Assembly (NCBI GenBank): GCA_965218795.1
Contig: OZ244653.1
Coordinates: 2,816,001-2,880,000 of the forward strand
Direction: 5' to 3'
From: a bacterium
GTDB taxonomy: Bacteria; UBA8248; JACPRG01; G963555815
DNA length: 64,000 nucleotides
The notes under the pieces were generated by a model that had not been told where the DNA came from, searched no databases, and saw only the letters and a program-made list of their open reading frames with translations. Position 1 is the first letter of the stretch, and the number at the start of each line of letters is the position of its first letter. The translations under genes and the position numbers were made by a program. This document shows positions 1 through 64,000 of the stretch, in pieces.

Positions 1-1843
1 GAGTGGTTCCGTCCGAGACGGTGTAAGTCCCGCGGCCGAGGATCGGTCCCCCGTAGAGACCCTCCGGCTTGATCACCCCCATCGCCAAGGCGCCGAAGCC
101 CACCGCCTTGTCCGGGGCGGATTTCGGGTAGACCTTGCCGTCCGCTACGACGATCTCGTCCCGGTCGACCTCGAATAGATGGACCGCCGCATCGGTGAGC
201 TGCTTCTTCACGTCGCGGGCGGCGAGGGCCACGGCGTTCCCGTCGAAGAACGTCGTCTTGCTCGCCGAGGTTTGCCAACCGTAAGGCGTGTAATCCGTGT
301 CGGTATGCTGGACGATGATATCGTCGGGCGCGCAGCCGAGCTCCTCCGCCGCGATTTGGCGGAGGATCGTGTGCGCCCCCTGTCCGTGCTCGACGGCGGC
401 CGTTTGCAGGAGAAGGGAGCCGTCCTCGTTCATCTTCAGGTTGGCCATGACCGACACTTGGTGGACGGTGAACTTGTACATGCAGGCGAGTCCGCGGCCG
501 CGCCGGATGGTGGGCCGGTCGGGTGGGTTTTCGCGCGGCTCCCAGCCGAGGGCCTCTTTCGCCTTATCGATGCATTCCTTCAAGCCGACGGCCTTGAGAG
601 GCTGGCCGGTGGGCGTCATGGAGCCCTCGCGGACGGTGTTCTTCTCCCGCAGTTCGTTCGGGTCCATACCGAGCGCTGCGGCGATCCGGTCGTTTTGCTG
701 CTCGTAGCAGAAGCAGACCTCGGAGACGCCGAACCCGCGGAAGGCGCCGGCGACGGGCTTGTTCGTGTAGACGGCGTAGGAATCGATGGCGACGTTCGGA
801 ATGTCATACGGACCGCTGGAGGCGTAGCCGGCGCTCCGGGCGACCGAGATTTCATAGTCGCCGAACGCGCCCGTGTCCCACAGGAGCCGGACTTGGCGGG
901 CTACGAAGGTCCCGTTTTTCTTGACGCCCGTCTTGTAATAACCGATGACCCGCTGTCTCACGAACCCGGCGACGAATTCCTCCTCCCGTGTGTGAACGAA
1001 CCGGACCGGCGCGCCGTCCGTGTGTACGGCGAGGGAGCCGGAAACAACCTCGTTGCACGCGCTGATCTTGCCTCCGAACGCGCCGCCGCAAAACGTGCCG
1101 ACAATCCGCACCTTGTTCATCGGAAGCGCGAGGGCGTTGGCCACCTGGCCGCGCGTCAGGTATGCGCCCTGGGTGGAGGACCAGATCGTGACCTTCCCCG
1201 AGGAGTCCACCTGGGCGACGGATGCGTGGGGCTCCATCGGGCAATGCTGGATCATCGGAATCTCATACCGGTCCTCGAAAACCTCATCGGATTCGAGGAA
1301 ACCTTTCTCGATGTCCCCGTGGCGGAGGCGGAAGTGGTTCGGAATGTTCGTATGGGGCACGGCTTTGAAGAAGGCGGCGGCGATTTCGTAGTTCCCGAGA
1401 TCGGGATGGATCAGGGGCGCGTCTTCCTTGATCCCCTCCTCGATGTCGAACACGGGCGGCAGATCCTCGTACTCCACGTCGATCAACTCCACGGCGTTGA
1501 GGGCCGCGGTTTCGTCCGAAGCCGCCACGGCCGCGATGGGTTGGCCGATGTATCGAACCCGGTCCCCCGCGTAGATGGTCTGATCCTTGAGATACGAGCC
1601 CCAATAAGAATCCGGAAAATCCGCTCCGGTGACGATGGCGCGTACCCCGGGAAGACTTTTCGCCCGGCTGATATCGAGCTTTTTGATGAGCGCGTGAGCC
1701 CGCGGGCTTCTGAGAACCTTTCCGGTCAACAGCCCCGGAAAATAGATGTCCGTCCCGAAGACCGCCCGCCCGGTCGCCTTCTCCAGAGTGTCCATCCGCT
1801 CCGTGCGCTGACCCACGTATTTCAGTTCAACACCTTCCGCCAT
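1..1843 (-). CDS. xanthine dehydrogenase family molybdopterin-binding subunit (partial, runs off left edge)
   Basis: Manual minus-strand translation from ATG at 1843 with GGAGG RBS: MAEGVELKYVGQRTERMDTLEKATGRAVFGTDIYFPGLLTGKVLRSPRAHALIK...; later GGAFGGK and AFRGFG motifs typical of XDH/CoxL large subunits. Absent from the ORF track because there is no stop in the window. Confidence 0.9.
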   Translation of the reverse strand, partial: MAEGVELKYVGQRTERMDTLEKATGRAVFGTDIYFPGLLTGKVLRSPRAHALIKKLDISRAKSLPGVRAIVTGADFPDSYWGSYLKDQTIYAGDRVRYIGQPIAAVAASDETAALNAVELIDVEYEDLPPVFDIEEGIKEDAPLIHPDLGNYEIAAAFFKAVPHTNIPNHFRLRHGDIEKGFLESDEVFEDRYEIPMIQHCPMEPHASVAQVDSSGKVTIWSSTQGAYLTRGQVANALALPMNKVRIVGTFCGGAFGGKISACNEVVSGSLAVHTDGAPVRFVHTREEEFVAGFVRQRVIGYYKTGVKKNGTFVARQVRLLWDTGAFGDYEISVARSAGYASSGPYDIPNVAIDSYAVYTNKPVAGAFRGFGVSEVCFCYEQQNDRIAAALGMDPNELREKNTVREGSMTPTGQPLKAVGLKECIDKAKEALGWEPRENPPDRPTIRRGRGLACMYKFTVHQVSVMANLKMNEDGSLLLQTAAVEHGQGAHTILRQIAAEELGCAPDDIIVQHTDTDYTPYGWQTSASKTTFFDGNAVALAARDVKKQLTDAAVHLFEVDRDEIVVADGKVYPKSAPDKAVGFGALAMGVIKPEGLYGGPILGRGTYTVSDGTT

Positions 1844-2026
1844 GGCTGACCTCCGCTCAATCAAATCGATCTCCGGCGTAGGACCGGCTCCATTCCAAGG
1901 CTTGGTTTTTTGATACAGCTACAGCATGATTTCGACCGCCATCTTACTGGAAGGGTCAATTTCAAGGCAACGAAGGGCCTTGAGAGATGCGTCGTCGTGT
2001 CTTCGGACGAAAGAAGCGGGGGGCGT

Positions 2027-3130
2027 TCATGCGCGTTGTGCGTCCGCCGCCGTCTTTCCCGGCGCATGCCTTCGGCCCCAGACGATTCGATAGCGGGTGT
2101 TGATCTCGCCCCCCAGCACAAAAAAGAGGATGAGTCCCTGAATGATGAACACCAGCGACACGGGCAGCTTCATATTGATTTGCAGGGCCTCCCCTCCGAC
2201 CAGCAAGCCGCCCAAAAGGATCGCCGCGACCAGCACGCCGATGGGATGCCGTTTCCCCAAAAAGGCGACAATGATGGCGGTGTATCCGTACCCCGGCGAG
2301 ATGCCCCGCATGAGACGGAACTGGATGCCGGCGACCTCGACCATTCCGGACAACCCGGCCAACGCCCCGGCGATCATCATCACGAGCACGATGTTTCGAT
2401 TGATCCGGATGCCCGCGTACCGGGCGGCCCGCGGGTTTTCTCCCGTGACCCGGACCTGGTATCCCCAGGTGCTTTTCTCCTGAAGGAAGTAGAGGATGAC
2501 AACGGCCGCCAGGGCATAGACGATCCCCCAGGTCAGACGCGTGTCCCCGAACGGGTAAAGCTGCGCCTCGTCGGGAAAAACGACGGTGATGGGAAAGTTC
2601 GACGGCGACCGCCAGGGTCCGTAGACCATGTGGGCCACCCAGAGAATGGCGATGTAGTTCATCATCAGGGTGGTGATGATTTCATTGACCCCGTGCCTGG
2701 CCTTGAGGTAGGCGGGGATGAGACCCCAGGCGGCGCCCGCCAGGAGGGCGGCCAGGAACATGGCGGTCAGAAGCAGCCAACTCGGCCATTGCAGGCCGGA
2801 AAGGGCGATTCCCGTGGCCGCCATCGCGCCGATGTGGAGCTGTCCTTCCGCCCCGATGTTCCAGAACAGCATGCGGAAGCTCAACATCACGCCGAGGCCG
2901 CACAACAGCAGCGGAGTCGCCTTCACCAGGGTTTCCGAAAACCCGATCCAACTGCCAAAGGCGTTCACGAACAATTCCCGGTAAGCGATGATTGGATTAC
3001 TCCCGACGAGGAGCAGGATGACGGCCCCCAGGATTAAGGCCGCAAGGACCGACGTGACCGGGACGGACCACTCCAGCCACTTGGATGGCTCCAAACGTCT
3101 TTCAAGCCTGGGAATCAATGGAAACGGCAT
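2027..3130 (-). CDS. nucleoside/purine ABC transporter permease (NupB/YufP-like)
   Basis: Hydrophobic 367 aa; WNIGAEGQ, VNEIITTLMMNYI, GYGYTAIIVAFLG motifs (BPD_transp_2). Confidence 0.9.
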   Translation of the reverse strand: MPFPLIPRLERRLEPSKWLEWSVPVTSVLAALILGAVILLLVGSNPIIAYRELFVNAFGSWIGFSETLVKATPLLLCGLGVMLSFRMLFWNIGAEGQLHIGAMAATGIALSGLQWPSWLLLTAMFLAALLAGAAWGLIPAYLKARHGVNEIITTLMMNYIAILWVAHMVYGPWRSPSNFPITVVFPDEAQLYPFGDTRLTWGIVYALAAVVILYFLQEKSTWGYQVRVTGENPRAARYAGIRINRNIVLVMMIAGALAGLSGMVEVAGIQFRLMRGISPGYGYTAIIVAFLGKRHPIGVLVAAILLGGLLVGGEALQINMKLPVSLVFIIQGLILFFVLGGEINTRYRIVWGRRHAPGKTAADAQRA

Positions 3131-3173
3131 CGGGTCGGCGTGCTCCGGAAGGCGCCTCCGGGTTCAGAAAGTA

Positions 3174-3222
3174 AAGGAGCGGACAGAGACTCCCCCTTCG
3201 GGATATTCCCCGTCCGCTCCTT
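3174..3222 (-). terminator. stem-loop downstream of BMP gene (terminator or mRNA stabiliser)
   Basis: 11-bp inverted repeat AAGGAGCGGAC...GTCCGCTCCTT between the BMP and permease genes, followed by TACTTTCT on the minus strand. Confidence 0.5.
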
Positions 3223-3236
3223 CGGTGACTTCAACG

Positions 3237-4334
3237 CTACTTCTTTTTGGGCAGTTGCCCTACGACGTTATCAACGAGGTAGTCGACCGTCCAGAGATCG
3301 CCTCCACTGGCCTTTGCGCCCGCGGCGATCACCGTCTTCCCCCCCTGGTCCTTGATCGGACCCACAAAGGGATAGAACTGACCCGCACGGATGTCCGCTT
3401 TTTTCGCGTTCACGCGCTCTTGCAGGGCCTTTGGCACAGCGGGGCCGAACGGCGCGAGATCGATGGCCTTCTCTTTCAATCCCCACCACTTGTTCCGGGG
3501 TTTCCAGGAACCTTTTCGGACCTGCTTTGCGGCCCAGATGTAGAAGGTGTGCCAGTTGTATACCGTGTCGGTCAGATGCCCTTTCGGAGCGAATTTGTGC
3601 ATTGGAGCGTTGTGGCCGATGGAGTACTTTCCGGCCGATTCCGCCGCCTGCATGGCTGCCGGCGAGTCCTGCCATTGCGCGACGACATCGACCCCCTGGG
3701 CCAACAAGGCCTTGCCCGCCTCAGCCTCCTTCGCGGGGTCGTACCAGGTGTTGATGAAGAGCACGTGGACCTTGGCGCTGGGGTTGACCGACTTTGCGCC
3801 CAGGGCGAAGGAATTGACGTTGCGGAGAACGAGAGGAATCGAGTGGGCGGCAACGTAACCGATCTTGTTGGCCTTGGTCATCTTGCCGGCGGTCATTCCT
3901 GTCAGATAGGAGACCTCGTACATCCGGCCGAAGAAGGCGCCCATGTTCTTTCCGGTCTTGTAGGCAGCGGCGTCTTCAAAGGCGATGTTCTTGTACCGAT
4001 TGCTGATGGAAATGAAGTCGTCCGTCCAGTTGAAGGCGGTTCCGATGATCAGGTCGAACTTCTGGCGGGCGAAGTTCCGCAAGACGCGCTGGACGTCCGC
4101 TTGTGGGACAGACTCCGCATATTTGACCTCGCTGACGTAAGGCTCCTTTTCGAGCTTCAGGCGGGCCTGGTTATGCTGGAAGGTCCAGCCGGCATCTCCA
4201 ATCGGCCCGAACAGCATGACCGCCACGCGGATCTTGTCCTTCATGGCCGCCACGCCTGCGGACGTCCAACCCAGGCCGAGGGCGAGCGCCAGCAACAGGG
4301 TCAACCCGGCTGTTCGTTTGATGAAACGTTTCAT
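3237..4334 (-). CDS. BMP family ABC transporter substrate-binding protein
   Basis: Signal peptide MKRFIKRTAGLTLLLALALG; GPIGDAGWTFQH, NSFALGA, NTWYDPAKE motifs; GAGGAGGG RBS upstream of ATG 4334. Confidence 0.9.
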   Translation of the reverse strand: MKRFIKRTAGLTLLLALALGLGWTSAGVAAMKDKIRVAVMLFGPIGDAGWTFQHNQARLKLEKEPYVSEVKYAESVPQADVQRVLRNFARQKFDLIIGTAFNWTDDFISISNRYKNIAFEDAAAYKTGKNMGAFFGRMYEVSYLTGMTAGKMTKANKIGYVAAHSIPLVLRNVNSFALGAKSVNPSAKVHVLFINTWYDPAKEAEAGKALLAQGVDVVAQWQDSPAAMQAAESAGKYSIGHNAPMHKFAPKGHLTDTVYNWHTFYIWAAKQVRKGSWKPRNKWWGLKEKAIDLAPFGPAVPKALQERVNAKKADIRAGQFYPFVGPIKDQGGKTVIAAGAKASGGDLWTVDYLVDNVVGQLPKKK

Positions 4335-4657
4335 GAAATTCCCTCCTCTTGAACCGATGTTCAAATCTCATCGCCGTTTGGGGCAATGAGTCGGACGTAT
4401 TGAAGAAATCGTCCTGGTCTCCCGCAGCGTCACTCGAGTGGTTGACGTTTGCCTTTTCCGGCATTTGAAAAGACCTTCGAATATTCTAAGAGGAGCGCGG
4501 TTCTGTTTGCAATAAGGACGGCCTGTCATCCAGAGACGATGATGAGGAATCGGATTGCCCGTCCATTGGGCTTTGCGGTATCCTCGTTCCCCAAGGCTCT
4601 CATTGTTTCCAGTGGGGAGTCCCTCGTCCGAACCATCCGAACGGGAGGAGGCTCAGC

Positions 4658-6205
4658 TTGCCAGCCACGGTCCCTCGGGTTGCCATGCGGGGAATCGTCA
4701 AACGATTTCCCGGCGTTCTGGCGAACGACCGCATCGATTTTTTCCTGGAACGTGGAGAAGTGCATACGCTTCTCGGTGAGAACGGCTCCGGGAAAACGAC
4801 CTTGATGAATATTCTGGCGGGAATCTACCAGCTCGATGAAGGCGTCATCGAGTTGGACGGCCGATCCATCGATATCCGATCGCCCAAAGACGCCATCTCG
4901 GCCGGACTCGGGATGGTGCATCAGCATTTCAAGCTCGTCCCGCCGCATTCCGTGGCTGAAAACATCATTTTGGGGATGCGCGACCATGGGTGGTTGCCGG
5001 ACCTGCGCGGTGTCGAGAGGAAGCTGGAAGAATTGGCCCGCCGTTATGGTATGGGAATGGACACTCGGGTGTACGCCTCCGATTTGTCCATCGGGGAACA
5101 GCAGCAGCTGGAAATCCTCAAGGCGCTGTATCGAGGCGCCGAAATCCTCATTCTGGACGAACCCACTTCGGTTTTGACGCCGCAGGAGTCGCGGGAGCTT
5201 TTCAACACCATACGCCATATGGTCTCCGACGGTCGTTCCGTGGTCTTCATCTCTCACAAGATGGAGGAGGTGATGGCCATATCCACCCGCATTACGGTGT
5301 TGCGGCAGGGCCGGGTGGTGGCCACCCGGCGGCCGGAAGAGACCGATGAGCGGGAGTTGGCCCGACTGATGGTCGGCCGGGATGTCCTCTTCCGTCCCCA
5401 TGTGGTGGAACGGCATCCGGGCGAGGTCGTTTTAGAGCTGAAGGGCGTCCACGCTGACAACGACCGACTGCTCCCGGCCCTCAAGGACATCTCCTTTCAG
5501 GTTCATGAGGGAGAAATTTTCGGAATCGCCGGCGTTGCAGGCAACGGGCAGCAGGAACTGGGGCAGGTCATCAATGGCCTCCGTTCCATCCGCGCCGGCC
5601 AGATTTTCATCCATCGCGAACCGGTTCACAACCTGCACCCGAGCGTGATCATCGAGGGGGGCGTTGCCTATGTCCCCGCGGACCGCTCGGGCGTGGGAAG
5701 CATTCCCGGTCTTCCGATCACCGATAATGCGATCCTGAAGCGGTTCCGGGAAAAGCGGTTTCACCGCAGGGGGTTCCAGAAAAAAGGGGAGGTGGCCGGC
5801 TTTGCCGACGAGCTCATCCGCCGGTTCGAAGTCGCCGCTCCCAACCGGTTGACGCGGGCCGGGCTGCTGTCCGGCGGAAATCTCCAAAAGCTGATCCTGG
5901 CACGGGAGCTTTCCGTGGTTCCGAAGCTGCTGGTGTCCGTCTATCCAACACGCGGTTTGGACGTTGGAGCAACGGAGTTCCTCCGGAATGCCCTATTGGA
6001 CGCATGTCAGGAGGGGACGGCCATTCTGTTGATCTCCGAGGACCTGGAAGAGTTGATCGAATTGAGCGACTGCATCGCGGTTCTTTACGGCGGTGAGGTG
6101 ATGGGAATCGTCAGGTCCTCGGAGATCGATGTGGAGACTCTGGGGCTGATGATGGCGGGCCGTCGGCTGGAAGAAGCGCGGCAGACATCGGCAAACAGCC
6201 CCTGA
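4658..6205 (+). CDS. nucleoside ABC transporter ATP-binding protein (NupA/YufO-like, two NBDs)
   Basis: GENGSGKTT Walker A, LILDEPT, FISHK, LSGGNLQK, PTRGLDVGA; GGAGGAGG RBS before TTG. Confidence 0.93.
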   Translation: MPATVPRVAMRGIVKRFPGVLANDRIDFFLERGEVHTLLGENGSGKTTLMNILAGIYQLDEGVIELDGRSIDIRSPKDAISAGLGMVHQHFKLVPPHSVAENIILGMRDHGWLPDLRGVERKLEELARRYGMGMDTRVYASDLSIGEQQQLEILKALYRGAEILILDEPTSVLTPQESRELFNTIRHMVSDGRSVVFISHKMEEVMAISTRITVLRQGRVVATRRPEETDERELARLMVGRDVLFRPHVVERHPGEVVLELKGVHADNDRLLPALKDISFQVHEGEIFGIAGVAGNGQQELGQVINGLRSIRAGQIFIHREPVHNLHPSVIIEGGVAYVPADRSGVGSIPGLPITDNAILKRFREKRFHRRGFQKKGEVAGFADELIRRFEVAAPNRLTRAGLLSGGNLQKLILARELSVVPKLLVSVYPTRGLDVGATEFLRNALLDACQEGTAILLISEDLEELIELSDCIAVLYGGEVMGIVRSSEIDVETLGLMMAGRRLEEARQTSANSP

Positions 6206-6221
6206 GACAGGAGCCCGACCT

Positions 6222-7157
6222 TTGGAGCTGCTGAACTTTCTGATTCCCGTACTGCAAGCAGCGGTCCGTTCGGGCACGCCGATTCTCTTTGCCACCGTAG
6301 GAGAGATCTACGCGGAGCGTTCCGGGATTTTGAACCTGGGCGTCGAAGGCATGATGCTGGTCGGAGCGCTGGCGGGTTTTGCGGCTGCCAACCTGACGGC
6401 GAGTCCGGTTCTCGCGATAATTCTGGCCATGATCGCCGGTGGATGCATGGGGATGGTTCATGCGTTTGTCTGCATCGGCCTGCGGGCGGATCAGATCGTC
6501 AGCGGACTGGCTCTGACCCTTTTGGGAACGGGATTGACGGGATTCTTGGGACGGGCCATGGTCGGCAGGACGGCCGCGGGATTTTCGCCCGTCCTGATTC
6601 CGGGCCTCAGCGAGATTCCGGTCCTCGGGCCCGTTCTGTTCAGCCACGACTTGCTGGTGTACATTGGATACATTCTGGTTCCGATTGCATGGTTCGTTCT
6701 GTATCGCACCCGTTTGGGACTGGCCATCCGGTCCGTGGGAGAAAGTCCGGACGCCTCCGATGCAAGCGGCGTCAGCGTCAGGGGGATTCGGTATGGCTGC
6801 ACCTTTTTCGGAGGAGCCATGGCGGGGCTCGGGGGCGCTTACCTTTCGCTGGCCTATACCACCATGTGGGTGGAGCAGATGTCCGGCGGGCGCGGATGGA
6901 TTGCCCTGGCCCTGGTCGTATTTGCCGGTTGGAACCCGATGAAGGCCTTGTGGGGCGCCTATCTGTTCGGAGGGGTCGATTCGCTCAGTTTGTATCTTCA
7001 GGCCGGCGGAGCGCAGGTCTCGGCCCATATCCTCATGATGCTGCCCTATATCGTGACCATTCTTGTGCTTTGGATAGCGACCCGTCGAGTCGTCCGGGCT
7101 CGGGTCGGAGCGCCGGCCGCTCTGGGATTGGCCTACTCGCGGGAGGAAAAGCGCTGA
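6222..7157 (+). CDS. nucleoside ABC transporter permease (NupC/YufQ-like)
   Basis: ERSGILNLGVEGMM, GRGWIALALV, LPYIVTI, PAALG motifs. Confidence 0.92.
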   Translation: MELLNFLIPVLQAAVRSGTPILFATVGEIYAERSGILNLGVEGMMLVGALAGFAAANLTASPVLAIILAMIAGGCMGMVHAFVCIGLRADQIVSGLALTLLGTGLTGFLGRAMVGRTAAGFSPVLIPGLSEIPVLGPVLFSHDLLVYIGYILVPIAWFVLYRTRLGLAIRSVGESPDASDASGVSVRGIRYGCTFFGGAMAGLGGAYLSLAYTTMWVEQMSGGRGWIALALVVFAGWNPMKALWGAYLFGGVDSLSLYLQAGGAQVSAHILMMLPYIVTILVLWIATRRVVRARVGAPAALGLAYSREEKR

Positions 7158-7195
7158 CTTCCGGTCTCTTTCGACAGGGCTGCAACTCATTCTAT

Positions 7196-7876
7196 GTGTA
7201 CGACCAGGCATCATTCCTCACAGGTTGGATAAACCTCTTGCCCGTGTCGATGGGTCGGCCGCCCATGTTGCGACAGCCCTGATGAGGACGCTCGCTGTTG
7301 TAGAACTCGACGAGGTGTCTTGACGAGGCGTCTTCAGGTAAGCGTTCAGGTCCTTCTCTCGCGGCCCGTCCGTGTTGCCTGGATTCCTGCTTGCGCAGGA
7401 ATGACGAACATGGGTCGCGTGACCTCTAACCCGGTCATTCCCGCCCTCGGCAAAGACATTCGAGGACAGGCCAGCGGGAATGACAAACGAGGCCCCCGTA
7501 CAACAGCCTGTCATTCCTGTGGAAGCGGGAATCCATGCGGTATGACCCCCGTTAGAAGCGTTCGGGAGCGGGAAGGACAAACGACTCAGCCAACCCTGGA
7601 TTCCCGCCTGCGCGGGAGTGACGGGTTGGGAATCCTTGTGGCGGGTGTGGAGGCGTCGCCCCTGCCGAATACATGCAGGGCAGGCCTCCGATACGCTGCC
7701 CAGAGCCTCGGCCAGTTGCAGTGGCGCTGAGTCGCTGCTCCGCAACCTTCTTCCCTGCCCTTGCCACGGCTCCTCCCCTCTGTTCCCCGACGAAGACATT
7801 CGAGGGCAGGCATCCGGGGGAGCTCGTTTCCCCTTTGCAAGATATCAATTGTTCGGAAGATGCCTGCGTTGTACAC
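7196..7876. mobile_element. MITE-like non-coding element with terminal inverted repeats, containing REP hairpins
   Basis: Left end GTGTACGACCAGGCATC (7196-7212); right end reverse-complements to GTGTACAACGCAGGCATC; no credible ORF inside. Confidence 0.45.
7380..7623. repeat. cluster of REP-like palindromes (GTCATTCCYGC...GCRGGAATCCA family)
   Basis: Copies at 7380-7406, 7434-7484, 7510-7535 and 7597-7623 in mixed orientations; sub-motif AAGACATTCGAGGRCAGGC at about 7453 and 7793. Confidence 0.8.
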
Positions 7877-8091
7877 TTTTCAGCATAGCGCCCCGAATGC
7901 TTTTTGCTCATGGGGTGATAGGCCCCGTGGCAGCCGCGCTTGAGCGTTGCCCGGAACGACTCGATGCCGAAGGAGATTCGCGTTTTTTGAGTATGCCGAC
8001 TTATATATAATAGAGAGTGAATCTCCGAAATTCGGCGATTTCGAGGGAGAGCGGCTTAATGAAAAGAGCGGGAACAGAGAGGAGAAACACA

Positions 8092-8781
8092 GTGAAGTCT
8101 GTCGTTCGAACTCTGGCTTCAGCGTTTTGTGTGATGGGTATGGTTGGTTCCTCTGCCGCTGCCTTGGATGAGAAGCTGGAGGCTCAGCGCTTGATTGATT
8201 TGGCGCGAGTGACCGTTGAAACGATCAGGCGCAACCCCGATTTCGAGAAAGTCAACCCCCTTCTCGATCAAGCCAAAGCGGCTCTGATCATCCCGAACTT
8301 CGTAAAAGCGGGTTTCATCTTCGGCGGACAGGCCGGATCCGGTGTGCTGTTAAGGCGGAAACATGGAACCGACGATTGGGGCTACCCGGCTTTTTACAAG
8401 ATTGGAGGAGGCAGCGTCGGGCTGCAGATCGGAGTGGAAAGCGCCGAGATATTGTTTCTCATCATGACGGAAAGCGGGCTGAATTCGCTGTTGACCAACA
8501 GGGTGAAGCTGGGGGCTGATATGAGCGTGGCGCTGGGGACACTCGGAGCAGGGCTCGAAGCCGGCAAAACGGCGGTATCCATCCTGACCGATGTGTACTC
8601 CTTCTCGGTGAGCAAAGGTGTTTTCGCCGGGATATCGTTCAGTGGGGCGGTGATCTTCCCCGATACGGACCGCAATCGAGCCTACTACGGCCGACCCGTG
8701 ACGGCGACAGAAATCGTCAAAGAAAGAGCCGTGAAGAATCCGTCCGCCGAATCCCTCCGAGAGGCCTTGGCCAGGCAGTAA
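8092..8781 (+). CDS. lipid-binding SYLF (Ysc84/DUF500) domain protein, secreted
   Basis: IIPNFVKAGFIFGGQAGSGV, GGGSVGLQIG, SKGVFAGISFSGA, NRAYYG motifs; signal peptide. Alternative start at 8059. Confidence 0.88.
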   Translation: MKSVVRTLASAFCVMGMVGSSAAALDEKLEAQRLIDLARVTVETIRRNPDFEKVNPLLDQAKAALIIPNFVKAGFIFGGQAGSGVLLRRKHGTDDWGYPAFYKIGGGSVGLQIGVESAEILFLIMTESGLNSLLTNRVKLGADMSVALGTLGAGLEAGKTAVSILTDVYSFSVSKGVFAGISFSGAVIFPDTDRNRAYYGRPVTATEIVKERAVKNPSAESLREALARQ

Positions 8782-8908
8782 TCAGCCTTCCTGACAGCGA
8801 TGCCATCGCGCCCGTTTTGTTTTGGATATACCGCTGCATACGGATGAGCTCCTCCACCCCGAGGCGCCTGACAAGTACGGGTTTTTCACCATTCCAGTCC
8901 AACTCCGT

Positions 8909-8938
8909 TTGACAGGTTTCCGAGTGTTTTGCTAAGTT
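8909..8938 (+). promoter_or_regulatory. candidate sigma70 promoter for the NMT1-like SBP gene
   Basis: TTGACA-N18-TAAGTT with extended -10 TG. Confidence 0.35.
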
Positions 8939-9048
8939 GGCCGCTCTCCCAAAAAGGAAGTGATTCGGAGCACGATTGCGCAAAACGGGTTCAGGGGGAC
9001 ACCTTTCATTCTGGGTTTCGACGGGAAGTCTATCGAGGAGGGAATGAC

Positions 9049-10086
9049 ATGAAGCGGTCAAAGATTGCGGTCCCGCTGGTTCTGGTCATGGGTTTATTCA
9101 TGCTGCTTCCAGGCAAGACGTCATACGCGGAGACCGTTCGTTTCGCGCTGGGGTGGGTTCCGTTCGGTCGAGACGCGGGGTGGTTTGCCGCGGTGGAAAA
9201 GGGTTATTTCGCCGCTGAAGGGCTGAAGGTCACCATCAATCGCGGGTTCGGCGGAGCAGACTCCGTGCAGAAGCTGGGCGCCGGTAAGTTCGACGTTGGG
9301 ATGACGGACCCGGGCAGCCTGATGCTGGGGCAGGCCCAGGGCATCAAGGTCAAGATGGTGGGCATGTACCACGATAAGGCGCCTTTCGTCCTCCGGTGGC
9401 TCGATCGCTCGGGAATCAAGTCTCTGAAAGATCTGGAGGGCAAGACCGTCGGGGCTCCGGCAGGGGATTCAAACCTCAAGCTCCTGCCGGCTCTACTGGG
9501 GTTGAACGGCGTTGATTTCAAAAAGGTCAAAGTGATCCATGTGTCCCCCGCGGCGAGAGAAAGCATGCTTGTATCGGGCAAGGTCAATGTCGTCACGGGT
9601 TTTCATATCCAACAACCCATGATCGACGTGATGGCGGGGAAGCAGGGGAAAAAGGTCAAGATGACCCTGTTCGCGGATCATGGGGTGGACGTTTACGGGT
9701 TCGGTGTCGCAGTGATGGAGAAATACGGCATGGAGAACGCCGGGACGCTCAGAAAGTTCATGCGCGCGGCGGTCAAGGGTATGGCCTATGGCGTCGAGCA
9801 CCCCGACGAAACAGTGAAAATGTGGTTGAAACATTATCCCCAGGGAGATCCGGCGACGAACCGACAGGTTTGGGACCTCACCATAGACGGCATGCTGACG
9901 CAGGAACAGATGAAGCTTGGAATCTGGCGGATGGAGCGCAAGAAGTGGGTCACGACGCGGGACATCCTGACCAAAGGCTATAACCTGAAAACCAAATTGC
10001 CGGTCAACGCGTTGTACACAAACGAATATCTGCCGACGATCATGGTGCCCAAACGCGGCCCCCGGACCATACCAAGACTGTGGTAA
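9049..10086 (+). CDS. ABC transporter substrate-binding protein, NMT1/THI5 (SsuA/TauA-like) family
   Basis: Signal peptide; AVEKGYFAAEGLKV, GIKSLKDLEGKTVG, LYTNEYL; GAGGAGG RBS. Confidence 0.85.
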   Translation: MKRSKIAVPLVLVMGLFMLLPGKTSYAETVRFALGWVPFGRDAGWFAAVEKGYFAAEGLKVTINRGFGGADSVQKLGAGKFDVGMTDPGSLMLGQAQGIKVKMVGMYHDKAPFVLRWLDRSGIKSLKDLEGKTVGAPAGDSNLKLLPALLGLNGVDFKKVKVIHVSPAARESMLVSGKVNVVTGFHIQQPMIDVMAGKQGKKVKMTLFADHGVDVYGFGVAVMEKYGMENAGTLRKFMRAAVKGMAYGVEHPDETVKMWLKHYPQGDPATNRQVWDLTIDGMLTQEQMKLGIWRMERKKWVTTRDILTKGYNLKTKLPVNALYTNEYLPTIMVPKRGPRTIPRLW

Positions 10087-10289
10087 TGGTTCTGAGAGGG
10101 TCGGATCCCAAGTCGAGCGGCTCCACAGCACCGCGAGGGCATCAGGAGCGAGCGATTCAGAGCGGGGCGAAAGTAAGGATGGCGCAGGACCGTTCAGGCC
10201 CCGGCTTGTCCTGGGTCGAAAAAGCAGGTCTGGCCGGACGTCCATCAGGACGGCCGACTCGAGTTGAACTTTCAGGGGGAGGAACCGAC

Positions 10290-11108
10290 GTGCCCTACAA
10301 GAAAGGCGAGCCCGTTCGTTGGGAACACCTGACCTGGGACGAGGCCGAGGCGATTTGCAAGAAGGTGGGAATGGCCATCGTATGTGTCGGGGCTATCGAG
10401 CAGCATGGGCAGCACCTTCCGGTCAACGTTGACATTTCAATCAATTACGAGATTGGCAAACGCATCTCCGCCGCGACCGGCGTCCCCATTCTTCCGCCTA
10501 TCTACCCCGGCGTTTCGGAATCCCACGGATTCGCCGGGACCATCTTCGTCCGTCCCGAAACGCTGTCCATGATGATGTACGACATCTGCCGAAGCCTGTA
10601 TGAGAAAAGCAGGGTCAAGAAGATTCTCGTCATCAACGGGCACATGTGGAATCAAGCCGCCAACCTGGCCATCCGGGACAACATCCGGTGCGATTACGAG
10701 GATCTGCAGATCCGCGTGCTCAACTGGTGGGACTTTGACCCGGAGGTCTACGCCCTGGTCGCCTCCGACTGCCCTCTTGGGAGGAGCCTGCACGCGAATA
10801 TCGGCGAGACCTCCTGCATGCTCGCCATTTCGCCTGAGCTGTGCGACATGAAGAAGGCCAAGCGGCTCAAGGTGGACAATCCGGAATATCCCCATTTTTG
10901 GGACTACCGGGAAGAGGAGATGACCCAGAGCGGCGTCATGGGGTCTGCGGCGACAAAGGCCACCGCGGAGCTGGGGGAGAAAATCATCTCACTGGCAGCC
11001 GGCAAACTGATCCCGGAAGTGAAGAAGGCCCTCAAGGAGAAACCCCGCTATAAGGCGCCGAACAAGCTGGCCAGGCCCCCGAAAGGCGACGGCTCAAAGA
11101 AAAAATAA
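10290..11108 (+). CDS. creatininase family protein (creatinine amidohydrolase-like)
   Basis: GAIEQHGQHLPVNVD, GVSESH, INGH, HANIGETS, SGVMG...AT motifs; GGAGG RBS before GTG 10290. Confidence 0.88.
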   Translation: MPYKKGEPVRWEHLTWDEAEAICKKVGMAIVCVGAIEQHGQHLPVNVDISINYEIGKRISAATGVPILPPIYPGVSESHGFAGTIFVRPETLSMMMYDICRSLYEKSRVKKILVINGHMWNQAANLAIRDNIRCDYEDLQIRVLNWWDFDPEVYALVASDCPLGRSLHANIGETSCMLAISPELCDMKKAKRLKVDNPEYPHFWDYREEEMTQSGVMGSAATKATAELGEKIISLAAGKLIPEVKKALKEKPRYKAPNKLARPPKGDGSKKK

Positions 11109-11138
11109 CCCTCATTCTCGGAAAACGGAGGAAATCCA

Positions 11139-11915
11139 GTGGTGTTCAAGGGCTGGAAGATGTACGACCTGACCATGGCCTTGGGGCATGATTATCCGGC
11201 CTTCCCCATTGGCTTGCAGGACGTCCGTATTGTCAGGGACGTGCGCCGGGCGCGCTATATGGCCAATGCGGACAAACTCGAAATGTCCTGCCATGCGGGG
11301 ACGCATTTGGACGGGCCCATGCATTTCGAGCCCGTGGGCAAGACCATCGATCAGTTTCCGCTGGCCGGGAAGCTGGTCGGGGAGGGGGTTATCGTCGATA
11401 TCAGCAAGCAGTGTGGAGATTACGATTTTTACGGTGAACAGGAGATCATGGACTCAGGCGCGGACGTCCGGCCCGGGGATATCCTGTTCATCCACACGGG
11501 CTACTGGAAATATGCACCGGGACTGCCCAAGGAGGATGACATTCGGTACTTCTACAAGCACCCGGGCCCCCAGATGGACTTCGCCAAGTGGTGCAGGAAG
11601 ATGAGGTTCAAATACCTGGGAATCGACGGGGGCAGCCAGGATCACCCGCTAAACACGGGTCTTCAGGGCCGGATTCCGTTCGTGGACGAGGAGTTTTGCA
11701 GGAAGCACAAGGTGGAGAACGTGCAGGATATCTTTCCCCGAAAGACCTGGCAGCTCATGCACAGCGAGCTCTTCAAGCACGAGATCATTCACGTCGAGAA
11801 CCTGGGGGGCGATATACAAAAGGTCGCCAACAAGCGGGCGGTCATCGGAACCTTTCCCCTGAAGCTCATCTCCGAATCTGCCCCTTGCCGGGTTGTGGCG
11901 TGGATCGAAGCGTAG
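11139..11915 (+). CDS. cyclase family protein (kynurenine formamidase/isatin hydrolase-like)
   Basis: HAGTHLDGPMHF (HxGTHxDxPxH) metal motif, HVENL, SAPCRVVA. Confidence 0.9.
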   Translation: MVFKGWKMYDLTMALGHDYPAFPIGLQDVRIVRDVRRARYMANADKLEMSCHAGTHLDGPMHFEPVGKTIDQFPLAGKLVGEGVIVDISKQCGDYDFYGEQEIMDSGADVRPGDILFIHTGYWKYAPGLPKEDDIRYFYKHPGPQMDFAKWCRKMRFKYLGIDGGSQDHPLNTGLQGRIPFVDEEFCRKHKVENVQDIFPRKTWQLMHSELFKHEIIHVENLGGDIQKVANKRAVIGTFPLKLISESAPCRVVAWIEA

Positions 11916-11955
11916 TGTACAACCAGGCATCTTCCCGAAAAAAAGATATTGTTAT

Positions 11956-11973
11956 AAATCCCTCACTCCGCCA
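11956..11973 (+). other. tRNA(Ser)-3'-end-like fragment, candidate att site
   Basis: AAATCCCTCACTCCGCCA resembles T-arm plus acceptor end with discriminator G-CCA (2 nt short); lies about 190 bp upstream of an integrase; no full tRNA present. Confidence 0.4.
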
Positions 11974-12166
11974 ATGATGCGCCCGATTGCGTCAGATTAG
12001 GATAATTATCTGTTTTTATTTGGCTATTTCTGTTTTTTGCCCACATCCCGCCCCTTACATTCCCGTCAAGCCTGTGCTCAAATACGCACCGATTCGATGC
12101 ATCTCGTGTGCGTTTTGATTACGGAATTACCTACCGGTCACCATGGAACAAAGGCAAGGATGGTCC

Positions 12167-12937
12167 ATGCCCAGACGAAGCGAGCTCAGGATCACCAAGC
12201 GCACCGTGGATGCGCTCACCGTCGAAGCCGAGGACGCCGTCTTCTGGGACCGGGACCTGGCGGGCTTCGGGGTGCGGGTCCATGCCACCGGTCGCAAGGT
12301 CTACGTGGTTCAGTCCCGGGGGCCGGCCGGGCCGAAGCGAGTGACCCTCGGGCGGCATGGGGACCTGTCGACCGATGAGGCGAGGAAACGGGCGGCCGTG
12401 GTCATCGACCGCATCAAGCGGGGCGAGGACCCCGTGCCCGCGCCGCCCGAACCGGACCTCACCGTGGCCGAACTGGCCGAACGGTTCCTGCGCGTCCATG
12501 TCATGGTGCATTGCAAGCCGAGCACCGCCGCAACGTATCGGTTCATGCTCGACAAGCACATCTTGCCGGTGTTGGGCGGGAAGGCGATCGGCGAGGTCGG
12601 ACGACGGGAGATTTCGGCGCTGCATCACCGGCTTCGCGACACGCCGACAATGGCCAACACGGTGGTCGATATCCTGTCGAAAATGTTCTCGCTGGCCGAG
12701 GCGTGGGACCGGATACCGCCCGGACGGAACCCGTGCCGGTCGGTGCGCCGTTACAAGACGCGGTCGCGGGAGCGGTTTCTGACGCCGGAGGAGTTTAGGC
12801 GCCTGGGCCGTGTATTGAGGGATGCGGAAACGGACGGCTCGGTGTGGCCGGCGGCGATTGCGGCGCTCCGGCTGCTGATGCTGACCGGATGCCGGAAGAG
12901 CGAGATCCTGACCCTGCGCTGAGATTTCATGGATCGC
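12167..12937 (+). pseudogene. truncated tyrosine integrase with Arm DNA-binding domain
   Basis: FWDRDLAGFGVRV Arm domain and LMLTGCRKSEILTLR, then TGA where W is expected; similarity ends about 12937. A stray IHDLRHS is encoded at 13600-13620. Confidence 0.85.
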
Positions 12938-14312
12938 TTTTTCCCACGCGTTGCGGCTGTTACATAACATATTGATATTATATGTAGATATCTGTTTCTC
13001 CATGCTTCCTGACTGACGGCTACCTGCAAAGTTCAACACTATTTCAACACGGAGATCGGGTCGTACCGAGTCGCGCTCCTGACGCCGTGTGCCGCCGCCG
13101 ATCCGCCGTTTCCGCCGATTCGAGACCATCGGCCGCGCGAATCGTAGCCGTTCGGACTCCGGCCCGGAGCCGCCCCGAACCCGGAAGCCCCCCGCCGGCG
13201 AGGGCCGCAATGATGGCGTTGACCAATGCCATCGCGTTGCCGGTGCGCCGTCCGTTGCCGCGAACCAATGCCGCGGGCGATCCCGTTCCAGGCGGTTCAT
13301 CTCCATTCCGGAACGATACCGTTCTCCCGCAGGAACTCTTCCACCAGCTCCGCAATCTGCTCTTCCTAGGAGGCGTAGAAGGCATGAACCGCACCCTCGT
13401 CGCGGACGTCACGCCGTTCGTGATGGCAATCGCGATGTGTGCGGCGGCGTTGGCAGCTTGGCGCGGAATCGCTCAGACATCAAGCAGATTCCGGGCGAGG
13501 TTCGCGGCATCTGCGGGCGCATCAAGAAACACAACAGTTTCGAGTGCCATCAACCAGGAACGGGCTGCAACCGGGTCTCCTACCCTTGCTTCCGCGACGA
13601 TTCACGACCTCCGTCATTCTTGTGTAACTTTAAGGGATTTCCACGTGCTCAAAAGTCTCGTATCTGTTTGTTATCACTTGTATTTCTCACCATCAACGCA
13701 ACCCGCCTGATTACGCCTTTCCTCATTACGTAATCGTTTCGCAATCGGATCTGATCAATATCCAGGCACGACATGTCCGCGCTTGTCGTAATCGTTCGGC
13801 CAGGCCGTGATGGCGGGACCGGGGCAACGGCGGTTCGGTGTCTTGTCCGAACGTGGTCGGTCCGGCCCAGTGTCTCGGCCATCTACGACAGCGACAGGAG
13901 AATCAAGCGGTTACGGTGAACGGCCAGCATTCTAAACTTGGTCGTCATTTCCGTGAACCCACCGTCGAGCTTGGCGCAGCCGATGCCGAGTCCGCTCCAT
14001 CACGGCTTGGCCGAACAAATGCCGCTTGTCGGTAAACGATGGGGTGGACGGCCCCAGAGCGGCCGATTCCGCGCCACCACCGCGCGGAGGAAAACACGCT
14101 TTCAATCCCGGAAAACGATCCGGACGCGCATAGCGCCCGGTCCGCCGATAAGCGCCATTTATCAAAGAAGTCCTGCCCTGAAACTGACACCAACCGCAAG
14201 CCCTACGGTCGACACCTGGCCTCGCCATGGGGGGTAACTCATCAATTTCATCCATATAAGCCTTCCAGCGCTAGATTGAAGATAGTTTCCTACGCCTACG
14301 GTGTCAGAATAA

Positions 14313-16331
14313 TCATGCGCTTAACGACTGTTGTGAGCGAACCAAGAAACGATGTCTCAACGGTCGAAGTTCGTGTTCCGCCGTAATCGACAGCGTTCCA
14401 TCTTTTGCATTGCCAAGCGTCAGCCGTTTCCCAGACACCTGATTTGAACTCGTTAGTCTGCGACACATCAAGTCTGCAAGGGCGTTATCTTCGACAGCAC
14501 AAACGATCTGACGACCACTTTGGCAAAGGTGGGCAAGCACTTCGGCAAGATGAATGGCGCGAAAATCATCGACGTGCTGAACAGGATCATCGAGAAGGAT
14601 CGATCTCCATCGACTCCAAGCAATCGACAGATTCATTGAAAGTAAGAATGCCAGCCCCGTTGCGCGACGTTGGCCACTAGAAAATACGAATTGTGGATTG
14701 ACATCGCCACCCACCTGCAACTTTAGAAACCGTCTAACGTCGCCTCGAACGCTATACTCAATATCGTCCCAAATCGGGTGAGGCCGAAGCCGTTTGTAAA
14801 GTTCAGACATCAATGGGAGTACTCGGTCTAGGCGCTGGTCCAACGATTCTGCAGCAGCGCGTCTCACAGCGTCGTGAACTACCTTAGCCCGTGTTTCCGC
14901 GAGACGAACTCGTCCGAGCCGCACCTCGGATCGTTCCACCCGCTCTCTTTCGTCTCTATGAACTTCCAACGCCTTCGTCAGCACTTGATTAAGGGCCATT
15001 GTGTCAAGAATTTTCAGTTCCTTCTCAATTGCAGCACGCTCACTCTCCAGCCCAACGACCTGCCCCGCTAAGCTATCAGGCGTAGCACCCGCAAGGCCGA
15101 CCGCCTCTTGAAAAGACTCAAAATCCCCAATCCTCGATAATGCTACATTTTGATGCTCAATAGCCGCATCCAGTTCACGTTTTGCAATTGCTACGCGCTC
15201 TGTTATTTCGGTGAGAGCTCGTTCCCTTTCTGCCTGTTCGACCGCTTGAGCGTCAAGTTGGCGAGCAATGGTCAGAGCAGATTCCAGACCTTCTATAAAG
15301 GCCGTCTCGCTGATTTCACTCTCACAAAGCGGGCAATGTCCCGCTCTAGTCCCAATCGCTCTCCCCAAATTGACAAGGCTTTCAAGTTGACGGGCTTCCA
15401 ATGAGATATCTGTTGATTCGAGTTTGGCACCTATGGTCGCCTTTCTGGACTCTAATTCCTCAGTGGCAGAAACCCATGCCATTTCTGCGTTCTTTACTCG
15501 TCTTTTGAGTTCGGAGAGATTAGTCCTCACTTGCTCTACTTCGGATAAGCGTTGTAAAAAACTATTTACCAGTTCCAGACGTGTTTGAAGCTCCGCGGTC
15601 CTTAGACGAGCAATATCGCCTAGCTCATCCGCAGGAGCCGTTGTATTTAGAAGAGATTGAAGACGTGTAACTGCGGTGCCAAGAAGGGACTCTGCAGTCA
15701 ATTCTGATCGAACCTGATCGAGATGCCTAACAGAGTTAGCGAGATTGCTATTAGCCTGTTCGAGTTCTACTACCGCAGTTTCAACTTTCTTTGACGCCGT
15801 TGATACGATCCTTGAAGCCTTGCTGATCCATTCCTCGGCATCAACCGCACCGATTGCGTCACGCAGCAACGTAAATCTTTCTCCTTCCTTCAAGTCAAGA
15901 CTGAGACGAGCAATATGTTCATCCCTTATGATAGTTGCAGCACAAAGTTGCGTGATTGCAGTTTTTGGGGAAAAGTCTCTATCAACCAGCTTCTCTATCG
16001 CGTGGGAAACGTCAAGGTCGACAGCGTCGAACGGCGTCCTTTTTACCGAATATTGTTCTGCACCATCATCAAAACCCACCTCTACGTAGCGTTCTCCTTG
16101 AACGTCACCGTCACCGCTCCACCAAAGATAGTCGTCAACAGACTCGCCCGATGCCCTTGCATCCAGGTATTTTGAAATTGATCCAGTTAGGGCAAATTCA
16201 ACCGCGTCGAAAATCGTACTCTTTCCAACTCCGTTTCGGCCATCGATGATGGTAAACGTATCAGAAAAGGAAATGTGGATTGGTCCGCTAAATCCACGAA
16301 AGCCACACAGATCGACGAACGCGAGTTTCAT
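14313..16331 (-). CDS. Rad50/SbcC/SMC-like ABC ATPase (LmuB-like)
   Basis: GRNGVGKST Walker A, long coiled coil with central CPLC zinc hook, FSSGQ signature, LLDDPVQHVD Walker B/D-loop. Confidence 0.88.
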   Translation of the reverse strand: MKLAFVDLCGFRGFSGPIHISFSDTFTIIDGRNGVGKSTIFDAVEFALTGSISKYLDARASGESVDDYLWWSGDGDVQGERYVEVGFDDGAEQYSVKRTPFDAVDLDVSHAIEKLVDRDFSPKTAITQLCAATIIRDEHIARLSLDLKEGERFTLLRDAIGAVDAEEWISKASRIVSTASKKVETAVVELEQANSNLANSVRHLDQVRSELTAESLLGTAVTRLQSLLNTTAPADELGDIARLRTAELQTRLELVNSFLQRLSEVEQVRTNLSELKRRVKNAEMAWVSATEELESRKATIGAKLESTDISLEARQLESLVNLGRAIGTRAGHCPLCESEISETAFIEGLESALTIARQLDAQAVEQAERERALTEITERVAIAKRELDAAIEHQNVALSRIGDFESFQEAVGLAGATPDSLAGQVVGLESERAAIEKELKILDTMALNQVLTKALEVHRDERERVERSEVRLGRVRLAETRAKVVHDAVRRAAAESLDQRLDRVLPLMSELYKRLRPHPIWDDIEYSVRGDVRRFLKLQVGGDVNPQFVFSSGQRRATGLAFLLSMNLSIAWSRWRSILLDDPVQHVDDFRAIHLAEVLAHLCQSGRQIVCAVEDNALADLMCRRLTSSNQVSGKRLTLGNAKDGTLSITAEHELRPLRHRFLVRSQQSLSA

Positions 16332-16864
16332 TCCCTGTTCTCCAAGAATTGAAATAACACAGAATCGCTCGCATTTGACAGAAATCCCTCGACCAATTCC
16401 GCAGGAAGTTCCGATGTGCGAAGCCTAATCTCAGCCATCATGTCAACCTTATCCAACCGAGGCGCATTCTGTACGCCTAGAAGCGGCATCAACGCGCTTC
16501 GCAATTCCTCAGCATGAGCAACACCAGCACGTGCTATCTTCCTCGTCCCAACAAGATCCTCTTCAATATTACCGAGGATAATATTTTGGCCGTAGTCACC
16601 CACTTCATCTGCCAATAGTACCAAATAGGCATTCCACGATTTCTCTCCTGCTTGTCGTAGAGACAATTGTGCGTGTTCCAGAATGCGCAAGGAAGATGTT
16701 CTCCAATTCTCTATCAATGTAGCTGCATCCGGATAGTGGTGAACAAAACCCAATACCGTATCGTTTTCGAACGTTGTAACGGTACCGTCTTGGGCCTCAA
16801 GGGTACCAATGCTATATCCCGCGCTTGATAAGTATTTATGCAACCTTGACTTCGTATTATTCAT
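16328..16864 (-). CDS. ABC three-component system middle-component-like protein (LmuC-like position)
   Basis: 178 aa; KSWNAYLVLL...IEEDL..TRKIA resembles ABC-3C MC1; ATGA overlaps with both neighbours. Confidence 0.6.
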   Translation of the reverse strand: MNNTKSRLHKYLSSAGYSIGTLEAQDGTVTTFENDTVLGFVHHYPDAATLIENWRTSSLRILEHAQLSLRQAGEKSWNAYLVLLADEVGDYGQNIILGNIEEDLVGTRKIARAGVAHAEELRSALMPLLGVQNAPRLDKVDMMAEIRLRTSELPAELVEGFLSNASDSVLFQFLENRE

Positions 16865-18186
16865 AGGTCGAACTCCTTAACCGCATCACCCCGCGAAAGC
16901 CATTTTCCGCTCGGCCCGCGGACGATGGACCCGTTGCCGGAACCTCTCGCTATGTTAGGGGGTAGTAAGTATGACTCGGCGCCTACGGCAACAGTAACAT
17001 CTGGAGCAATCGCTGGTGGTAACTTACCAGAAAAAGCAGCCTTGACTTCGTGGAGCGGCTGGTTCGCTGAGCGAACCACGCGGATTCGTGTTTCTCCGAG
17101 TTTCCAATAGCTTCCATCGGACACCGCCCCACGCGCTTGGAGTTGAAGAATAGTCATCCCGATCAGCGGCTCATCGGCTGGATCACGCTGCTTGGCAGGT
17201 TTGTTCGGTTTGCACCCTTCAAGGTCACGCCTCATCTGCCACAGTATTTCAGGATCTTCAGAACCAGGTTCCAACCAAGCGGCGGTGGCATCGTAACCTG
17301 CGTTTTCTTGAAATGCGGTCTTTCCGGAATGCAAGATACGGCGGATGAAGGATTTTGAGAAATCAACGCGAAGTCTTTTGAGAAAGGTGTCACTTGAACT
17401 GCGTACGTGGACAAAATCCATTGTGGCCCGCCGCCCAAGACTATAAAGGGCCGGTGCTTTTTCCTCGAATTCCGCAGTTTCGCAAGGATCGACAACGATA
17501 ACGCGGCTGGGATTGACCGTTCCAAGAGAATTTTCAAGAACTTGATTTAGGTAATCCCAATCAGTCGAATAACCTACAACCAAGAGATCGCGGTTTGCCA
17601 AACGTGTTTCTAGCCACTGCGCACACTCGCCGATCCTTGTCATGATCGGATCCGTGTCGATCTGGTTTGTTGCCCATATCGTCCCTACCGGATCATTCCA
17701 GCATCCGTGAATCTTTAGAAGCGGAGCCTTGTCATCAGGAAGGTTTAACATGTGCATGCGGCATACACCCGATCCAATGTGGCCGAACAACATATTTCCA
17801 GCAGCTTCAATAAGCGTATCAACATTGGTGGAAACAGTCGTCTTTATTCCTCCGGTAAGCATTAGATCAGCTACGGAGAAATGTCCAGAATTGGGCCATC
17901 CTGAAAATGCGTCGCGATCAATGTATGTACGTAAGTAGACAGTATAGAGCTCGTCTTGATTAAAGAAAAACTGCGCCTGATCTTCGATTGCCTCTGGAAG
18001 TGGCGGGCGAGTGGAACCAAAGGTCGCATCGTACTTCTCTTTGGCACTATGTGCCAACTGCGCTGCACTAGGGATTGAGCTTGGTGCAGCCATCGACAAT
18101 CCTGCCCCACACAGAAGTGCCAGACGATTGTTCAACAAAGCATCCATAGCTTTGTCGACACCATCTTGGAAAGCAATTTCTTTCAT
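16861..18186 (-). CDS. SIR2-family (SIR2_2) putative NADase effector
   Basis: LLCGAGLS, STNVDTLIE, LLKIHG, LLVVGYS sirtuin motifs; extra C-terminal region of about 150 aa. Confidence 0.85.
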   Translation of the reverse strand: MKEIAFQDGVDKAMDALLNNRLALLCGAGLSMAAPSSIPSAAQLAHSAKEKYDATFGSTRPPLPEAIEDQAQFFFNQDELYTVYLRTYIDRDAFSGWPNSGHFSVADLMLTGGIKTTVSTNVDTLIEAAGNMLFGHIGSGVCRMHMLNLPDDKAPLLKIHGCWNDPVGTIWATNQIDTDPIMTRIGECAQWLETRLANRDLLVVGYSTDWDYLNQVLENSLGTVNPSRVIVVDPCETAEFEEKAPALYSLGRRATMDFVHVRSSSDTFLKRLRVDFSKSFIRRILHSGKTAFQENAGYDATAAWLEPGSEDPEILWQMRRDLEGCKPNKPAKQRDPADEPLIGMTILQLQARGAVSDGSYWKLGETRIRVVRSANQPLHEVKAAFSGKLPPAIAPDVTVAVGAESYLLPPNIARGSGNGSIVRGPSGKWLSRGDAVKEFDL

Positions 18187-18827
18187 ATCAGTGTTTTGAC
18201 CCTACTAATTGTGCTTCCACGCTGTCGTACCTTATTCTGCCTATCTATCTCGATATACAACCGTGAAGAGTTAATTTCAAATTCGATGCATTCGAAATGG
18301 ACGGACACTTTCGAGTTGGTATTAGTCGCGATGTTAGGACAGACCACATCATCTCCTTGTCCCTAGCAAGCGTGCCGGTAATCGGATTCTCCATTAACAC
18401 CTACTCCTTTAATATTGATTGCTTCGTAGCGACGCCGCAAGCCGCATCCTGATTCCTCCATCATTGTATCGAAACCGCACCGATTCCACATTCTGTTCCC
18501 TGCTGACGGCATATGTCGTCTTGGCTGGTCCTTTTCCCCTTCATCTCCGACGCACGCGGCGCCGTGGGCGCAAATCTCTCGAACGCATGGCCGTGACTAC
18601 AGCATCGGTGTTTTCTGTCGAAAGGTACATGCCCGCTAGGTACCACGAAAAACACGCGATCTCGATCCCAAACTCTCGGGGATCGCCCTATGATATCCAA
18701 TCCGTACGATTTGGTGCGGCCATACAGGATTTTGTCGCCCCGGATGCGCGTTTTGCCTCCCGAAGGTCGTGGCTGTGGTTAGGCGGTTGAAACGTCCGGG
18801 GTCCGATTGGAGTTGACCCGGGCGATT

Positions 18828-19824
18828 TCAAGCGGTCAACGGAACGGTCTTGGCGAAGACCTCACATGGTGTCATCCAGCCGAGCGTTTGTCGAGGGCGG
18901 GCGTTGAACTCTCGAGCGACGGCGTCGAGCTCGTCCTGGGAGTGGAGGGATAGGTCAGTCCCCTTCGGGAAGTACTGACGCAAGAGACCCTTGGTGTTCT
19001 CGCTCGTTGCGCGCTGCCATGGGCTTTTCGGATCGCAGAAGTAGACGGCAACGCCGGTCTCGATGGTGAAGCGGACGTGCTCGGCCATCTCCTTGCCCTG
19101 GTCCCAGGTGAGCGTGCAACGGAGTTGGTTGGGCAAAGCCGTCAACTGTTCGGCGAGGACCCGCCGAACCTCAGGAGCCCCCCGCCCGTCCGGAAGGTGG
19201 AGGAGCAGCACATAGAGACTCCTCCGCTCGACCACCCCACCGATGGCTGAGTGACCTACCTCGCCAAGGATCAGGTCCCCCTCCCAATGCCCCGGGATGG
19301 CCCGATCGGAAGCCTCAGGCGGTCGTTCGGCGATCGAGACCATGTTGCGCAGCCGGCCGGCACCGTCGAGCCGTCGCCGAGAATGTCTGCGTGTGCGTCG
19401 GGTTCGCAGATACGCTGTGAGCTCTTTACGGAGCGCCCCGCGGGCTTGGACGAACAAGGACCGATAGATCGTCTCGTGAGACACATGCATCTCGGGACCG
19501 TCAGGATGCTCGAGCTTGAGGCGATGGGCAATCTGCTCCGGGGACCAGCGCTGGGCGAGCCACCGCTCTACCTTCGCACGCAGCCGTGGGTTGCGTGCCA
19601 GCTTCGCCGTCTTCGGTCGGCGCGCCATTCTCCTCGCCCGCCGCTCGGCTCGCCAGGCTCGATATCGGTTCCGAGATCCGTTGGCGACTACTTCCCGCGA
19701 GATGGTTGAGGGCGCTCGATTCAGCCGCCTGGCGATCGCTCTGAACGAATCGCCAGCCTTCAACCCTCGTGAAATCTCCTCTCGCTCCCCAACCGTCAGT
19801 CGAAGTGGAGAACGCACTCGCCGA
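18828..19824 (-). pseudogene. IS30 transposase, C-terminal part
   Basis: VSHETIY, GHWEGDLI, LTWDQGKEMAEH, SPWQR..EN, RQYFPKG motifs. Confidence 0.9.
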
Positions 19825-19893
19825 TGACCTGCCCCCTTCAAACGGGTCCAGTTTATAAATGAGTATTCCTGGATTTTCGGAAGGAGGGGAAGG

Positions 19894-20172
19894 ATGGCAA
19901 GGAAGCGGTTTACGGCCGAGCAGATCATCATCAAGCTGCGAGAGGCGGAGGTGGCCCAGTCCCAGGGGAAGACGGTAGGCCAGGTGTGCAAGCAGATCGG
20001 GGTGACGGAGCAAACCTACTACCGGTGGAGGAAGGAGTACGGGGGTCTGAGGATGGACCAGGCCAAGCGTCTGAAGTCCCTGGAGCAGGAGAATGCCCGG
20101 CTGAAGAAGCTGGTGGCGGATCTGTCCCTGGACAACCAGCTCCTGAAGGAAGTCTCCTCGGGAAACTTCTAA
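19894..20172 (+). CDS. IS3 transposase OrfA
   Basis: HTH EQTYYRWRKEYGG; ends at a GGGAAAC slippery site. Confidence 0.9.
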   Translation: MARKRFTAEQIIIKLREAEVAQSQGKTVGQVCKQIGVTEQTYYRWRKEYGGLRMDQAKRLKSLEQENARLKKLVADLSLDNQLLKEVSSGNF

Positions 20173-21065
20173 GCCCGGCGAAGCGGAGACGAGTCGTGGT
20201 ATGGGTCAGAGAGCGATTCGGGCCTGAGCGAGTCTTCGAGCGTCGGGCCTGCCGCGTGCTGGGACAGGCCAGATCGACCCAACGAAGAATCCCGCAGTTC
20301 CCCAAGGAAGAGGCGCAACTGGTGATCCGGATGGTGGAACTGGCCAGTCAGTACGGCCGATACGGCTACCGGAGGATCACGGCCATGCTTCGTTGGGAGG
20401 GGTGGAAGGTGAACCACAAGCGCGTGGAAAGGCTCTGGAGGCAGGAGGGGCTGAAGGTCCCGTCCAGACAGCCGAAACGCAGGAGACTGTGGCTCCATGA
20501 CGGCTCTTGCGTGCGCCTGAGACCGACTCATCGGAACCATGTCTGGAGCTATGACTTCATGCATGAGCGCACCCAAGAAGGGAGGGCTTTCCGGCTGCTG
20601 ACCATTTTGGATGAGTACAGCCGAGAATGTATATCCATTGATGTCCAAAGGCAGATGAATCACCAGGATGTGCTGGAGCGGTTGGCAGAGTTGTTTGTGG
20701 GCCGGGGCGTCCCTGAATACCTCCGGTCAGATAACGGGTCGGAGTTCACAGCGAGGGTGGTCAGGCACTGGCTCAAGGCGGTTGGCGTGAGGACATTGTA
20801 TATCGAGCCAGGGAGTCCCTGGGAGAACGGATATGTGGAGAGTTTCAACGGGAAGCTGAGGGATGAGCTCCTGAACGTGGAGAGCTTCGAGACCCTGAAA
20901 GAGGCCCAGGTGCTGGTGGAGAGGTGGAGGCGGGAGTACAACCAGCGACGGCCTCACAGTGCCTTGGCCTACCGGCCACCCGCACCAGAGGCCAGATTCC
21001 CAAGAACCCAAGCCCTGGCGCCGGTTCCCCGGAGTGGACTGCAAAGGGTCCCGTGTCTAACGTAG
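20169..21065 (+). CDS. IS3 transposase OrfB (DDE, -1 frameshift fusion)
   Basis: WSYDF, LRSDNGSEF, PWENGYVESFNG, HSAL motifs. Confidence 0.9.
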   Translation, partial: LSPAKRRRVVVWVRERFGPERVFERRACRVLGQARSTQRRIPQFPKEEAQLVIRMVELASQYGRYGYRRITAMLRWEGWKVNHKRVERLWRQEGLKVPSRQPKRRRLWLHDGSCVRLRPTHRNHVWSYDFMHERTQEGRAFRLLTILDEYSRECISIDVQRQMNHQDVLERLAELFVGRGVPEYLRSDNGSEFTARVVRHWLKAVGVRTLYIEPGSPWENGYVESFNGKLRDELLNVESFETLKEAQVLVERWRREYNQRRPHSALAYRPPAPEARFPRTQALAPVPRSGLQRVPCLT

Positions 21066-21094
21066 CACGTGGTCTCGTTAGTGGGGGCAGGTCA

Positions 21095-21262
21095 CCGACG
21101 TGGCGGGTAGCCGCCCGTCCGTACCAGCAACCGCTGCACCGACTTCGTGGAGCATCCGATGGCTGATGCGATCTCCGCGTGTGTCTGACCGGCTCTGATC
21201 CGTTCTCTGATCTCGAGGCGATCACTCCGGCTTAGCCTTCCATGCTCCTCCCGTGGCCGCAT
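21095..21262 (-). pseudogene. IS30 transposase, N-terminal part
   Basis: MRPREEHGRLSRSDRLEIRERIRAGQTHAEIASAIGCSTKSVQRLL HTH; joins the C-terminal part in frame once IS3 and one TSD copy are removed. Confidence 0.8.
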
Positions 21263-21337
21263 CACCACCCCCTGGCAATGAGTTGATCATTACCAAGATG
21301 GTGCGTCGACCCCTTGAGACCGCCGGGGTAACTCCAG

Positions 21338-21624
21338 CTCCTCCTTCTGTACGGAGCCGCTTTGCGGCTCGGAGAGGCGCTGCGCCTCACGCTGGCGGAC
21401 ATCGACCTGTCGGCTGTGGTGCTGACCGTGCGCGACACGAAGCTCTACAAGAGTCGCCTCGTTCCACTCGGATCACAACTCGCCCATGTGCTGATAACAT
21501 ATGCGGCGCGGCGTGCGGGGCGTTCTCTCCCGGAGGGGAAGGATTCTGAACGTGAAAGCTTATGTTGCGGTGATTTAGGGTCCGAGCTGAGCTGGCAAAC
21601 GGCACCACGATCACCGCAACATAA
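21338..21624 (+). mobile_element. RIT (recombinase-in-trio)-like remnant: integrase fragment plus terminal inverted repeat
   Basis: LLLLYGAALRLGEALRL...RDTKLYKSRLVPL fragment followed by a perfect 15-bp IR TTATGTTGCGGTGAT / ATCACCGCAACATAA (21560-21574 and 21610-21624). Confidence 0.65.
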
Positions 21625-21625
21625 C

Positions 21626-21862
21626 GACACTCACATCACCAACGAGCATTGCCGTGCGTTCAATGCATTGACCAACGGACAATATCGAAATTTTTGTCTC
21701 TTTTCCTGTTCCTGCGACGGCCACCCCGCGGTTGCCATCGCGGCCGTCAACGTCCGTCCGTCCGGCGAAGAGGGCGGCGAGGACGAATACCGCGTTCAGC
21801 CCCTGTTCGTCTCTGTGACCCCCTCGATGAAACTCACCGACCACGACGGCCGGGAGGCCTGA
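21626..21862 (+). pseudogene. small ICE hypothetical protein lacking its start
   Basis: Coherent frame HITNEHCRAFNALTNGQYRNFCLFSC...DGREA* starting right after the RIT-like end. Confidence 0.4.
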
Positions 21863-21994
21863 GCGGCCATCCACCGGTCACATCCCCCGGCCTTGCCTGT
21901 CGCCACCGGGAGGCGAGGCCGGCTCGGGGATGGGCGAAGGCCGGACGTCCGAGGGGGTGTCCGCGCCGCGGCTTCCCTTCGTCCGGAGACTGCC

Positions 21995-23020
21995 ATGACC
22001 GATCCCGACACCATCTCCGCCGACTATTCCCTGCGCCCTAGCGAGCTCGCCGGGACCCTGTCCCTGCTGGTCGAGGCCCGCCAGCCGGCCATAGTCTGGG
22101 GGCCGCCCGGATGCGCCAAGTCCCGGATCGCCCAACAGGTCGCCGCCGATGCGGGCCGCGAGTACGTCGACGTCCGCGCCCTGCTGCTCGATCCCGTCGA
22201 TCTGCGCGGCATCCCGTGGCGCGACGCCGCCGACCGCACCCGCTGGGCGCCCCCGGCCTTCCTTCCTCCGTCGGATCAAGAGGGCCGCTGGCTCGTCAAC
22301 CTGGAGGAGCTGCCCTCGGCCGCACCCATGGTCCAGGCGGCCCTGTACCAGCTCGTGCTCGACCGGCGCTGCGGCGAGTACGAGCTCCCCGACGGCGCCT
22401 CGCTCATCGCCTGCGGTAACCGGGAGAGCGACCGCGGCGTCACCCACCGCATGCCCACCCCGCTCGCGTCTAGGTTCGTCCATCTGGAGATCCGTGTGGA
22501 TGTCCCGGACTGGTGCGCCTGGGGCGCGGCCAACGGCATCGCGCCCGAGGTGCTCTTCTTCATCCAGATGCGGCCCGAGCTGCTGCACCAGTTCGACCCG
22601 CAGTCGCGGGAGAAGGCCTTTCCCTGTCCGAGGACCTGGGAGTTCGTCTCCAACATCGTGCACCGAAGGAACGGCCTCGACCCCGTGGCCGAGCGAGCCC
22701 TGTTCCGGGGCGCCGTGGGCGAGGCCGCCGCGGTGGAGTTCTCGGCCTTTCTCAAGGTCTGGCGCGAGCTGCCCCATCCCCGGGCCGTGATCGACGATCC
22801 GGAGAATGCCGCCGTCCCCGACAACGCCAGCGCGCTCATCGCCCTCTGCGGCTCCCTCTACCGGCTCGCCGACGACATCAACCTCAAGGCCATCGTGACC
22901 TACGCCACGAGGCTCAGGCGCGAGGTCGGCGAGTTTCTGGTGGGTTCGTGCATCCGCCGCGACCCGGCGCTCCAGCACAGCCCGGCCTTCATCCAGTGGG
23001 CGGCCGCCAGGACCCAGTGA
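21995..23020 (+). CDS. MoxR-like AAA+ ATPase
   Basis: WGPPGCAKS Walker A, LVNLEEL Walker B variant, ACGN sensor 1, LASRF Arg finger, PCPRTW; GGAG RBS. Confidence 0.85.
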   Translation: MTDPDTISADYSLRPSELAGTLSLLVEARQPAIVWGPPGCAKSRIAQQVAADAGREYVDVRALLLDPVDLRGIPWRDAADRTRWAPPAFLPPSDQEGRWLVNLEELPSAAPMVQAALYQLVLDRRCGEYELPDGASLIACGNRESDRGVTHRMPTPLASRFVHLEIRVDVPDWCAWGAANGIAPEVLFFIQMRPELLHQFDPQSREKAFPCPRTWEFVSNIVHRRNGLDPVAERALFRGAVGEAAAVEFSAFLKVWRELPHPRAVIDDPENAAVPDNASALIALCGSLYRLADDINLKAIVTYATRLRREVGEFLVGSCIRRDPALQHSPAFIQWAAARTQ

Positions 23021-23044
23021 CACCCCATTTCGGAGATCAACACC

Positions 23045-23944
23045 ATGAACCTTACCCATGATGCGATGCTGGTCAGCCTCAGGATCAACGCCTGGTCGGG
23101 CAGGCTCTACGACCGCCAGGCCAGCCGTCACGTGGCCATCCATCACGACGCCAGCGCGAGCGCCGGGCGTTACAACAAGCGCCTTTTGCCCAAGCCGGCT
23201 TTCGCCGCGCTCTCCGCGGCCATGAACAGGGCCCGGACCACCCATTACGAGAACACCCTGCCCTGGGACGACCAGGGGCCCCGCCTGCTCACCGTGGCCA
23301 ACTACGACCGCTACACGGCCGAGCTCGACGCCTTGAGCGAGCGCGTGGTGCGGGAACGCGCCCGCTTCATCCAGGATTACGACGATTACGTCGACCAGGC
23401 CCGTCTCGACCTCGGCCGGCTGTTCCGCATCGAGGACTATCCCTCCAAGGACTCGCTCCGGGACAGGTTTTCCGTCGCCTATCGCATCGTCCCGGTCCCC
23501 GACGCGGACCATTTCATGGCGGAGCTCGCTTCGGGCGACGCCGACCGGGTCAAGCGGGATATCGAGCAACAGGTCCGGGACCGTCTGAACGACGCGGTGA
23601 GCGACCTCTACCGGCGCCTGGGCGAGGCGGTCGATCACGTGGGCGAGCGCCTGCGCGAGGACGGGGAGGGAAAACCCCTGGTGTTCCGCGACAGCCTGAT
23701 CGAGAACATCCGAGGCCTGGTGGACGTGGCGCCAAGGCTCAACATCTTCGGCGACGACCATCTGGCCATGCTGTGCCAGGAGGTCAAGGACCGGATCGCG
23801 GGCGTCGAGCCGGATACGCTCAGACCCTCGCGACAATTCGATCCGGCCGTCCGCCGACAGGTCAAGCGCGACGCCGACGAACTCGCGGCCCGGTTCGCCG
23901 GCTACTTCGCGCCATCGGCCACCACGGACCGGGAGGCGGCCTGA
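23045..23944 (+). CDS. DUF3150-like hypothetical protein
   Basis: 299 aa, MLVSLRINAWSG start, TLPW...GPRLL, mostly helical; lies between AAA and vWA genes. Confidence 0.55.
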   Translation: MNLTHDAMLVSLRINAWSGRLYDRQASRHVAIHHDASASAGRYNKRLLPKPAFAALSAAMNRARTTHYENTLPWDDQGPRLLTVANYDRYTAELDALSERVVRERARFIQDYDDYVDQARLDLGRLFRIEDYPSKDSLRDRFSVAYRIVPVPDADHFMAELASGDADRVKRDIEQQVRDRLNDAVSDLYRRLGEAVDHVGERLREDGEGKPLVFRDSLIENIRGLVDVAPRLNIFGDDHLAMLCQEVKDRIAGVEPDTLRPSRQFDPAVRRQVKRDADELAARFAGYFAPSATTDREAA

Positions 23945-25236
23945 TGGCCGGCCGGGCCCGATCGGAATCAGGGCGGCGGGTCAGCGATTGCGTGACCGCC
24001 TTGCTCCGGGATCAGCCCTTCTTCGGCAGCCTGGCGCTGAGATTGCCCATCCGTGCCGACCCGAGCCGCGAGACCCTGGCGAGCGATGGCAAGGACATCC
24101 GGTTTTCACCCCAATGGGTCGCAAGGGCCGACGCCGACTGGATCAAGACCGCGATCGGCCGCGTGGTCCTGGCCTGCGCGCTCAAGCACCACACCCGACG
24201 GGGCGACCGCGACCCGGAACGCTGGCAACGGGCCTCCCAGCTCGTCACGCACGGGCTTCTGCGCGACGCGGGGTTCAATCTGCCGCCCGATGCCGATGCA
24301 TGGGACGACATCAGCGTGGAGCAGGCCTATGACCGCCTCCCGGAACCGAAGGACGACCCGGACGACAAGGACGGCGGAACCCCGTCCAAAGGCCCGGCAG
24401 GTTCATCAGCCAGTAACAACAGCGATTCCGACGGGTCTCCGGACTCCACGGACGCCGACGGCGAGACGGAGCCGGGTAACCAGAACCCGTCCCCACCGAG
24501 CTTCGATCCCTCGGGCACGGGCGAGGTCATGGACGCGGGCGCCCGTTGTGACGACGGCGGTGACACGGACGATCCGCTCGACACCGCGGCCGAGGAGCAG
24601 GCCTGGGACGAGGCCATGCACCAGGCCGCGAGCCTCGCCCGGGCCCAGGGCAAAGCGCCGGGCGCAATCGAGGAGGCGATCCGGGACGCCCATTGCAGCG
24701 TTCTCGACTGGCGGGCCCTCCTGCGCCGCTACATGGTCGATGCGGCCCGTCGGGACTACAGCTGGAGCTTTCCCAACGGGCGCTTCATCGACCAAGGTCT
24801 CTACCTGCCGTCTATCCGCTCCGAGGGGATCGATACCATCGCCGTCATCATCGACACCTCGGCCTCCCTGCCTGCCGAGACGCTCTCCGTGTTCTGGTCC
24901 GAGGTCCGGGAGATCGCCGCCGAGTTGCAGCCCGACTCCGTTCTCGTCCTGCAGGTCGATGCCGCCCTGCAGGATGCCACCGAGTATTCGGCCGGCGACC
25001 TGCCCGAGCGCATCGCGTTGAAGGGTAGAGGCGGTACGGACTTCCGGCCGGGTTTTGCATGGCTCGCCGAGCACGGACAGCGGCCGGGCTGCTGCCTCTA
25101 TCTCACCGACATGGAGTGCCATCGCTACCCCGAGATCGAGCCGGACTTTCCGGTGATCTGGTGCGACTGGGGGCCGGGGCCCGGGGAGTGGAACCGCGAG
25201 CCCTGGGGCGAGCGCATCGACATCAAGACGGCGTGA
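23944..25236 (+). CDS. DUF2201 family metallopeptidase-like / vWA-like protein
   Basis: QPFFGSLAL, T.ASDG, LKHHTR, acidic linker, IDTSAS MIDAS, GRGGTDFRP, YLTD; start overlaps the previous stop. Confidence 0.85.
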   Translation: MAGRARSESGRRVSDCVTALLRDQPFFGSLALRLPIRADPSRETLASDGKDIRFSPQWVARADADWIKTAIGRVVLACALKHHTRRGDRDPERWQRASQLVTHGLLRDAGFNLPPDADAWDDISVEQAYDRLPEPKDDPDDKDGGTPSKGPAGSSASNNSDSDGSPDSTDADGETEPGNQNPSPPSFDPSGTGEVMDAGARCDDGGDTDDPLDTAAEEQAWDEAMHQAASLARAQGKAPGAIEEAIRDAHCSVLDWRALLRRYMVDAARRDYSWSFPNGRFIDQGLYLPSIRSEGIDTIAVIIDTSASLPAETLSVFWSEVREIAAELQPDSVLVLQVDAALQDATEYSAGDLPERIALKGRGGTDFRPGFAWLAEHGQRPGCCLYLTDMECHRYPEIEPDFPVIWCDWGPGPGEWNREPWGERIDIKTA

Positions 25237-25279
25237 GAGCGCCCGGCGCACATCCGAACCCCCATCAGAGGAGTCCGTC

Positions 25280-25873
25280 ATGCCCCACGATATCGTCTCG
25301 ACCGGGCGCGCCGCCCGCATCCTGATCGAACGCGATCCGGGTCCCGGCGACCGGCTCGACGCCTTTCTCCTGCTCGCCGGCCAGGAGTATCTGTGGCGCC
25401 GCCGAGATCGCCCCGACGCCGACTTCGGCGAGGCGGTCCGCATGTACGAGGCCGCGGCCGGCCGGCGCCTCCCGAGGCCCGCGTCGCTCCCCTTCTTCGG
25501 CGTGGTGAAGCGGCGGCGCAGCGAGCGTCGCCGGGAAGTCGCCGTCTGGCTCGCGGGCCGCTTCCTCGGCTGGCTGTACAGCCCCGATGGCCGGGGCCGT
25601 GCTTCCGACACGGACTGGCGTCCGGGCGCCAGCCTGTTGATTGGCCTGGGGCTGCCGTACGAAACGGCCCTGAAGGAGCCTCCCCGTTCGCTCCCCCATG
25701 CCGAGCGTCGCGTGACCGAGCTCGCCATCGCGAACGTCGTCGACCCCGGCGTCCCGATGCCGCCTGCACGCCTCCACAAGTCCGAGCCGGGCCGGCCGGG
25801 GCGAGTCCGGGAAGACTCGAGGGGGCCTTCGGGCGTTTCCATGCAATCCATACAAGGAGGTATCCACCCATGA
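25280..25873 (+). CDS. hypothetical protein
   Basis: GAGGAG RBS, in operon context; C-terminus is low complexity and may be read-through. Confidence 0.55.
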   Translation: MPHDIVSTGRAARILIERDPGPGDRLDAFLLLAGQEYLWRRRDRPDADFGEAVRMYEAAAGRRLPRPASLPFFGVVKRRRSERRREVAVWLAGRFLGWLYSPDGRGRASDTDWRPGASLLIGLGLPYETALKEPPRSLPHAERRVTELAIANVVDPGVPMPPARLHKSEPGRPGRVREDSRGPSGVSMQSIQGGIHP

Positions 25874-28089
25874 CCCATATTGAACCGGTCATCCGGTCCA
25901 TTCCGCTGAGCCAGCTGGAGCTCGCGCCCGAGAACGTGCGCAAGACCCCGGCCGATCCGGCTGCGCTGGCCGAGCTCAAGGCCTCCATCGCAGCCCACGG
26001 GCTGCTCGAGAACCTGGTCGCCCGGGCCCAAGGTCCCGGCGAAGATGGCGTCGGGCACTATGCGGTGATCGCCGGCGGCCGGCGGCTCGCCGCCCTGCAG
26101 GCCCTCGCCGGCGAGGGGGTCCTCGATGAGGACCAACCCGTGCCCTGCCGCATGACCGGCGCCTCCGAGAGCGCCGGCGAACTCTCGCTCGCCGAGAACG
26201 TGATCCGCATCGCCATGCACCCCGCGGACCAGGTGATCGCGTTCCACGGGCTCGCCCAGGCCGGGCTCACCGTGTCCGCCATCGCCGCGCGCTTCGGCGT
26301 CTCCGAGCGCCTGGTCGAACAGCGCCTGCGGCTCGGCCATGCGGCCCCGGAACTGCTCGACGCCTACCGGGCCGACGAGATCGACCTGGAGACCCTCAAG
26401 GCCTTTGCGGTCACCATGGACCACGGCCGCCAGATGGCGGTCTGGGAACAGGTGACGAGCCAGGGCTGCCGGCCCGGGGCCTGGCAGGTGAAGCGCATGC
26501 TGACCGAGGACCAGATGTCCGCCGCGTCGGCTGCGGCCCGTTTCGTCGGTATCGAGGCCTATGAGGCGGCAGGCGGGACCATCACGCGGGACCTCTTCGC
26601 GCAAGAGGACGACCGCGGGATCTGGTTCGACGATCCGGTGCTCCTGAACGAGCTTGCCATGAAGAAGCTTCGGCCGGCGGCGGACGAACTGGCCACGCGC
26701 TGGAAGTGGGCCGAGGCGGCCCTGGAGGCCGACTGGAGCGCCACCGCGGGTTTCGGCCGGATCCGTCCCGAGCCGGCCGTTCCCACCGACGAGGAAGAGG
26801 TCGAACAGGAGCGCCTGCGCACCCGCCACGACGAGCTCGCCAACCTGGACGACGACGGCTGGACCGAAGAACGGGTCGAGGAGGCCGAAGCCATCGAGAC
26901 GCGCCTCGACGGGATCGACGCGGCCGTGGAAGCACGGGCCGCCTTCCGGCCCGAGGACATGGCCATGGCCGGGTGCATCGCGACCGTCGGCCGCGACGGC
27001 GCGCTCGAGGTCATCCAGGGCCTGGTCAGGCCCGAGGACATGCCGGAGACCACCGGCGAGGGCGGAGACGTCCAGGAGGCCGGGAACCACGGCGTCGGAA
27101 CCGAATCCGGCCGCGTGGATGCGCCGGCCATCACCGCTCCCATCGCAACGCCCGCCGACCCGCGCGCCAAGGCCCGGGAGGAGGCCGGCGTGGGCATCGG
27201 CCTCGCCGACGACCTGCGGACGATCCGCACGGCCCTGATCAAGGCCCATCTGGCCCGGGACTTCGAGGCCGCCTTCGACCTGATGGTGTTCCAACTCGGC
27301 CGGGCCGTGTTCACCGAGGGCTGTCGCGCGAATGCCCTCGACATCGCCGTCAAGGAGACCGCCGACCGGCCGGCCATGCGGGTGAATGACGAGGAGTTTG
27401 CCGGCTGGAGCCCGGGCGAGGCCATGTTGGCCGACCGCTCCGGCCTTTCCTTGGACTGGCTGGACCATGAGGACGACGGCCAAGCCTTCGCGGCCTTGCG
27501 GGCGCTTCCGCAGGCGGAGAAGCAGGCTTTGTTCGCGGCGGCGGTCGCGCGCACGGTCAAGGGCCAGCTCGCCTTCGAGCCCGACGCCCGGCCCGAGCTG
27601 GAAGCCACGACCGCCCGGCTCGACATCGACTTCGCGGCCCATGTCCGCCCGAGCGCGGACATGCTCTGGTCCCGGATCCGCAAGGACCGGATCCTCGCGG
27701 TGGCGCGCGAGACCCTGGGCCCTGCCTGGGCCTCGGCGCGGTCGAAGTACAAGAAGGCCGACCTCGCCAAGACGATGGAAGGGGCTTTCGCGACCGGAGA
27801 CCCGCCCCTCGGTCTCGCCGCCTCGGCGCATGCCGCCGCGCTCGCATGGACCCCGCCCGGCTTCGCGCCCTTCGATGCCGGGCCCATGGACGACCCGGAC
27901 ACGGCCGGGGACGTTCCGCCGGTGGCTGAAGACGACGACGCCCCGGCCGGCGAACCGGATACAGTTCCACAGCCTGCCGAGGCGGAAGCTGCCGATGGCC
28001 GGCCCAGCATCGACGTCTCCGAGGAGAACGTCCTCACCCCGCCAGGGGTCAACGGCCACGACATCCCGGAGTTCCTGCGCCGGGCCTGA
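25870..28089 (+). CDS. ParB/RepB/Spo0J family protein (large ICE type)
   Basis: SIAAHGLLENL, VIAGGRRLAAL, LAENVIR, HPADQ, HTH; AAGGAGG RBS. Confidence 0.9.
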   Translation: MTHIEPVIRSIPLSQLELAPENVRKTPADPAALAELKASIAAHGLLENLVARAQGPGEDGVGHYAVIAGGRRLAALQALAGEGVLDEDQPVPCRMTGASESAGELSLAENVIRIAMHPADQVIAFHGLAQAGLTVSAIAARFGVSERLVEQRLRLGHAAPELLDAYRADEIDLETLKAFAVTMDHGRQMAVWEQVTSQGCRPGAWQVKRMLTEDQMSAASAAARFVGIEAYEAAGGTITRDLFAQEDDRGIWFDDPVLLNELAMKKLRPAADELATRWKWAEAALEADWSATAGFGRIRPEPAVPTDEEEVEQERLRTRHDELANLDDDGWTEERVEEAEAIETRLDGIDAAVEARAAFRPEDMAMAGCIATVGRDGALEVIQGLVRPEDMPETTGEGGDVQEAGNHGVGTESGRVDAPAITAPIATPADPRAKAREEAGVGIGLADDLRTIRTALIKAHLARDFEAAFDLMVFQLGRAVFTEGCRANALDIAVKETADRPAMRVNDEEFAGWSPGEAMLADRSGLSLDWLDHEDDGQAFAALRALPQAEKQALFAAAVARTVKGQLAFEPDARPELEATTARLDIDFAAHVRPSADMLWSRIRKDRILAVARETLGPAWASARSKYKKADLAKTMEGAFATGDPPLGLAASAHAAALAWTPPGFAPFDAGPMDDPDTAGDVPPVAEDDDAPAGEPDTVPQPAEAEAADGRPSIDVSEENVLTPPGVNGHDIPEFLRRA

Positions 28090-28121
28090 ACCGCCCGGGG
28101 AAGCGCATTCCCATCCACTAC

Positions 28122-28154
28122 AGCGCCCCGCCGGTCCTTTGCCGGTGGGGCGCT
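28122..28154 (+). terminator. GC-rich hairpin after parB
   Basis: AGCGCCCCGCCGG...CCGGTGGGGCGCT followed by CTTCGTTTC. Confidence 0.5.
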
Positions 28155-28187
28155 CTTCGTTTCGATGTATTTCACGGAGACCTCCCT

Positions 28188-29948
28188 ATGAACCGCACCC
28201 CCGACGCGACGCCCGACGCGCTCCCGGACCGGATCCGGGCCCGGGTCCATGGCGGCGCGCTTCAGCGCGTCACGCGCATGTTTGCGGCAAACCTCACGGA
28301 CGCGCTGGTCGAGACGCTCCAGAATGGCCGCAGGGCCGGGGCGACCCGGGTTTGCGTCACCATCGACGCCCCGGACGGCGAACCCTCGGACGACACGGCC
28401 GGCGCCCTGACGATCACGGTCACCGACGACGGGGCCGGCATCGTCGATCCCGCCGTTCTTCTCAGCTTCGGCGAGACCGGCTGGGACACGGACCTGGCCG
28501 GCCGCGAGGACGCGGCCGGGATGGGATTCGCCAGCCATGCCCGCCAAGGCTGCCGGATCCTCTCGCGGCCCCGGTCACCGGACGGTCATGCCCGGCCGGG
28601 CTGGCGCGTCGATCTCACGCCCGCCCATTTCCTGGGGGAGGAGGATGCACGCATCATCCCCGACGACAGCGCGCCCTGGCCCCACGGCACCACCGTACGC
28701 TTCCAGGCAGGGGAGACCCGGGAGGCGATCCGGCGCGCTGTGGAGAATGCGGCCCGACATTATCCGCTCCCGGTCACCCTCGATGGCGAGACCGTTCCGA
28801 GCCGGGCATTCCTCGACGGCGCCGTCCATGCCGAGCCCTGGCGCGGCCTCGTGTTCGGCGTCTTCGTAGGCCGCAACCGCGGCTACAACGAGCCCGACCT
28901 CAACTTCCACGGCCTGACCCTGTGGGTGCGTCTGTCCACGGTCGATCCCGTCAGCGGCCAGGCCTGGTCGGTCCGCGCCGAGGTCGTGAGCTGTCCCGAA
29001 CTCGAGCTGGTGCTGCCGGCGCGGAAGGAGGCGGTCGAGACCGAGTTCCTGAAGGAGGTGCGCGAGGCCGCGCGCATCGCCATCTACCGGGCCATGGCAG
29101 CAGCGGATCCCGTGCCGCGCATCGCTTTCGAGGACTGGACGCGCGCGCAAGCGGCCGGCATCGAACTGCCCATACCGGCCCCGCAACTGCGGCCCTGGCG
29201 GCCTTGCATCGCCGATATCGACGACTGGCGCGAGGGGCCCGGGCTCGCATCCGTATCCAACGACGCCCTCGTGATGCAGGTCGATCCGGAGCCGCCCGAA
29301 GCCCAGGCGTTCTGGCGCGCGGCAAGGCGAAACGGCTTCGCGGACCGGCTGTTCGAGACCGACCGTCGCCTCGACGGCTACGGCTGGTACGACGCGCTCG
29401 ACCGCGTCGAGAACATCCACACCGAGATCACGGCGGACGGCAAGACCTCTCCCCTCCACGCGTTCCCGTTGCCGGAGCGCACCGGGGTGCCCGCGGCGCC
29501 CCTGCCGGCGAGACCGGAGGCGATCCGGATGAGCCTCGCCGTCAAGCCGGCGCAAGGACCGGGACGCATCCTCGACATCAAAGCCGATCTCGCCTTCGCC
29601 GGCGAGGCTTGGTCCTGGGTCGGAGATGCCATCTCGCTCGTTACCGCCGACAGCGATCTCGATCCGGGAGAGCTCGCGCTCCTGCTGCGCGCGGGCTTCT
29701 TCTCGCCCTCCGACGATGCGGACGCGGACAGTCACGAGACCCAGGGCATTCGGTTCGACGAGGGGGCCCTGCACCTCGCGACCAGGCTGCTTTTCAGTGA
29801 CGAGGAGGCGCGCCGGACGTCCATCGTCGAAGCGGTCAGGCGCGAGCTCATGTGGCTCGTTCCCCGCGACCGCGCCGTCGATATCGCGGTGCGCGGCCGG
29901 GAGGTGACGGTGATGCTGGGCGAACCCGTCGAGGAGGCCGCGCGATGA
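28188..29948 (+). CDS. GHKL (HATPase_c) ATP-binding protein
   Basis: ETLQNGRRAGA N-box, DDGAGI G1 box, AAGMGF G2 box, GTTV; C-terminus not recognised. Confidence 0.8.
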   Translation: MNRTPDATPDALPDRIRARVHGGALQRVTRMFAANLTDALVETLQNGRRAGATRVCVTIDAPDGEPSDDTAGALTITVTDDGAGIVDPAVLLSFGETGWDTDLAGREDAAGMGFASHARQGCRILSRPRSPDGHARPGWRVDLTPAHFLGEEDARIIPDDSAPWPHGTTVRFQAGETREAIRRAVENAARHYPLPVTLDGETVPSRAFLDGAVHAEPWRGLVFGVFVGRNRGYNEPDLNFHGLTLWVRLSTVDPVSGQAWSVRAEVVSCPELELVLPARKEAVETEFLKEVREAARIAIYRAMAAADPVPRIAFEDWTRAQAAGIELPIPAPQLRPWRPCIADIDDWREGPGLASVSNDALVMQVDPEPPEAQAFWRAARRNGFADRLFETDRRLDGYGWYDALDRVENIHTEITADGKTSPLHAFPLPERTGVPAAPLPARPEAIRMSLAVKPAQGPGRILDIKADLAFAGEAWSWVGDAISLVTADSDLDPGELALLLRAGFFSPSDDADADSHETQGIRFDEGALHLATRLLFSDEEARRTSIVEAVRRELMWLVPRDRAVDIAVRGREVTVMLGEPVEEAAR

Positions 29949-30427
29949 ATAAGCCCTACACGGTCCAGTGCGGATATTCGACCCACTTCGCCAATACGGT
30001 CACCGTGGAAGCGGAGACCCTCGAGGAGGCGCTGGACAAGGCCATCGAGACCGCCAATGCCGATGACGCCTGGCGCTCGACCGGCCATTGCAGCGACACC
30101 TTCGTAGACGCCGTTTGCGAGGGTGCCGATGCCGATCCCTGGGACCCGGACGCGGCATGGCCGATTCCGGACCGGTTCACCGAACGCGGCGAGCCGCCGG
30201 TCATCACGCTGACCGATCCGGGCAGGCCGGACGGCGGCATCGCGGTCTCCGGCGGACGGGTGCTCATCCGCTTCGCAGGTGATGCCGGCACGGTCACGGC
30301 GGAGCTTTGCGATCCCCCGCATCCGCCCGCCAACAAGCCGCTCGTCACCATCCGCCGCCGCGCCGACGGCGCGCCCGACGTCACCGTGACCGAGGGCCGG
30401 GCCCGGGTCCGCATCCTCGACGCCTGA
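29945..30427 (+). CDS. hypothetical protein
   Basis: ATGA overlap with previous gene; GAGGAGG RBS; MNKPYTVQCGYSTHF... Confidence 0.7.
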   Translation: MNKPYTVQCGYSTHFANTVTVEAETLEEALDKAIETANADDAWRSTGHCSDTFVDAVCEGADADPWDPDAAWPIPDRFTERGEPPVITLTDPGRPDGGIAVSGGRVLIRFAGDAGTVTAELCDPPHPPANKPLVTIRRRADGAPDVTVTEGRARVRILDA

Positions 30428-30947
30428 CCCTGGCTGCCCGCCACCGGCTCACATCGGGATCCGGCGGCGGCCCCCGCTTCCTCGTCCCTCATCTCCGGGA
30501 GACATGTTCCATGAAACTCATGACCAAAAAGCAGCGCGAAAAACTGCTCGCCAACGGCGCCGACCGCGGGGCCGACCATGTCCCGGTGGTCAAGCTCTTC
30601 AACCCCTGCGGCGCCGGCACCTGGCTCTTGACCGAACTCGATCCCGAGCAGCCGTCCGTGGCTTTCGGACTCGCGGATCTCGGCTTCGGCTTTCCCGAGC
30701 TGGGCAGTTTCAGCCTGGAGGAACTGTCGGCCTTCCGGGGGCCGTTCGGGCTGGGCATCGAGCGGGACCTGCATTTCGATCCGCACTTCAGCCTCGCCAT
30801 CTACGCCGAAGCCGCCCGGGCCGCCGGCCATATCGTCGAATACGGTCCCGAACTCGACGCCGCCGCGCACCGCCGCACCCACGCGGCAGCCGGCGCCTGA
30901 CCCTGGCTTTCCGCCGTCGGCCCACACCGGGATTCGGCGGCGACCCG
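30421..30947 (+). repeat. about 50-bp imperfect direct repeats flanking the DUF2958 gene
   Basis: CGCCTGACCCTGGCT..CCGCC..CGGC.CACA.CGGGAT.CGGCGGCG.CCC at about 30421-30473 and 30894-30946. Confidence 0.75.
30511..30900 (+). CDS. DUF2958 domain protein
   Basis: LLANG, PVVKLFNP.GAGTWLLTELDP, FGLADLGFGFPELG, IERDLHF. Confidence 0.9.
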   Translation: MKLMTKKQREKLLANGADRGADHVPVVKLFNPCGAGTWLLTELDPEQPSVAFGLADLGFGFPELGSFSLEELSAFRGPFGLGIERDLHFDPHFSLAIYAEAARAAGHIVEYGPELDAAAHRRTHAAAGA

Positions 30948-31061
30948 CCTTGCGTCCCTATGAGACGAGCCTGGCTTGACCGGGGCGATCCGTGAGGCCC
31001 GGGGGAGCGTTTCCCCCGCCACCGGCCCACCGCGATTTCCACGATTTCCGAGGAGAACCCG

Positions 31062-34000
31062 ATGCCCGACGCCCTGACGGCGGCGGAGGGCGAGCCTGCG
31101 AACGCTCGTCCGCGCGCCCCCCGCCCCCGGTTCATCCCGTCCATGTCCGCGGCCCAGCTCTTCGCCGCGACCCGGGCCCTGTTGCCCGTGCTGACAGCCG
31201 GCCGTGTGCTCGACGCGGCAACGCTCAGGGACGCCATGACGCGCGCCTTCGGCGCTACGGATGCGGAAGGCGCCTGGGTCTGGAAGGACGCCTACGAGGC
31301 CGGCGAAGCGGCGGTCGTCCTGTTCCTCCAGCGCTACGGCCGGGCCATGCGCCGCCGGGCCGGGGTCGGCGGTCCCCCCGCCATGCTGGCCATGCTGCAA
31401 AAGCTCGCCGCCCTGGAGCCGTCCCATACGAAGCGGTCGGAAGAGCAGATCCACCTCCAGCAGTTCTCCACGCCCCTCGGCCTCGCCTACGCCGCCTTGC
31501 AGGCGGCGGCGATCCGGCCCGGCGACGTCGTGCTGGAACCCTCGGCCGGCACCGGGATCCTCGCCGTCATGGCCCAATGCGCCCTCGGGGACCGGACCGC
31601 AGGCGCGCTCCATCTGAACGAGATCGCTGCCGTCCGCGCCGGCCTTCTCTCGCGGCTCTTCTCGAACGCCGCGGTGACCGGCTTCAACGCCGAGGTCATC
31701 GCCGATTACCTCCCCGGGGTCCGGCCGACTGTCGTGCTCATGAACCCGCCGTTCTCCGCCTCGCCCGGTGTCACCCGGATCCGCCACGACGCCGATCTCC
31801 GCCATTTGCGATCGGCCTTCTCCATGCTGGCGCCGGGCGGCCGGCTCGTCGGGATCACCTCGGCGGGCTGCATGCCCGGCGATGCCGCCTGGACGGACGC
31901 CTTCGAGGGTCTCGATCCCCCGGCGCGCACGGTGTTCTCCATGGCCATCGACGGCCGAGCCTATGCGCGGCGCGGCACCACCTTCGACACCCGCATGACC
32001 GTGATCGATCGGAGCGCGGACCGCGAAAACGCCACGATCGATCCCGCGGCCCGGGCAAACAGCTCCGCGGAACTCCTCGAAGCCGTCATGGCGGGCGTAC
32101 CCGCGCGCCTCGCCATCGACGGCGTCGAGGCGCCAGCCCCGGCCGCCCCGGTCCGCGACCTCTTCGGCAACACAGCCCCGGTCAAGGCGAAAGAGCACAA
32201 GACCACAGCCAGGGCCGCCGGCCGGCCAGCCGAAGACAAGGACCGCCGGCACGACTGGGGGTCCGTGTCCGAGCTCGTATACGACACGGCCCCGGTCTCC
32301 GGTGATGCCCCCGCCGGTTCCGAGACCACCGCCGGCCCCTATGCGCCCTGGAAGCCGGGGGTCGTGCATGCCCCAGGCGCCACCGCGCATCCCACGCCCC
32401 TGGTGCAGTCCGGGGCCATGGCCGCTGTGCCGCACCCCATCCCGTCCTATCGGCCGATGCTGCCCGAGGGCCTCGTCATTGACGGATTGCTGTCGGACGC
32501 CCAGCTCGAAAGCGTCGTCCTCGCCGGCGAGGCCCATTCCCGCCATCTCTCCGCGCTCTACCGCATCGGTGCCGGTTGGGAGACCGTCCACCGCCGCACA
32601 GACGAGGACGATGGCGCAGCCATGACCGACGACCACGAGCCGCTGTCCGAGCCGGTGCGGTTCCGCCGCGGCTGGATGCTGGGCGACGGCACCGGATGCG
32701 GCAAGGGCCGCCAGGTCGCCGCCGTCATCCTCGACAACCGGCTCCGCGGCCGGCGCCGCGCCCTCTGGATCTCGGCCTCGGCCAACCTGCTGGAGGACGC
32801 ACGGCGCGACTGGAGCGCGATCGGCGGACGCGAGGACGACGTGATCCCCCTCGGCAACGTCCGACAGGGGGCCGGGATCCCGCATGAGAGCGGCATCCTG
32901 TTCTGCACCTATGCTGCGCTGCGCGCGCCGGCCCGCCAGGGCAAGCCGTCGCGGCTCGAGCAGATCGTCTCCTGGCTCGCCGGGGGAACGGAAGAAGAGC
33001 AACGCCACGCATTCGACGGCGTGATCGTCTTCGACGAGTCCCACGCCATGGCCAATGCGGCCGGCTCCAAAGGCGCGCGCGGCGAGGTCAAGCCCTCGGC
33101 CCAGGGCCGGGCCGGTCTGCGTCTGCAGCACGCGCTGCCCGACGCGCGCATCGCCTATGTCTCGGCCACCGGGGCCACCACCGTGCCCGGCCTCGCCTAT
33201 GCCAGCCGGCTGGGCCTCTGGGGATCCGGGGACACGCCCTTCGAAACCCGGGGGGATTTCGTGTCAGCCATGGAATTGGGCGGCGTGGCCGCCATGGAGG
33301 TGGTCGCCCGGGACCTCAAGGCCCTCGGATTGTACCAGGCGCGGGCCCTGGCCTATGACGGCGTCGAGGTCGACATCCTGGAGCACCCGCTGACGCCCGA
33401 GCAGCGGCGCATCTACGACGCCTATGCCGGCGCCTTCAAGGTCATCCACGCCAACCTCCAGGAGGCGCTCAAGGCCACCGGAATCATGGAGGGCGACTCG
33501 ACGTTGAACAAGAACGCCAAGTCGGCGGCGCTCTCTGCCTTCGAGGGGGCGAAACAACGCTTCTTCGGCCATCTGCTGACCGCCATGAAGTGTCCGTCCC
33601 TGCTCCGCGCCGTCGAGGCCGATCTCGACGCCGGCCAATCGGCCGTGATCCAGCTCGTGTCCACGGGAGAGGCCCTGATGGAACGGCGCATCGCCGAGAT
33701 CCCGCCATCCGAATGGGACGACCTCAGCATCGATCTGACGCCCAGGGAGTCGGTTCTGGATTTTCTGGCGCACGCCTTCCCGGTGCAGCTCCAGGAGCCC
33801 TTCACCGACGAGGACGGGAACCTCATGAGCCGGCCCGTGTTCGACACCGACGGCAACCCCGTGCTCTGCCGGGAGGCCCTCGCCAAACGCGACGCGCTGA
33901 TCGAGAAGCTCGCGTCGCTCCCGCCCGTGCAGTCGGCCCTCGACCAGATCCTCCACCACTTCGGCCATGACGCCGTGGCCGAGGTCACCGGCCGGTCCCG

Positions 34001-35555
34001 CCGGGTGCTCAGGATCGTGGAGGGTCAGGGCGAGCGCCTGGCGCTGCGCAGCCGGCCCGCCTCCGCCAGCCTCGTTGAGACCAGTGCCTTCATGGACGGG
34101 GAGAAGAAGATACTCGTCTTCTCCATGGCCGGCGGCACCGGGCGCAGCTACCACGCCGATCTCTCCTCGGCCAACACCGCGCGCCGCGTCCACTACCTGC
34201 TGGAGCCGGGCTGGCGGGCCGATCAGGCCATCCAGGGACTCGGCCGGACCCACAGGACCCACCAGGCCTCCGCACCCCTGTTCCGGCCCGTGACCACGGA
34301 CGTGAAGGGGGAGAGGCGGTTCATCGCCACCATCGCGCGCCGGCTGGACTCCCTCGGCGCCATCACCCGGGGCCAGCGGGACTCACAGACCGCCATGGCC
34401 GGAGGCGACGCAACGCTCTTCCGCGCCAGCGATAACCTGGAGAGCCTCTACGCCAAGGCGGCGCTCCGCCAGTTCTACGGGGCCCTCTGGCGGGGCAGTA
34501 TCCCCGGCTGGCCCCTCGACCGCTTCGAGGAGGCCACCGGCCTCGCCCTCACCTGGGAGGGAACCCTCAAGGACGACCTGCCACCCATGCCCAAGTTCCT
34601 GAACCGCCTGCTGGCATTGCCCATCGACGAGCAGAACGCGCTCTTCGCCGAGCTGGAGTCCCGCATCGAGTCCAATATCGAGCAGGCCATGGAGGCGGGG
34701 ACCTACGACATCGGCGTGGAGACCCTGCGCGCCGACTCGCTCGTTGAGGCCGGCCGCGAGACCCTCTACACCCACCCCGGGACCGGAGCCGCGACCGATC
34801 TCGTCGAGATCCTCCGCCGTGATCGGCTGGAGCCCACCACGGCGGACGCTGTGCTGGAGATCGCCGTACAGTCTGCCGGCTCACAGGGCAGGCCGGTGCT
34901 GATGGTCAATGCCCGCTCCAACCGCGCCGCCGCCGTCCTGCACGCGCCGTCCAGGATGTTCGATGACGGCGGGGTGCAGGAACGCGTGCGCCTCCTGCGG
35001 CCTACGGCCCGGGAGGCCATGGCCAAGGCCGAACTGGAGGCCTCCAACTGGCGAAAAGCCTCCGAGGGGGAGTGGCGTTCCTTCTGGGAGGACGAAATCG
35101 CAGGCCTGCCGACCCACACGGAATCCCGTTTCTGGCTCGTCACCGGGCTGCTCCTGCAGATCTGGGACCGGCTCGGAGTCGAGACCATGCGGGTGCGCCG
35201 GCTCTTCACCGATGCTGGCGAGCAGATGATCGGACGCGTGCTCGATACCGAGCAGGCCCGGACCGTGCGCATTGCCTTCGGACTCGCGGGCGGTCCTGAC
35301 ATGACCGCGGACCAGGCCTGGGAGGCTGTCATGACACGCGGCGCGGCCTTTGCGCTCGCGAACGGCTGGCGTCTCGCCCGGCGCCGCATCATGGGGGCCG
35401 ACCGCGTCGAGATCGAGGGACCCGTCGATGGCGACATCGCCACCCTCAAGCGCCTGGGATGCACGGTGGAGATCGTCTCCTGGCGCTCCCGCGTGTTCGC
35501 GCCCGACCCCGCTGTCCTCGCCCGGGTGTTCGAACACCGGCCCCTCGCGGACTGA
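31062..35555 (+). CDS. strawberry notch family protein (N6-MTase-like domain plus SF2 helicase-like NTPase)
   Basis: LQQFSTP, VLEPSAGTG, MNPPF; LSDAQLE, GDGTGCGKGR, FDESH, SATGA, GRSYHAD, QGLGRTHR. Confidence 0.92.
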   Translation: MPDALTAAEGEPANARPRAPRPRFIPSMSAAQLFAATRALLPVLTAGRVLDAATLRDAMTRAFGATDAEGAWVWKDAYEAGEAAVVLFLQRYGRAMRRRAGVGGPPAMLAMLQKLAALEPSHTKRSEEQIHLQQFSTPLGLAYAALQAAAIRPGDVVLEPSAGTGILAVMAQCALGDRTAGALHLNEIAAVRAGLLSRLFSNAAVTGFNAEVIADYLPGVRPTVVLMNPPFSASPGVTRIRHDADLRHLRSAFSMLAPGGRLVGITSAGCMPGDAAWTDAFEGLDPPARTVFSMAIDGRAYARRGTTFDTRMTVIDRSADRENATIDPAARANSSAELLEAVMAGVPARLAIDGVEAPAPAAPVRDLFGNTAPVKAKEHKTTARAAGRPAEDKDRRHDWGSVSELVYDTAPVSGDAPAGSETTAGPYAPWKPGVVHAPGATAHPTPLVQSGAMAAVPHPIPSYRPMLPEGLVIDGLLSDAQLESVVLAGEAHSRHLSALYRIGAGWETVHRRTDEDDGAAMTDDHEPLSEPVRFRRGWMLGDGTGCGKGRQVAAVILDNRLRGRRRALWISASANLLEDARRDWSAIGGREDDVIPLGNVRQGAGIPHESGILFCTYAALRAPARQGKPSRLEQIVSWLAGGTEEEQRHAFDGVIVFDESHAMANAAGSKGARGEVKPSAQGRAGLRLQHALPDARIAYVSATGATTVPGLAYASRLGLWGSGDTPFETRGDFVSAMELGGVAAMEVVARDLKALGLYQARALAYDGVEVDILEHPLTPEQRRIYDAYAGAFKVIHANLQEALKATGIMEGDSTLNKNAKSAALSAFEGAKQRFFGHLLTAMKCPSLLRAVEADLDAGQSAVIQLVSTGEALMERRIAEIPPSEWDDLSIDLTPRESVLDFLAHAFPVQLQEPFTDEDGNLMSRPVFDTDGNPVLCREALAKRDALIEKLASLPPVQSALDQILHHFGHDAVAEVTGRSRRVLRIVEGQGERLALRSRPASASLVETSAFMDGEKKILVFSMAGGTGRSYHADLSSANTARRVHYLLEPGWRADQAIQGLGRTHRTHQASAPLFRPVTTDVKGERRFIATIARRLDSLGAITRGQRDSQTAMAGGDATLFRASDNLESLYAKAALRQFYGALWRGSIPGWPLDRFEEATGLALTWEGTLKDDLPPMPKFLNRLLALPIDEQNALFAELESRIESNIEQAMEAGTYDIGVETLRADSLVEAGRETLYTHPGTGAATDLVEILRRDRLEPTTADAVLEIAVQSAGSQGRPVLMVNARSNRAAAVLHAPSRMFDDGGVQERVRLLRPTAREAMAKAELEASNWRKASEGEWRSFWEDEIAGLPTHTESRFWLVTGLLLQIWDRLGVETMRVRRLFTDAGEQMIGRVLDTEQARTVRIAFGLAGGPDMTADQAWEAVMTRGAAFALANGWRLARRRIMGADRVEIEGPVDGDIATLKRLGCTVEIVSWRSRVFAPDPAVLARVFEHRPLAD

Positions 35556-35688
35556 GTCGCCCATGGGTACGTACCGCCGGCCGGCATACGTATGGCCGTC
35601 CCGGCGTCGTCCAGAACCCAACTGGCCGGGGGGGACCCGCACGTCTCCATCGCCGGCGCACCGCCGACTCCTCACGGGAGACCCACAC

Positions 35689-35943
35689 ATGACCGCGCAC
35701 ATCCTGCCGGAGAACCCGAACTACGCCTTCTGCCCGGCCTACGACCCCGAGAACGCGCCCCAGGAGATCCGGCTCGTCATCGACGGCATGACCGGAACCA
35801 TCCCCACCGCTCTGGTCGCCCTCACTCTCGAGGACGCCGAGCGCCTCTGCGACATGCTCAATGCCCGACTCGGCCTCGACCGCGAGGCCTGGGCCGTCCT
35901 GGTCGGACGGGCCATGCGCCCGGAGGGCCGCAGACGACACTGA
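35689..35943 (+). CDS. hypothetical protein
   Basis: GGGAG RBS; MTAHILPENPNYAFCPAYDP... Confidence 0.65.
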   Translation: MTAHILPENPNYAFCPAYDPENAPQEIRLVIDGMTGTIPTALVALTLEDAERLCDMLNARLGLDREAWAVLVGRAMRPEGRRRH

Positions 35944-35974
35944 TGCCGGTTGTCCGGAACGGGAGAATACGGTC

Positions 35975-36736
35975 GTGAAGACACCCCGCGTACCGAGCCT
36001 CCGGACGATGACGGCGCTGATCATGGGCGCCGCCATCATCATGGCAGCCGCCGTGGCGTTCGACCGGACGCCCGAGACCTGGCGTGGCCTCGTCGTCGCG
36101 CCCGAGCACCGGTGCGCGCCCTACAGACGTTCCGACTATCCTTACCCGCCCTCGGTCGAGGCCCGGATCGTCGCCGCCCAGAGCGGGCGTGTGTACGGGC
36201 CCTATACGGGACGCACCTTCTCCGATACCCGACGGACCGACATCGAACACATCGTTGCCGCGTCCGAGGCCCATGACAGCGGTCTCTGCGCGCAAAGCGC
36301 GGCGGCGCGCCGTCGTTTTGCAACAGACCTGCTCAACCTGACGCTGGCGGCGCCCGAGGTGAACCGCTGCGGCGCCGGGGGCAAGTGCGGCCTTGACGCC
36401 GGGGAATGGCTGCCCCGGGTCAACCGCTGCTGGTTCGCCGGCCGCGTGGTCGCGGTCCGGACGAAGTACCGCCTCACCATCGACCGTCGCGAGACGGATG
36501 CGCTGGATCGGGTGCTCTCGGGCTGCGCCTCCACCGAGATGGTCTTCTTTGCCGGTCCGTCGCCGAAGGCGCCTTTGCCCGGCGGTCCCGAACCGTTGCG
36601 CTTGTGGGACGATAACGGCGACGGTCGCATCACCTGCCGGGAGGCGCGGCAGCACCGCATCGCCCCGGTCCCACGCAGCCACCCCGCCTATCCGTTCATG
36701 AGAGACCGCGACCGCGACGGCGTCGTCTGCGAATAA
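35975..36736 (+). CDS. secreted HNH (DUF1524-like) nuclease with C-terminal Excalibur Ca-binding domain
   Basis: Signal-like N-terminus; DIEHIV..EAHDSG, NLTLA.PEVNR..K; CREAR...HPAY...DRDRDGVVCE. Confidence 0.82.
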   Translation: MKTPRVPSLRTMTALIMGAAIIMAAAVAFDRTPETWRGLVVAPEHRCAPYRRSDYPYPPSVEARIVAAQSGRVYGPYTGRTFSDTRRTDIEHIVAASEAHDSGLCAQSAAARRRFATDLLNLTLAAPEVNRCGAGGKCGLDAGEWLPRVNRCWFAGRVVAVRTKYRLTIDRRETDALDRVLSGCASTEMVFFAGPSPKAPLPGGPEPLRLWDDNGDGRITCREARQHRIAPVPRSHPAYPFMRDRDRDGVVCE

Positions 36737-36957
36737 ACGTACTGCATTGACCGCTGACGACTGAGGACACGGTCCTGGTTCCGGACCGTAGGGCGCACTC
36801 GCATCCCGCGACCCACCCATCATCCACACCATCATCGGTTGACCCCCCTTGGAGAGGACGAGTCGGGCAAGAGCCGGGCGAAGACCCGGCAGGGGAGAGG
36901 GAGACGGTCTCCCGGTCCCGATGCCGGGAACGGCAACCCGGAACAGGAGACCAGCCC

Positions 36958-37098
36958 ATGCTCGACCGTGACTTCGAACCCGACATCCCGACCGGTGACG
37001 AACTGCTCGCCGAGATCGGCCTCGACTCGCACACCATCCGCAGGATCCTCACCGAAGCGGTCCATGCCGACACCGGCGAAGGAGAGGAGCTTTCATAG
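36958..37098 (+). CDS. small hypothetical protein (46 aa)
   Basis: CAGGAG RBS; MLDRDFEPDIPTGDELLAEIGLDSHTIRRILTEAVHADTGEGEELS; below the ORF-track cutoff. Confidence 0.5.
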   Translation: MLDRDFEPDIPTGDELLAEIGLDSHTIRRILTEAVHADTGEGEELS

Positions 37099-37185
37099 GG
37101 TGAACCAAGGGGCCGGAGAGAGAGGCTCTCCCACCCCTACCATCACCCGTTGCCTTCCACACCCTCACACAGAAGGAGAATGATC

Positions 37186-37398
37186 ATGGCCTTCGGACTC
37201 AATCGCGCTGAAGTGATCGGCCGCCTCGGCGCCGACGTCACCGTCAACCACCTCGCCAGCGGCGGACGCGTGGCCAACCTGTCGATCGCCACCGACGAGG
37301 GCTACATCGACAAGCAGACAGGAGACCGGGTCGACAAGACCGAGTGGCACCGGGTGGTGACCTTCCAGCCCGGGCTGGTGGACATGTTCGAGAAACAT
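37186..37398 (+). pseudogene. ssb: single-stranded DNA-binding protein, truncated
   Basis: MAFGLNRAEVIGRLGAD...KTEWHRVVTFQ...MFEKH, then an abrupt switch to AT-rich unrelated sequence. Confidence 0.88.
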
Positions 37399-37536
37399 AT
37401 TATACCAAAACAGACAAACGTGCGATTGTCTTCGAATGAAACGCCTATACTATATGTCTTTCAATTAATTATAATGGATTCCTGTCTCTGATCTACCGCA
37501 ATTCGTACGTTTGCGTACGCCCCGGTTTCTTTTCTT

Positions 37537-37580
37537 GTGTTGACAACAGTGTTGCTAATTTCAATAAGCGGTGTTATAGT
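37537..37580 (+). promoter_or_regulatory. integrase promoter overlapping GTGTTG direct repeats (candidate arm sites)
   Basis: TTGCTA-N17-TATAGT with extended TG, ending 6 nt before the ATG; GTGTTG-N6-GTGTTG at 37537-37554. Confidence 0.55.
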
Positions 37581-37586
37581 CCGGGC

Positions 37587-38852
37587 ATGAACGAGAACAC
37601 CGGAAAACGCATCGCCAGGGTCAGGACGACACTCACCAGGCGCACCGTCGAGGCGCTCAAGCCCACAGAGAAGTCCTGGATCGCCTGGGACGACAAGCTG
37701 ACGGGCTTCGGCGTTCGCGTCCAGCCCTCGGGCACCAAGTCGTTCATCGTCAACTACCGCGCGGGCTCCGGCGGCCGCAAGGCGCCCAACAAGCGGGTGG
37801 TGATCGGACGCTACGGCCGCATCGCTCCAGACCGGGCGCGGCGCTTGGCCCAAGACCTGCTCGGACGCGTCGCCCGTGGCGAGGATCCTGCCGGAGAACG
37901 AGCCGATGCCCGCGGCGTCCCCACCCTGGCCCGGGCCTTCGAGGTCTACATGGCGGCGAATCCCAGCCGCGCGGTCAATACCGTCAGGCTCTACGAACAG
38001 AACCTGCGGGTCAACCTCTCCGACTGGCTGAAGCGTCCGCTCGACGCCATTACCCGACAGGACGTCGAGGACCGCTTCAATCTCATCACCGCCAGAAACG
38101 GCTGGTCGGCGGCCAACCAGACGCTCTCGATGCTGCGCTCGATCTACCGCCGGCCCTGCGTCGATTTCGAGGGTTTGCGCAATCCGGTCGACCTGTGGCT
38201 GGCGGCCGGGGGGCGCTTCCACCGGAAGCGGAGGCGGCGGATATCGAGCCCGGCCGAGGTGTTGCCTCGCTGGCGCGCGGGCATCGAGGCCGCCGACCTC
38301 GAACCGGAGGTTCGCGACATCTTCCTGATCGGCATCTACACCGGCATGCGCCGGGGCGAGATCGTTTCGCTGCGCCGGGAGCAGGTGGACATGGAGCGGC
38401 GCATCCTCAGGGTCGATGAGACCAAGACCGGGGAGCCGCTGGAGCTTCCGCTCACCCGGCAACTCGCCGCCATCCTCGAGTGGCGCCTAGCGGACGCCGA
38501 CCCGGCGGCGCGCCAGAACGGCTGGGTGTTTCCGTCTTCCAAGAGCGGGAGCGGACACGTCGCGGACATCGCGAGGTTCTACGGCGATATCACCGAGGAG
38601 GGAGGAACACGGTTCTGGTTCCACGGTTTGCGCAACGCCTTCATCACGGTGGCCGAGCGGGAACTCATGCTGCCGCGCTCGCTGACCAAGCGCCTGGTCA
38701 ATCACGCCCGGCCCCAGGACGTGACCGAGGGTTACGCCGCTGACTGGACGGTGGAGCAGCTCCGAGAGCCCGCACAGCGGATCGCCGACCGCATTGACAA
38801 GCTGATGGGGGAAGACATGCCGGCTGCGGAGGCGCACCCACCTGAAAATTGA
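37587..38852 (+). CDS. tyrosine integrase with Arm DNA-binding domain, intact
   Basis: WDDKLTGFGVRV; catalytic R (TGMRRGE), K (TKT), HxxR (FHGLR), H (LVNH), Y (VTEGY). Confidence 0.93.
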   Translation: MNENTGKRIARVRTTLTRRTVEALKPTEKSWIAWDDKLTGFGVRVQPSGTKSFIVNYRAGSGGRKAPNKRVVIGRYGRIAPDRARRLAQDLLGRVARGEDPAGERADARGVPTLARAFEVYMAANPSRAVNTVRLYEQNLRVNLSDWLKRPLDAITRQDVEDRFNLITARNGWSAANQTLSMLRSIYRRPCVDFEGLRNPVDLWLAAGGRFHRKRRRRISSPAEVLPRWRAGIEAADLEPEVRDIFLIGIYTGMRRGEIVSLRREQVDMERRILRVDETKTGEPLELPLTRQLAAILEWRLADADPAARQNGWVFPSSKSGSGHVADIARFYGDITEEGGTRFWFHGLRNAFITVAERELMLPRSLTKRLVNHARPQDVTEGYAADWTVEQLREPAQRIADRIDKLMGEDMPAAEAHPPEN

Positions 38853-38978
38853 GATATGTCAGCGTATTGAGAAGCGCGTTCTCCAACGAGTAGCGGCGAT
38901 AGTATCCTTCCGCTTCGCCCGCTGCAGTTCCGGCGCTGGATGCGTCAAGCGAGGAATCTAACCCGTCGTCGATCTCAT

Positions 38979-39036
38979 CTGACCTCTTAACCTTCTCGTC
39001 CGTACTATGAAGTATGCAAGATGGTTAAGAGGTCAG
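38979..39036. repeat. 58-bp inverted repeat
   Basis: CTGACCTCTTAACC...GGTTAAGAGGTCAG; arms match 18 of 20 nt. Confidence 0.7.
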
Positions 39037-39107
39037 GTCTGGTGCTTTTCAAGTTGCGGTAGTCATCCGCAGTCAAATGCGTACCGGGCTTGAGATCCCG
39101 TCTCAGA

Positions 39108-40040
39108 CTGCGCTACGTCTTCCACACCGATCTGCCGGGCAGCATCGAGGCCTATTACCAGGAGCTCGGCCGGGCCGGACGCGACGGCGCGCCCGCGGAG
39201 GCCCACATGCTCTATGGGCTGGCCGATATTCGCATGCGGCGGCAGTTCATCGAGGATGAGGATGCCGGCGCTGAGCGCAAGCGGCGCGAGCACAAGCGGC
39301 TCGACGCCTTGCTCGGCTATTGCGAGGCGCCGTCCTGCCGCCGGGTGGTTCTGCTCGATTACTTCGGCGAGCGGATCGAGCCTTGCGGCAATTGCGATGC
39401 CTGCCTCGACCCGGCCGAGCGCGTCGACGGGACCGAGGATGCGCAGAAGATCCTGTCGGCGGTCTACCACTCGGGCGAACGGTTCGGCGCGGCGCATGTG
39501 ATCGATATCTTGCGCGGGGCCGAGGCCGAGAAGATCGTGCGCGCCGGTCATCACCGGCTGCCGCCCTTCGGGGTCGGCGCGGCGCGCGGCAAGAACGAAT
39601 GGCGCTCGCTGATCCGCCAGATGGTGGCGACCGGGTTTCTGCGGCTCGACATCGCGGGCTATGGCGGGCTCGCGCTCACCGGCAAGGGCCGTGCCCTGCT
39701 GGGGGGCGAGGGCGAGTTCCTCTACCGCGAGGACACGGTGGTTGCACGGCCGTCCGCGGCGCCGCGCGAGACGCGCGGGAAAGAACCCGAACATCCGCTC
39801 AGCGAGGATCAGGCGACGCTGCTGGCCGTGCTCAAGGCGTTGCGGCTGCAACTCGCCAAGGAGCGCGGCGTGCCGGCCTATATCGTGTTTCCCGACCGCT
39901 CGCTGATCGACATGGCGCGCCGGCGCCCGCGCACCGAAGAGGAGTTCGCCGAGGTCAACGGCGTCGGCGCGGCCAAGCTCGAGGCGTTCGCGGCGCCGTT
40001 TCTGGCCGCCATCGACGGCGCGCTGTCCGATGCGGGCTGA
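39108..40040 (+). pseudogene. recQ: RecQ helicase C-terminal fragment (motif VI, Zn, RQC, HRDC)
   Basis: YYQELGRAGRDG, CRR..LL.YFGE..CGNCD.C, ERFGA, VPAYIVFPD, GVGAAKL; N-terminal helicase core missing. Confidence 0.88.
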
Positions 40041-40091
40041 GCGCGGGCTCCATGGAACGGGGCCGGTATTGACGGTGAAGACCGGCTTGCC

Positions 40092-40890
40092 ATGACCGAT
40101 CAGATCGTCATCACCGAAAAATCCAGCCAGGCGAAGGATGTCCCCGTCGCCGTCGGGTTCTGTTACGGCGCCGTTCTCCCGGCCGAGGGCCATCTGCTCG
40201 ACTTGGTCGAGCCGGAGGACGTGAACCCGGCCTGGAAGCGCTGGTCGGCGGTGCTGCTGAGGCCCGAGGGGCTCTACGGCACCAAGCCGGCTTCGGGCGG
40301 CTACAAGGCGGCGAAGCTGAAGGCCATTCGCGCGGCGCCAAGCGGGTTTGGCTCGCCACCGATTGCGACCGTGAGGGGCAGCTCATCGGCCAGGAAATCC
40401 TGGAGCATTGCGGCTATCGCGGCGAGGTCCTGAGGGTGCTGTTCACCACGCAGGACGCGCAGACCATCCGCGAGGCGTTCGGTCGCGCCCGCCCCGGCTC
40501 CACGACCTGCCCTCGCCGCAGAAGCTTTGCAGCGCCCTGTTCGGCTGGTCGGCTTCCAAGACCCTGGAGGTCACCCAGGAGCTCTATGACGGCGCGGGTA
40601 AGAAGATCCTGACCTATCCGCGCGCCGAGGTGCGCTGCCTGCCGGAGAGCGCGATCGCAGACGCACCGAAGATCGTCGCCGGGCTGCAAGCCGGGAAATC
40701 CTATGGCGCCATCTCCGGGCCGTCGCCGCCGGCGACCCGCAAGGGACAGAACGGCAGCTTCCACGACAAGGGGCTCGAAGGCGCGAGCCATCACGCGGTC
40801 ATTCCCAACGTCAACACGATCGTGGATCTAGGCGATATCTGGCCGCGCCTGTCGGGCGACGCGAAGAAGCTGTTCGACGCCGTCGCGCGT
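40092..40890 (+). pseudogene. type IA topoisomerase (TopB-like), frameshifted and internally deleted
   Basis: VITEKSSQAKD, GHLL, WLATDCDREGQLIG (other frame), QELY...TYPR, SHHAVIP. Confidence 0.82.
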
Positions 40891-41061
40891 CCGGTTGTTT
40901 CAGGAAGACGCGCGGGTCATCGACTGCGGCAAGGGCCGCGCATTTGCCCAAATTAAAATGGTCCATGGCCCAAAAGAATTGCGTTTCACAACTCGTGAGA
41001 AGTACGCGTATCCTTACAGGCGATCAAATGGACAACGATTCCTGTTCGAAGCTCCGAGACC

Positions 41062-41449
41062 ATGCCGCCCCTTCCACCGCTTGAATGCCTGCGCTTTTTC
41101 GAAGTCGCGGCCCGCCGCGAGAGCTTCGCCAAGGCGGCTGAGGAGCTCAACGTCTCATCGTCGGCCGTTGCGCACCGCATCAAGGTACTCGAAGAGCATC
41201 TCGGTGGCGCGCTGTTCGAGCGCGGTTATCGCGGCGTCCGCCTGAACGGGCGCGGCAAGGCGTATCTGAAGGATGTCCAGCGCATTCTGGCCGAGGTCCG
41301 GGTCGCCACGGAACGCCGCCGCGGCGATACCGGGACACAGCGGCTGAAACTGGTTTCGGTCGAGGCCGTGGCCGAGAAGTGGCTCATGCCGAGGCTCGCG
41401 AATTTCAAGCTGTCCCACCCCGGCGTCGTCATCGAGTTGGAGACCAACC
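41062..41449 (+). pseudogene. LysR family regulator (GcvA-like), truncated by IS3
   Basis: LPPLECLRFFEVAARRESFAKAAEELNVSSSAVAHRIK HTH; ends at the IS left IR. Confidence 0.88.
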
Positions 41450-42463
41450 TGGATTTGACCCGTTTTTGTGGACACCTTCAGACTGTGCGGAGGAGGTGTT
41501 CCGATGGCGAAAACTCATTCACCCTACGCGCCGGAGTACCGGCGCCAGATGGTCGAGTTGGTTCGCTCGGGCCGTACGCCCGGGGAGCTGGCCCGGGAGT
41601 TCGAGTGTTCTGCTTCGGTGATTCGCAACTGGGTGCGCCAGGCCGACCGCGACGAGGGCCGTCGTGAGGACGGTCTGACAAGCTCAGAGCTCGAGGAGCT
41701 GCGCCGGCTTCGCCGGGAGAACCGTCAGCTTCGCGAGGAACGGGAGATCCTAAAAAAAGCCGCGGTCTGGTTCGCACGGGAGACCGGCTCGGCGCCGGGG
41801 AGGTCTTCGGGCTCGTGAGGGCGAACCAGGCCTGTCATCGGGTGGCCACGATGTGCCGGGTGCTGGGTGTCTCCTCCAGCGGGTACTACACGTGGCGAAG
41901 CCGTGGGCGTTTCAATCGTGCGAAGCACGACGAGGCGTTGGGGGGCACGATCCGGGCCATCCACGAGGCATCTGGCGGCACCTACGGGGCGCCTCGGATG
42001 CATGCCGAGTTGACGGCCAACGGGCGTCGGGTGAGCCGCAAACGGGTAGCTCGTCTGATGCGCGAGGCGGGCTTGGCCGGGGTGAGCCGAGCCGAGGCAC
42101 GCGCACTACGCGCGTGGACCAGAGCCATTGTGTGGTCCCGGACCGGGTCGAACGCCAGTTCCAGGCCGATGGGCCGGATCGGCTTTGGGTGGCCGACGTG
42201 ACCTACGTGCCGACCTGGACGGGGGTCGTGTACCTGGCCATCGTGCTCGACGTGTTCAGCCGCCGGATCGTAGGGTGGTGCATGGCCCATCATCTTCGCA
42301 CCGAGCTGGTGCTCGGGGCGCTGAACATGGCGCTGGGACAGCGCCGGCCCTATGGGGTCGTGCATCATTCGGACAGGGAGAAGACTGTACGTCCACCGGC
42401 TGTCGCCCATCTCAGGGCTGGGGACGACAGCCATAAACTGTCCACTGAAACGGGGTAAATCCA
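41450..42463 (+). mobile_element. IS3 family element, internally deleted
   Basis: IRs TGGATTTGACCCGTTTTTGTGGACA and TGTCCACTGAAACGGGGTAAATCCA; OrfA from 41504 with A7 slip site; OrfB frameshifted and cut after HHSDR; flanks AACC and GTGC show no TSD. Confidence 0.88.
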
Positions 42464-42629
42464 GTGCGAAGTGGTTGGACGCTGTCCGTCCGATGAACAT
42501 TAAGAGCGCCGAGCGCCGCCCGCCATTGCCGCCTAACCGCCTGCCTTCCCCTCGGGGCGGCCATCCTTCTCCATCGACTGCAGCGCCGCGGCCGGCCCGC
42601 GGCGCTGCTCGCGCTCTCCGACGGGAATC

Positions 42630-45600
42630 GTGAATACAGCCTCGGCTGACGGACGCGTCGCGCGGGCGCCCCTTCTGAGCATGCCGCGTTGGGTCGCATT
42701 GGTCGGCCTGGTCTTCGCGTGTTCGCTCACGACGCTCGCCTCCGCCGCTTCAGCCCAGACGATCCTCGTCAGTAATACAGGGCAATCACCGAACAATACC
42801 GACGGGATCTCCCAAGTCGGCTTCGTGCTTGACGATTCACAACACGTATACGCCCAGCAATTCAGAACGGGGAGAAACCCTGCCGGGTATACGCTCTCTT
42901 CAGTCAGTTTTAATGTCTCCGATCGGAGCAGCGATAATTCCGTAGCGGTAGCGATCTACAGTGATTCGAACGGCATTCCGGACTCTGAAGTATATGCTTT
43001 GAACCCGACAACCGTCAGCACCGGCCTCAACACTTTCACAGCGCCAGCGAATTCGGTACTGGCCGCACAAACCAATTACTTCGTCTACATACGTGCACCT
43101 GTGGGGCGATTCGCTTCAACAGGAACACTCTCGCCCGCAGAGGATTCCGAAAGCGCGCCGGACTGGAGTATCGGCAACGTCGCTCGATCTACCTCGGACA
43201 ATGGAGCAAATTGGGGCGACCCTTCTGCGGTGATAGTTCGAATGAGAATCAGCGGAACGGTCAGGGCCGCCAACACCGCTCCCACGGCCTTGAACAGCAC
43301 GGTCACGACGAACGAGGACACGGCCTACACCTTCGGTGTCGGCGACTTCAACTTCTCCGACACCGACGCGGGCGATGGGCTCGCGAGCGTGGAGATTACG
43401 TCCCTGCCGTCGTCCGGCAAGGGCAGCCTGATGCTCGATGGCTCGGCGGTGACGGCGGACCAGGTGGTTTCCAGGGCCGACATCGATGCGGACGAGCTCG
43501 TCTACACCCCGCCGGCGAACGCCAACGGCGACGACTACGCCAGTTTCGGCTTCAAGGTGAGCGACGGCACGGATGAGAGCGCCTCGGCCTACACCATGAC
43601 GATCGACGTCACGGCGGTGAACGACGCCGCGACGGGTGAGCCGGCGATATCGGGCACGGCCCGGGTGGGGAGTGAGTTGACCGCGGCCAAGGGCACCATT
43701 GCCGACGTCGACGGGTTGACGAGCGTCAGCTACAGCTACCAGTGGATACGTGTCGACGGCACGGACGAGACGAACATCACCGGGGCGACGTCAAGCACCT
43801 ACACCCTGGTGGCCGCCGACCAGGGCAAGAAGGTCAAGGTGAGGCTCGGCTTCGCCGATGACGGCGGCACCGGCGAGGCGCGGACTAGCGCGGTTTATCC
43901 GGACGGTGCGACGGTGCTGCCGCCCCCGGCGGTGCTCATCAGCGGCGCCGACGACCTCAAAACCGGTGAAGATGGCACGACCACCACTTTCCAGGTGCGG
44001 CTCGCCGCCGCGCCGGCGAACGAAGTCACCGTGACGCCTTCGAGCAGCGACACGGGCGAGGGCACGGTGTCGGGGGCGCTGACCTTCACCACGACCAACT
44101 GGAACACCACCAGGACGGTGACCGTGACCGGCGTGGACGATGCGGACGTGGACGGTGAGCAGTCTTTCAGTATCACTTTCAGGGTCGAAAGCACGGACCC
44201 GGGTTACGCCGGCATCAGCGTCCCGGCGGTGTCGGTGACCAACGCCGACGACGAACCGCTGGCGCTGACCCTCGACGCGATCGCCGGTGACGACACGGTG
44301 AACATCGCCGAGAAGGCGGCGGGGTTCGCGATCTCGGGCGCCACCGGCTCGCAGGGGGGTGTGAGTGTCACCGTGACGGTGGGCACGACGGAGCTGACGG
44401 CGACCTCGACCGCCGCCGGCGCCTGGTCGGTGGACGTGCCGGCGAACGCGGCCTACCTCACCGGCACGAGCGTGGCGGTGACGGTGAGCGCGAGCAAGAC
44501 CGGGTACACGGCGCCGAGCGACGTGACGCGCACTCTCGCGGTGGACCTGGCGGCGCCTTCGGCGACCTACACGGCGCCCTCGTCGCTGCAGGTGGGGGTG
44601 GCCGTCGGCGCCATGACGCCGAGCACCGCGGACGCCGACATCGCCTCCTACGGCGCCACGGGCCTGCCGCCGGGGCTGGACATCGACACCGGCACCGGGG
44701 TCATCGACGGGACGCCGGACACGGCCGACGCGAACACCGCCGCCGCCACGGTGACGGTGACCGACACCGCCGGCAACACCGCCACGGTCGACATCACCTT
44801 CCCGGCGGTGGCCAAGGGGGACCAGACGCTGACGGGGTTCGCCTACAGCCCCGCCACGGTGACCTATGGCGACACCGTCCCGGCGGTGACGGCGCCGGGC
44901 GGGGTGCAGACCACCCTGGCGTACTCGGCCACGCCGGCCACGGTGTGCACGGTGGACCCGTCCACGGGCGCCCTGACCCTGGTGGAGGTGGGCGCCTGCA
45001 ACATCACCGCCACCGCGGCAGGCGCCGCCAACTACAACGAGGCCACCGCGGCGTTCACCGTCACGGTGCAGGCGGCCGGGGCGCTGGCGCTGATCCTCGA
45101 CACCATCGCCGGTGACGACACGGTGAACATCGCCGAGAAGGCGGCGGGGTTCGCGATCTCGGGCGCCACCGGCTCGCAGGGGGGTGTGAGTGTCACCGTG
45201 ACGGTGGGCACGACGGAGCTGACGGCGACCTCGACCGCCGCCGGCGCCTGGTCGGTGGACGCGGCGGCGAACGCGGCCTACCTCACCGGCACGAGCGTGG
45301 CGGTGACGGTGAGCGCGAGCAAGACCGGGTACACGGCGCCGAGCGACGTGACGCGCACTCTCGCGGTGGACCTGGCGGCGCCTTCGGCGACCTACACGGC
45401 GCCCTCGTCGCTGCAGGTGGGGGTGGCCGTCGGCGCCATGACGCCGAGCACCGCGGACGCCGACATCGCCTCCTACGGCGCCACGGGCCTGCCGCCGGGG
45501 CTGGACATCGACACCGGCACCGGGGTCATCGACGGGACGCCGGACACGGCCGACGCGAACACCGCCGCCGCCACGGTGACGGTGACCGACACCGCCGGCA

Positions 45601-48600
45601 ACACCGCCACGGTCGACATCACCTTCCCGGCGGTGGCCAAGGGGGACCAGACGCTGACGGGGTTCGCCTACAGCCCCGCCACGGTGACCTATGGCGACAC
45701 CGTCCCGGCGGTGACGGCGCCGGGCGGGGTGCAGACCACCCTGGCGTACTCGGCCACGCCGGCCACGGTGTGCACGGTGGACCCGTCCACGGGCGCCCTG
45801 ACCCTGGTGGAGGTGGGCGCCTGCAACATCACCGCCACCGCGGCAGGCGCCGCCAACTACAACGAGGCCACCGCGGCGTTCACCGTCACGGTGCAGGCGG
45901 CCGGGGCGCTGGCGCTGACCCTCGACGCGATCGCCGGTGACGACACGGTGAACATCGCCGAGAAGGCGGCGGGGTTCGCGATCTCGGGCGCCACCGGCTC
46001 GCAGGGGGGTGTGAGTGTCACCGTGACGGTGGGCACGACGGAGCTGACGGCGACCTCGACCGCCGCCGGCGCCTGGTCGGTGGACGCGGCGGCGAACGCG
46101 GCCTACCTCACCGGCACGAGCGTGGCGGTGACGGTGAGCGCGAGCAAGACCGGGTACACGGCGCCGAGCGACGTGACGCGCACTCTCGCGGTGGACCTGG
46201 CGGCGCCTTCGGCGACCTACACGGCGCCCTCGTCGCTGCAGGTGGGGGTGGCCGTCGGCGCCATGACGCCGAGCACCGCGGACGCCGACATCGCCTCCTA
46301 CGGCGCCACGGGCCTGCCGCCGGGGCTGGACATCGACACCGGCACCGGGGTCATCGACGGGACGCCGGACACGGCCGACGCGAACACCGCCGCCGCCACG
46401 GTGACGGTGACCGACACCGCCGGCAACACCGCCACGGTCGACATCACCTTCCCGGCGGTGGCCAAGGGGGACCAGACGCTGACGGGGTTCGCCTACAGCC
46501 CCGCCACGGTGACCTATGGCGACACCGTCCCGGCGGTGACGGCGCCGGGCGGGGTGCAGACCACCCTGGCGTACTCGGCCACGCCGGCCACGGTGTGCAC
46601 GGTGGACCCGTCCACGGGCGCCCTGACCCTGGTGGAGGTGGGCGCCTGCAACATCACCGCCACCGCGGCAGGCGCCGCCAACTACAACGAGGCCACCGCG
46701 GCGTTCACCGTCACGGTGCAGGCGGCCGGGGCGCTGGCGCTGACCCTCGACGCGATCGCCGGTGACGACACGGTGAACATCGCCGAGAAGGCGGCGGGGT
46801 TCGCGATCTCGGGCGCCACCGGCTCGCAGGGGGGTGTGAGTGTCACCGTGACGGTGGGCACGACGGAGCTGACGGCGACCTCGACCGCCGCCGGCGCCTG
46901 GTCGGTGGACGCGGCGGCGAACGCGGCCTACCTCACCGGCACGAGCGTGGCGGTGACGGTGAGCGCGAGCAAGACCGGGTACACGGCGCCGAGCGACGTG
47001 ACGCGCACTCTCGCGGTGGACCTGGCGGCGCCTTCGGCGACCTACACGGCGCCCTCGTCGCTGCAGGTGGGGGTGGCCGTCGGCGCCATGACGCCGAGCA
47101 CCGCGGACGCCGACATCGCCTCCTACGGCGCCACGGACCTGCCGCCGGGGCTGGGCATCGACACCGGCACCGGGGTCATCGACGGGACGCCGGACACGGC
47201 CGACGCGAACACCGCCGCCGCCACGGTGACGGTGACCGACACCGCCGGCAACACCGCCACGGTCGACATCACCTTCCCGGCGGTGGCCAAGGGGGACCAG
47301 ACGCTGACGGGGTTCGCCTACAGCCCCGCCTCGGTGACCCATGGCGACACCGCTCCGACCGTCACCCCCCCTACCGGGGTGCAGACCACCTTGAGCTACT
47401 CGGCGGCGCCCGAGGGTGTGTGCACGGTGGACCCGTCCACGGGCGCCCTGACGCTCGCGGGAGTGGGCGAGTGCGTGATTACCGCCACCGCGGCGTCGAG
47501 CGCCGACTACAACCAGGGGACGGCCACCTACACGGTCACGGTGGCGGCAGCGGGCACGCTGGTGCTGATCCTCGACACCATCGCCGGTGACGACACGGTG
47601 AACATCGCCGAGAAGGCGGCGGGGTTCGCGATCTCGGGCGCCACCGGCTCGCAGGGGGGTGTGAGTGTCACCGTGACGGTGGGCACGACGGAGCTGACGG
47701 CGACCTCGACCGCCGCCGGCGCCTGGTCGGTGGACGTGCCGGCGAACGCGGCCTACCTCACCGGCACGAGCGTGGCGGTGACGGTGAGCGCGAGCAAGAC
47801 CGGGTACACGGCGCCGAGCGACGTGACGCGCACTCTCGCGGTGGACCTGGCGGCGCCTTCGGCGACCTACACGGCGCCCTCGTCGCTGCAGGTGGGGGTG
47901 GCCGTCGGCGCCATGACGCCGAGCACCGCGGACGCCGACATCGCCTCCTACGGCGCCACGGGCCTGCCGCCGGGGCTGGACATCGACACCGGCACCGGGG
48001 TCATCGACGGGACGCCGGACACGGCCGACGCGAACACCGCCGCCGCCACGGTGACGGTGACCGACACCGCCGGCAACACCGCCACGGTCGACATCACCTT
48101 CCCGGCGGTGGCCAAGGGGGACCAGACGCTGACGGGGTTCGCCTACAGCCCCGCCACGGTGACCTATGGCGACACCGTCCCGGCGGTGACGGCGCCGGGC
48201 GGGGTGCAGACCACCCTGGCGTACTCGGCCACGCCGGCCACGGTGTGCACGGTGGACCCGTCCACGGGCGCCCTGACCCTGGTGGAGGTGGGCGCCTGCA
48301 ACATCACCGCCACCGCGGCAGGCGCCGCCAACTACAACGAGGCCACCGCGGCGTTCACCGTCACGGTGCAGGCGGCCGGGGCGCTGGCGCTGATCCTCGA
48401 CACCATCGCCGGTGACGACACGGTGAACATCGCCGAGAAGGCGGCGGGGTTCGCGATCTCGGGCGCCACCGGCTCGCAGGGGGGTGTGAGTGTCACCGTG
48501 ACGGTGGGCACGACGGAGCTGACGGCGACCTCGACCGCCGCCGGCGCCTGGTCGGTGGACGCGGCGGCGAACGCGGCCTACCTCACCGGCACGAGCGTGG

Positions 48601-51600
48601 CGGTGACGGTGAGCGCGAGCAAGACCGGGTACACGGCGCCGAGCGACGTGACGCGCACTCTCGCGGTGGACCTGGCGGCGCCTTCGGCGACCTACACGGC
48701 GCCCTCGTCGCTGCAGGTGGGGGTGGCCGTCGGCGCCATGACGCCGAGCACCGCGGACGCCGACATCGCCTCCTACGGCGCCACGGGCCTGCCGCCGGGG
48801 CTGGACATCGACACCGGCACCGGGGTCATCGACGGGACGCCGGACACGGCCGACGCGAACACCGCCGCCGCCACGGTGACGGTGACCGACACCGCCGGCA
48901 ACACCGCCACGGTCGACATCACCTTCCCGGCGGTGGCCAAGGGGGACCAGACGCTGACGGGGTTCGCCTACAGCCCCGCCACGGTGACCTATGGCGACAC
49001 CGTCCCGGCGGTGACGGCGCCGGGCGGGGTGCAGACCACCCTGGCGTACTCGGCCACGCCGGCCACGGTGTGCACGGTGGACCCGTCCACGGGCGCCCTG
49101 ACCCTGGTGGAGGTGGGCGCCTGCAACATCACCGCCACCGCGGCAGGCGCCGCCAACTACAACGAGGCCACCGCGGCGTTCACCGTCACGGTGCAGGCGG
49201 CCGGGGCGCTGGCGCTGACCCTCGACGCGATCGCCGGTGACGACACGGTGAACATCGCCGAGAAGGCGGCGGGGTTCGCGATCTCGGGCGCCACCGGCTC
49301 GCAGGGGGGTGTGAGTGTCACCGTGACGGTGGGCACGACGGAGCTGACGGCGACCTCGACCGCCGCCGGCGCCTGGTCGGTGGACGCGGCGGCGAACGCG
49401 GCCTACCTCACCGGCACGAGCGTGGCGGTGACGGTGAGCGCGAGCAAGACCGGGTACACGGCGCCGAGCGACGTGACGCGCACTCTCGCGGTGGACCTGG
49501 CGGCGCCTTCGGCGACCTACACGGCGCCCTCGTCGCTGCAGGTGGGGGTGGCCGTCGGCGCCATGACGCCGAGCACCGCGGACGCCGACATCGCCTCCTA
49601 CGGCGCCACGGGCCTGCCGCCGGGGCTGGACATCGACACCGGCACCGGGGTCATCGACGGGACGCCGGACACGGCCGACGCGAACACCGCCGCCGCCACG
49701 GTGACGGTGACCGACACCGCCGGCAACACCGCCACGGTCGACATCACCTTCCCGGCGGTGGCCAAGGGGGACCAGACGCTGACGGGGTTCGCCTACAGCC
49801 CCGCCACGGTGACCTATGGCGACACCGTCCCGGCGGTGACGGCGCCGGGCGGGGTGCAGACCACCCTGGCGTACTCGGCCACGCCGGCCACGGTGTGCAC
49901 GGTGGACCCGTCCACGGGCGCCCTGACCCTGGTGGAGGTGGGCGCCTGCAACATCACCGCCACCGCGGCAGGCGCCGCCAACTACAACGAGGCCACCGCG
50001 GCGTTCACCGTCACGGTGCAGGCGGCCGGGGCGCTGGCGCTGACCCTCGACGCGATCGCCGGTGACGACACGGTGAACATCGCCGAGAAGGCGGCGGGGT
50101 TCGCGATCTCGGGCGCCACCGGCTCGCAGGGGGGTGTGAGTGTCACCGTGACGGTGGGCACGACGGAGCTGACGGCGACCTCGACCGCCGCCGGCGCCTG
50201 GTCGGTGGACGCGGCGGCGAACGCGGCCTACCTCACCGGCACGAGCGTGGCGGTGACGGTGAGCGCGAGCAAGACCGGGTACACGGCGCCGAGCGACGTG
50301 ACGCGCACTCTCGCGGTGGACCTGGCGGCGCCTTCGGCGACCTACACGGCGCCCTCGTCGCTGCAGGTGGGGGTGGCCGTCGGCGCCATGACGCCGAGCA
50401 CCGCGGACGCCGACATCGCCTCCTACGGCGCCACGGACCTGCCGCCGGGGCTGGGCATCGACACCGGCACCGGGGTCATCGACGGGACGCCGGACACGGC
50501 CGACGCGAACACCGCCGCCGCCACGGTGACGGTGACCGACACCGCCGGCAACACCGCCACGGTCGACATCACCTTCCCGGCGGTGGCCAAGGGGGACCAG
50601 ACGCTGACGGGGTTCGCCTACAGCCCCGCCTCGGTGACCCATGGCGACACCGCTCCGACCGTCACCCCCCCTACCGGGGTGCAGACCACCTTGAGCTACT
50701 CGGCGGCGCCCGAGGGTGTGTGCACGGTGGACCCGTCCACGGGCGCCCTGACGCTCGCGGGAGTGGGCGAGTGCGTGATTACCGCCACCGCGGCGTCGAG
50801 CGCCGACTACAACCAGGGGACGGCCACCTACACGGTCACGGTGGCGGCAGCGGGCACGCTGGTGCTGATCCTCGACACCATCGCCGGTGACGACACGGTG
50901 AACATCGCCGAGAAGGCGGCGGGGTTCGCGATCTCGGGCGCCACCGGCTCGCAGGGGGGTGTGAGTGTCACCGTGACGGTGGGCACGACGGAGCTGACGG
51001 CGACCTCGACCGCCGCCGGCGCCTGGTCGGTGGACGCGGCGGCGAACGCGGCCTACCTCACCGGCACGAGCGTGGCGGTGACGGTGAGCGCGAGCAAGAC
51101 CGGGTACACGGCGCCGAGCGACGTGACGCGCACTCTCGCGGTGGACCTGGCGGCGCCTTCGGCGACCTACACGGCGCCCTCGTCGCTGCAGGTGGGGGTG
51201 GCCGTCGGCGCCATGACGCCGAGCACCGCGGACGCCGACATCGCCTCCTACGGCGCCACGGGCCTGCCGCCGGGGCTGGACATCGACACCGGCACCGGGG
51301 TCATCGACGGGACGCCGGACACGGCCGACGCGAACACCGCCGCCGCCACGGTGACGGTGACCGACACCGCCGGCAACACCGCCACGGTCGACATCACCTT
51401 CCCGGCGGTGGCCAAGGGGGACCAGACGCTGACGGGGTTCGCCTACAGCCCCGCCACGGTGACCTATGGCGACACCGTCCCGGCGGTGACGGCGCCGGGC
51501 GGGGTGCAGACCACCCTGGCGTACTCGGCCACGCCGGCCACGGTGTGCACGGTGGACCCGTCCACGGGCGCCCTGACCCTGGTGGAGGTGGGCGCCTGCA

Positions 51601-54600
51601 ACATCACCGCCACCGCGGCAGGCGCCGCCAACTACAACGAGGCCACCGCGGCGTTCACCGTCACGGTGCAGGCGGCCGGGGCGCTGGCGCTGACCCTCGA
51701 CGCGATCGCCGGTGACGACACGGTGAACATCGCCGAGAAGGCGGCGGGGTTCGCGATCTCGGGCGCCACCGGCTCGCAGGGGGGTGTGAGTGTCACCGTG
51801 ACGGTGGGCACGACGGAGCTGACGGCGACCTCGACCGCCGCCGGCGCCTGGTCGGTGGACGCGCCGGCGAACGCGGCCTACCTCACCGGCACGAGCGTGG
51901 CGGTGACGGTGAGCGCGAGCAAGACCGGGTACACGGCGCCGAGCGACGTGACGCGCACTCTCGCGGTGGACCTGGCGGCGCCTTCGGCGACCTACACGGC
52001 GCCCTCGTCGCTGCAGGTGGGGGTGGCCGTCGGCGCCATGACGCCGAGCACCGCGGACGCCGACATCGCCTCCTACGGCGCCACGGGCCTGCCGCCGGGG
52101 CTGGACATCGACACCGGCACCGGGGTCATCGACGGGACGCCGGACACGGCCGACGCGAACACCGCCGCCGCCACGGTGACGGTGACCGACACCGCCGGCA
52201 ACACCGCCACGGTCGACATCACCTTCCCGGCGGTGGCCAAGGGGGACCAGACGCTGACGGGGTTCGCCTACAGCCCCGCCTCGGTGACCCATGGCGACAC
52301 CGCTCCGACCGTCACCCCCCCTACCGGGGTGCAGACCACCTTGAGCTACTCGGCGGCGCCCGAGGGTGTGTGCACGGTGGACCCGTCCACGGGCGCCCTG
52401 ACGCTCGCGGGAGTGGGCGAGTGCGTGATTACCGCCACCGCGGCGTCGAGCGCCGACTACAACCAGGGGACGGCCACCTACACGGTCACGGTGCCGAAGC
52501 TGACTTTGGTGAGCGTGTGGGACGCGCAGGCCGGGGAGGGCGAGGACATGACCTTCACGGTGCAGCTCTCGAAGACGACCGGGACGGACGTGACGGCGGA
52601 CTGGACGGCCTCGATCGAACGCGGCGACACGGCGGCGGCGGCGGATCTCGGGTCGACCACGAGAGGGACGGTGACGGTCGCGGCGGGGTCGAGGACAGGA
52701 ACGTTCAACGTCGCGACGGCCGACGACGCCACCGACGAGGAGAACGAGACCTTCACGGTGCGGCTGTCGAACCTGTCGTCGAACTCACAGATTGGAGACC
52801 CGGGGGCGACGGGCACGATCATCGACGACGACGTCTCGCCGTTCGAGCCGGCGACCATCCGCAGCGTGACGGTGGTGAGCGGCCCGGTCGCGGACGGGGT
52901 ATGGAGCACCGGGGAGCGTGTCGTGGTCGAGGTGCGCTATGACAAGCCGGTGGTGGTGGAGAAGTCGGAATGCTGGACCTACAACGCCGACGGGACCTGC
53001 CGGCCGTCGGGCCCGTACATGTTGGTGGCGTTCAGATCCGACGCGCGCCCGGGGTACGGCCAATCCCTGTCGACGCCGCTGGCGCCGTATGTGGGCGGCT
53101 CGGAGACGGACACGCTGAGGTTCGCCTACACGGTGGGCGCGGCCGAGGACGGCGCGCGGGGCGCGTGGGCGGCGGACGACGGCTTGCTGCTGTGGGGCGC
53201 GACGATCCGCACGCTGGAGGGCGGGGACGGCGCCTCGAGGTACACGAACACGCGGGTGATGCAGGTCACCGTGGACAGAAGCGGGCGCGCGTGGACGGCG
53301 GGCGAGAAGGTGCGGGTGAAGGTCCGGTTCTCGGGTCCGGTGCCGTATACGCCCCCCGACGAGCCGGAGAACCGGGACAAGGTGGTGGTGGACGATACCG
53401 GGGGCACCCCGACAATCGATCTGCTGCTGGGCGACCGGGAGGACCGCGAGCAACCGCGCAGGGCGTCGTACGTGAGCGGTTCGGGAAAGAACACGCTGGT
53501 GTTCGAGTACGAGGTCACGGCCGGCGACGGCCGGGTGGGCGCGGTGGAGGTGGTGGCCGACACGCTGGCCTCGAACGGCGCCACGGTCCGCAACGAGCGG
53601 GGCTACGATGCGGAGCTGGGTCACCTGGGCGCGGTGCAGTACGCGCAGCGCGCGGCGCTGTCGGTGGCCGGTGCCGAGGCGATGGAGGGCGAGGACGCGA
53701 CCCTGAACTTCGTGGTGAAACTGGACGGGGTTCCGGGTGAGGAAGGCGTGACGTTTGCCTACCGGACGAAGGATGTCACGGCGGAGGCGGGATCCGACTA
53801 CACGGAGACGCGCGGCACGCTGACGTTTGCCCGGGGCGAGTACGAGAAGACGGTGGAGGTGCCGATCCGGGACGACGCGGATGAAGACGGCGGGGAGACG
53901 TTCAAGCTGCTGCTGAGCAATGTCACCGGCGCGAGCGTCAAGAACTACGAGGCGGTGGGCACGATTCGGAACGACGAGGCGCGGGAGTCGAACACGGACC
54001 CGGAGGAGGCGCCGCTGACGGCGTCGTTCGAGGACGTGCCGGCGGAGCATGACGGGGAGAGCGCGTTCACGTTCAGGATCGCGTTCAGCGAGCGGATCGG
54101 CTGGATGAACGGCCGGCGGTTGCGCGAGGACGTGGTGGCGGTGGCCGGGGGCCGGGCGACGTCGGCCAGCCGGGTGGACCGGCGCCGGGACCTGTGGCAG
54201 GTGACGGTCGAGCCGGACTCGCTGGCGGACGTGACGGTGACGCTCGCGGCCGGGGCGGCCTGCCGGACCCCGGCGGCGGTCTGCACGTCGGACGGCCGCG
54301 CGCTGTCGAACACCATCTCGACGACGGTGCGGGGTCCTGTGGCGGTGTCGGTGGCGGACGCGCGGGCCAGGGAAGGCGCGGACGAGACCATCGACTTCGC
54401 GGTGACGCTGAGCCGGGCGGCATCGGTGACGGTGGCGGTGGCCTATGCAACCGCCGACGGGACGGCGACCGCGGGCGAGGACTATACGCGCAGCGGCGGC
54501 GCGCTCAGCTTCGATCCGGGCGAGACGGCGAAGACGGTCTCGGTGCCGGTGCTGGACGACGCGGTGGACGAGGGCGAGGAGACCTTCACGCTCCGGCTCA

Positions 54601-56096
54601 CGAGCGCCTCGGGGGCGGTGATCGCCGACGGGGTCGCGACGGGCGCCATCGAGAACTCCGATCCGTTGCAGAAGATGTGGCTGTCGCGCTTCGGGCGCAC
54701 GGTGGCGGGCCAGGTGGTGGACGCGGTGTCCGGACGCCTGTCAGGTCCGCCCCAGGGCTCGCGGGTGACGCTGGGCGGTCGGAGCATCGACCTGTCGGCC
54801 GGGACCGTCGACGCCCGGCGGGCGCTTGCCGGGGCCCCGGGCGCGGAAGACGTTGAGGCGCGGTCCGGCTCCCGGGCGGACCTGGACACGGCCGGCACCA
54901 CGTCGCGGACCCTGACCGGGCGCGAGCTGCTGCTCGGCAGCTCGTTCCACCTGACGGCCGGCGGCGGCGAGGACGGGGGACCGGGCTTCGCGGCCTGGGG
55001 CCGGGTGACGGTGGGCGGCTTTGACGCCAAGGCGCCGGCCGACAAGGGCAAGGTGCGCCTGGACGGCGAGGTGACGACCGGGATCCTGGGTGCCGACGCC
55101 CAATGGGAGCGCTGGCTCGCGGGCGTGGCGGTCTCGGTGAGCAGGGGCAAGGGTGCCTTCGACCAGCCGGACGTGGATTCGGGCAAGATCGAGAGCACGC
55201 TCACGAGCGTGAACCCCTACGTGCGGGTGACGCTGAGCGACCGGCTCTCGGCCTGGGGCCTGCTGGGCTACGGCACGGGCGACATGACGGTCCGGGGCAA
55301 CTCGTCCGTGCGCACCGACCTCTCGATGCGACTCGGCGCCGCGGGTGCGCGGGGCGCGGTGCTGGAGGCGGGCGAGACCGGCGGGATCGACCTGGGGCTT
55401 CGCGGCGACGCGTTCTGGGTGCGGATGGAGTCGGAGAAGGCGGCGAACACGGTGGCCACGAAGGCCGATGCGAGCCGGCTGCGGCTGGTGCTGGAGGCCG
55501 GGCGGGCGTTCGCGCTGGGCGAGGGCGCGGCGCTGACGCCGGGCCTGGAGGTGGGCCTGCGCCACGACGGCGGTGACGCGGAGACGGGGACCGGAATCGA
55601 GGTCGGCGGGCGGATCCGCTTCGCCGACGCGGGCTCGGGCCTGACGGTGGAGGCGAGCGTTCGCGCGCTCATCGCGCACGAGGACGGGTCTTACGAGGAG
55701 TGGGGCGCGGGCGGCTCGGTGCGGTTCGACCCCGGCGCCTCGGGGCGGGGCCTCTCGCTGACGCTGGCGCCGGTGTGGGGGACGCCGTCGAGCGGCGTGG
55801 AGCGTCTGTGGTCGGCGCGCGACGCGGCGGGGCTGGTGCGTGAGGAAGCGTTCGAGGCGGAGCGCCGTCTGGAGGCCGAGCTCGGCTACGGTCTGGGCGT
55901 GCCGCGCGGCCTCGGGCTGGTGACGCCCTATGCAGGGCTCTCGCTGGCCGACGGCGGCGGGCGGTCATGGCGCACGGGCGCGCGCTGGCTGGTGGCGCCG
56001 GACGTGACGTTCAGCCTCGAAGGCACGCGCAGCGAGCCGGCCAACGACGACGCGCCCGAGCACGGCTTGATGCTGCGCGGCACGATCCGCTGGTGA
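42630..56096 (+). CDS. giant autotransporter adhesin (4488 aa; Ig-like, putative-Ig, cadherin-like and Calx-beta repeats, C-terminal beta-barrel)
   Basis: Signal peptide MPRWVAL...ASAQ (alternative start 42681), cadherin-like segment, 10 x 275-aa repeats with GLPPGLDIDTGTGVIDGTP, three Calx-beta motifs (DDA.DE..ETF), WLSRFGRTVA linker, barrel ending in W. Confidence 0.88.
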   Translation: MNTASADGRVARAPLLSMPRWVALVGLVFACSLTTLASAASAQTILVSNTGQSPNNTDGISQVGFVLDDSQHVYAQQFRTGRNPAGYTLSSVSFNVSDRSSDNSVAVAIYSDSNGIPDSEVYALNPTTVSTGLNTFTAPANSVLAAQTNYFVYIRAPVGRFASTGTLSPAEDSESAPDWSIGNVARSTSDNGANWGDPSAVIVRMRISGTVRAANTAPTALNSTVTTNEDTAYTFGVGDFNFSDTDAGDGLASVEITSLPSSGKGSLMLDGSAVTADQVVSRADIDADELVYTPPANANGDDYASFGFKVSDGTDESASAYTMTIDVTAVNDAATGEPAISGTARVGSELTAAKGTIADVDGLTSVSYSYQWIRVDGTDETNITGATSSTYTLVAADQGKKVKVRLGFADDGGTGEARTSAVYPDGATVLPPPAVLISGADDLKTGEDGTTTTFQVRLAAAPANEVTVTPSSSDTGEGTVSGALTFTTTNWNTTRTVTVTGVDDADVDGEQSFSITFRVESTDPGYAGISVPAVSVTNADDEPLALTLDAIAGDDTVNIAEKAAGFAISGATGSQGGVSVTVTVGTTELTATSTAAGAWSVDVPANAAYLTGTSVAVTVSASKTGYTAPSDVTRTLAVDLAAPSATYTAPSSLQVGVAVGAMTPSTADADIASYGATGLPPGLDIDTGTGVIDGTPDTADANTAAATVTVTDTAGNTATVDITFPAVAKGDQTLTGFAYSPATVTYGDTVPAVTAPGGVQTTLAYSATPATVCTVDPSTGALTLVEVGACNITATAAGAANYNEATAAFTVTVQAAGALALILDTIAGDDTVNIAEKAAGFAISGATGSQGGVSVTVTVGTTELTATSTAAGAWSVDAAANAAYLTGTSVAVTVSASKTGYTAPSDVTRTLAVDLAAPSATYTAPSSLQVGVAVGAMTPSTADADIASYGATGLPPGLDIDTGTGVIDGTPDTADANTAAATVTVTDTAGNTATVDITFPAVAKGDQTLTGFAYSPATVTYGDTVPAVTAPGGVQTTLAYSATPATVCTVDPSTGALTLVEVGACNITATAAGAANYNEATAAFTVTVQAAGALALTLDAIAGDDTVNIAEKAAGFAISGATGSQGGVSVTVTVGTTELTATSTAAGAWSVDAAANAAYLTGTSVAVTVSASKTGYTAPSDVTRTLAVDLAAPSATYTAPSSLQVGVAVGAMTPSTADADIASYGATGLPPGLDIDTGTGVIDGTPDTADANTAAATVTVTDTAGNTATVDITFPAVAKGDQTLTGFAYSPATVTYGDTVPAVTAPGGVQTTLAYSATPATVCTVDPSTGALTLVEVGACNITATAAGAANYNEATAAFTVTVQAAGALALTLDAIAGDDTVNIAEKAAGFAISGATGSQGGVSVTVTVGTTELTATSTAAGAWSVDAAANAAYLTGTSVAVTVSASKTGYTAPSDVTRTLAVDLAAPSATYTAPSSLQVGVAVGAMTPSTADADIASYGATDLPPGLGIDTGTGVIDGTPDTADANTAAATVTVTDTAGNTATVDITFPAVAKGDQTLTGFAYSPASVTHGDTAPTVTPPTGVQTTLSYSAAPEGVCTVDPSTGALTLAGVGECVITATAASSADYNQGTATYTVTVAAAGTLVLILDTIAGDDTVNIAEKAAGFAISGATGSQGGVSVTVTVGTTELTATSTAAGAWSVDVPANAAYLTGTSVAVTVSASKTGYTAPSDVTRTLAVDLAAPSATYTAPSSLQVGVAVGAMTPSTADADIASYGATGLPPGLDIDTGTGVIDGTPDTADANTAAATVTVTDTAGNTATVDITFPAVAKGDQTLTGFAYSPATVTYGDTVPAVTAPGGVQTTLAYSATPATVCTVDPSTGALTLVEVGACNITATAAGAANYNEATAAFTVTVQAAGALALILDTIAGDDTVNIAEKAAGFAISGATGSQGGVSVTVTVGTTELTATSTAAGAWSVDAAANAAYLTGTSVAVTVSASKTGYTAPSDVTRTLAVDLAAPSATYTAPSSLQVGVAVGAMTPSTADADIASYGATGLPPGLDIDTGTGVIDGTPDTADANTAAATVTVTDTAGNTATVDITFPAVAKGDQTLTGFAYSPATVTYGDTVPAVTAPGGVQTTLAYSATPATVCTVDPSTGALTLVEVGACNITATAAGAANYNEATAAFTVTVQAAGALALTLDAIAGDDTVNIAEKAAGFAISGATGSQGGVSVTVTVGTTELTATSTAAGAWSVDAAANAAYLTGTSVAVTVSASKTGYTAPSDVTRTLAVDLAAPSATYTAPSSLQVGVAVGAMTPSTADADIASYGATGLPPGLDIDTGTGVIDGTPDTADANTAAATVTVTDTAGNTATVDITFPAVAKGDQTLTGFAYSPATVTYGDTVPAVTAPGGVQTTLAYSATPATVCTVDPSTGALTLVEVGACNITATAAGAANYNEATAAFTVTVQAAGALALTLDAIAGDDTVNIAEKAAGFAISGATGSQGGVSVTVTVGTTELTATSTAAGAWSVDAAANAAYLTGTSVAVTVSASKTGYTAPSDVTRTLAVDLAAPSATYTAPSSLQVGVAVGAMTPSTADADIASYGATDLPPGLGIDTGTGVIDGTPDTADANTAAATVTVTDTAGNTATVDITFPAVAKGDQTLTGFAYSPASVTHGDTAPTVTPPTGVQTTLSYSAAPEGVCTVDPSTGALTLAGVGECVITATAASSADYNQGTATYTVTVAAAGTLVLILDTIAGDDTVNIAEKAAGFAISGATGSQGGVSVTVTVGTTELTATSTAAGAWSVDAAANAAYLTGTSVAVTVSASKTGYTAPSDVTRTLAVDLAAPSATYTAPSSLQVGVAVGAMTPSTADADIASYGATGLPPGLDIDTGTGVIDGTPDTADANTAAATVTVTDTAGNTATVDITFPAVAKGDQTLTGFAYSPATVTYGDTVPAVTAPGGVQTTLAYSATPATVCTVDPSTGALTLVEVGACNITATAAGAANYNEATAAFTVTVQAAGALALTLDAIAGDDTVNIAEKAAGFAISGATGSQGGVSVTVTVGTTELTATSTAAGAWSVDAPANAAYLTGTSVAVTVSASKTGYTAPSDVTRTLAVDLAAPSATYTAPSSLQVGVAVGAMTPSTADADIASYGATGLPPGLDIDTGTGVIDGTPDTADANTAAATVTVTDTAGNTATVDITFPAVAKGDQTLTGFAYSPASVTHGDTAPTVTPPTGVQTTLSYSAAPEGVCTVDPSTGALTLAGVGECVITATAASSADYNQGTATYTVTVPKLTLVSVWDAQAGEGEDMTFTVQLSKTTGTDVTADWTASIERGDTAAAADLGSTTRGTVTVAAGSRTGTFNVATADDATDEENETFTVRLSNLSSNSQIGDPGATGTIIDDDVSPFEPATIRSVTVVSGPVADGVWSTGERVVVEVRYDKPVVVEKSECWTYNADGTCRPSGPYMLVAFRSDARPGYGQSLSTPLAPYVGGSETDTLRFAYTVGAAEDGARGAWAADDGLLLWGATIRTLEGGDGASRYTNTRVMQVTVDRSGRAWTAGEKVRVKVRFSGPVPYTPPDEPENRDKVVVDDTGGTPTIDLLLGDREDREQPRRASYVSGSGKNTLVFEYEVTAGDGRVGAVEVVADTLASNGATVRNERGYDAELGHLGAVQYAQRAALSVAGAEAMEGEDATLNFVVKLDGVPGEEGVTFAYRTKDVTAEAGSDYTETRGTLTFARGEYEKTVEVPIRDDADEDGGETFKLLLSNVTGASVKNYEAVGTIRNDEARESNTDPEEAPLTASFEDVPAEHDGESAFTFRIAFSERIGWMNGRRLREDVVAVAGGRATSASRVDRRRDLWQVTVEPDSLADVTVTLAAGAACRTPAAVCTSDGRALSNTISTTVRGPVAVSVADARAREGADETIDFAVTLSRAASVTVAVAYATADGTATAGEDYTRSGGALSFDPGETAKTVSVPVLDDAVDEGEETFTLRLTSASGAVIADGVATGAIENSDPLQKMWLSRFGRTVAGQVVDAVSGRLSGPPQGSRVTLGGRSIDLSAGTVDARRALAGAPGAEDVEARSGSRADLDTAGTTSRTLTGRELLLGSSFHLTAGGGEDGGPGFAAWGRVTVGGFDAKAPADKGKVRLDGEVTTGILGADAQWERWLAGVAVSVSRGKGAFDQPDVDSGKIESTLTSVNPYVRVTLSDRLSAWGLLGYGTGDMTVRGNSSVRTDLSMRLGAAGARGAVLEAGETGGIDLGLRGDAFWVRMESEKAANTVATKADASRLRLVLEAGRAFALGEGAALTPGLEVGLRHDGGDAETGTGIEVGGRIRFADAGSGLTVEASVRALIAHEDGSYEEWGAGGSVRFDPGASGRGLSLTLAPVWGTPSSGVERLWSARDAAGLVREEAFEAERRLEAELGYGLGVPRGLGLVTPYAGLSLADGGGRSWRTGARWLVAPDVTFSLEGTRSEPANDDAPEHGLMLRGTIRW
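44262..52490 (+). repeat. ten tandem 825-bp near-identical repeats with a 3300-bp higher-order period
   Basis: Unit starts at about 44262, 45087, 45912, 46737, 47562, 48387, 49212, 50037, 50862, 51687; identical sequence lines at 44281, 47581 and 50881. Confidence 0.95.
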
Positions 56097-56551
56097 CGGC
56101 GGGGCGTTCCCTCCGCGCCCCGCGGGACCGGAGCGCCCGGCGTGCCGGCGTTCGCGGTGCTGGTGCGCGACGCGGGCGGCAGCCTCGCCGGACTCCGGCT
56201 CCTCTCTTCGCCCAAGCGATACAGCGCCCTGACCGATGCCGTGCACGGCCCGCGACAGGAACCGCGCGGGCTGACCACCGGATACAAAACGGTTTGCATC
56301 GCCCGGTCGCTTGACTTGAGTGGCCAGGGAGGGGGACGGGAACGCCCTGCGGCGTTTTTTCTCTCACCTGACGCAAAGTTCAGAGCACCTTGCCGACGAC
56401 GTCGACGTCCTGGGCGAAGCATGAGTACGGGGCGTCGTCCGGGTTGGCGGAGATCAGCCTGAGCCGGACCGGGTCCCGCCTGATCGCCTCCCTCTCGTCC
56501 CTGTTCCTCTCTGAACCCATCTTTTCCCTTCCACCTGCCGTAATCCCCGGT

Positions 56552-56575
56552 TTTTTGCCGCACCCCCGCGCATTC
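56552..56575 (-). promoter_or_regulatory. candidate MOBF oriT nic region
   Basis: Minus strand TGCGCGGGGGTGCGG resembles F-type nic TGCGTGGGGTGT^GG; non-coding region upstream of the T4CP-relaxase pair. Confidence 0.3.
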
Positions 56576-56729
56576 CATTGCGGACGTGCGCAGGAATGTC
56601 AACCGACTGTAGGCCATGCACTATCGATACCTGTGGGCAAGCACGCACCTTCCTCTTATGTTCCTTCCCATGACAACGCCCGGCGCCCACTCCGACCTGC
56701 CCCTGGACGAGCACCCGCGACGGCCCCTT

Positions 56730-57095
56730 CTACGAAGACCAGGTGCTCGGGCCATGACCGCGAAGGGGATCCTCGTCGTGGAGATCCCCGTCCTCGGCGT
56801 CGCGGAGCCAGGCGTAGCGGCCGGTCTTTGTCGCCCAGTCGAACCGGTCGCCGTTGTCTTCCGTGAGGTCGTACCCCCTGAAGGCGGACCAGTCCCCATG
56901 GCGGAACCCTTGCCGCAGGGCGCTCGCCAGGGCCGCCAGGACGGTCCAGATCGCCGCCCAGAACCAGACGCCTCCGAGGAGGCGGATGCCGGTCCCCGTG
57001 GCCACGGCAAAGACCGTGACGGCAAGGGCGAAGGCAAGCCCGCCCAGGACAAAGGGCCGGGCGCGCCAGCTACAAGAAGGATTGGGGTCGGCCAT
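56730..57095 (-). CDS. small membrane protein
   Basis: GGAGG RBS; two hydrophobic segments; divergent from the T4CP gene. Confidence 0.65.
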   Translation of the reverse strand: MADPNPSCSWRARPFVLGGLAFALAVTVFAVATGTGIRLLGGVWFWAAIWTVLAALASALRQGFRHGDWSAFRGYDLTEDNGDRFDWATKTGRYAWLRDAEDGDLHDEDPLRGHGPSTWSS

Positions 57096-57262
57096 GGTTC
57101 GTTCCTCCGGGGTCGAGGTTCAAGGCGTCTCGGACGTGACCGGGCCTCTCCGGCCCAAGCGTCCCCTACCCGGACTGCGGCCCGCCCCGGCCTCTTGCCG
57201 GCTCATGGCAACGGAACGGTGCAGGAACCGCCGTTAGCCTTTGGAACAAGGAGGGATCCGCC

Positions 57263-59323
57263 ATGTTCGGCAACGCAACGCTCCGGGTCGGCCAGACCCT
57301 GGCCCACGACGTCCACATGTGGGGCCAGCTGGTCAGGTGGGGCATCCTGGGCATCGCGCTGATGGTCGTCCTGGTCCCTTCCGTTGCCCTGTTCCATACA
57401 ACCACCGCCCATGAATGGCGCCTCGTGGGAACGGGCACCCTCGCCCAGGCCAAGCTCGCCCTGGGGTATCAACGCCATTCCCTCCAGGCATACGAGTGGA
57501 GGGAAGGCAAAACGACACTCCTGAGGATCGTGGATATCGCCAACGACCCCAGGATCGATCGGATCCGCAGGCGTATGCTCCACACGATCTACTCAAAGGC
57601 CTGGCTCGGCCTGTGGATCGGAACGGGGGGCATGGCCCTGTGCGCGGCCCTGTTCCATGTCCGGGGAAGGCGCCTGGACCGGGCCAGACGGGTCCGGGGA
57701 GCGGAAATGGCCACGGCCCGGGACCTCAGAAGGCGCGTCCAGCCTTTTTCCATGCGTCTTATGGAGGCCCTGTCTCCCAAGGCGCGTAGATCCTCCCCCC
57801 GCATCGCCGGGATCCCCTGGCCAAAGAGAGCGGAGACCCAGCACACCATCGTTTCGGGCACCACAGGCTCGGGCAAGACCGTCCTGATCTCCGACCTCGT
57901 CGCCCGGATCCGCGCCCGGGGCGAGCGCTGCATCCTCTACGACAAGATGGGGAGCTATACCCGCTCCTTCTTCGATCCGGCCCGGGACGTGCTGATGAAC
58001 CCCCTCGATACCCGGGCCCCCTGCTGGTCTCCCTTCTACGAGGCCGGGACGCCCCGGGACTTCGACATGATGGCGGCCGCCCTCATCCCCCAGCAGAAGG
58101 ACACGGTGGACCCCTTCTGGGTCACGGCGGCCAGGCAGCTGTTCGCCAACGGCGCGGGCGGGCTCTGGAAGCAGGGGGAGACCCGGAACCGGGTCCTGGT
58201 CGACCATTTGCTCAAGACCGACCTGACATCCCTGGCAGAAGCCATGGAGGGCACGGTGGCCCAGTCCATCGTGGACCCCGAAAACCCCAAGACCGCCCTG
58301 TCGGTCCGGGCCATGCTCACCGCTCACCTGGGGGCCCTGGAGTTCCTGCCCGATACGGGCGAGCCCTTCTCGATCCGGGACTGGGTAGGAAGGGAGGACG
58401 GGACCGGGTTCCTGTTCCTGACTTCCAGGGGGGACCAGCACGCGAGCCTGCGGGGGCTCATCTCCACCTGGCTGGAGATCGCGGTGAACGCCCTTCTCTC
58501 CCTCCATCAGGACGACGCCAGAAGGGTCTGGGTGGTCCTGGACGAGCTGCCCACCCTCCACCAGGTGCCGAGCCTCCAGCCGGGCCTGGCCGAGTCCCGC
58601 CAGTTCGGAGGCTGCTTCGTCCTGGGGATCCAGGTGATCTCCGCCCTGCGGGACCTGTACGGGAAGAACGGGGCCGAGACCATCTCGGGGCTTTGCGGCA
58701 CCCGTGCGGTCCTGGCCGCTCCGGACCAGGAGACGGCCCGGTGGTCGGCGGAGAGCCTGGGGCGGGGCGAGGTGGAGGAATACTCCCACGGCCTGAGCTA
58801 CGGGGCCAGCGTCCTGCGGGACGGGGTCTCGCTGACCCAGCGGCGGGAGATGCGTTCTTTGGCCCTGCCGTCCGAGATCATGCGGCTCGAGAACCTGCAG
58901 GGGTACCTGAAGTTCCCGGGACCCTGGCCCGTGGCCCGGATCGGGCTGGACTACGTCCACAGGACCAAGGCGGCGGAGCGCTTCGTCCCCAGGGAGGATG
59001 GGGCGGACGTCGTGGAAATCCCGGGAAACGCATCGGAGGAGACGTCCGCGCCGCCCGAAGGGCTTGACGCAGCGGCAAGGGCCCAGGGCGTGCTCGATCT
59101 GGAACCCGAGGGTTTTGACCCGGCGGCGCGGGAGCGGGTCGAGACAACGGAATCCGGGCAGGCCTCGGCGACACCCCATGAAGGATCCGCGAGGCGGCCT
59201 AGCAAGGAATCCGAAAAGGGCGATACGGGTTCGGTCGATCCGGCCCCTTCACATCCGGAGAAGGGCGGGAACAGTACGAAGCCGCAACGGAAACCCCATC
59301 AGGGCCGCTTGAGGCGGATCTGA
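57263..59323 (+). CDS. traD: type IV coupling protein (TraD/TrwB family)
   Basis: Two N-terminal TM segments, GTTGSGKT, NPLD.R..WSP, DPFW, VVLDELPTL, ESRQFGGC, LPSEIM. Confidence 0.92.
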   Translation: MFGNATLRVGQTLAHDVHMWGQLVRWGILGIALMVVLVPSVALFHTTTAHEWRLVGTGTLAQAKLALGYQRHSLQAYEWREGKTTLLRIVDIANDPRIDRIRRRMLHTIYSKAWLGLWIGTGGMALCAALFHVRGRRLDRARRVRGAEMATARDLRRRVQPFSMRLMEALSPKARRSSPRIAGIPWPKRAETQHTIVSGTTGSGKTVLISDLVARIRARGERCILYDKMGSYTRSFFDPARDVLMNPLDTRAPCWSPFYEAGTPRDFDMMAAALIPQQKDTVDPFWVTAARQLFANGAGGLWKQGETRNRVLVDHLLKTDLTSLAEAMEGTVAQSIVDPENPKTALSVRAMLTAHLGALEFLPDTGEPFSIRDWVGREDGTGFLFLTSRGDQHASLRGLISTWLEIAVNALLSLHQDDARRVWVVLDELPTLHQVPSLQPGLAESRQFGGCFVLGIQVISALRDLYGKNGAETISGLCGTRAVLAAPDQETARWSAESLGRGEVEEYSHGLSYGASVLRDGVSLTQRREMRSLALPSEIMRLENLQGYLKFPGPWPVARIGLDYVHRTKAAERFVPREDGADVVEIPGNASEETSAPPEGLDAAARAQGVLDLEPEGFDPAARERVETTESGQASATPHEGSARRPSKESEKGDTGSVDPAPSHPEKGGNSTKPQRKPHQGRLRRI

Positions 59324-59324
59324 C

Positions 59325-62183
59325 GTGGTCGTTTCCATCGGCGCGGTGGCCTCGGCCTCCCAGGGCGTCTTCTATTACGAAAAAGACGGCTACTACGCCA
59401 GGGACGACCCGGCCCACAGGGAGGCGAGTTCCTGGTCCGGCAAGGGCGAGGAGAAACTCGGCCTCGAAGGCCCGGTCGATCCGGACCTCTTCCGGAGCGT
59501 TCTCGAAGGCGAGGCGCCCGACGGCAGCGGCCGCAGGCTTGGACGCAGGGGGCCCGATGGGGTCCTGCACCACCGGCCCGGGCGGGACCTCACCTTCTCG
59601 GCCCCCAAGTCCGTCTCACTCGCGGCCCTGGTCGGCGGCGATGGACGGGTCATTGACGCCCACGACCTGGCCGTGGCGCGCACCCTCGCCTGGGTCGATG
59701 GAAATGTGGCCGAGACTCGCATGAAGGACCCCGAGACCGGAAAGATGGTGAAGAAGGGAGAGCAGAAGACGGTCGTGGCCACCTTCCGCCACGACACCTC
59801 CCGCAATCTGGATCCCCTGCTTCACACCCATTCGGTGATCGCCAACATGGTCCGGGGAGACGACGGCAAGTGGCGGACCATGTCCAACGAGAAGCTCTAC
59901 GCCTCCAAGATGCTGTTGGGCGCCCTGTACCGGAGCAAGTTGGCGCGGGATCTGGAAAAACTCGGCTACGGGATCGAGAAGACCCACGCGGACGGGCGGT
60001 TCGAGATCGCGGGCGTTCCCCGCGAGGTCATCGAGGCGTTCTCGACCCGGCGGGCGGAGATCGAGGCGGCCATGGCCGAGCGGGGCATTCCGGCGGAGAA
60101 TCAGCGCCTGGCCCAGCAAGCGGCGCTCATGACGCGGGCCCGCAAGCGCGACGTGGACAAGGCGGAGTTGCAAGGGATCTGGGAGAAGCAGGCCATTGCT
60201 CTCGGGTTCGACGCGAGGACCCTTGCGGCCGAAGCCATGGCCAGGGGCAAGGATGCAAGCCGGGAAGGCGCCCGTACAGCGGATGTTAGGCAAGCCCGGG
60301 AAGGTCTGGACTGGGCAATCGCCCATCTGTCCGAGCGCGAGGCGGTGTTCTCTCGCACGGACCTGCTCGCCGCAACCCTCGCCCGGGACCCCGGCGCGGT
60401 CTCCGTGGAGGCCGCCGAACGGGCCGTCGAGGACCTGACCCGGGAAGGCCGGCTCCATGCCGCTCCTGCCCTCGAAGGAGGAGACGGCATGACCACGGAC
60501 AAGGCCCTCGCGGACGAGCGCGAGACGATCGGGCTGATGCGGGACGGCCGGGACCGGGGCCGGGCTCCCATGCGGAGCTGGATGGTGAGCGCGCGGCTCC
60601 ACAAGGGGCCGCTCACGCAAGGCCAGAGGGAAGCTGTGAAACTGATCCTGTCCTCCAAGGACCGCGTGGTCGGCGTGCAGGGCTATGCAGGCACAGGCAA
60701 GACCACCATGCTGAACCGCGCCCGGGCCCTCCTTGAAAAGCGCGGATACGAGGTGAAAGGCCTCGCGCCCTCGGCCTCGGCGGTCAAGACCCTGGCGACC
60801 GAGGCGGGTATCGAGAGCGAGACCCTGCAACGCTTCCTCGCGCGCAACGCCGGAGTGGCCGAGGGACGGCTGACCAAGAAGGGCGAGAGGGAGATGCGAG
60901 CAGCTTACCGGAAGACGGTATTGGTGGTGGACGAGGGCTCCCTCGCCTCCACGGTCCAGGCCCGGGACCTCCTTCGAATCGCCAACTCCCTGCGGCTTCC
61001 GCGCGTGGTGCTTGTGGGAGATGCAAAACAGCTCGACGCGGTGGATGCGGGAAAGCCCTTCGCCCAGCTGCAGCAGGCCGGCATGAAGACCGCGACCATG
61101 GACGAGATCCTGCGCCAGCGCGATCCGGATCTCAAAGCCGCGGTCCAGGCGAGCCTAGCGGGCGACATGAGAAAAGCCTTCGAGAAGCTCGGCTCCAACG
61201 TGGCGGAGGTGAATCCCGACAACATCGCCGGCGCGGTGGCCGCGCGCTGGCTCAGGCTCTCACCGGAGGCGCGTGAGAACACCGGGGTGATGGCCCCGAG
61301 CCACGATCTCCGGCAGCGGATCAATGCCCATATCAGGGAGCGTCTCGCCCGGGAGGGTCGGATCCACGGGCCCGCGATGCAGAGCCAAAGGCTGGTGTCG
61401 CTGGGCTACACCCATGCCGAGAAGGCCCTCGCGGCCAACTACGGCCCGGGCGACGTGGTGGCTTTCCACCGTCCCTACAAGCGGCTCGGGGTCGAGAAGG
61501 GAAAGGAGCTGCGCGTCGCCGAAGTGGATCACGAGGCCCGAACAGTCAGGCTCGAAGGCAGGGACGGGCAACCGGTCCTCTGGGAGCCCGGTCGGCTCGC
61601 GGCTCGGAGCGGCGGGGTCGAGGTCTACAAGGTCGAAAGCATGGAGTTGCGGGCGGGCGACCGCATCCGCTGGACCCGGAACCACGCCGGTCTCGGACTG
61701 GTCAACAGACAGACCGCCGAGGTGACAAGCGTGAAGAACGGCCGTGTGACCTTCCGTCTGGAGGACGGGCGGGTGCTCGACATGAAGACGGGCGATCCCC
61801 AGCTGCGCCATCTCGACCACGCCTGGGCCTCGACCGTGCATGCGTTCCAGGGGCGGACGGTGGACAACGTCATCGCGGCCATGGAGGCGGGCCACCCGCA
61901 ACTGACCACCCAGAAGAGCTTCTACGTGGAAATCAGCCGGGCCAGGGACCGAGCGGAGCTCGTGACGGACGACGCCAGGGCCCTACGGGAGCAACTGGAA
62001 ACGGCGACCGGGGAGCGGATCGCGGCCCTGGAAGCTATCGAGTCGGACAAGGCGAAGACACCGGAAGCCGGATCGGAGTTGACCCACAGTCTTGACAGGG
62101 AGGATGCTGGGCGGGAGTCCAGAGGGCGGACGCTGGTGTCGGAGAAGGTCCGAGCGCCGCGCGGGATCGAGATGGGGTTGTAG
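59325..62183 (+). CDS. trwC: MOBF relaxase-helicase (TrwC-like)
   Basis: YYEKDGYY, DLTFSAPKSVS, HDTSRNLDPLLHTH, GYAGTGKTT, VVDE, HAFQGRT, YVEISRAR. Confidence 0.93.
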   Translation: MVVSIGAVASASQGVFYYEKDGYYARDDPAHREASSWSGKGEEKLGLEGPVDPDLFRSVLEGEAPDGSGRRLGRRGPDGVLHHRPGRDLTFSAPKSVSLAALVGGDGRVIDAHDLAVARTLAWVDGNVAETRMKDPETGKMVKKGEQKTVVATFRHDTSRNLDPLLHTHSVIANMVRGDDGKWRTMSNEKLYASKMLLGALYRSKLARDLEKLGYGIEKTHADGRFEIAGVPREVIEAFSTRRAEIEAAMAERGIPAENQRLAQQAALMTRARKRDVDKAELQGIWEKQAIALGFDARTLAAEAMARGKDASREGARTADVRQAREGLDWAIAHLSEREAVFSRTDLLAATLARDPGAVSVEAAERAVEDLTREGRLHAAPALEGGDGMTTDKALADERETIGLMRDGRDRGRAPMRSWMVSARLHKGPLTQGQREAVKLILSSKDRVVGVQGYAGTGKTTMLNRARALLEKRGYEVKGLAPSASAVKTLATEAGIESETLQRFLARNAGVAEGRLTKKGEREMRAAYRKTVLVVDEGSLASTVQARDLLRIANSLRLPRVVLVGDAKQLDAVDAGKPFAQLQQAGMKTATMDEILRQRDPDLKAAVQASLAGDMRKAFEKLGSNVAEVNPDNIAGAVAARWLRLSPEARENTGVMAPSHDLRQRINAHIRERLAREGRIHGPAMQSQRLVSLGYTHAEKALAANYGPGDVVAFHRPYKRLGVEKGKELRVAEVDHEARTVRLEGRDGQPVLWEPGRLAARSGGVEVYKVESMELRAGDRIRWTRNHAGLGLVNRQTAEVTSVKNGRVTFRLEDGRVLDMKTGDPQLRHLDHAWASTVHAFQGRTVDNVIAAMEAGHPQLTTQKSFYVEISRARDRAELVTDDARALREQLETATGERIAALEAIESDKAKTPEAGSELTHSLDREDAGRESRGRTLVSEKVRAPRGIEMGL

Positions 62184-62377
62184 AAAACCGCTTCCGAATC
62201 TTGTCGGACCGAAACATTTTTGCCTAACCGGATGTACAGAATGGGGAATGATCAAGCCATAAGGCGGTCGGATACAGCCGTAAGCATGTTTTTTTTCAGC
62301 CGTTAAACTCTCCGATCCTATTGATATTATTAGAAAATAGGACCTTTCCCCATCTTTAGGGTCATGTTGTTTGAGCG

Positions 62378-62568
62378 TGGAGTTGATCCTCTTTTGTGGA
62401 CACCCCGATACTGGACAGAGGAGGTGTTCCAATGGAAATAGCTCATGCACCTTCCATGCCAAGCGCACGAGGCCAGGAAAGTCGCATAGAAGCCAGACCA
62501 ACATTGGGGGCAAGTCGGAGGGTCCTCAGTCTAACGTAGGGGTTGGTCTCGTTGGTGAGGGCTGGTCA
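62378..62568 (+). mobile_element. chimeric IS3 remnant
   Basis: Left part matches the 41450 IS left end (TGGA.TTGA.CC..TTTTGTGGACACC...GAGGAGGTGTTCC.ATGG); right part matches the 21094 IS right end (GTCTAACGTAG....TGGTCTCGTT.GTG.GGGC.GGTCA). Confidence 0.7.
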
Positions 62569-62615
62569 AAAGCAGACCGGTCTCTAGCAAAAATGATCGT
62601 TGAAGGAGACGTTTG

Positions 62616-64000
62616 GTGCAAATACCACCCTGGACGATTGTTGCCGGCTTAGGGTCGCTCGACCGGAGTGAGTTGTGCGATTTGTTGGCGGTATTCGAAG
62701 ATTCAAAACTTTTTAACATTGTTGCCGACCGGGTTCGGGACATCACCCAACGCCGGGCGGTCACCGAAGGGATGGAAAACGACCCGGCGTTTCGGCAGCG
62801 CCTCAAGGCGACATCCGACAGGACGAATCAATCGCAACATCCCGACGCTTTGCTGCGACTCAGGCTTTGGCAAGCGATGCGCGCCGCCTTCGAACTGGAC
62901 GCCGCAATTCCGCTATCGACGAGAACGGCCAATCTACGTGCCGCCGATGTGGCCCAACGCGCCGCCGACGCACTCCGCGATACGATCACCGCGAACACAG
63001 AAGAGAAATCCTGGACCGACATCCCTAACCGCCTCCGGTCTCGCGTGGAAGCGTTGTTCTCCCGTGAGCGGGTCGAGTTCAGCGCGGTTGTAGGCGCCCA
63101 GGCCTCGCGCATGGTGGCGAAAGCCGCCGAAGCAGGCACCCTGGACGACGCTGCGAAGGCCGAGTTAGTCAAAAGAATTCGAGAACAACTCGATCAGATA
63201 CCGCCGGAACTGCGGGACAAGTCGGCCGAGCAGGCCCTTAAAGCCGGCGATAAGGCAGCCTTGGCTTTGCTGACATCGGGATCATCTCTGGTGGGCCTTG
63301 GCGTCGCCGTCGAGCTTGCCGGTTTCGGCGCGTACATTCTGGCCGCCAAGGCATCGGCCATTATTCCTCTTCTCGGTGGCCAAAGCGCGGTGTCGTGGCT
63401 GTTCGTTCTTGCCAACCCGCTCTTCATTATTCCGATAATCCTCGGTGGAGGAGTTATCGTCGGTAGCCGTCTCAAACGATCGGTGCGAACGAAGCTGGCA
63501 TCAAGCCTCGCGGTCGAGATGGCCCTGAAGGGCCTCTCTGAGGGCAAAATCAGTCTTCAGATGTGCCTCAACGATTTCAAGTCATTGACTGCTTCCGATG
63601 TCGGCGGGGGCTCGGTAGGTACCAATCAATGGTACCACAGGCGGCTCAATCTCATTCATGATCTGGTCGGCAAACCCCTACCCGCGACGCCCGGCAGGCC
63701 CGAGAAATCCTTGGACAGGGCTCCGACCGGAAAGTCCATGGACGATCTGGAGAAAATCCTGTTCCCGGGTCAGAAGCGTATTGCCGGAGAGGAGATTGCT
63801 GTCGGCGGAATGACCCTCGCCGATGTCGTTTATGACGCGACCGCCATAGACCCTTCGGTGATTGCCGCCCTCGATCGGTCTCGATCGGACGATCTTGCCG
63901 GAATATTCAAGTTCGGCCGCGAGGCCGACCGTATCACGGATTTGTCCGGTGCCGCGCAAGTCGGCGCCGAGAACAATCTTCGAGGCTACGTCGCCGAGGA
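62616..64000 (+). CDS. large hypothetical membrane-associated protein (partial, runs off right edge)
   Basis: AAGGAG RBS, GTG start, frame open for more than 460 codons; hydrophobic Gly-rich block (LVGLGVAVELAGFGAYILAA...LFIIPIILGGG); ends at NLRGYVAE. Absent from the ORF track. Confidence 0.75.
   Translation, partial: MQIPPWTIVAGLGSLDRSELCDLLAVFEDSKLFNIVADRVRDITQRRAVTEGMENDPAFRQRLKATSDRTNQSQHPDALLRLRLWQAMRAAFELDAAIPLSTRTANLRAADVAQRAADALRDTITANTEEKSWTDIPNRLRSRVEALFSRERVEFSAVVGAQASRMVAKAAEAGTLDDAAKAELVKRIREQLDQIPPELRDKSAEQALKAGDKAALALLTSGSSLVGLGVAVELAGFGAYILAAKASAIIPLLGGQSAVSWLFVLANPLFIIPIILGGGVIVGSRLKRSVRTKLASSLAVEMALKGLSEGKISLQMCLNDFKSLTASDVGGGSVGTNQWYHRRLNLIHDLVGKPLPATPGRPEKSLDRAPTGKSMDDLEKILFPGQKRIAGEEIAVGGMTLADVVYDATAIDPSVIAALDRSRSDDLAGIFKFGREADRITDLSGAAQVGAENNLRGYVAE

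Follow-up and report, generated by a model that had tools for sequence, protein, structure and literature searches.

A probable Lamassu operon with a SIR2 effector and a Rad50-like ATPase in a degraded integrative island

The stretch analysed, here called the window, comprises 64,000 nucleotides of contig OZ244653.1 and carries three adjoining open reading frames on the minus strand between positions 14313 and 18186. In the order in which they are read these are lmuA (16861..18186, 441 aa), encoding a SIR2 effector, lmuC (16328..16864, 178 aa), encoding a middle component of the MC1 type, and lmuB (14313..16331, 672 aa), encoding a Rad50/SMC-like ABC ATPase with a coiled coil and a zinc hook. 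Both gene junctions read ATGA, with a 4-base overlap of stop and start at each, and Shine-Dalgarno-like motifs are found 5' of the second start (AAGGAG) and of the third (GGAG). The coordinates of the three frames and both overlaps agree exactly with the preliminary description of this DNA. The upstream intergenic region (18187..18827, minus strand) is presumed from the sequence to hold the promoter; its promoter-like sites were not above shuffled expectation, and it has no DNA similarity to any of 80 related loci. A terminator-like GC-rich hairpin (14120..14140, minus strand; 8 pairs, 7 of them G-C) lies 173 nt 3' of the lmuB stop, and is a weak candidate, the number of such sites not being above that in shuffles.

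The operon is foreign in composition and lies in an island. Its GC content of 0.495 compares with 0.654 for the window, and GC3 is 0.43-0.48 in its genes against 0.72-0.89 in four adjoining genes, which bears out the earlier remark that the genes are visibly more AT-rich than their flanks. They had also been described as island cargo, and integrase fragments and IS elements do flank them: a truncated integrase (12143-12922), an IS30-like transposase (18828-19991), an IS3-like pair (19894-21065) and a second integrase fragment (21362-21862), the neighbouring integrase being devoid of its catalytic domain. The SIR2 gene was found in none of the 40 related genomes searched. The operon also sits beside an ICE-like region. 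With an adjoining integrase that has lost its catalytic domain, two IS elements inserted upstream and no promoter-like site above shuffled expectation, the island could be decaying and the operon an intact-looking passenger that is unexpressed or non-functional in its host. We consider this very improbable, as all three frames are full length relative to their families (441, 178 and 672 aa), every examined invariant family residue is retained and translational coupling is intact. The motifs listed in the preliminary description were all recovered by translation of the exact coordinates, and do not vary across the family alignments, which comprise 24, 20 and 25 sequences.

LmuB matches the PADLOC model PDLC03859 at E 2.9e-34 over nearly its whole length, with residues 19-623 aligned to profile positions 18-593 of 611, and it exceeds the Pfam cut-offs for AAA_23 and SMC_N and matches NCBIfam Rad50 (5.8e-16) and Rad50/SMC structures in the PDB. 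Translation places, all on the minus strand, the Walker A motif GRNGVGKS at 16218..16241 (G31, N33, G34, G36, K37 and S38 invariant), the CPLC zinc hook in the middle of the coiled coil at 15324..15335 (residues 333-336), the invariant ABC signature SSGQ at 14670..14681, and a Walker B and D-loop of the hhhhDD type, SILLDDPVQHVDD, at 14565..14603. CPLC is the only CxxC in the protein, and C333, P334 and C336 are invariant in 25 sequences, as are L580, D581, D582, P583, Q585, H586, D588 and D589 around the Walker B (ILLDD). ATP hydrolysis by LmuB may be slow or absent, because the H-loop His position is occupied by Glu (VED) and the catalytic residue of Walker B is Asp. SbcCD and Mre11-Rad50, to which LmuB is closest by sequence in NCBIfam and the PDB, share with LmuB the ABC heads, the antiparallel coiled coil and the CxxC zinc hook; however, the operon has no nuclease subunit, the coiled coil of LmuB is much shorter, and both the Walker B Glu to Asp and the H-loop His to Glu replacements set it apart from them. 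Of the 80 related loci, 70 have an uninterrupted lmuB frame, which encodes 669-688 aa.

The predicted structure of LmuC (AF2, pLDDT 89.3) consists of an alpha/beta domain (residues 1-130), a linker and three short helices (142-175). The protein had been called MC1-like, and this is right at the level of the family: Pfam MComp1 is matched by 23 of 33 family members (best E 8.2e-6), and the copy in the window, which is 53-98% identical to the family members listed, scores E 0.0062 and 16.8 bits against it, under the cut-off of 27.3. The PADLOC LmuC model PDLC03873 is likewise matched by 21 of the 33 members (best E 1.4e-5); the window's own LmuC matches no PADLOC model. In the literature the long form of LmuC is derived from the C-terminus of SbcD/Mre11, and neither SbcD nor Mre11 is among the matches listed for fold searches with the LmuC model.

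LmuA can be divided into a SIR2 domain (approximately residues 1-262) and a C-terminal docking domain (CTD, residues 262-441); it has 456 homologues, mostly of 441-442 aa, and its AF2 model has a pLDDT of 79.3. Pfam SIR2_2 is matched at E 1.8e-8. The GAGLS NAD-binding loop (residues 27-31, 18094..18108), the N121-V-D123 of TNVD at the catalytic Asn/Asp position (17818..17826) and the catalytic His, H160 of KIHG (17707..17709), are all encoded on the minus strand. G27-S31, N121, D123 and H160 are invariant in the family, and both the GAGxS loop and the catalytic Asn and His are present. Only defence NADases stand at the top of the Foldseek results (ThsA at 3.8e-8, SPARSA, DSR2 and KomC), and the two best structure matches of the family profile are ThsA (6.4e-6) and KomC (7.1e-6). 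N121 aligns to the Asn of the TTNYD motif in ThsA and KomC, and H160 to KomC H146, which is replaced in a PDB entry titled KomC(H146N). These proteins (ThsA, DSR2, the SIR2-APAZ protein of SPARSA, and KomC) have in common with LmuA the SIR2 fold, the NAD-binding loop and the Asn and His catalytic positions, at a sequence identity of 14-18%. Judged by the titles of the matched PDB entries, their activity is associated with oligomers (helical ThsA, tetrameric SPARSA, a DSR2 tetramer and a KomC helix), and their sensors work through SLOG with a cyclic nucleotide, a phage tail tube or Argonaute with its guide; unlike here, none is an SMC-like ATPase.

From these alignments the SIR2 domain of LmuA is a putative NADase, which would hydrolyse NAD+ on activation. 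The SIR2 fold is nevertheless compatible with several NAD-dependent chemistries, and the same Lamassu-type sensor could govern a protein that uses NAD+ to modify a target, by ADP-ribosylation or deacylation, giving targeted inhibition and no depletion. Protein deacylases do appear among the weak NCBIfam matches of LmuA (E 4e-4 to 0.06, far under the cut-offs), and the family profile also matches the classical Sir2 deacetylase 1m2k at E 1.4e-5. Against this, defence NADases take all the top places in Foldseek as well as the first two in the profile search, and the Pfam family is SIR2_2, found in 18 of 20 family members, not the deacetylase family SIR2, found in only two of the 20 at E 0.039; we therefore hold target modification to be improbable, and take LmuA in what follows as a candidate NADase.

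The CTD (180 aa; 16864..17403, minus strand) was delimited from the AF2 secondary structure and the family alignment, and is made up of helices (265-351), which enclose an RRDxEG loop (319-324), followed by a beta-sheet (355-431). R319, D321, E323 and G324 of the loop are invariant. The C-terminus had been reported as unrecognised and it stays so, with the Pfam ABC-3C CTD models matching none of 20 LmuA family members at E <= 0.1. A profile of the domain matches 293 proteins in 1.84 billion; among the best 150 of these, 96 are at least 380 aa long and 95 of the 96 bear the same SIR2 domain, and no alternative effector was seen on the CTD in that set of 150. Within these best matches the docking domain seems to have evolved together with SIR2 effectors and with no others.

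The three genes are strictly linked. In all 80 related loci the order is SIR2, middle component, ATPase, adjacent and on one strand, and the loci come from Alpha-, Beta- and Gammaproteobacteria, Thermoanaerobaculia, Acidobacteriaceae and one planctomycete. The preliminary description had stated that linkage which is not conserved would count against the proposed function, so this order in 80 of 80 loci speaks for it. There is no conserved fourth gene, and flanking gene families are common to at most 18 of 81 loci, with none of these families including the window. A convergent system unrelated to Lamassu, in which an SMC-like ATPase has been paired with a SIR2 protein in a three-gene arrangement, would account for the lack of a PADLOC LmuA match and of a Pfam CTD match, but not for the full-length LmuB match, the LmuC/MC1 matches in most family members, the canonical order throughout the 80 loci or the absence of an additional conserved gene (e.g. 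a methylase), and is accordingly judged extremely improbable.

Gene order and coupling, membership of LmuB and LmuC in their families, and intact ATP-binding, zinc-hook and SIR2 motifs are all observed here together with the strict linkage. The operon is thus likely to be an intact Lamassu (ABC-three-component) operon, lmuA(SIR2)-lmuC-lmuB, of the Rad50-like ('long', MC1) kind, which was horizontally acquired and now resides in a degraded integrative island. The family matches, linkage and catalytic motifs support the first reading of the genes as an ABC-3C/Lamassu system of effector, middle component and Rad50-like ATPase with a SIR2 NADase effector. A check against PADLOC had been proposed with it, and in version 2.0 gave a divided outcome: LmuB is matched strongly, LmuC only by way of its family members, and LmuA essentially not at all, as no PADLOC LmuA model matches the SIR2 protein of the window and just 2 of 20 SIR2 family members reach PDLC03856 (E 0.0062).

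The suggestion that the operon may define an uncharacterised subtype was overstated. It is an already catalogued kind of system, because Lamassu with Sir2 effectors has been published since 2022 (Millman et al. 2022, bioRxiv 10.1101/2022.05.11.491447); Lamassu with SIR2 effectors was catalogued in 2025 in both long and short forms, and MC1 systems have the rank of a named sub-family. 'Long' Lamassu is treated by Haudiquet et al. (PNAS 2025, PMC12663957), and a sub-family 'CTD1-5 / MC1 / larger LmuB' is named in bioRxiv 10.1101/2025.03.14.643221. According to the literature, the marks of the long type are an hhhhDD Walker B, a single CxxC, an extra short domain after the linker of LmuC, and a CTD in which helices and a beta-sheet are accompanied by a conserved acidic loop; LmuB is approximately 600 aa in short and 800-1000 aa in long systems, these sizes being averages and not cut-offs. 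The operon in the window agrees with long Lamassu-Sir2 in its lmuA-lmuC-lmuB order, the SIR2 domain at the N-terminus of LmuA, the hhhhDD Walker B (ILLDD) and the single CxxC at residue 333, and, in AF2 models only, in the extra small helical domain of an MC1 LmuC and a CTD of mixed alpha/beta structure that bears such an acidic loop, likewise conserved. No experiments on a Lamassu-Sir2 were found in the literature searched.

Some features depart from the published description of long Lamassu-Sir2. LmuB, of 672 aa here and of 669-688 aa in 70 of the 80 related loci, falls between the short and the long form, and the CTD is unmatched by the Pfam CTD models and the SIR2 protein by PADLOC LmuA. 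It is conceivable, if on balance rather unlikely, that the clade with a SIR2-CTD protein of about 440 aa, a 178-aa MC1 protein and a 670-690-aa LmuB is a distinct and unmodelled Lamassu lineage between long and short. If so, it would offer a first route to how a Lamassu sensor activates an NADase and not a nuclease.

How such a Lamassu operon may act can be sketched from solved complexes with nuclease effectors, i.e. DdmABC of Vibrio cholerae and other solved Lamassu (Cap4-CTD7-MC3; type I Cap4-CTD12; PDB 9NY5, 9NYG and 9UX7 onwards). In these, DNA ends or palindromes are reported to bring about activation, upon which the effector is released and then oligomerises. The present operon would follow the same three-component logic, in which a dimeric ATPase acts as sensor beside a small middle protein and the effector is restrained through its CTD. 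DdmABC and the other solved systems differ from the present operon: their effector is a nuclease, their CTD a helical bundle and their middle component MC3, they lack a zinc hook, and their Walker B has the form hhhhD[QSTE]. None of the solved Lamassu chains was reached by sequence from the three proteins or their profiles, and the mechanism is for this reason borrowed from a different sub-family (Cap4-CTD7-MC3). By this analogy, an LmuB dimer joined at the CPLC zinc hook would, together with LmuC, keep one LmuA monomer inactive through the LmuA CTD. The ATP-binding heads of LmuB might sense aberrant DNA from phage or plasmid replication, e.g. free ends or hairpins and palindromes, and its recognition would lead to release of LmuA; the freed SIR2 domains could then self-associate and hydrolyse NAD+, halting the infected cell (abortive infection).

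For the first of these steps a complex prediction is available. A model in which the CTD docks to the LmuB head together with LmuC scored 0.46 (runs of 0.46, 0.39 and 0.52), which was graded as weak support, against 0.00 for the best of three controls, with a contact agreement between runs of at least 0% and a partner pLDDT of at least 74. In the benchmark 58 out of 80 solved complexes attain the mark that this score passed, as do 2 of 110 mismatched pairs; only 7 of the 80 solved complexes, but both passing mismatches, attain it with a score of 0.60 or lower. These benchmark counts hold only roughly here, as the prediction used custom alignments and four chains.

The purpose of the proposed Lamassu operon may also be seen differently. 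It could serve chiefly in competition between mobile elements, by excluding plasmids or stabilising its carrier, and not in phage defence, as the copy in the window lies amid integrase and IS remnants beside the ICE-like region. The sequence holds nothing that separates a plasmid-competition role from a phage-defence role, and the two are compatible, since tested Lamassu are reported to protect against both phages and plasmids; mobile-element competition as the main role is thus given little credence beside defence by a Lamassu system with a SIR2 effector. Two further points would fit it: DdmABC Lamassu is reported to have been discovered first as a plasmid-restriction module, and relatives of the operon are carried on large rhizobial plasmids, with 7 of 11 records typed as conjugative.

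Three minus-strand genes lie directly one after another in the window: lmuA, which encodes a SIR2 protein of 441 aa (16861-18186 in the ORF listing), lmuC, which encodes a middle protein of 178 aa (16328-16864), and lmuB, which encodes an ATPase of 672 aa (14313-16331). Together they fill exactly the span (14313-18186) given in the preliminary description, which also reported ATGA overlaps and a low GC content, and both were recovered. The junctions read ...ctATGAat... and ...gaATGAaa..., so that each of the two gene overlaps is an ATGA, and GC is 0.495 in the operon compared with 0.654 in the window. The difference is stronger at third codon positions, with a GC3 of 0.43-0.48 in the operon genes and 0.72-0.89 in four neighbouring genes. 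A Shine-Dalgarno-like AAGGAG precedes the second start and GGAG the third, and scans of the operon for promoters and terminators returned sites that were not above shuffled expectation. The sirtuin motifs (GAGLS, TNVD, KIHG, GYS) and Rad50 motifs (Walker A, CPLC, SSGQ, DDP) named in the same description are all present when the exact coordinates are translated, and they show no variation across two alignments of SIR2 proteins (24 and 20 sequences) and one of ATPases (25 sequences). It is well supported that the three genes constitute an intact Lamassu system with a SIR2 effector, within the ABC-3C systems, for which Krishnan et al. 2020 is reportedly the founding paper.

The ATPase is the most readily recognised component. 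Along its full length LmuB matches the PADLOC model PDLC03859 for LmuB (E 2.9e-34). It also matches Pfam AAA_23 and SMC_N, and its match to the NCBIfam Rad50 model (E 5.8e-16) falls far short of the equivalog cut-off. In the PDB, both the LmuB sequence and the family profile match Rad50/SMC structures. The protein has the Walker B sequence ILLDD and a single CxxC, CPLC. In an alignment of 25 family members, R-D-E occupies the Q-loop position (residues 136-138) and V-E-D the H-loop position (residues 613-615), which thus has no histidine; E614 and D615 are invariant. The RDE Q-loop and VED H-loop, together with a Walker B that ends in DD and not DE, suggest that LmuB may act as a switch that binds ATP and hydrolyses it slowly. 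An intact lmuB ORF of 669-688 aa is present in 70 of 80 related loci from other genomes; in seven the best alignment starts inside the query and not at its beginning, and in three the ORF is shortened (to 481 aa, to 89 aa, and in one case by the end of the contig). The compact LmuB is a trait of the whole family and not of the window alone.

Pfam SIR2_2 is found in the 441-aa LmuA at residues 117-237. A Foldseek search with the AF2 model (pLDDT 79.3, pTM 0.80) placed ThsA first (3.8e-8), followed by SPARSA, DSR2 and KomC, all of which are SIR2 proteins of defence systems. In the profile alignment STNVD of the LmuA family lies opposite TTNYD of ThsA and KomC, and the KxHG histidine, H160, lies opposite H146 of KomC, which is the residue altered in the PDB entry titled KomC(H146N). 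The window LmuA matched none of the PADLOC LmuA models, and among 20 family members only two touched one of them (PDLC03856, E 0.0062). With the PADLOC 2.0 profiles LmuB is the sole protein recognised in the window copy.

The remainder of LmuA is a C-terminal docking domain (CTD), which is laid out in the AF2 model as helices at 265-351 and strands at 355-431 and has a loop, R319-R-D321-x-E323-G324, that is invariant in the family alignment. None of 20 LmuA family members matched a Pfam ABC-3C CTD family at E <= 0.1. A CTD-only profile was built from 30 sequences, namely the window and 29 loci out of the 79 in which the CTD had a match. Searched against 1.84 billion representatives with a threshold of E <= 0.001, this profile returned 293 proteins. 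Of the best 150 of these 293 matches, 96 are at least 380 aa long and 95 of the 96 carry the SIR2 domain of the family; a Pfam scan of ten of the best 150 found SIR2_2 in nine. The one exception among the 96, the metagenomic protein P0247 (655 aa), was considered as a new architecture and rejected. Its SIR2 C-terminus (residues 231-435) is joined directly to LmuB 116-559, and this deleted SIR2-LmuB fusion reflects either the loss of a segment that spans lmuC or an error of assembly. Other effectors could still occur among the 143 weaker matches beyond the best 150 of 293. A search of the ESM Atlas with a homologue, P0072, gave noise-level scores only (0.80-0.81), and Pfam CTD1 (PF20276) was found in none of 51 genomes of the host phylum and in none of 14 control genomes, which makes that comparison uninformative.

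The family of the middle protein comprises 293 homologues, almost all with lengths of 177-179 aa. Taken alone, the window LmuC reaches Pfam MComp1 (ABC-3C middle component 1) at E 0.0062, which is below the cut-off, and it matches no PADLOC model. When 33 family members were scanned (the window protein, 15 of 120 listed homologues and 17 ORFs from related loci), MComp1 was matched by 23 (best E 8.2e-6) and the PADLOC LmuC model PDLC03873 by 21 (best E 1.4e-5). In the AF2 model (pLDDT 89.3) an alpha/beta domain (1-130) is followed by a linker and then by three short helices (142-175); a Foldseek search with this fold returned nothing at E <= 0.001.

The preliminary description had suggested that the locus might be an uncharacterised subtype. 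That suggestion is overstated: Lamassu with a sirtuin effector has been known since 2022 (bioRxiv 10.1101/2022.05.11.491447), and this is not a new system. A 2025 PNAS study (PMC12663957) divides Lamassu into two kinds: 'short', with an LmuB of ~600 aa, a Walker B of the form hhhhD[Q/S/T/E] and 0-2 CxxC, and 'long', with an LmuB of ~800 aa, a Walker B of the form hhhhDD and a single CxxC, an LmuC in which a further short domain follows a linker, and an LmuA CTD that combines helices and a beta-sheet with an acidic loop. It also reports that Sir2 effectors were acquired independently in both. A Rad50-like sub-family is characterised, in 10.1101/2025.03.14.643221, by CTD1-5, by an MC1 that resembles Mre11 and by an LmuB of 800-1000 aa, and the Lamassu complexes described as solved in 10.1101/2025.06.23.660979 are Cap4-CTD7-MC3 and type I Cap4-CTD12; the MC and CTD definitions used here are second-hand from these two sources. 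Like the long, Rad50-like Lamassu, the window system has a DD Walker B (ILLDD) with one CPLC, an MC1-type LmuC with a small helical part predicted after the linker, and a CTD modelled as helices, conserved loop and strands, and on account of these features it bears the qualitative marks of that group. Unlike long Lamassu (~800-1000 aa), its LmuB has 672 aa, and 669-688 aa across the family. The points of interest are modest: a compact LmuB with long-type marks, and a CTD that has no model and was seen only with SIR2 among the best 150 of its 293 matches. The clade may already be included in Millman Table S7, the PNAS SI figures or the Zenodo profiles.

The extent of the system was examined in a locus scan with one genome per species, in which relatives of the SIR2 protein turned up in 131 stretches; 80 loci were retained. 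By tblastn, the MC gene and then the ATPase gene lie directly downstream of the SIR2 gene, on the same strand, in 80/80 loci. All ORFs of at least 60 aa within 3.5 kb on each side were clustered across these and the window (81 loci); the most widespread flanking family occurs in 18/81 loci at most, and the window is in none. As no flanking family exceeds this or includes the window, the unit consists of three genes, and this three-gene unit is under selection. A 49-aa ORF (18245-18394, minus strand) lies upstream of the SIR2 gene, 58 nt from its start, and has a strong AAAGGAG Shine-Dalgarno motif. It was considered as a fourth gene or peptide and set aside; it is probably not a gene, since a search of the 80 related loci brought up no relative of it (best E 0.53).

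Hosts of the loci include Alpha-, Beta- and Gammaproteobacteria, a Thermoanaerobaculia MAG, an Acidobacteriaceae MAG, a planctomycete and others. The host genome is a single contig of 5.17 Mb with one copy of the system, and the SIR2 gene was found in 0/40 related genomes searched, 29 of which have a completeness of 90% or more and a contamination of 5% or less. Among loci from genomes, the nearest relatives of the operon are proteobacterial, at up to 64% identity, in a collection that holds only 51 species genomes of the host phylum. Because of these proteobacterial relatives and the GC3 of 0.43-0.48 against 0.72-0.89, transfer between phyla is indicated, and horizontal acquisition of the operon is the simplest reading. 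Relatives at 47-61% identity are carried by large Rhizobium plasmids, and seven of the 11 matching plasmid records are typed conjugative. One of them, the 662-kb conjugative plasmid pTA1_2 of Rhizobium ruizarguesonis (NZ_CP088106.1), has a 61%-identical copy at 4917-8880, with a small recombinase gene just upstream and a gene for a caspase-family protein 2.3 kb downstream.

By analogy with the solved Lamassu complexes, from which the following steps are taken, LmuB2-LmuC would hold monomeric LmuA sequestered through its CTD, and the LmuB heads and coiled coils would sense DNA ends or hairpins of replicating invaders. LmuA would then be freed and self-associate, and its SIR2 domain would hydrolyse NAD+ and abort the infection; for the window system it is the parts list that is established. 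The docking step was modelled as a four-chain fold of LmuB 1-200, LmuB 470-672 and LmuC with the CTD as partner, which scored 0.46 (runs 0.46, 0.39 and 0.52) against 0.00 for the best of three controls, with contact agreement between runs of at least 0% and partner pLDDT of at least 74. The docking mark is reached by 58/80 solved complexes and 2/110 mismatched pairs, a calibration that is rough for a four-chain fold with its own alignments, and scores at 0.60 or under comprise 7/80 solved complexes and both passing mismatches. The models thus lend weak support to docking of the CTD on the LmuB heads and LmuC.

None of the solved LmuA, LmuB, LmuC or Ddm chains in the PDB was reached by phmmer with each protein or by hmmsearch with the family profiles. 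Our literature search found no experimental study of a Sir2-armed Lamassu, and the mechanistic work it found is all on nuclease (Cap4) effectors, from the other sub-family. The window copy is a clean, intact and well-delimited SIR2-armed Lamassu of the Rad50-like sub-family, a group for which sequence searches of the PDB copy used led to no structure. It would be a convenient subject for asking whether NADase effectors, too, follow 'release and oligomerise', and how an Mre11-like LmuC and an alpha/beta CTD are seated on Rad50-like heads. There is also a gain for annotation, as the relatives carry only the RefSeq labels 'SIR2 family protein / hypothetical protein / AAA family ATPase' and PADLOC 2.0 finds LmuB alone in the window copy.

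The operon is framed by degraded mobile-element remains. To its left is a P4-type integrase (12143-12922, plus strand) with arm-binding, SAM-like and central domains and without the catalytic domain; near 13650, in a different frame, an HDLRH-like motif may be what is left of its C-terminus. To the right are an IS30-like transposase (18828-19991, minus strand), an IS3-like orfA/orfB pair (19894-21065, plus strand) and a second integrase fragment, part of a tyrosine-recombinase catalytic domain (21362-21862, plus strand). In an adjoining block of GC ~0.70, a MoxR-like AAA_5 ATPase (a weak match, E 4.6e-4) and then a DUF2201 metallopeptidase/VWA-like protein are encoded at 21893-25236 (plus strand), and a 1497-aa Strawberry-notch-type helicase (AAA_34 and Helicase_C_4) is encoded at 31062-35555 (plus strand). 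A set of MoxR-like ATPase, DUF2201-VWA protein and Strawberry-notch helicase is common on integrative conjugative elements. Further along, where GC is ~0.74 and AT skew strongly positive (0.13-0.21), a giant ORF of 4488 aa (42630-56096, plus strand) contains Calx-beta domains and 10 He_PIG Ig-like stretches, and it probably encodes a huge protein of surface or adhesin type.
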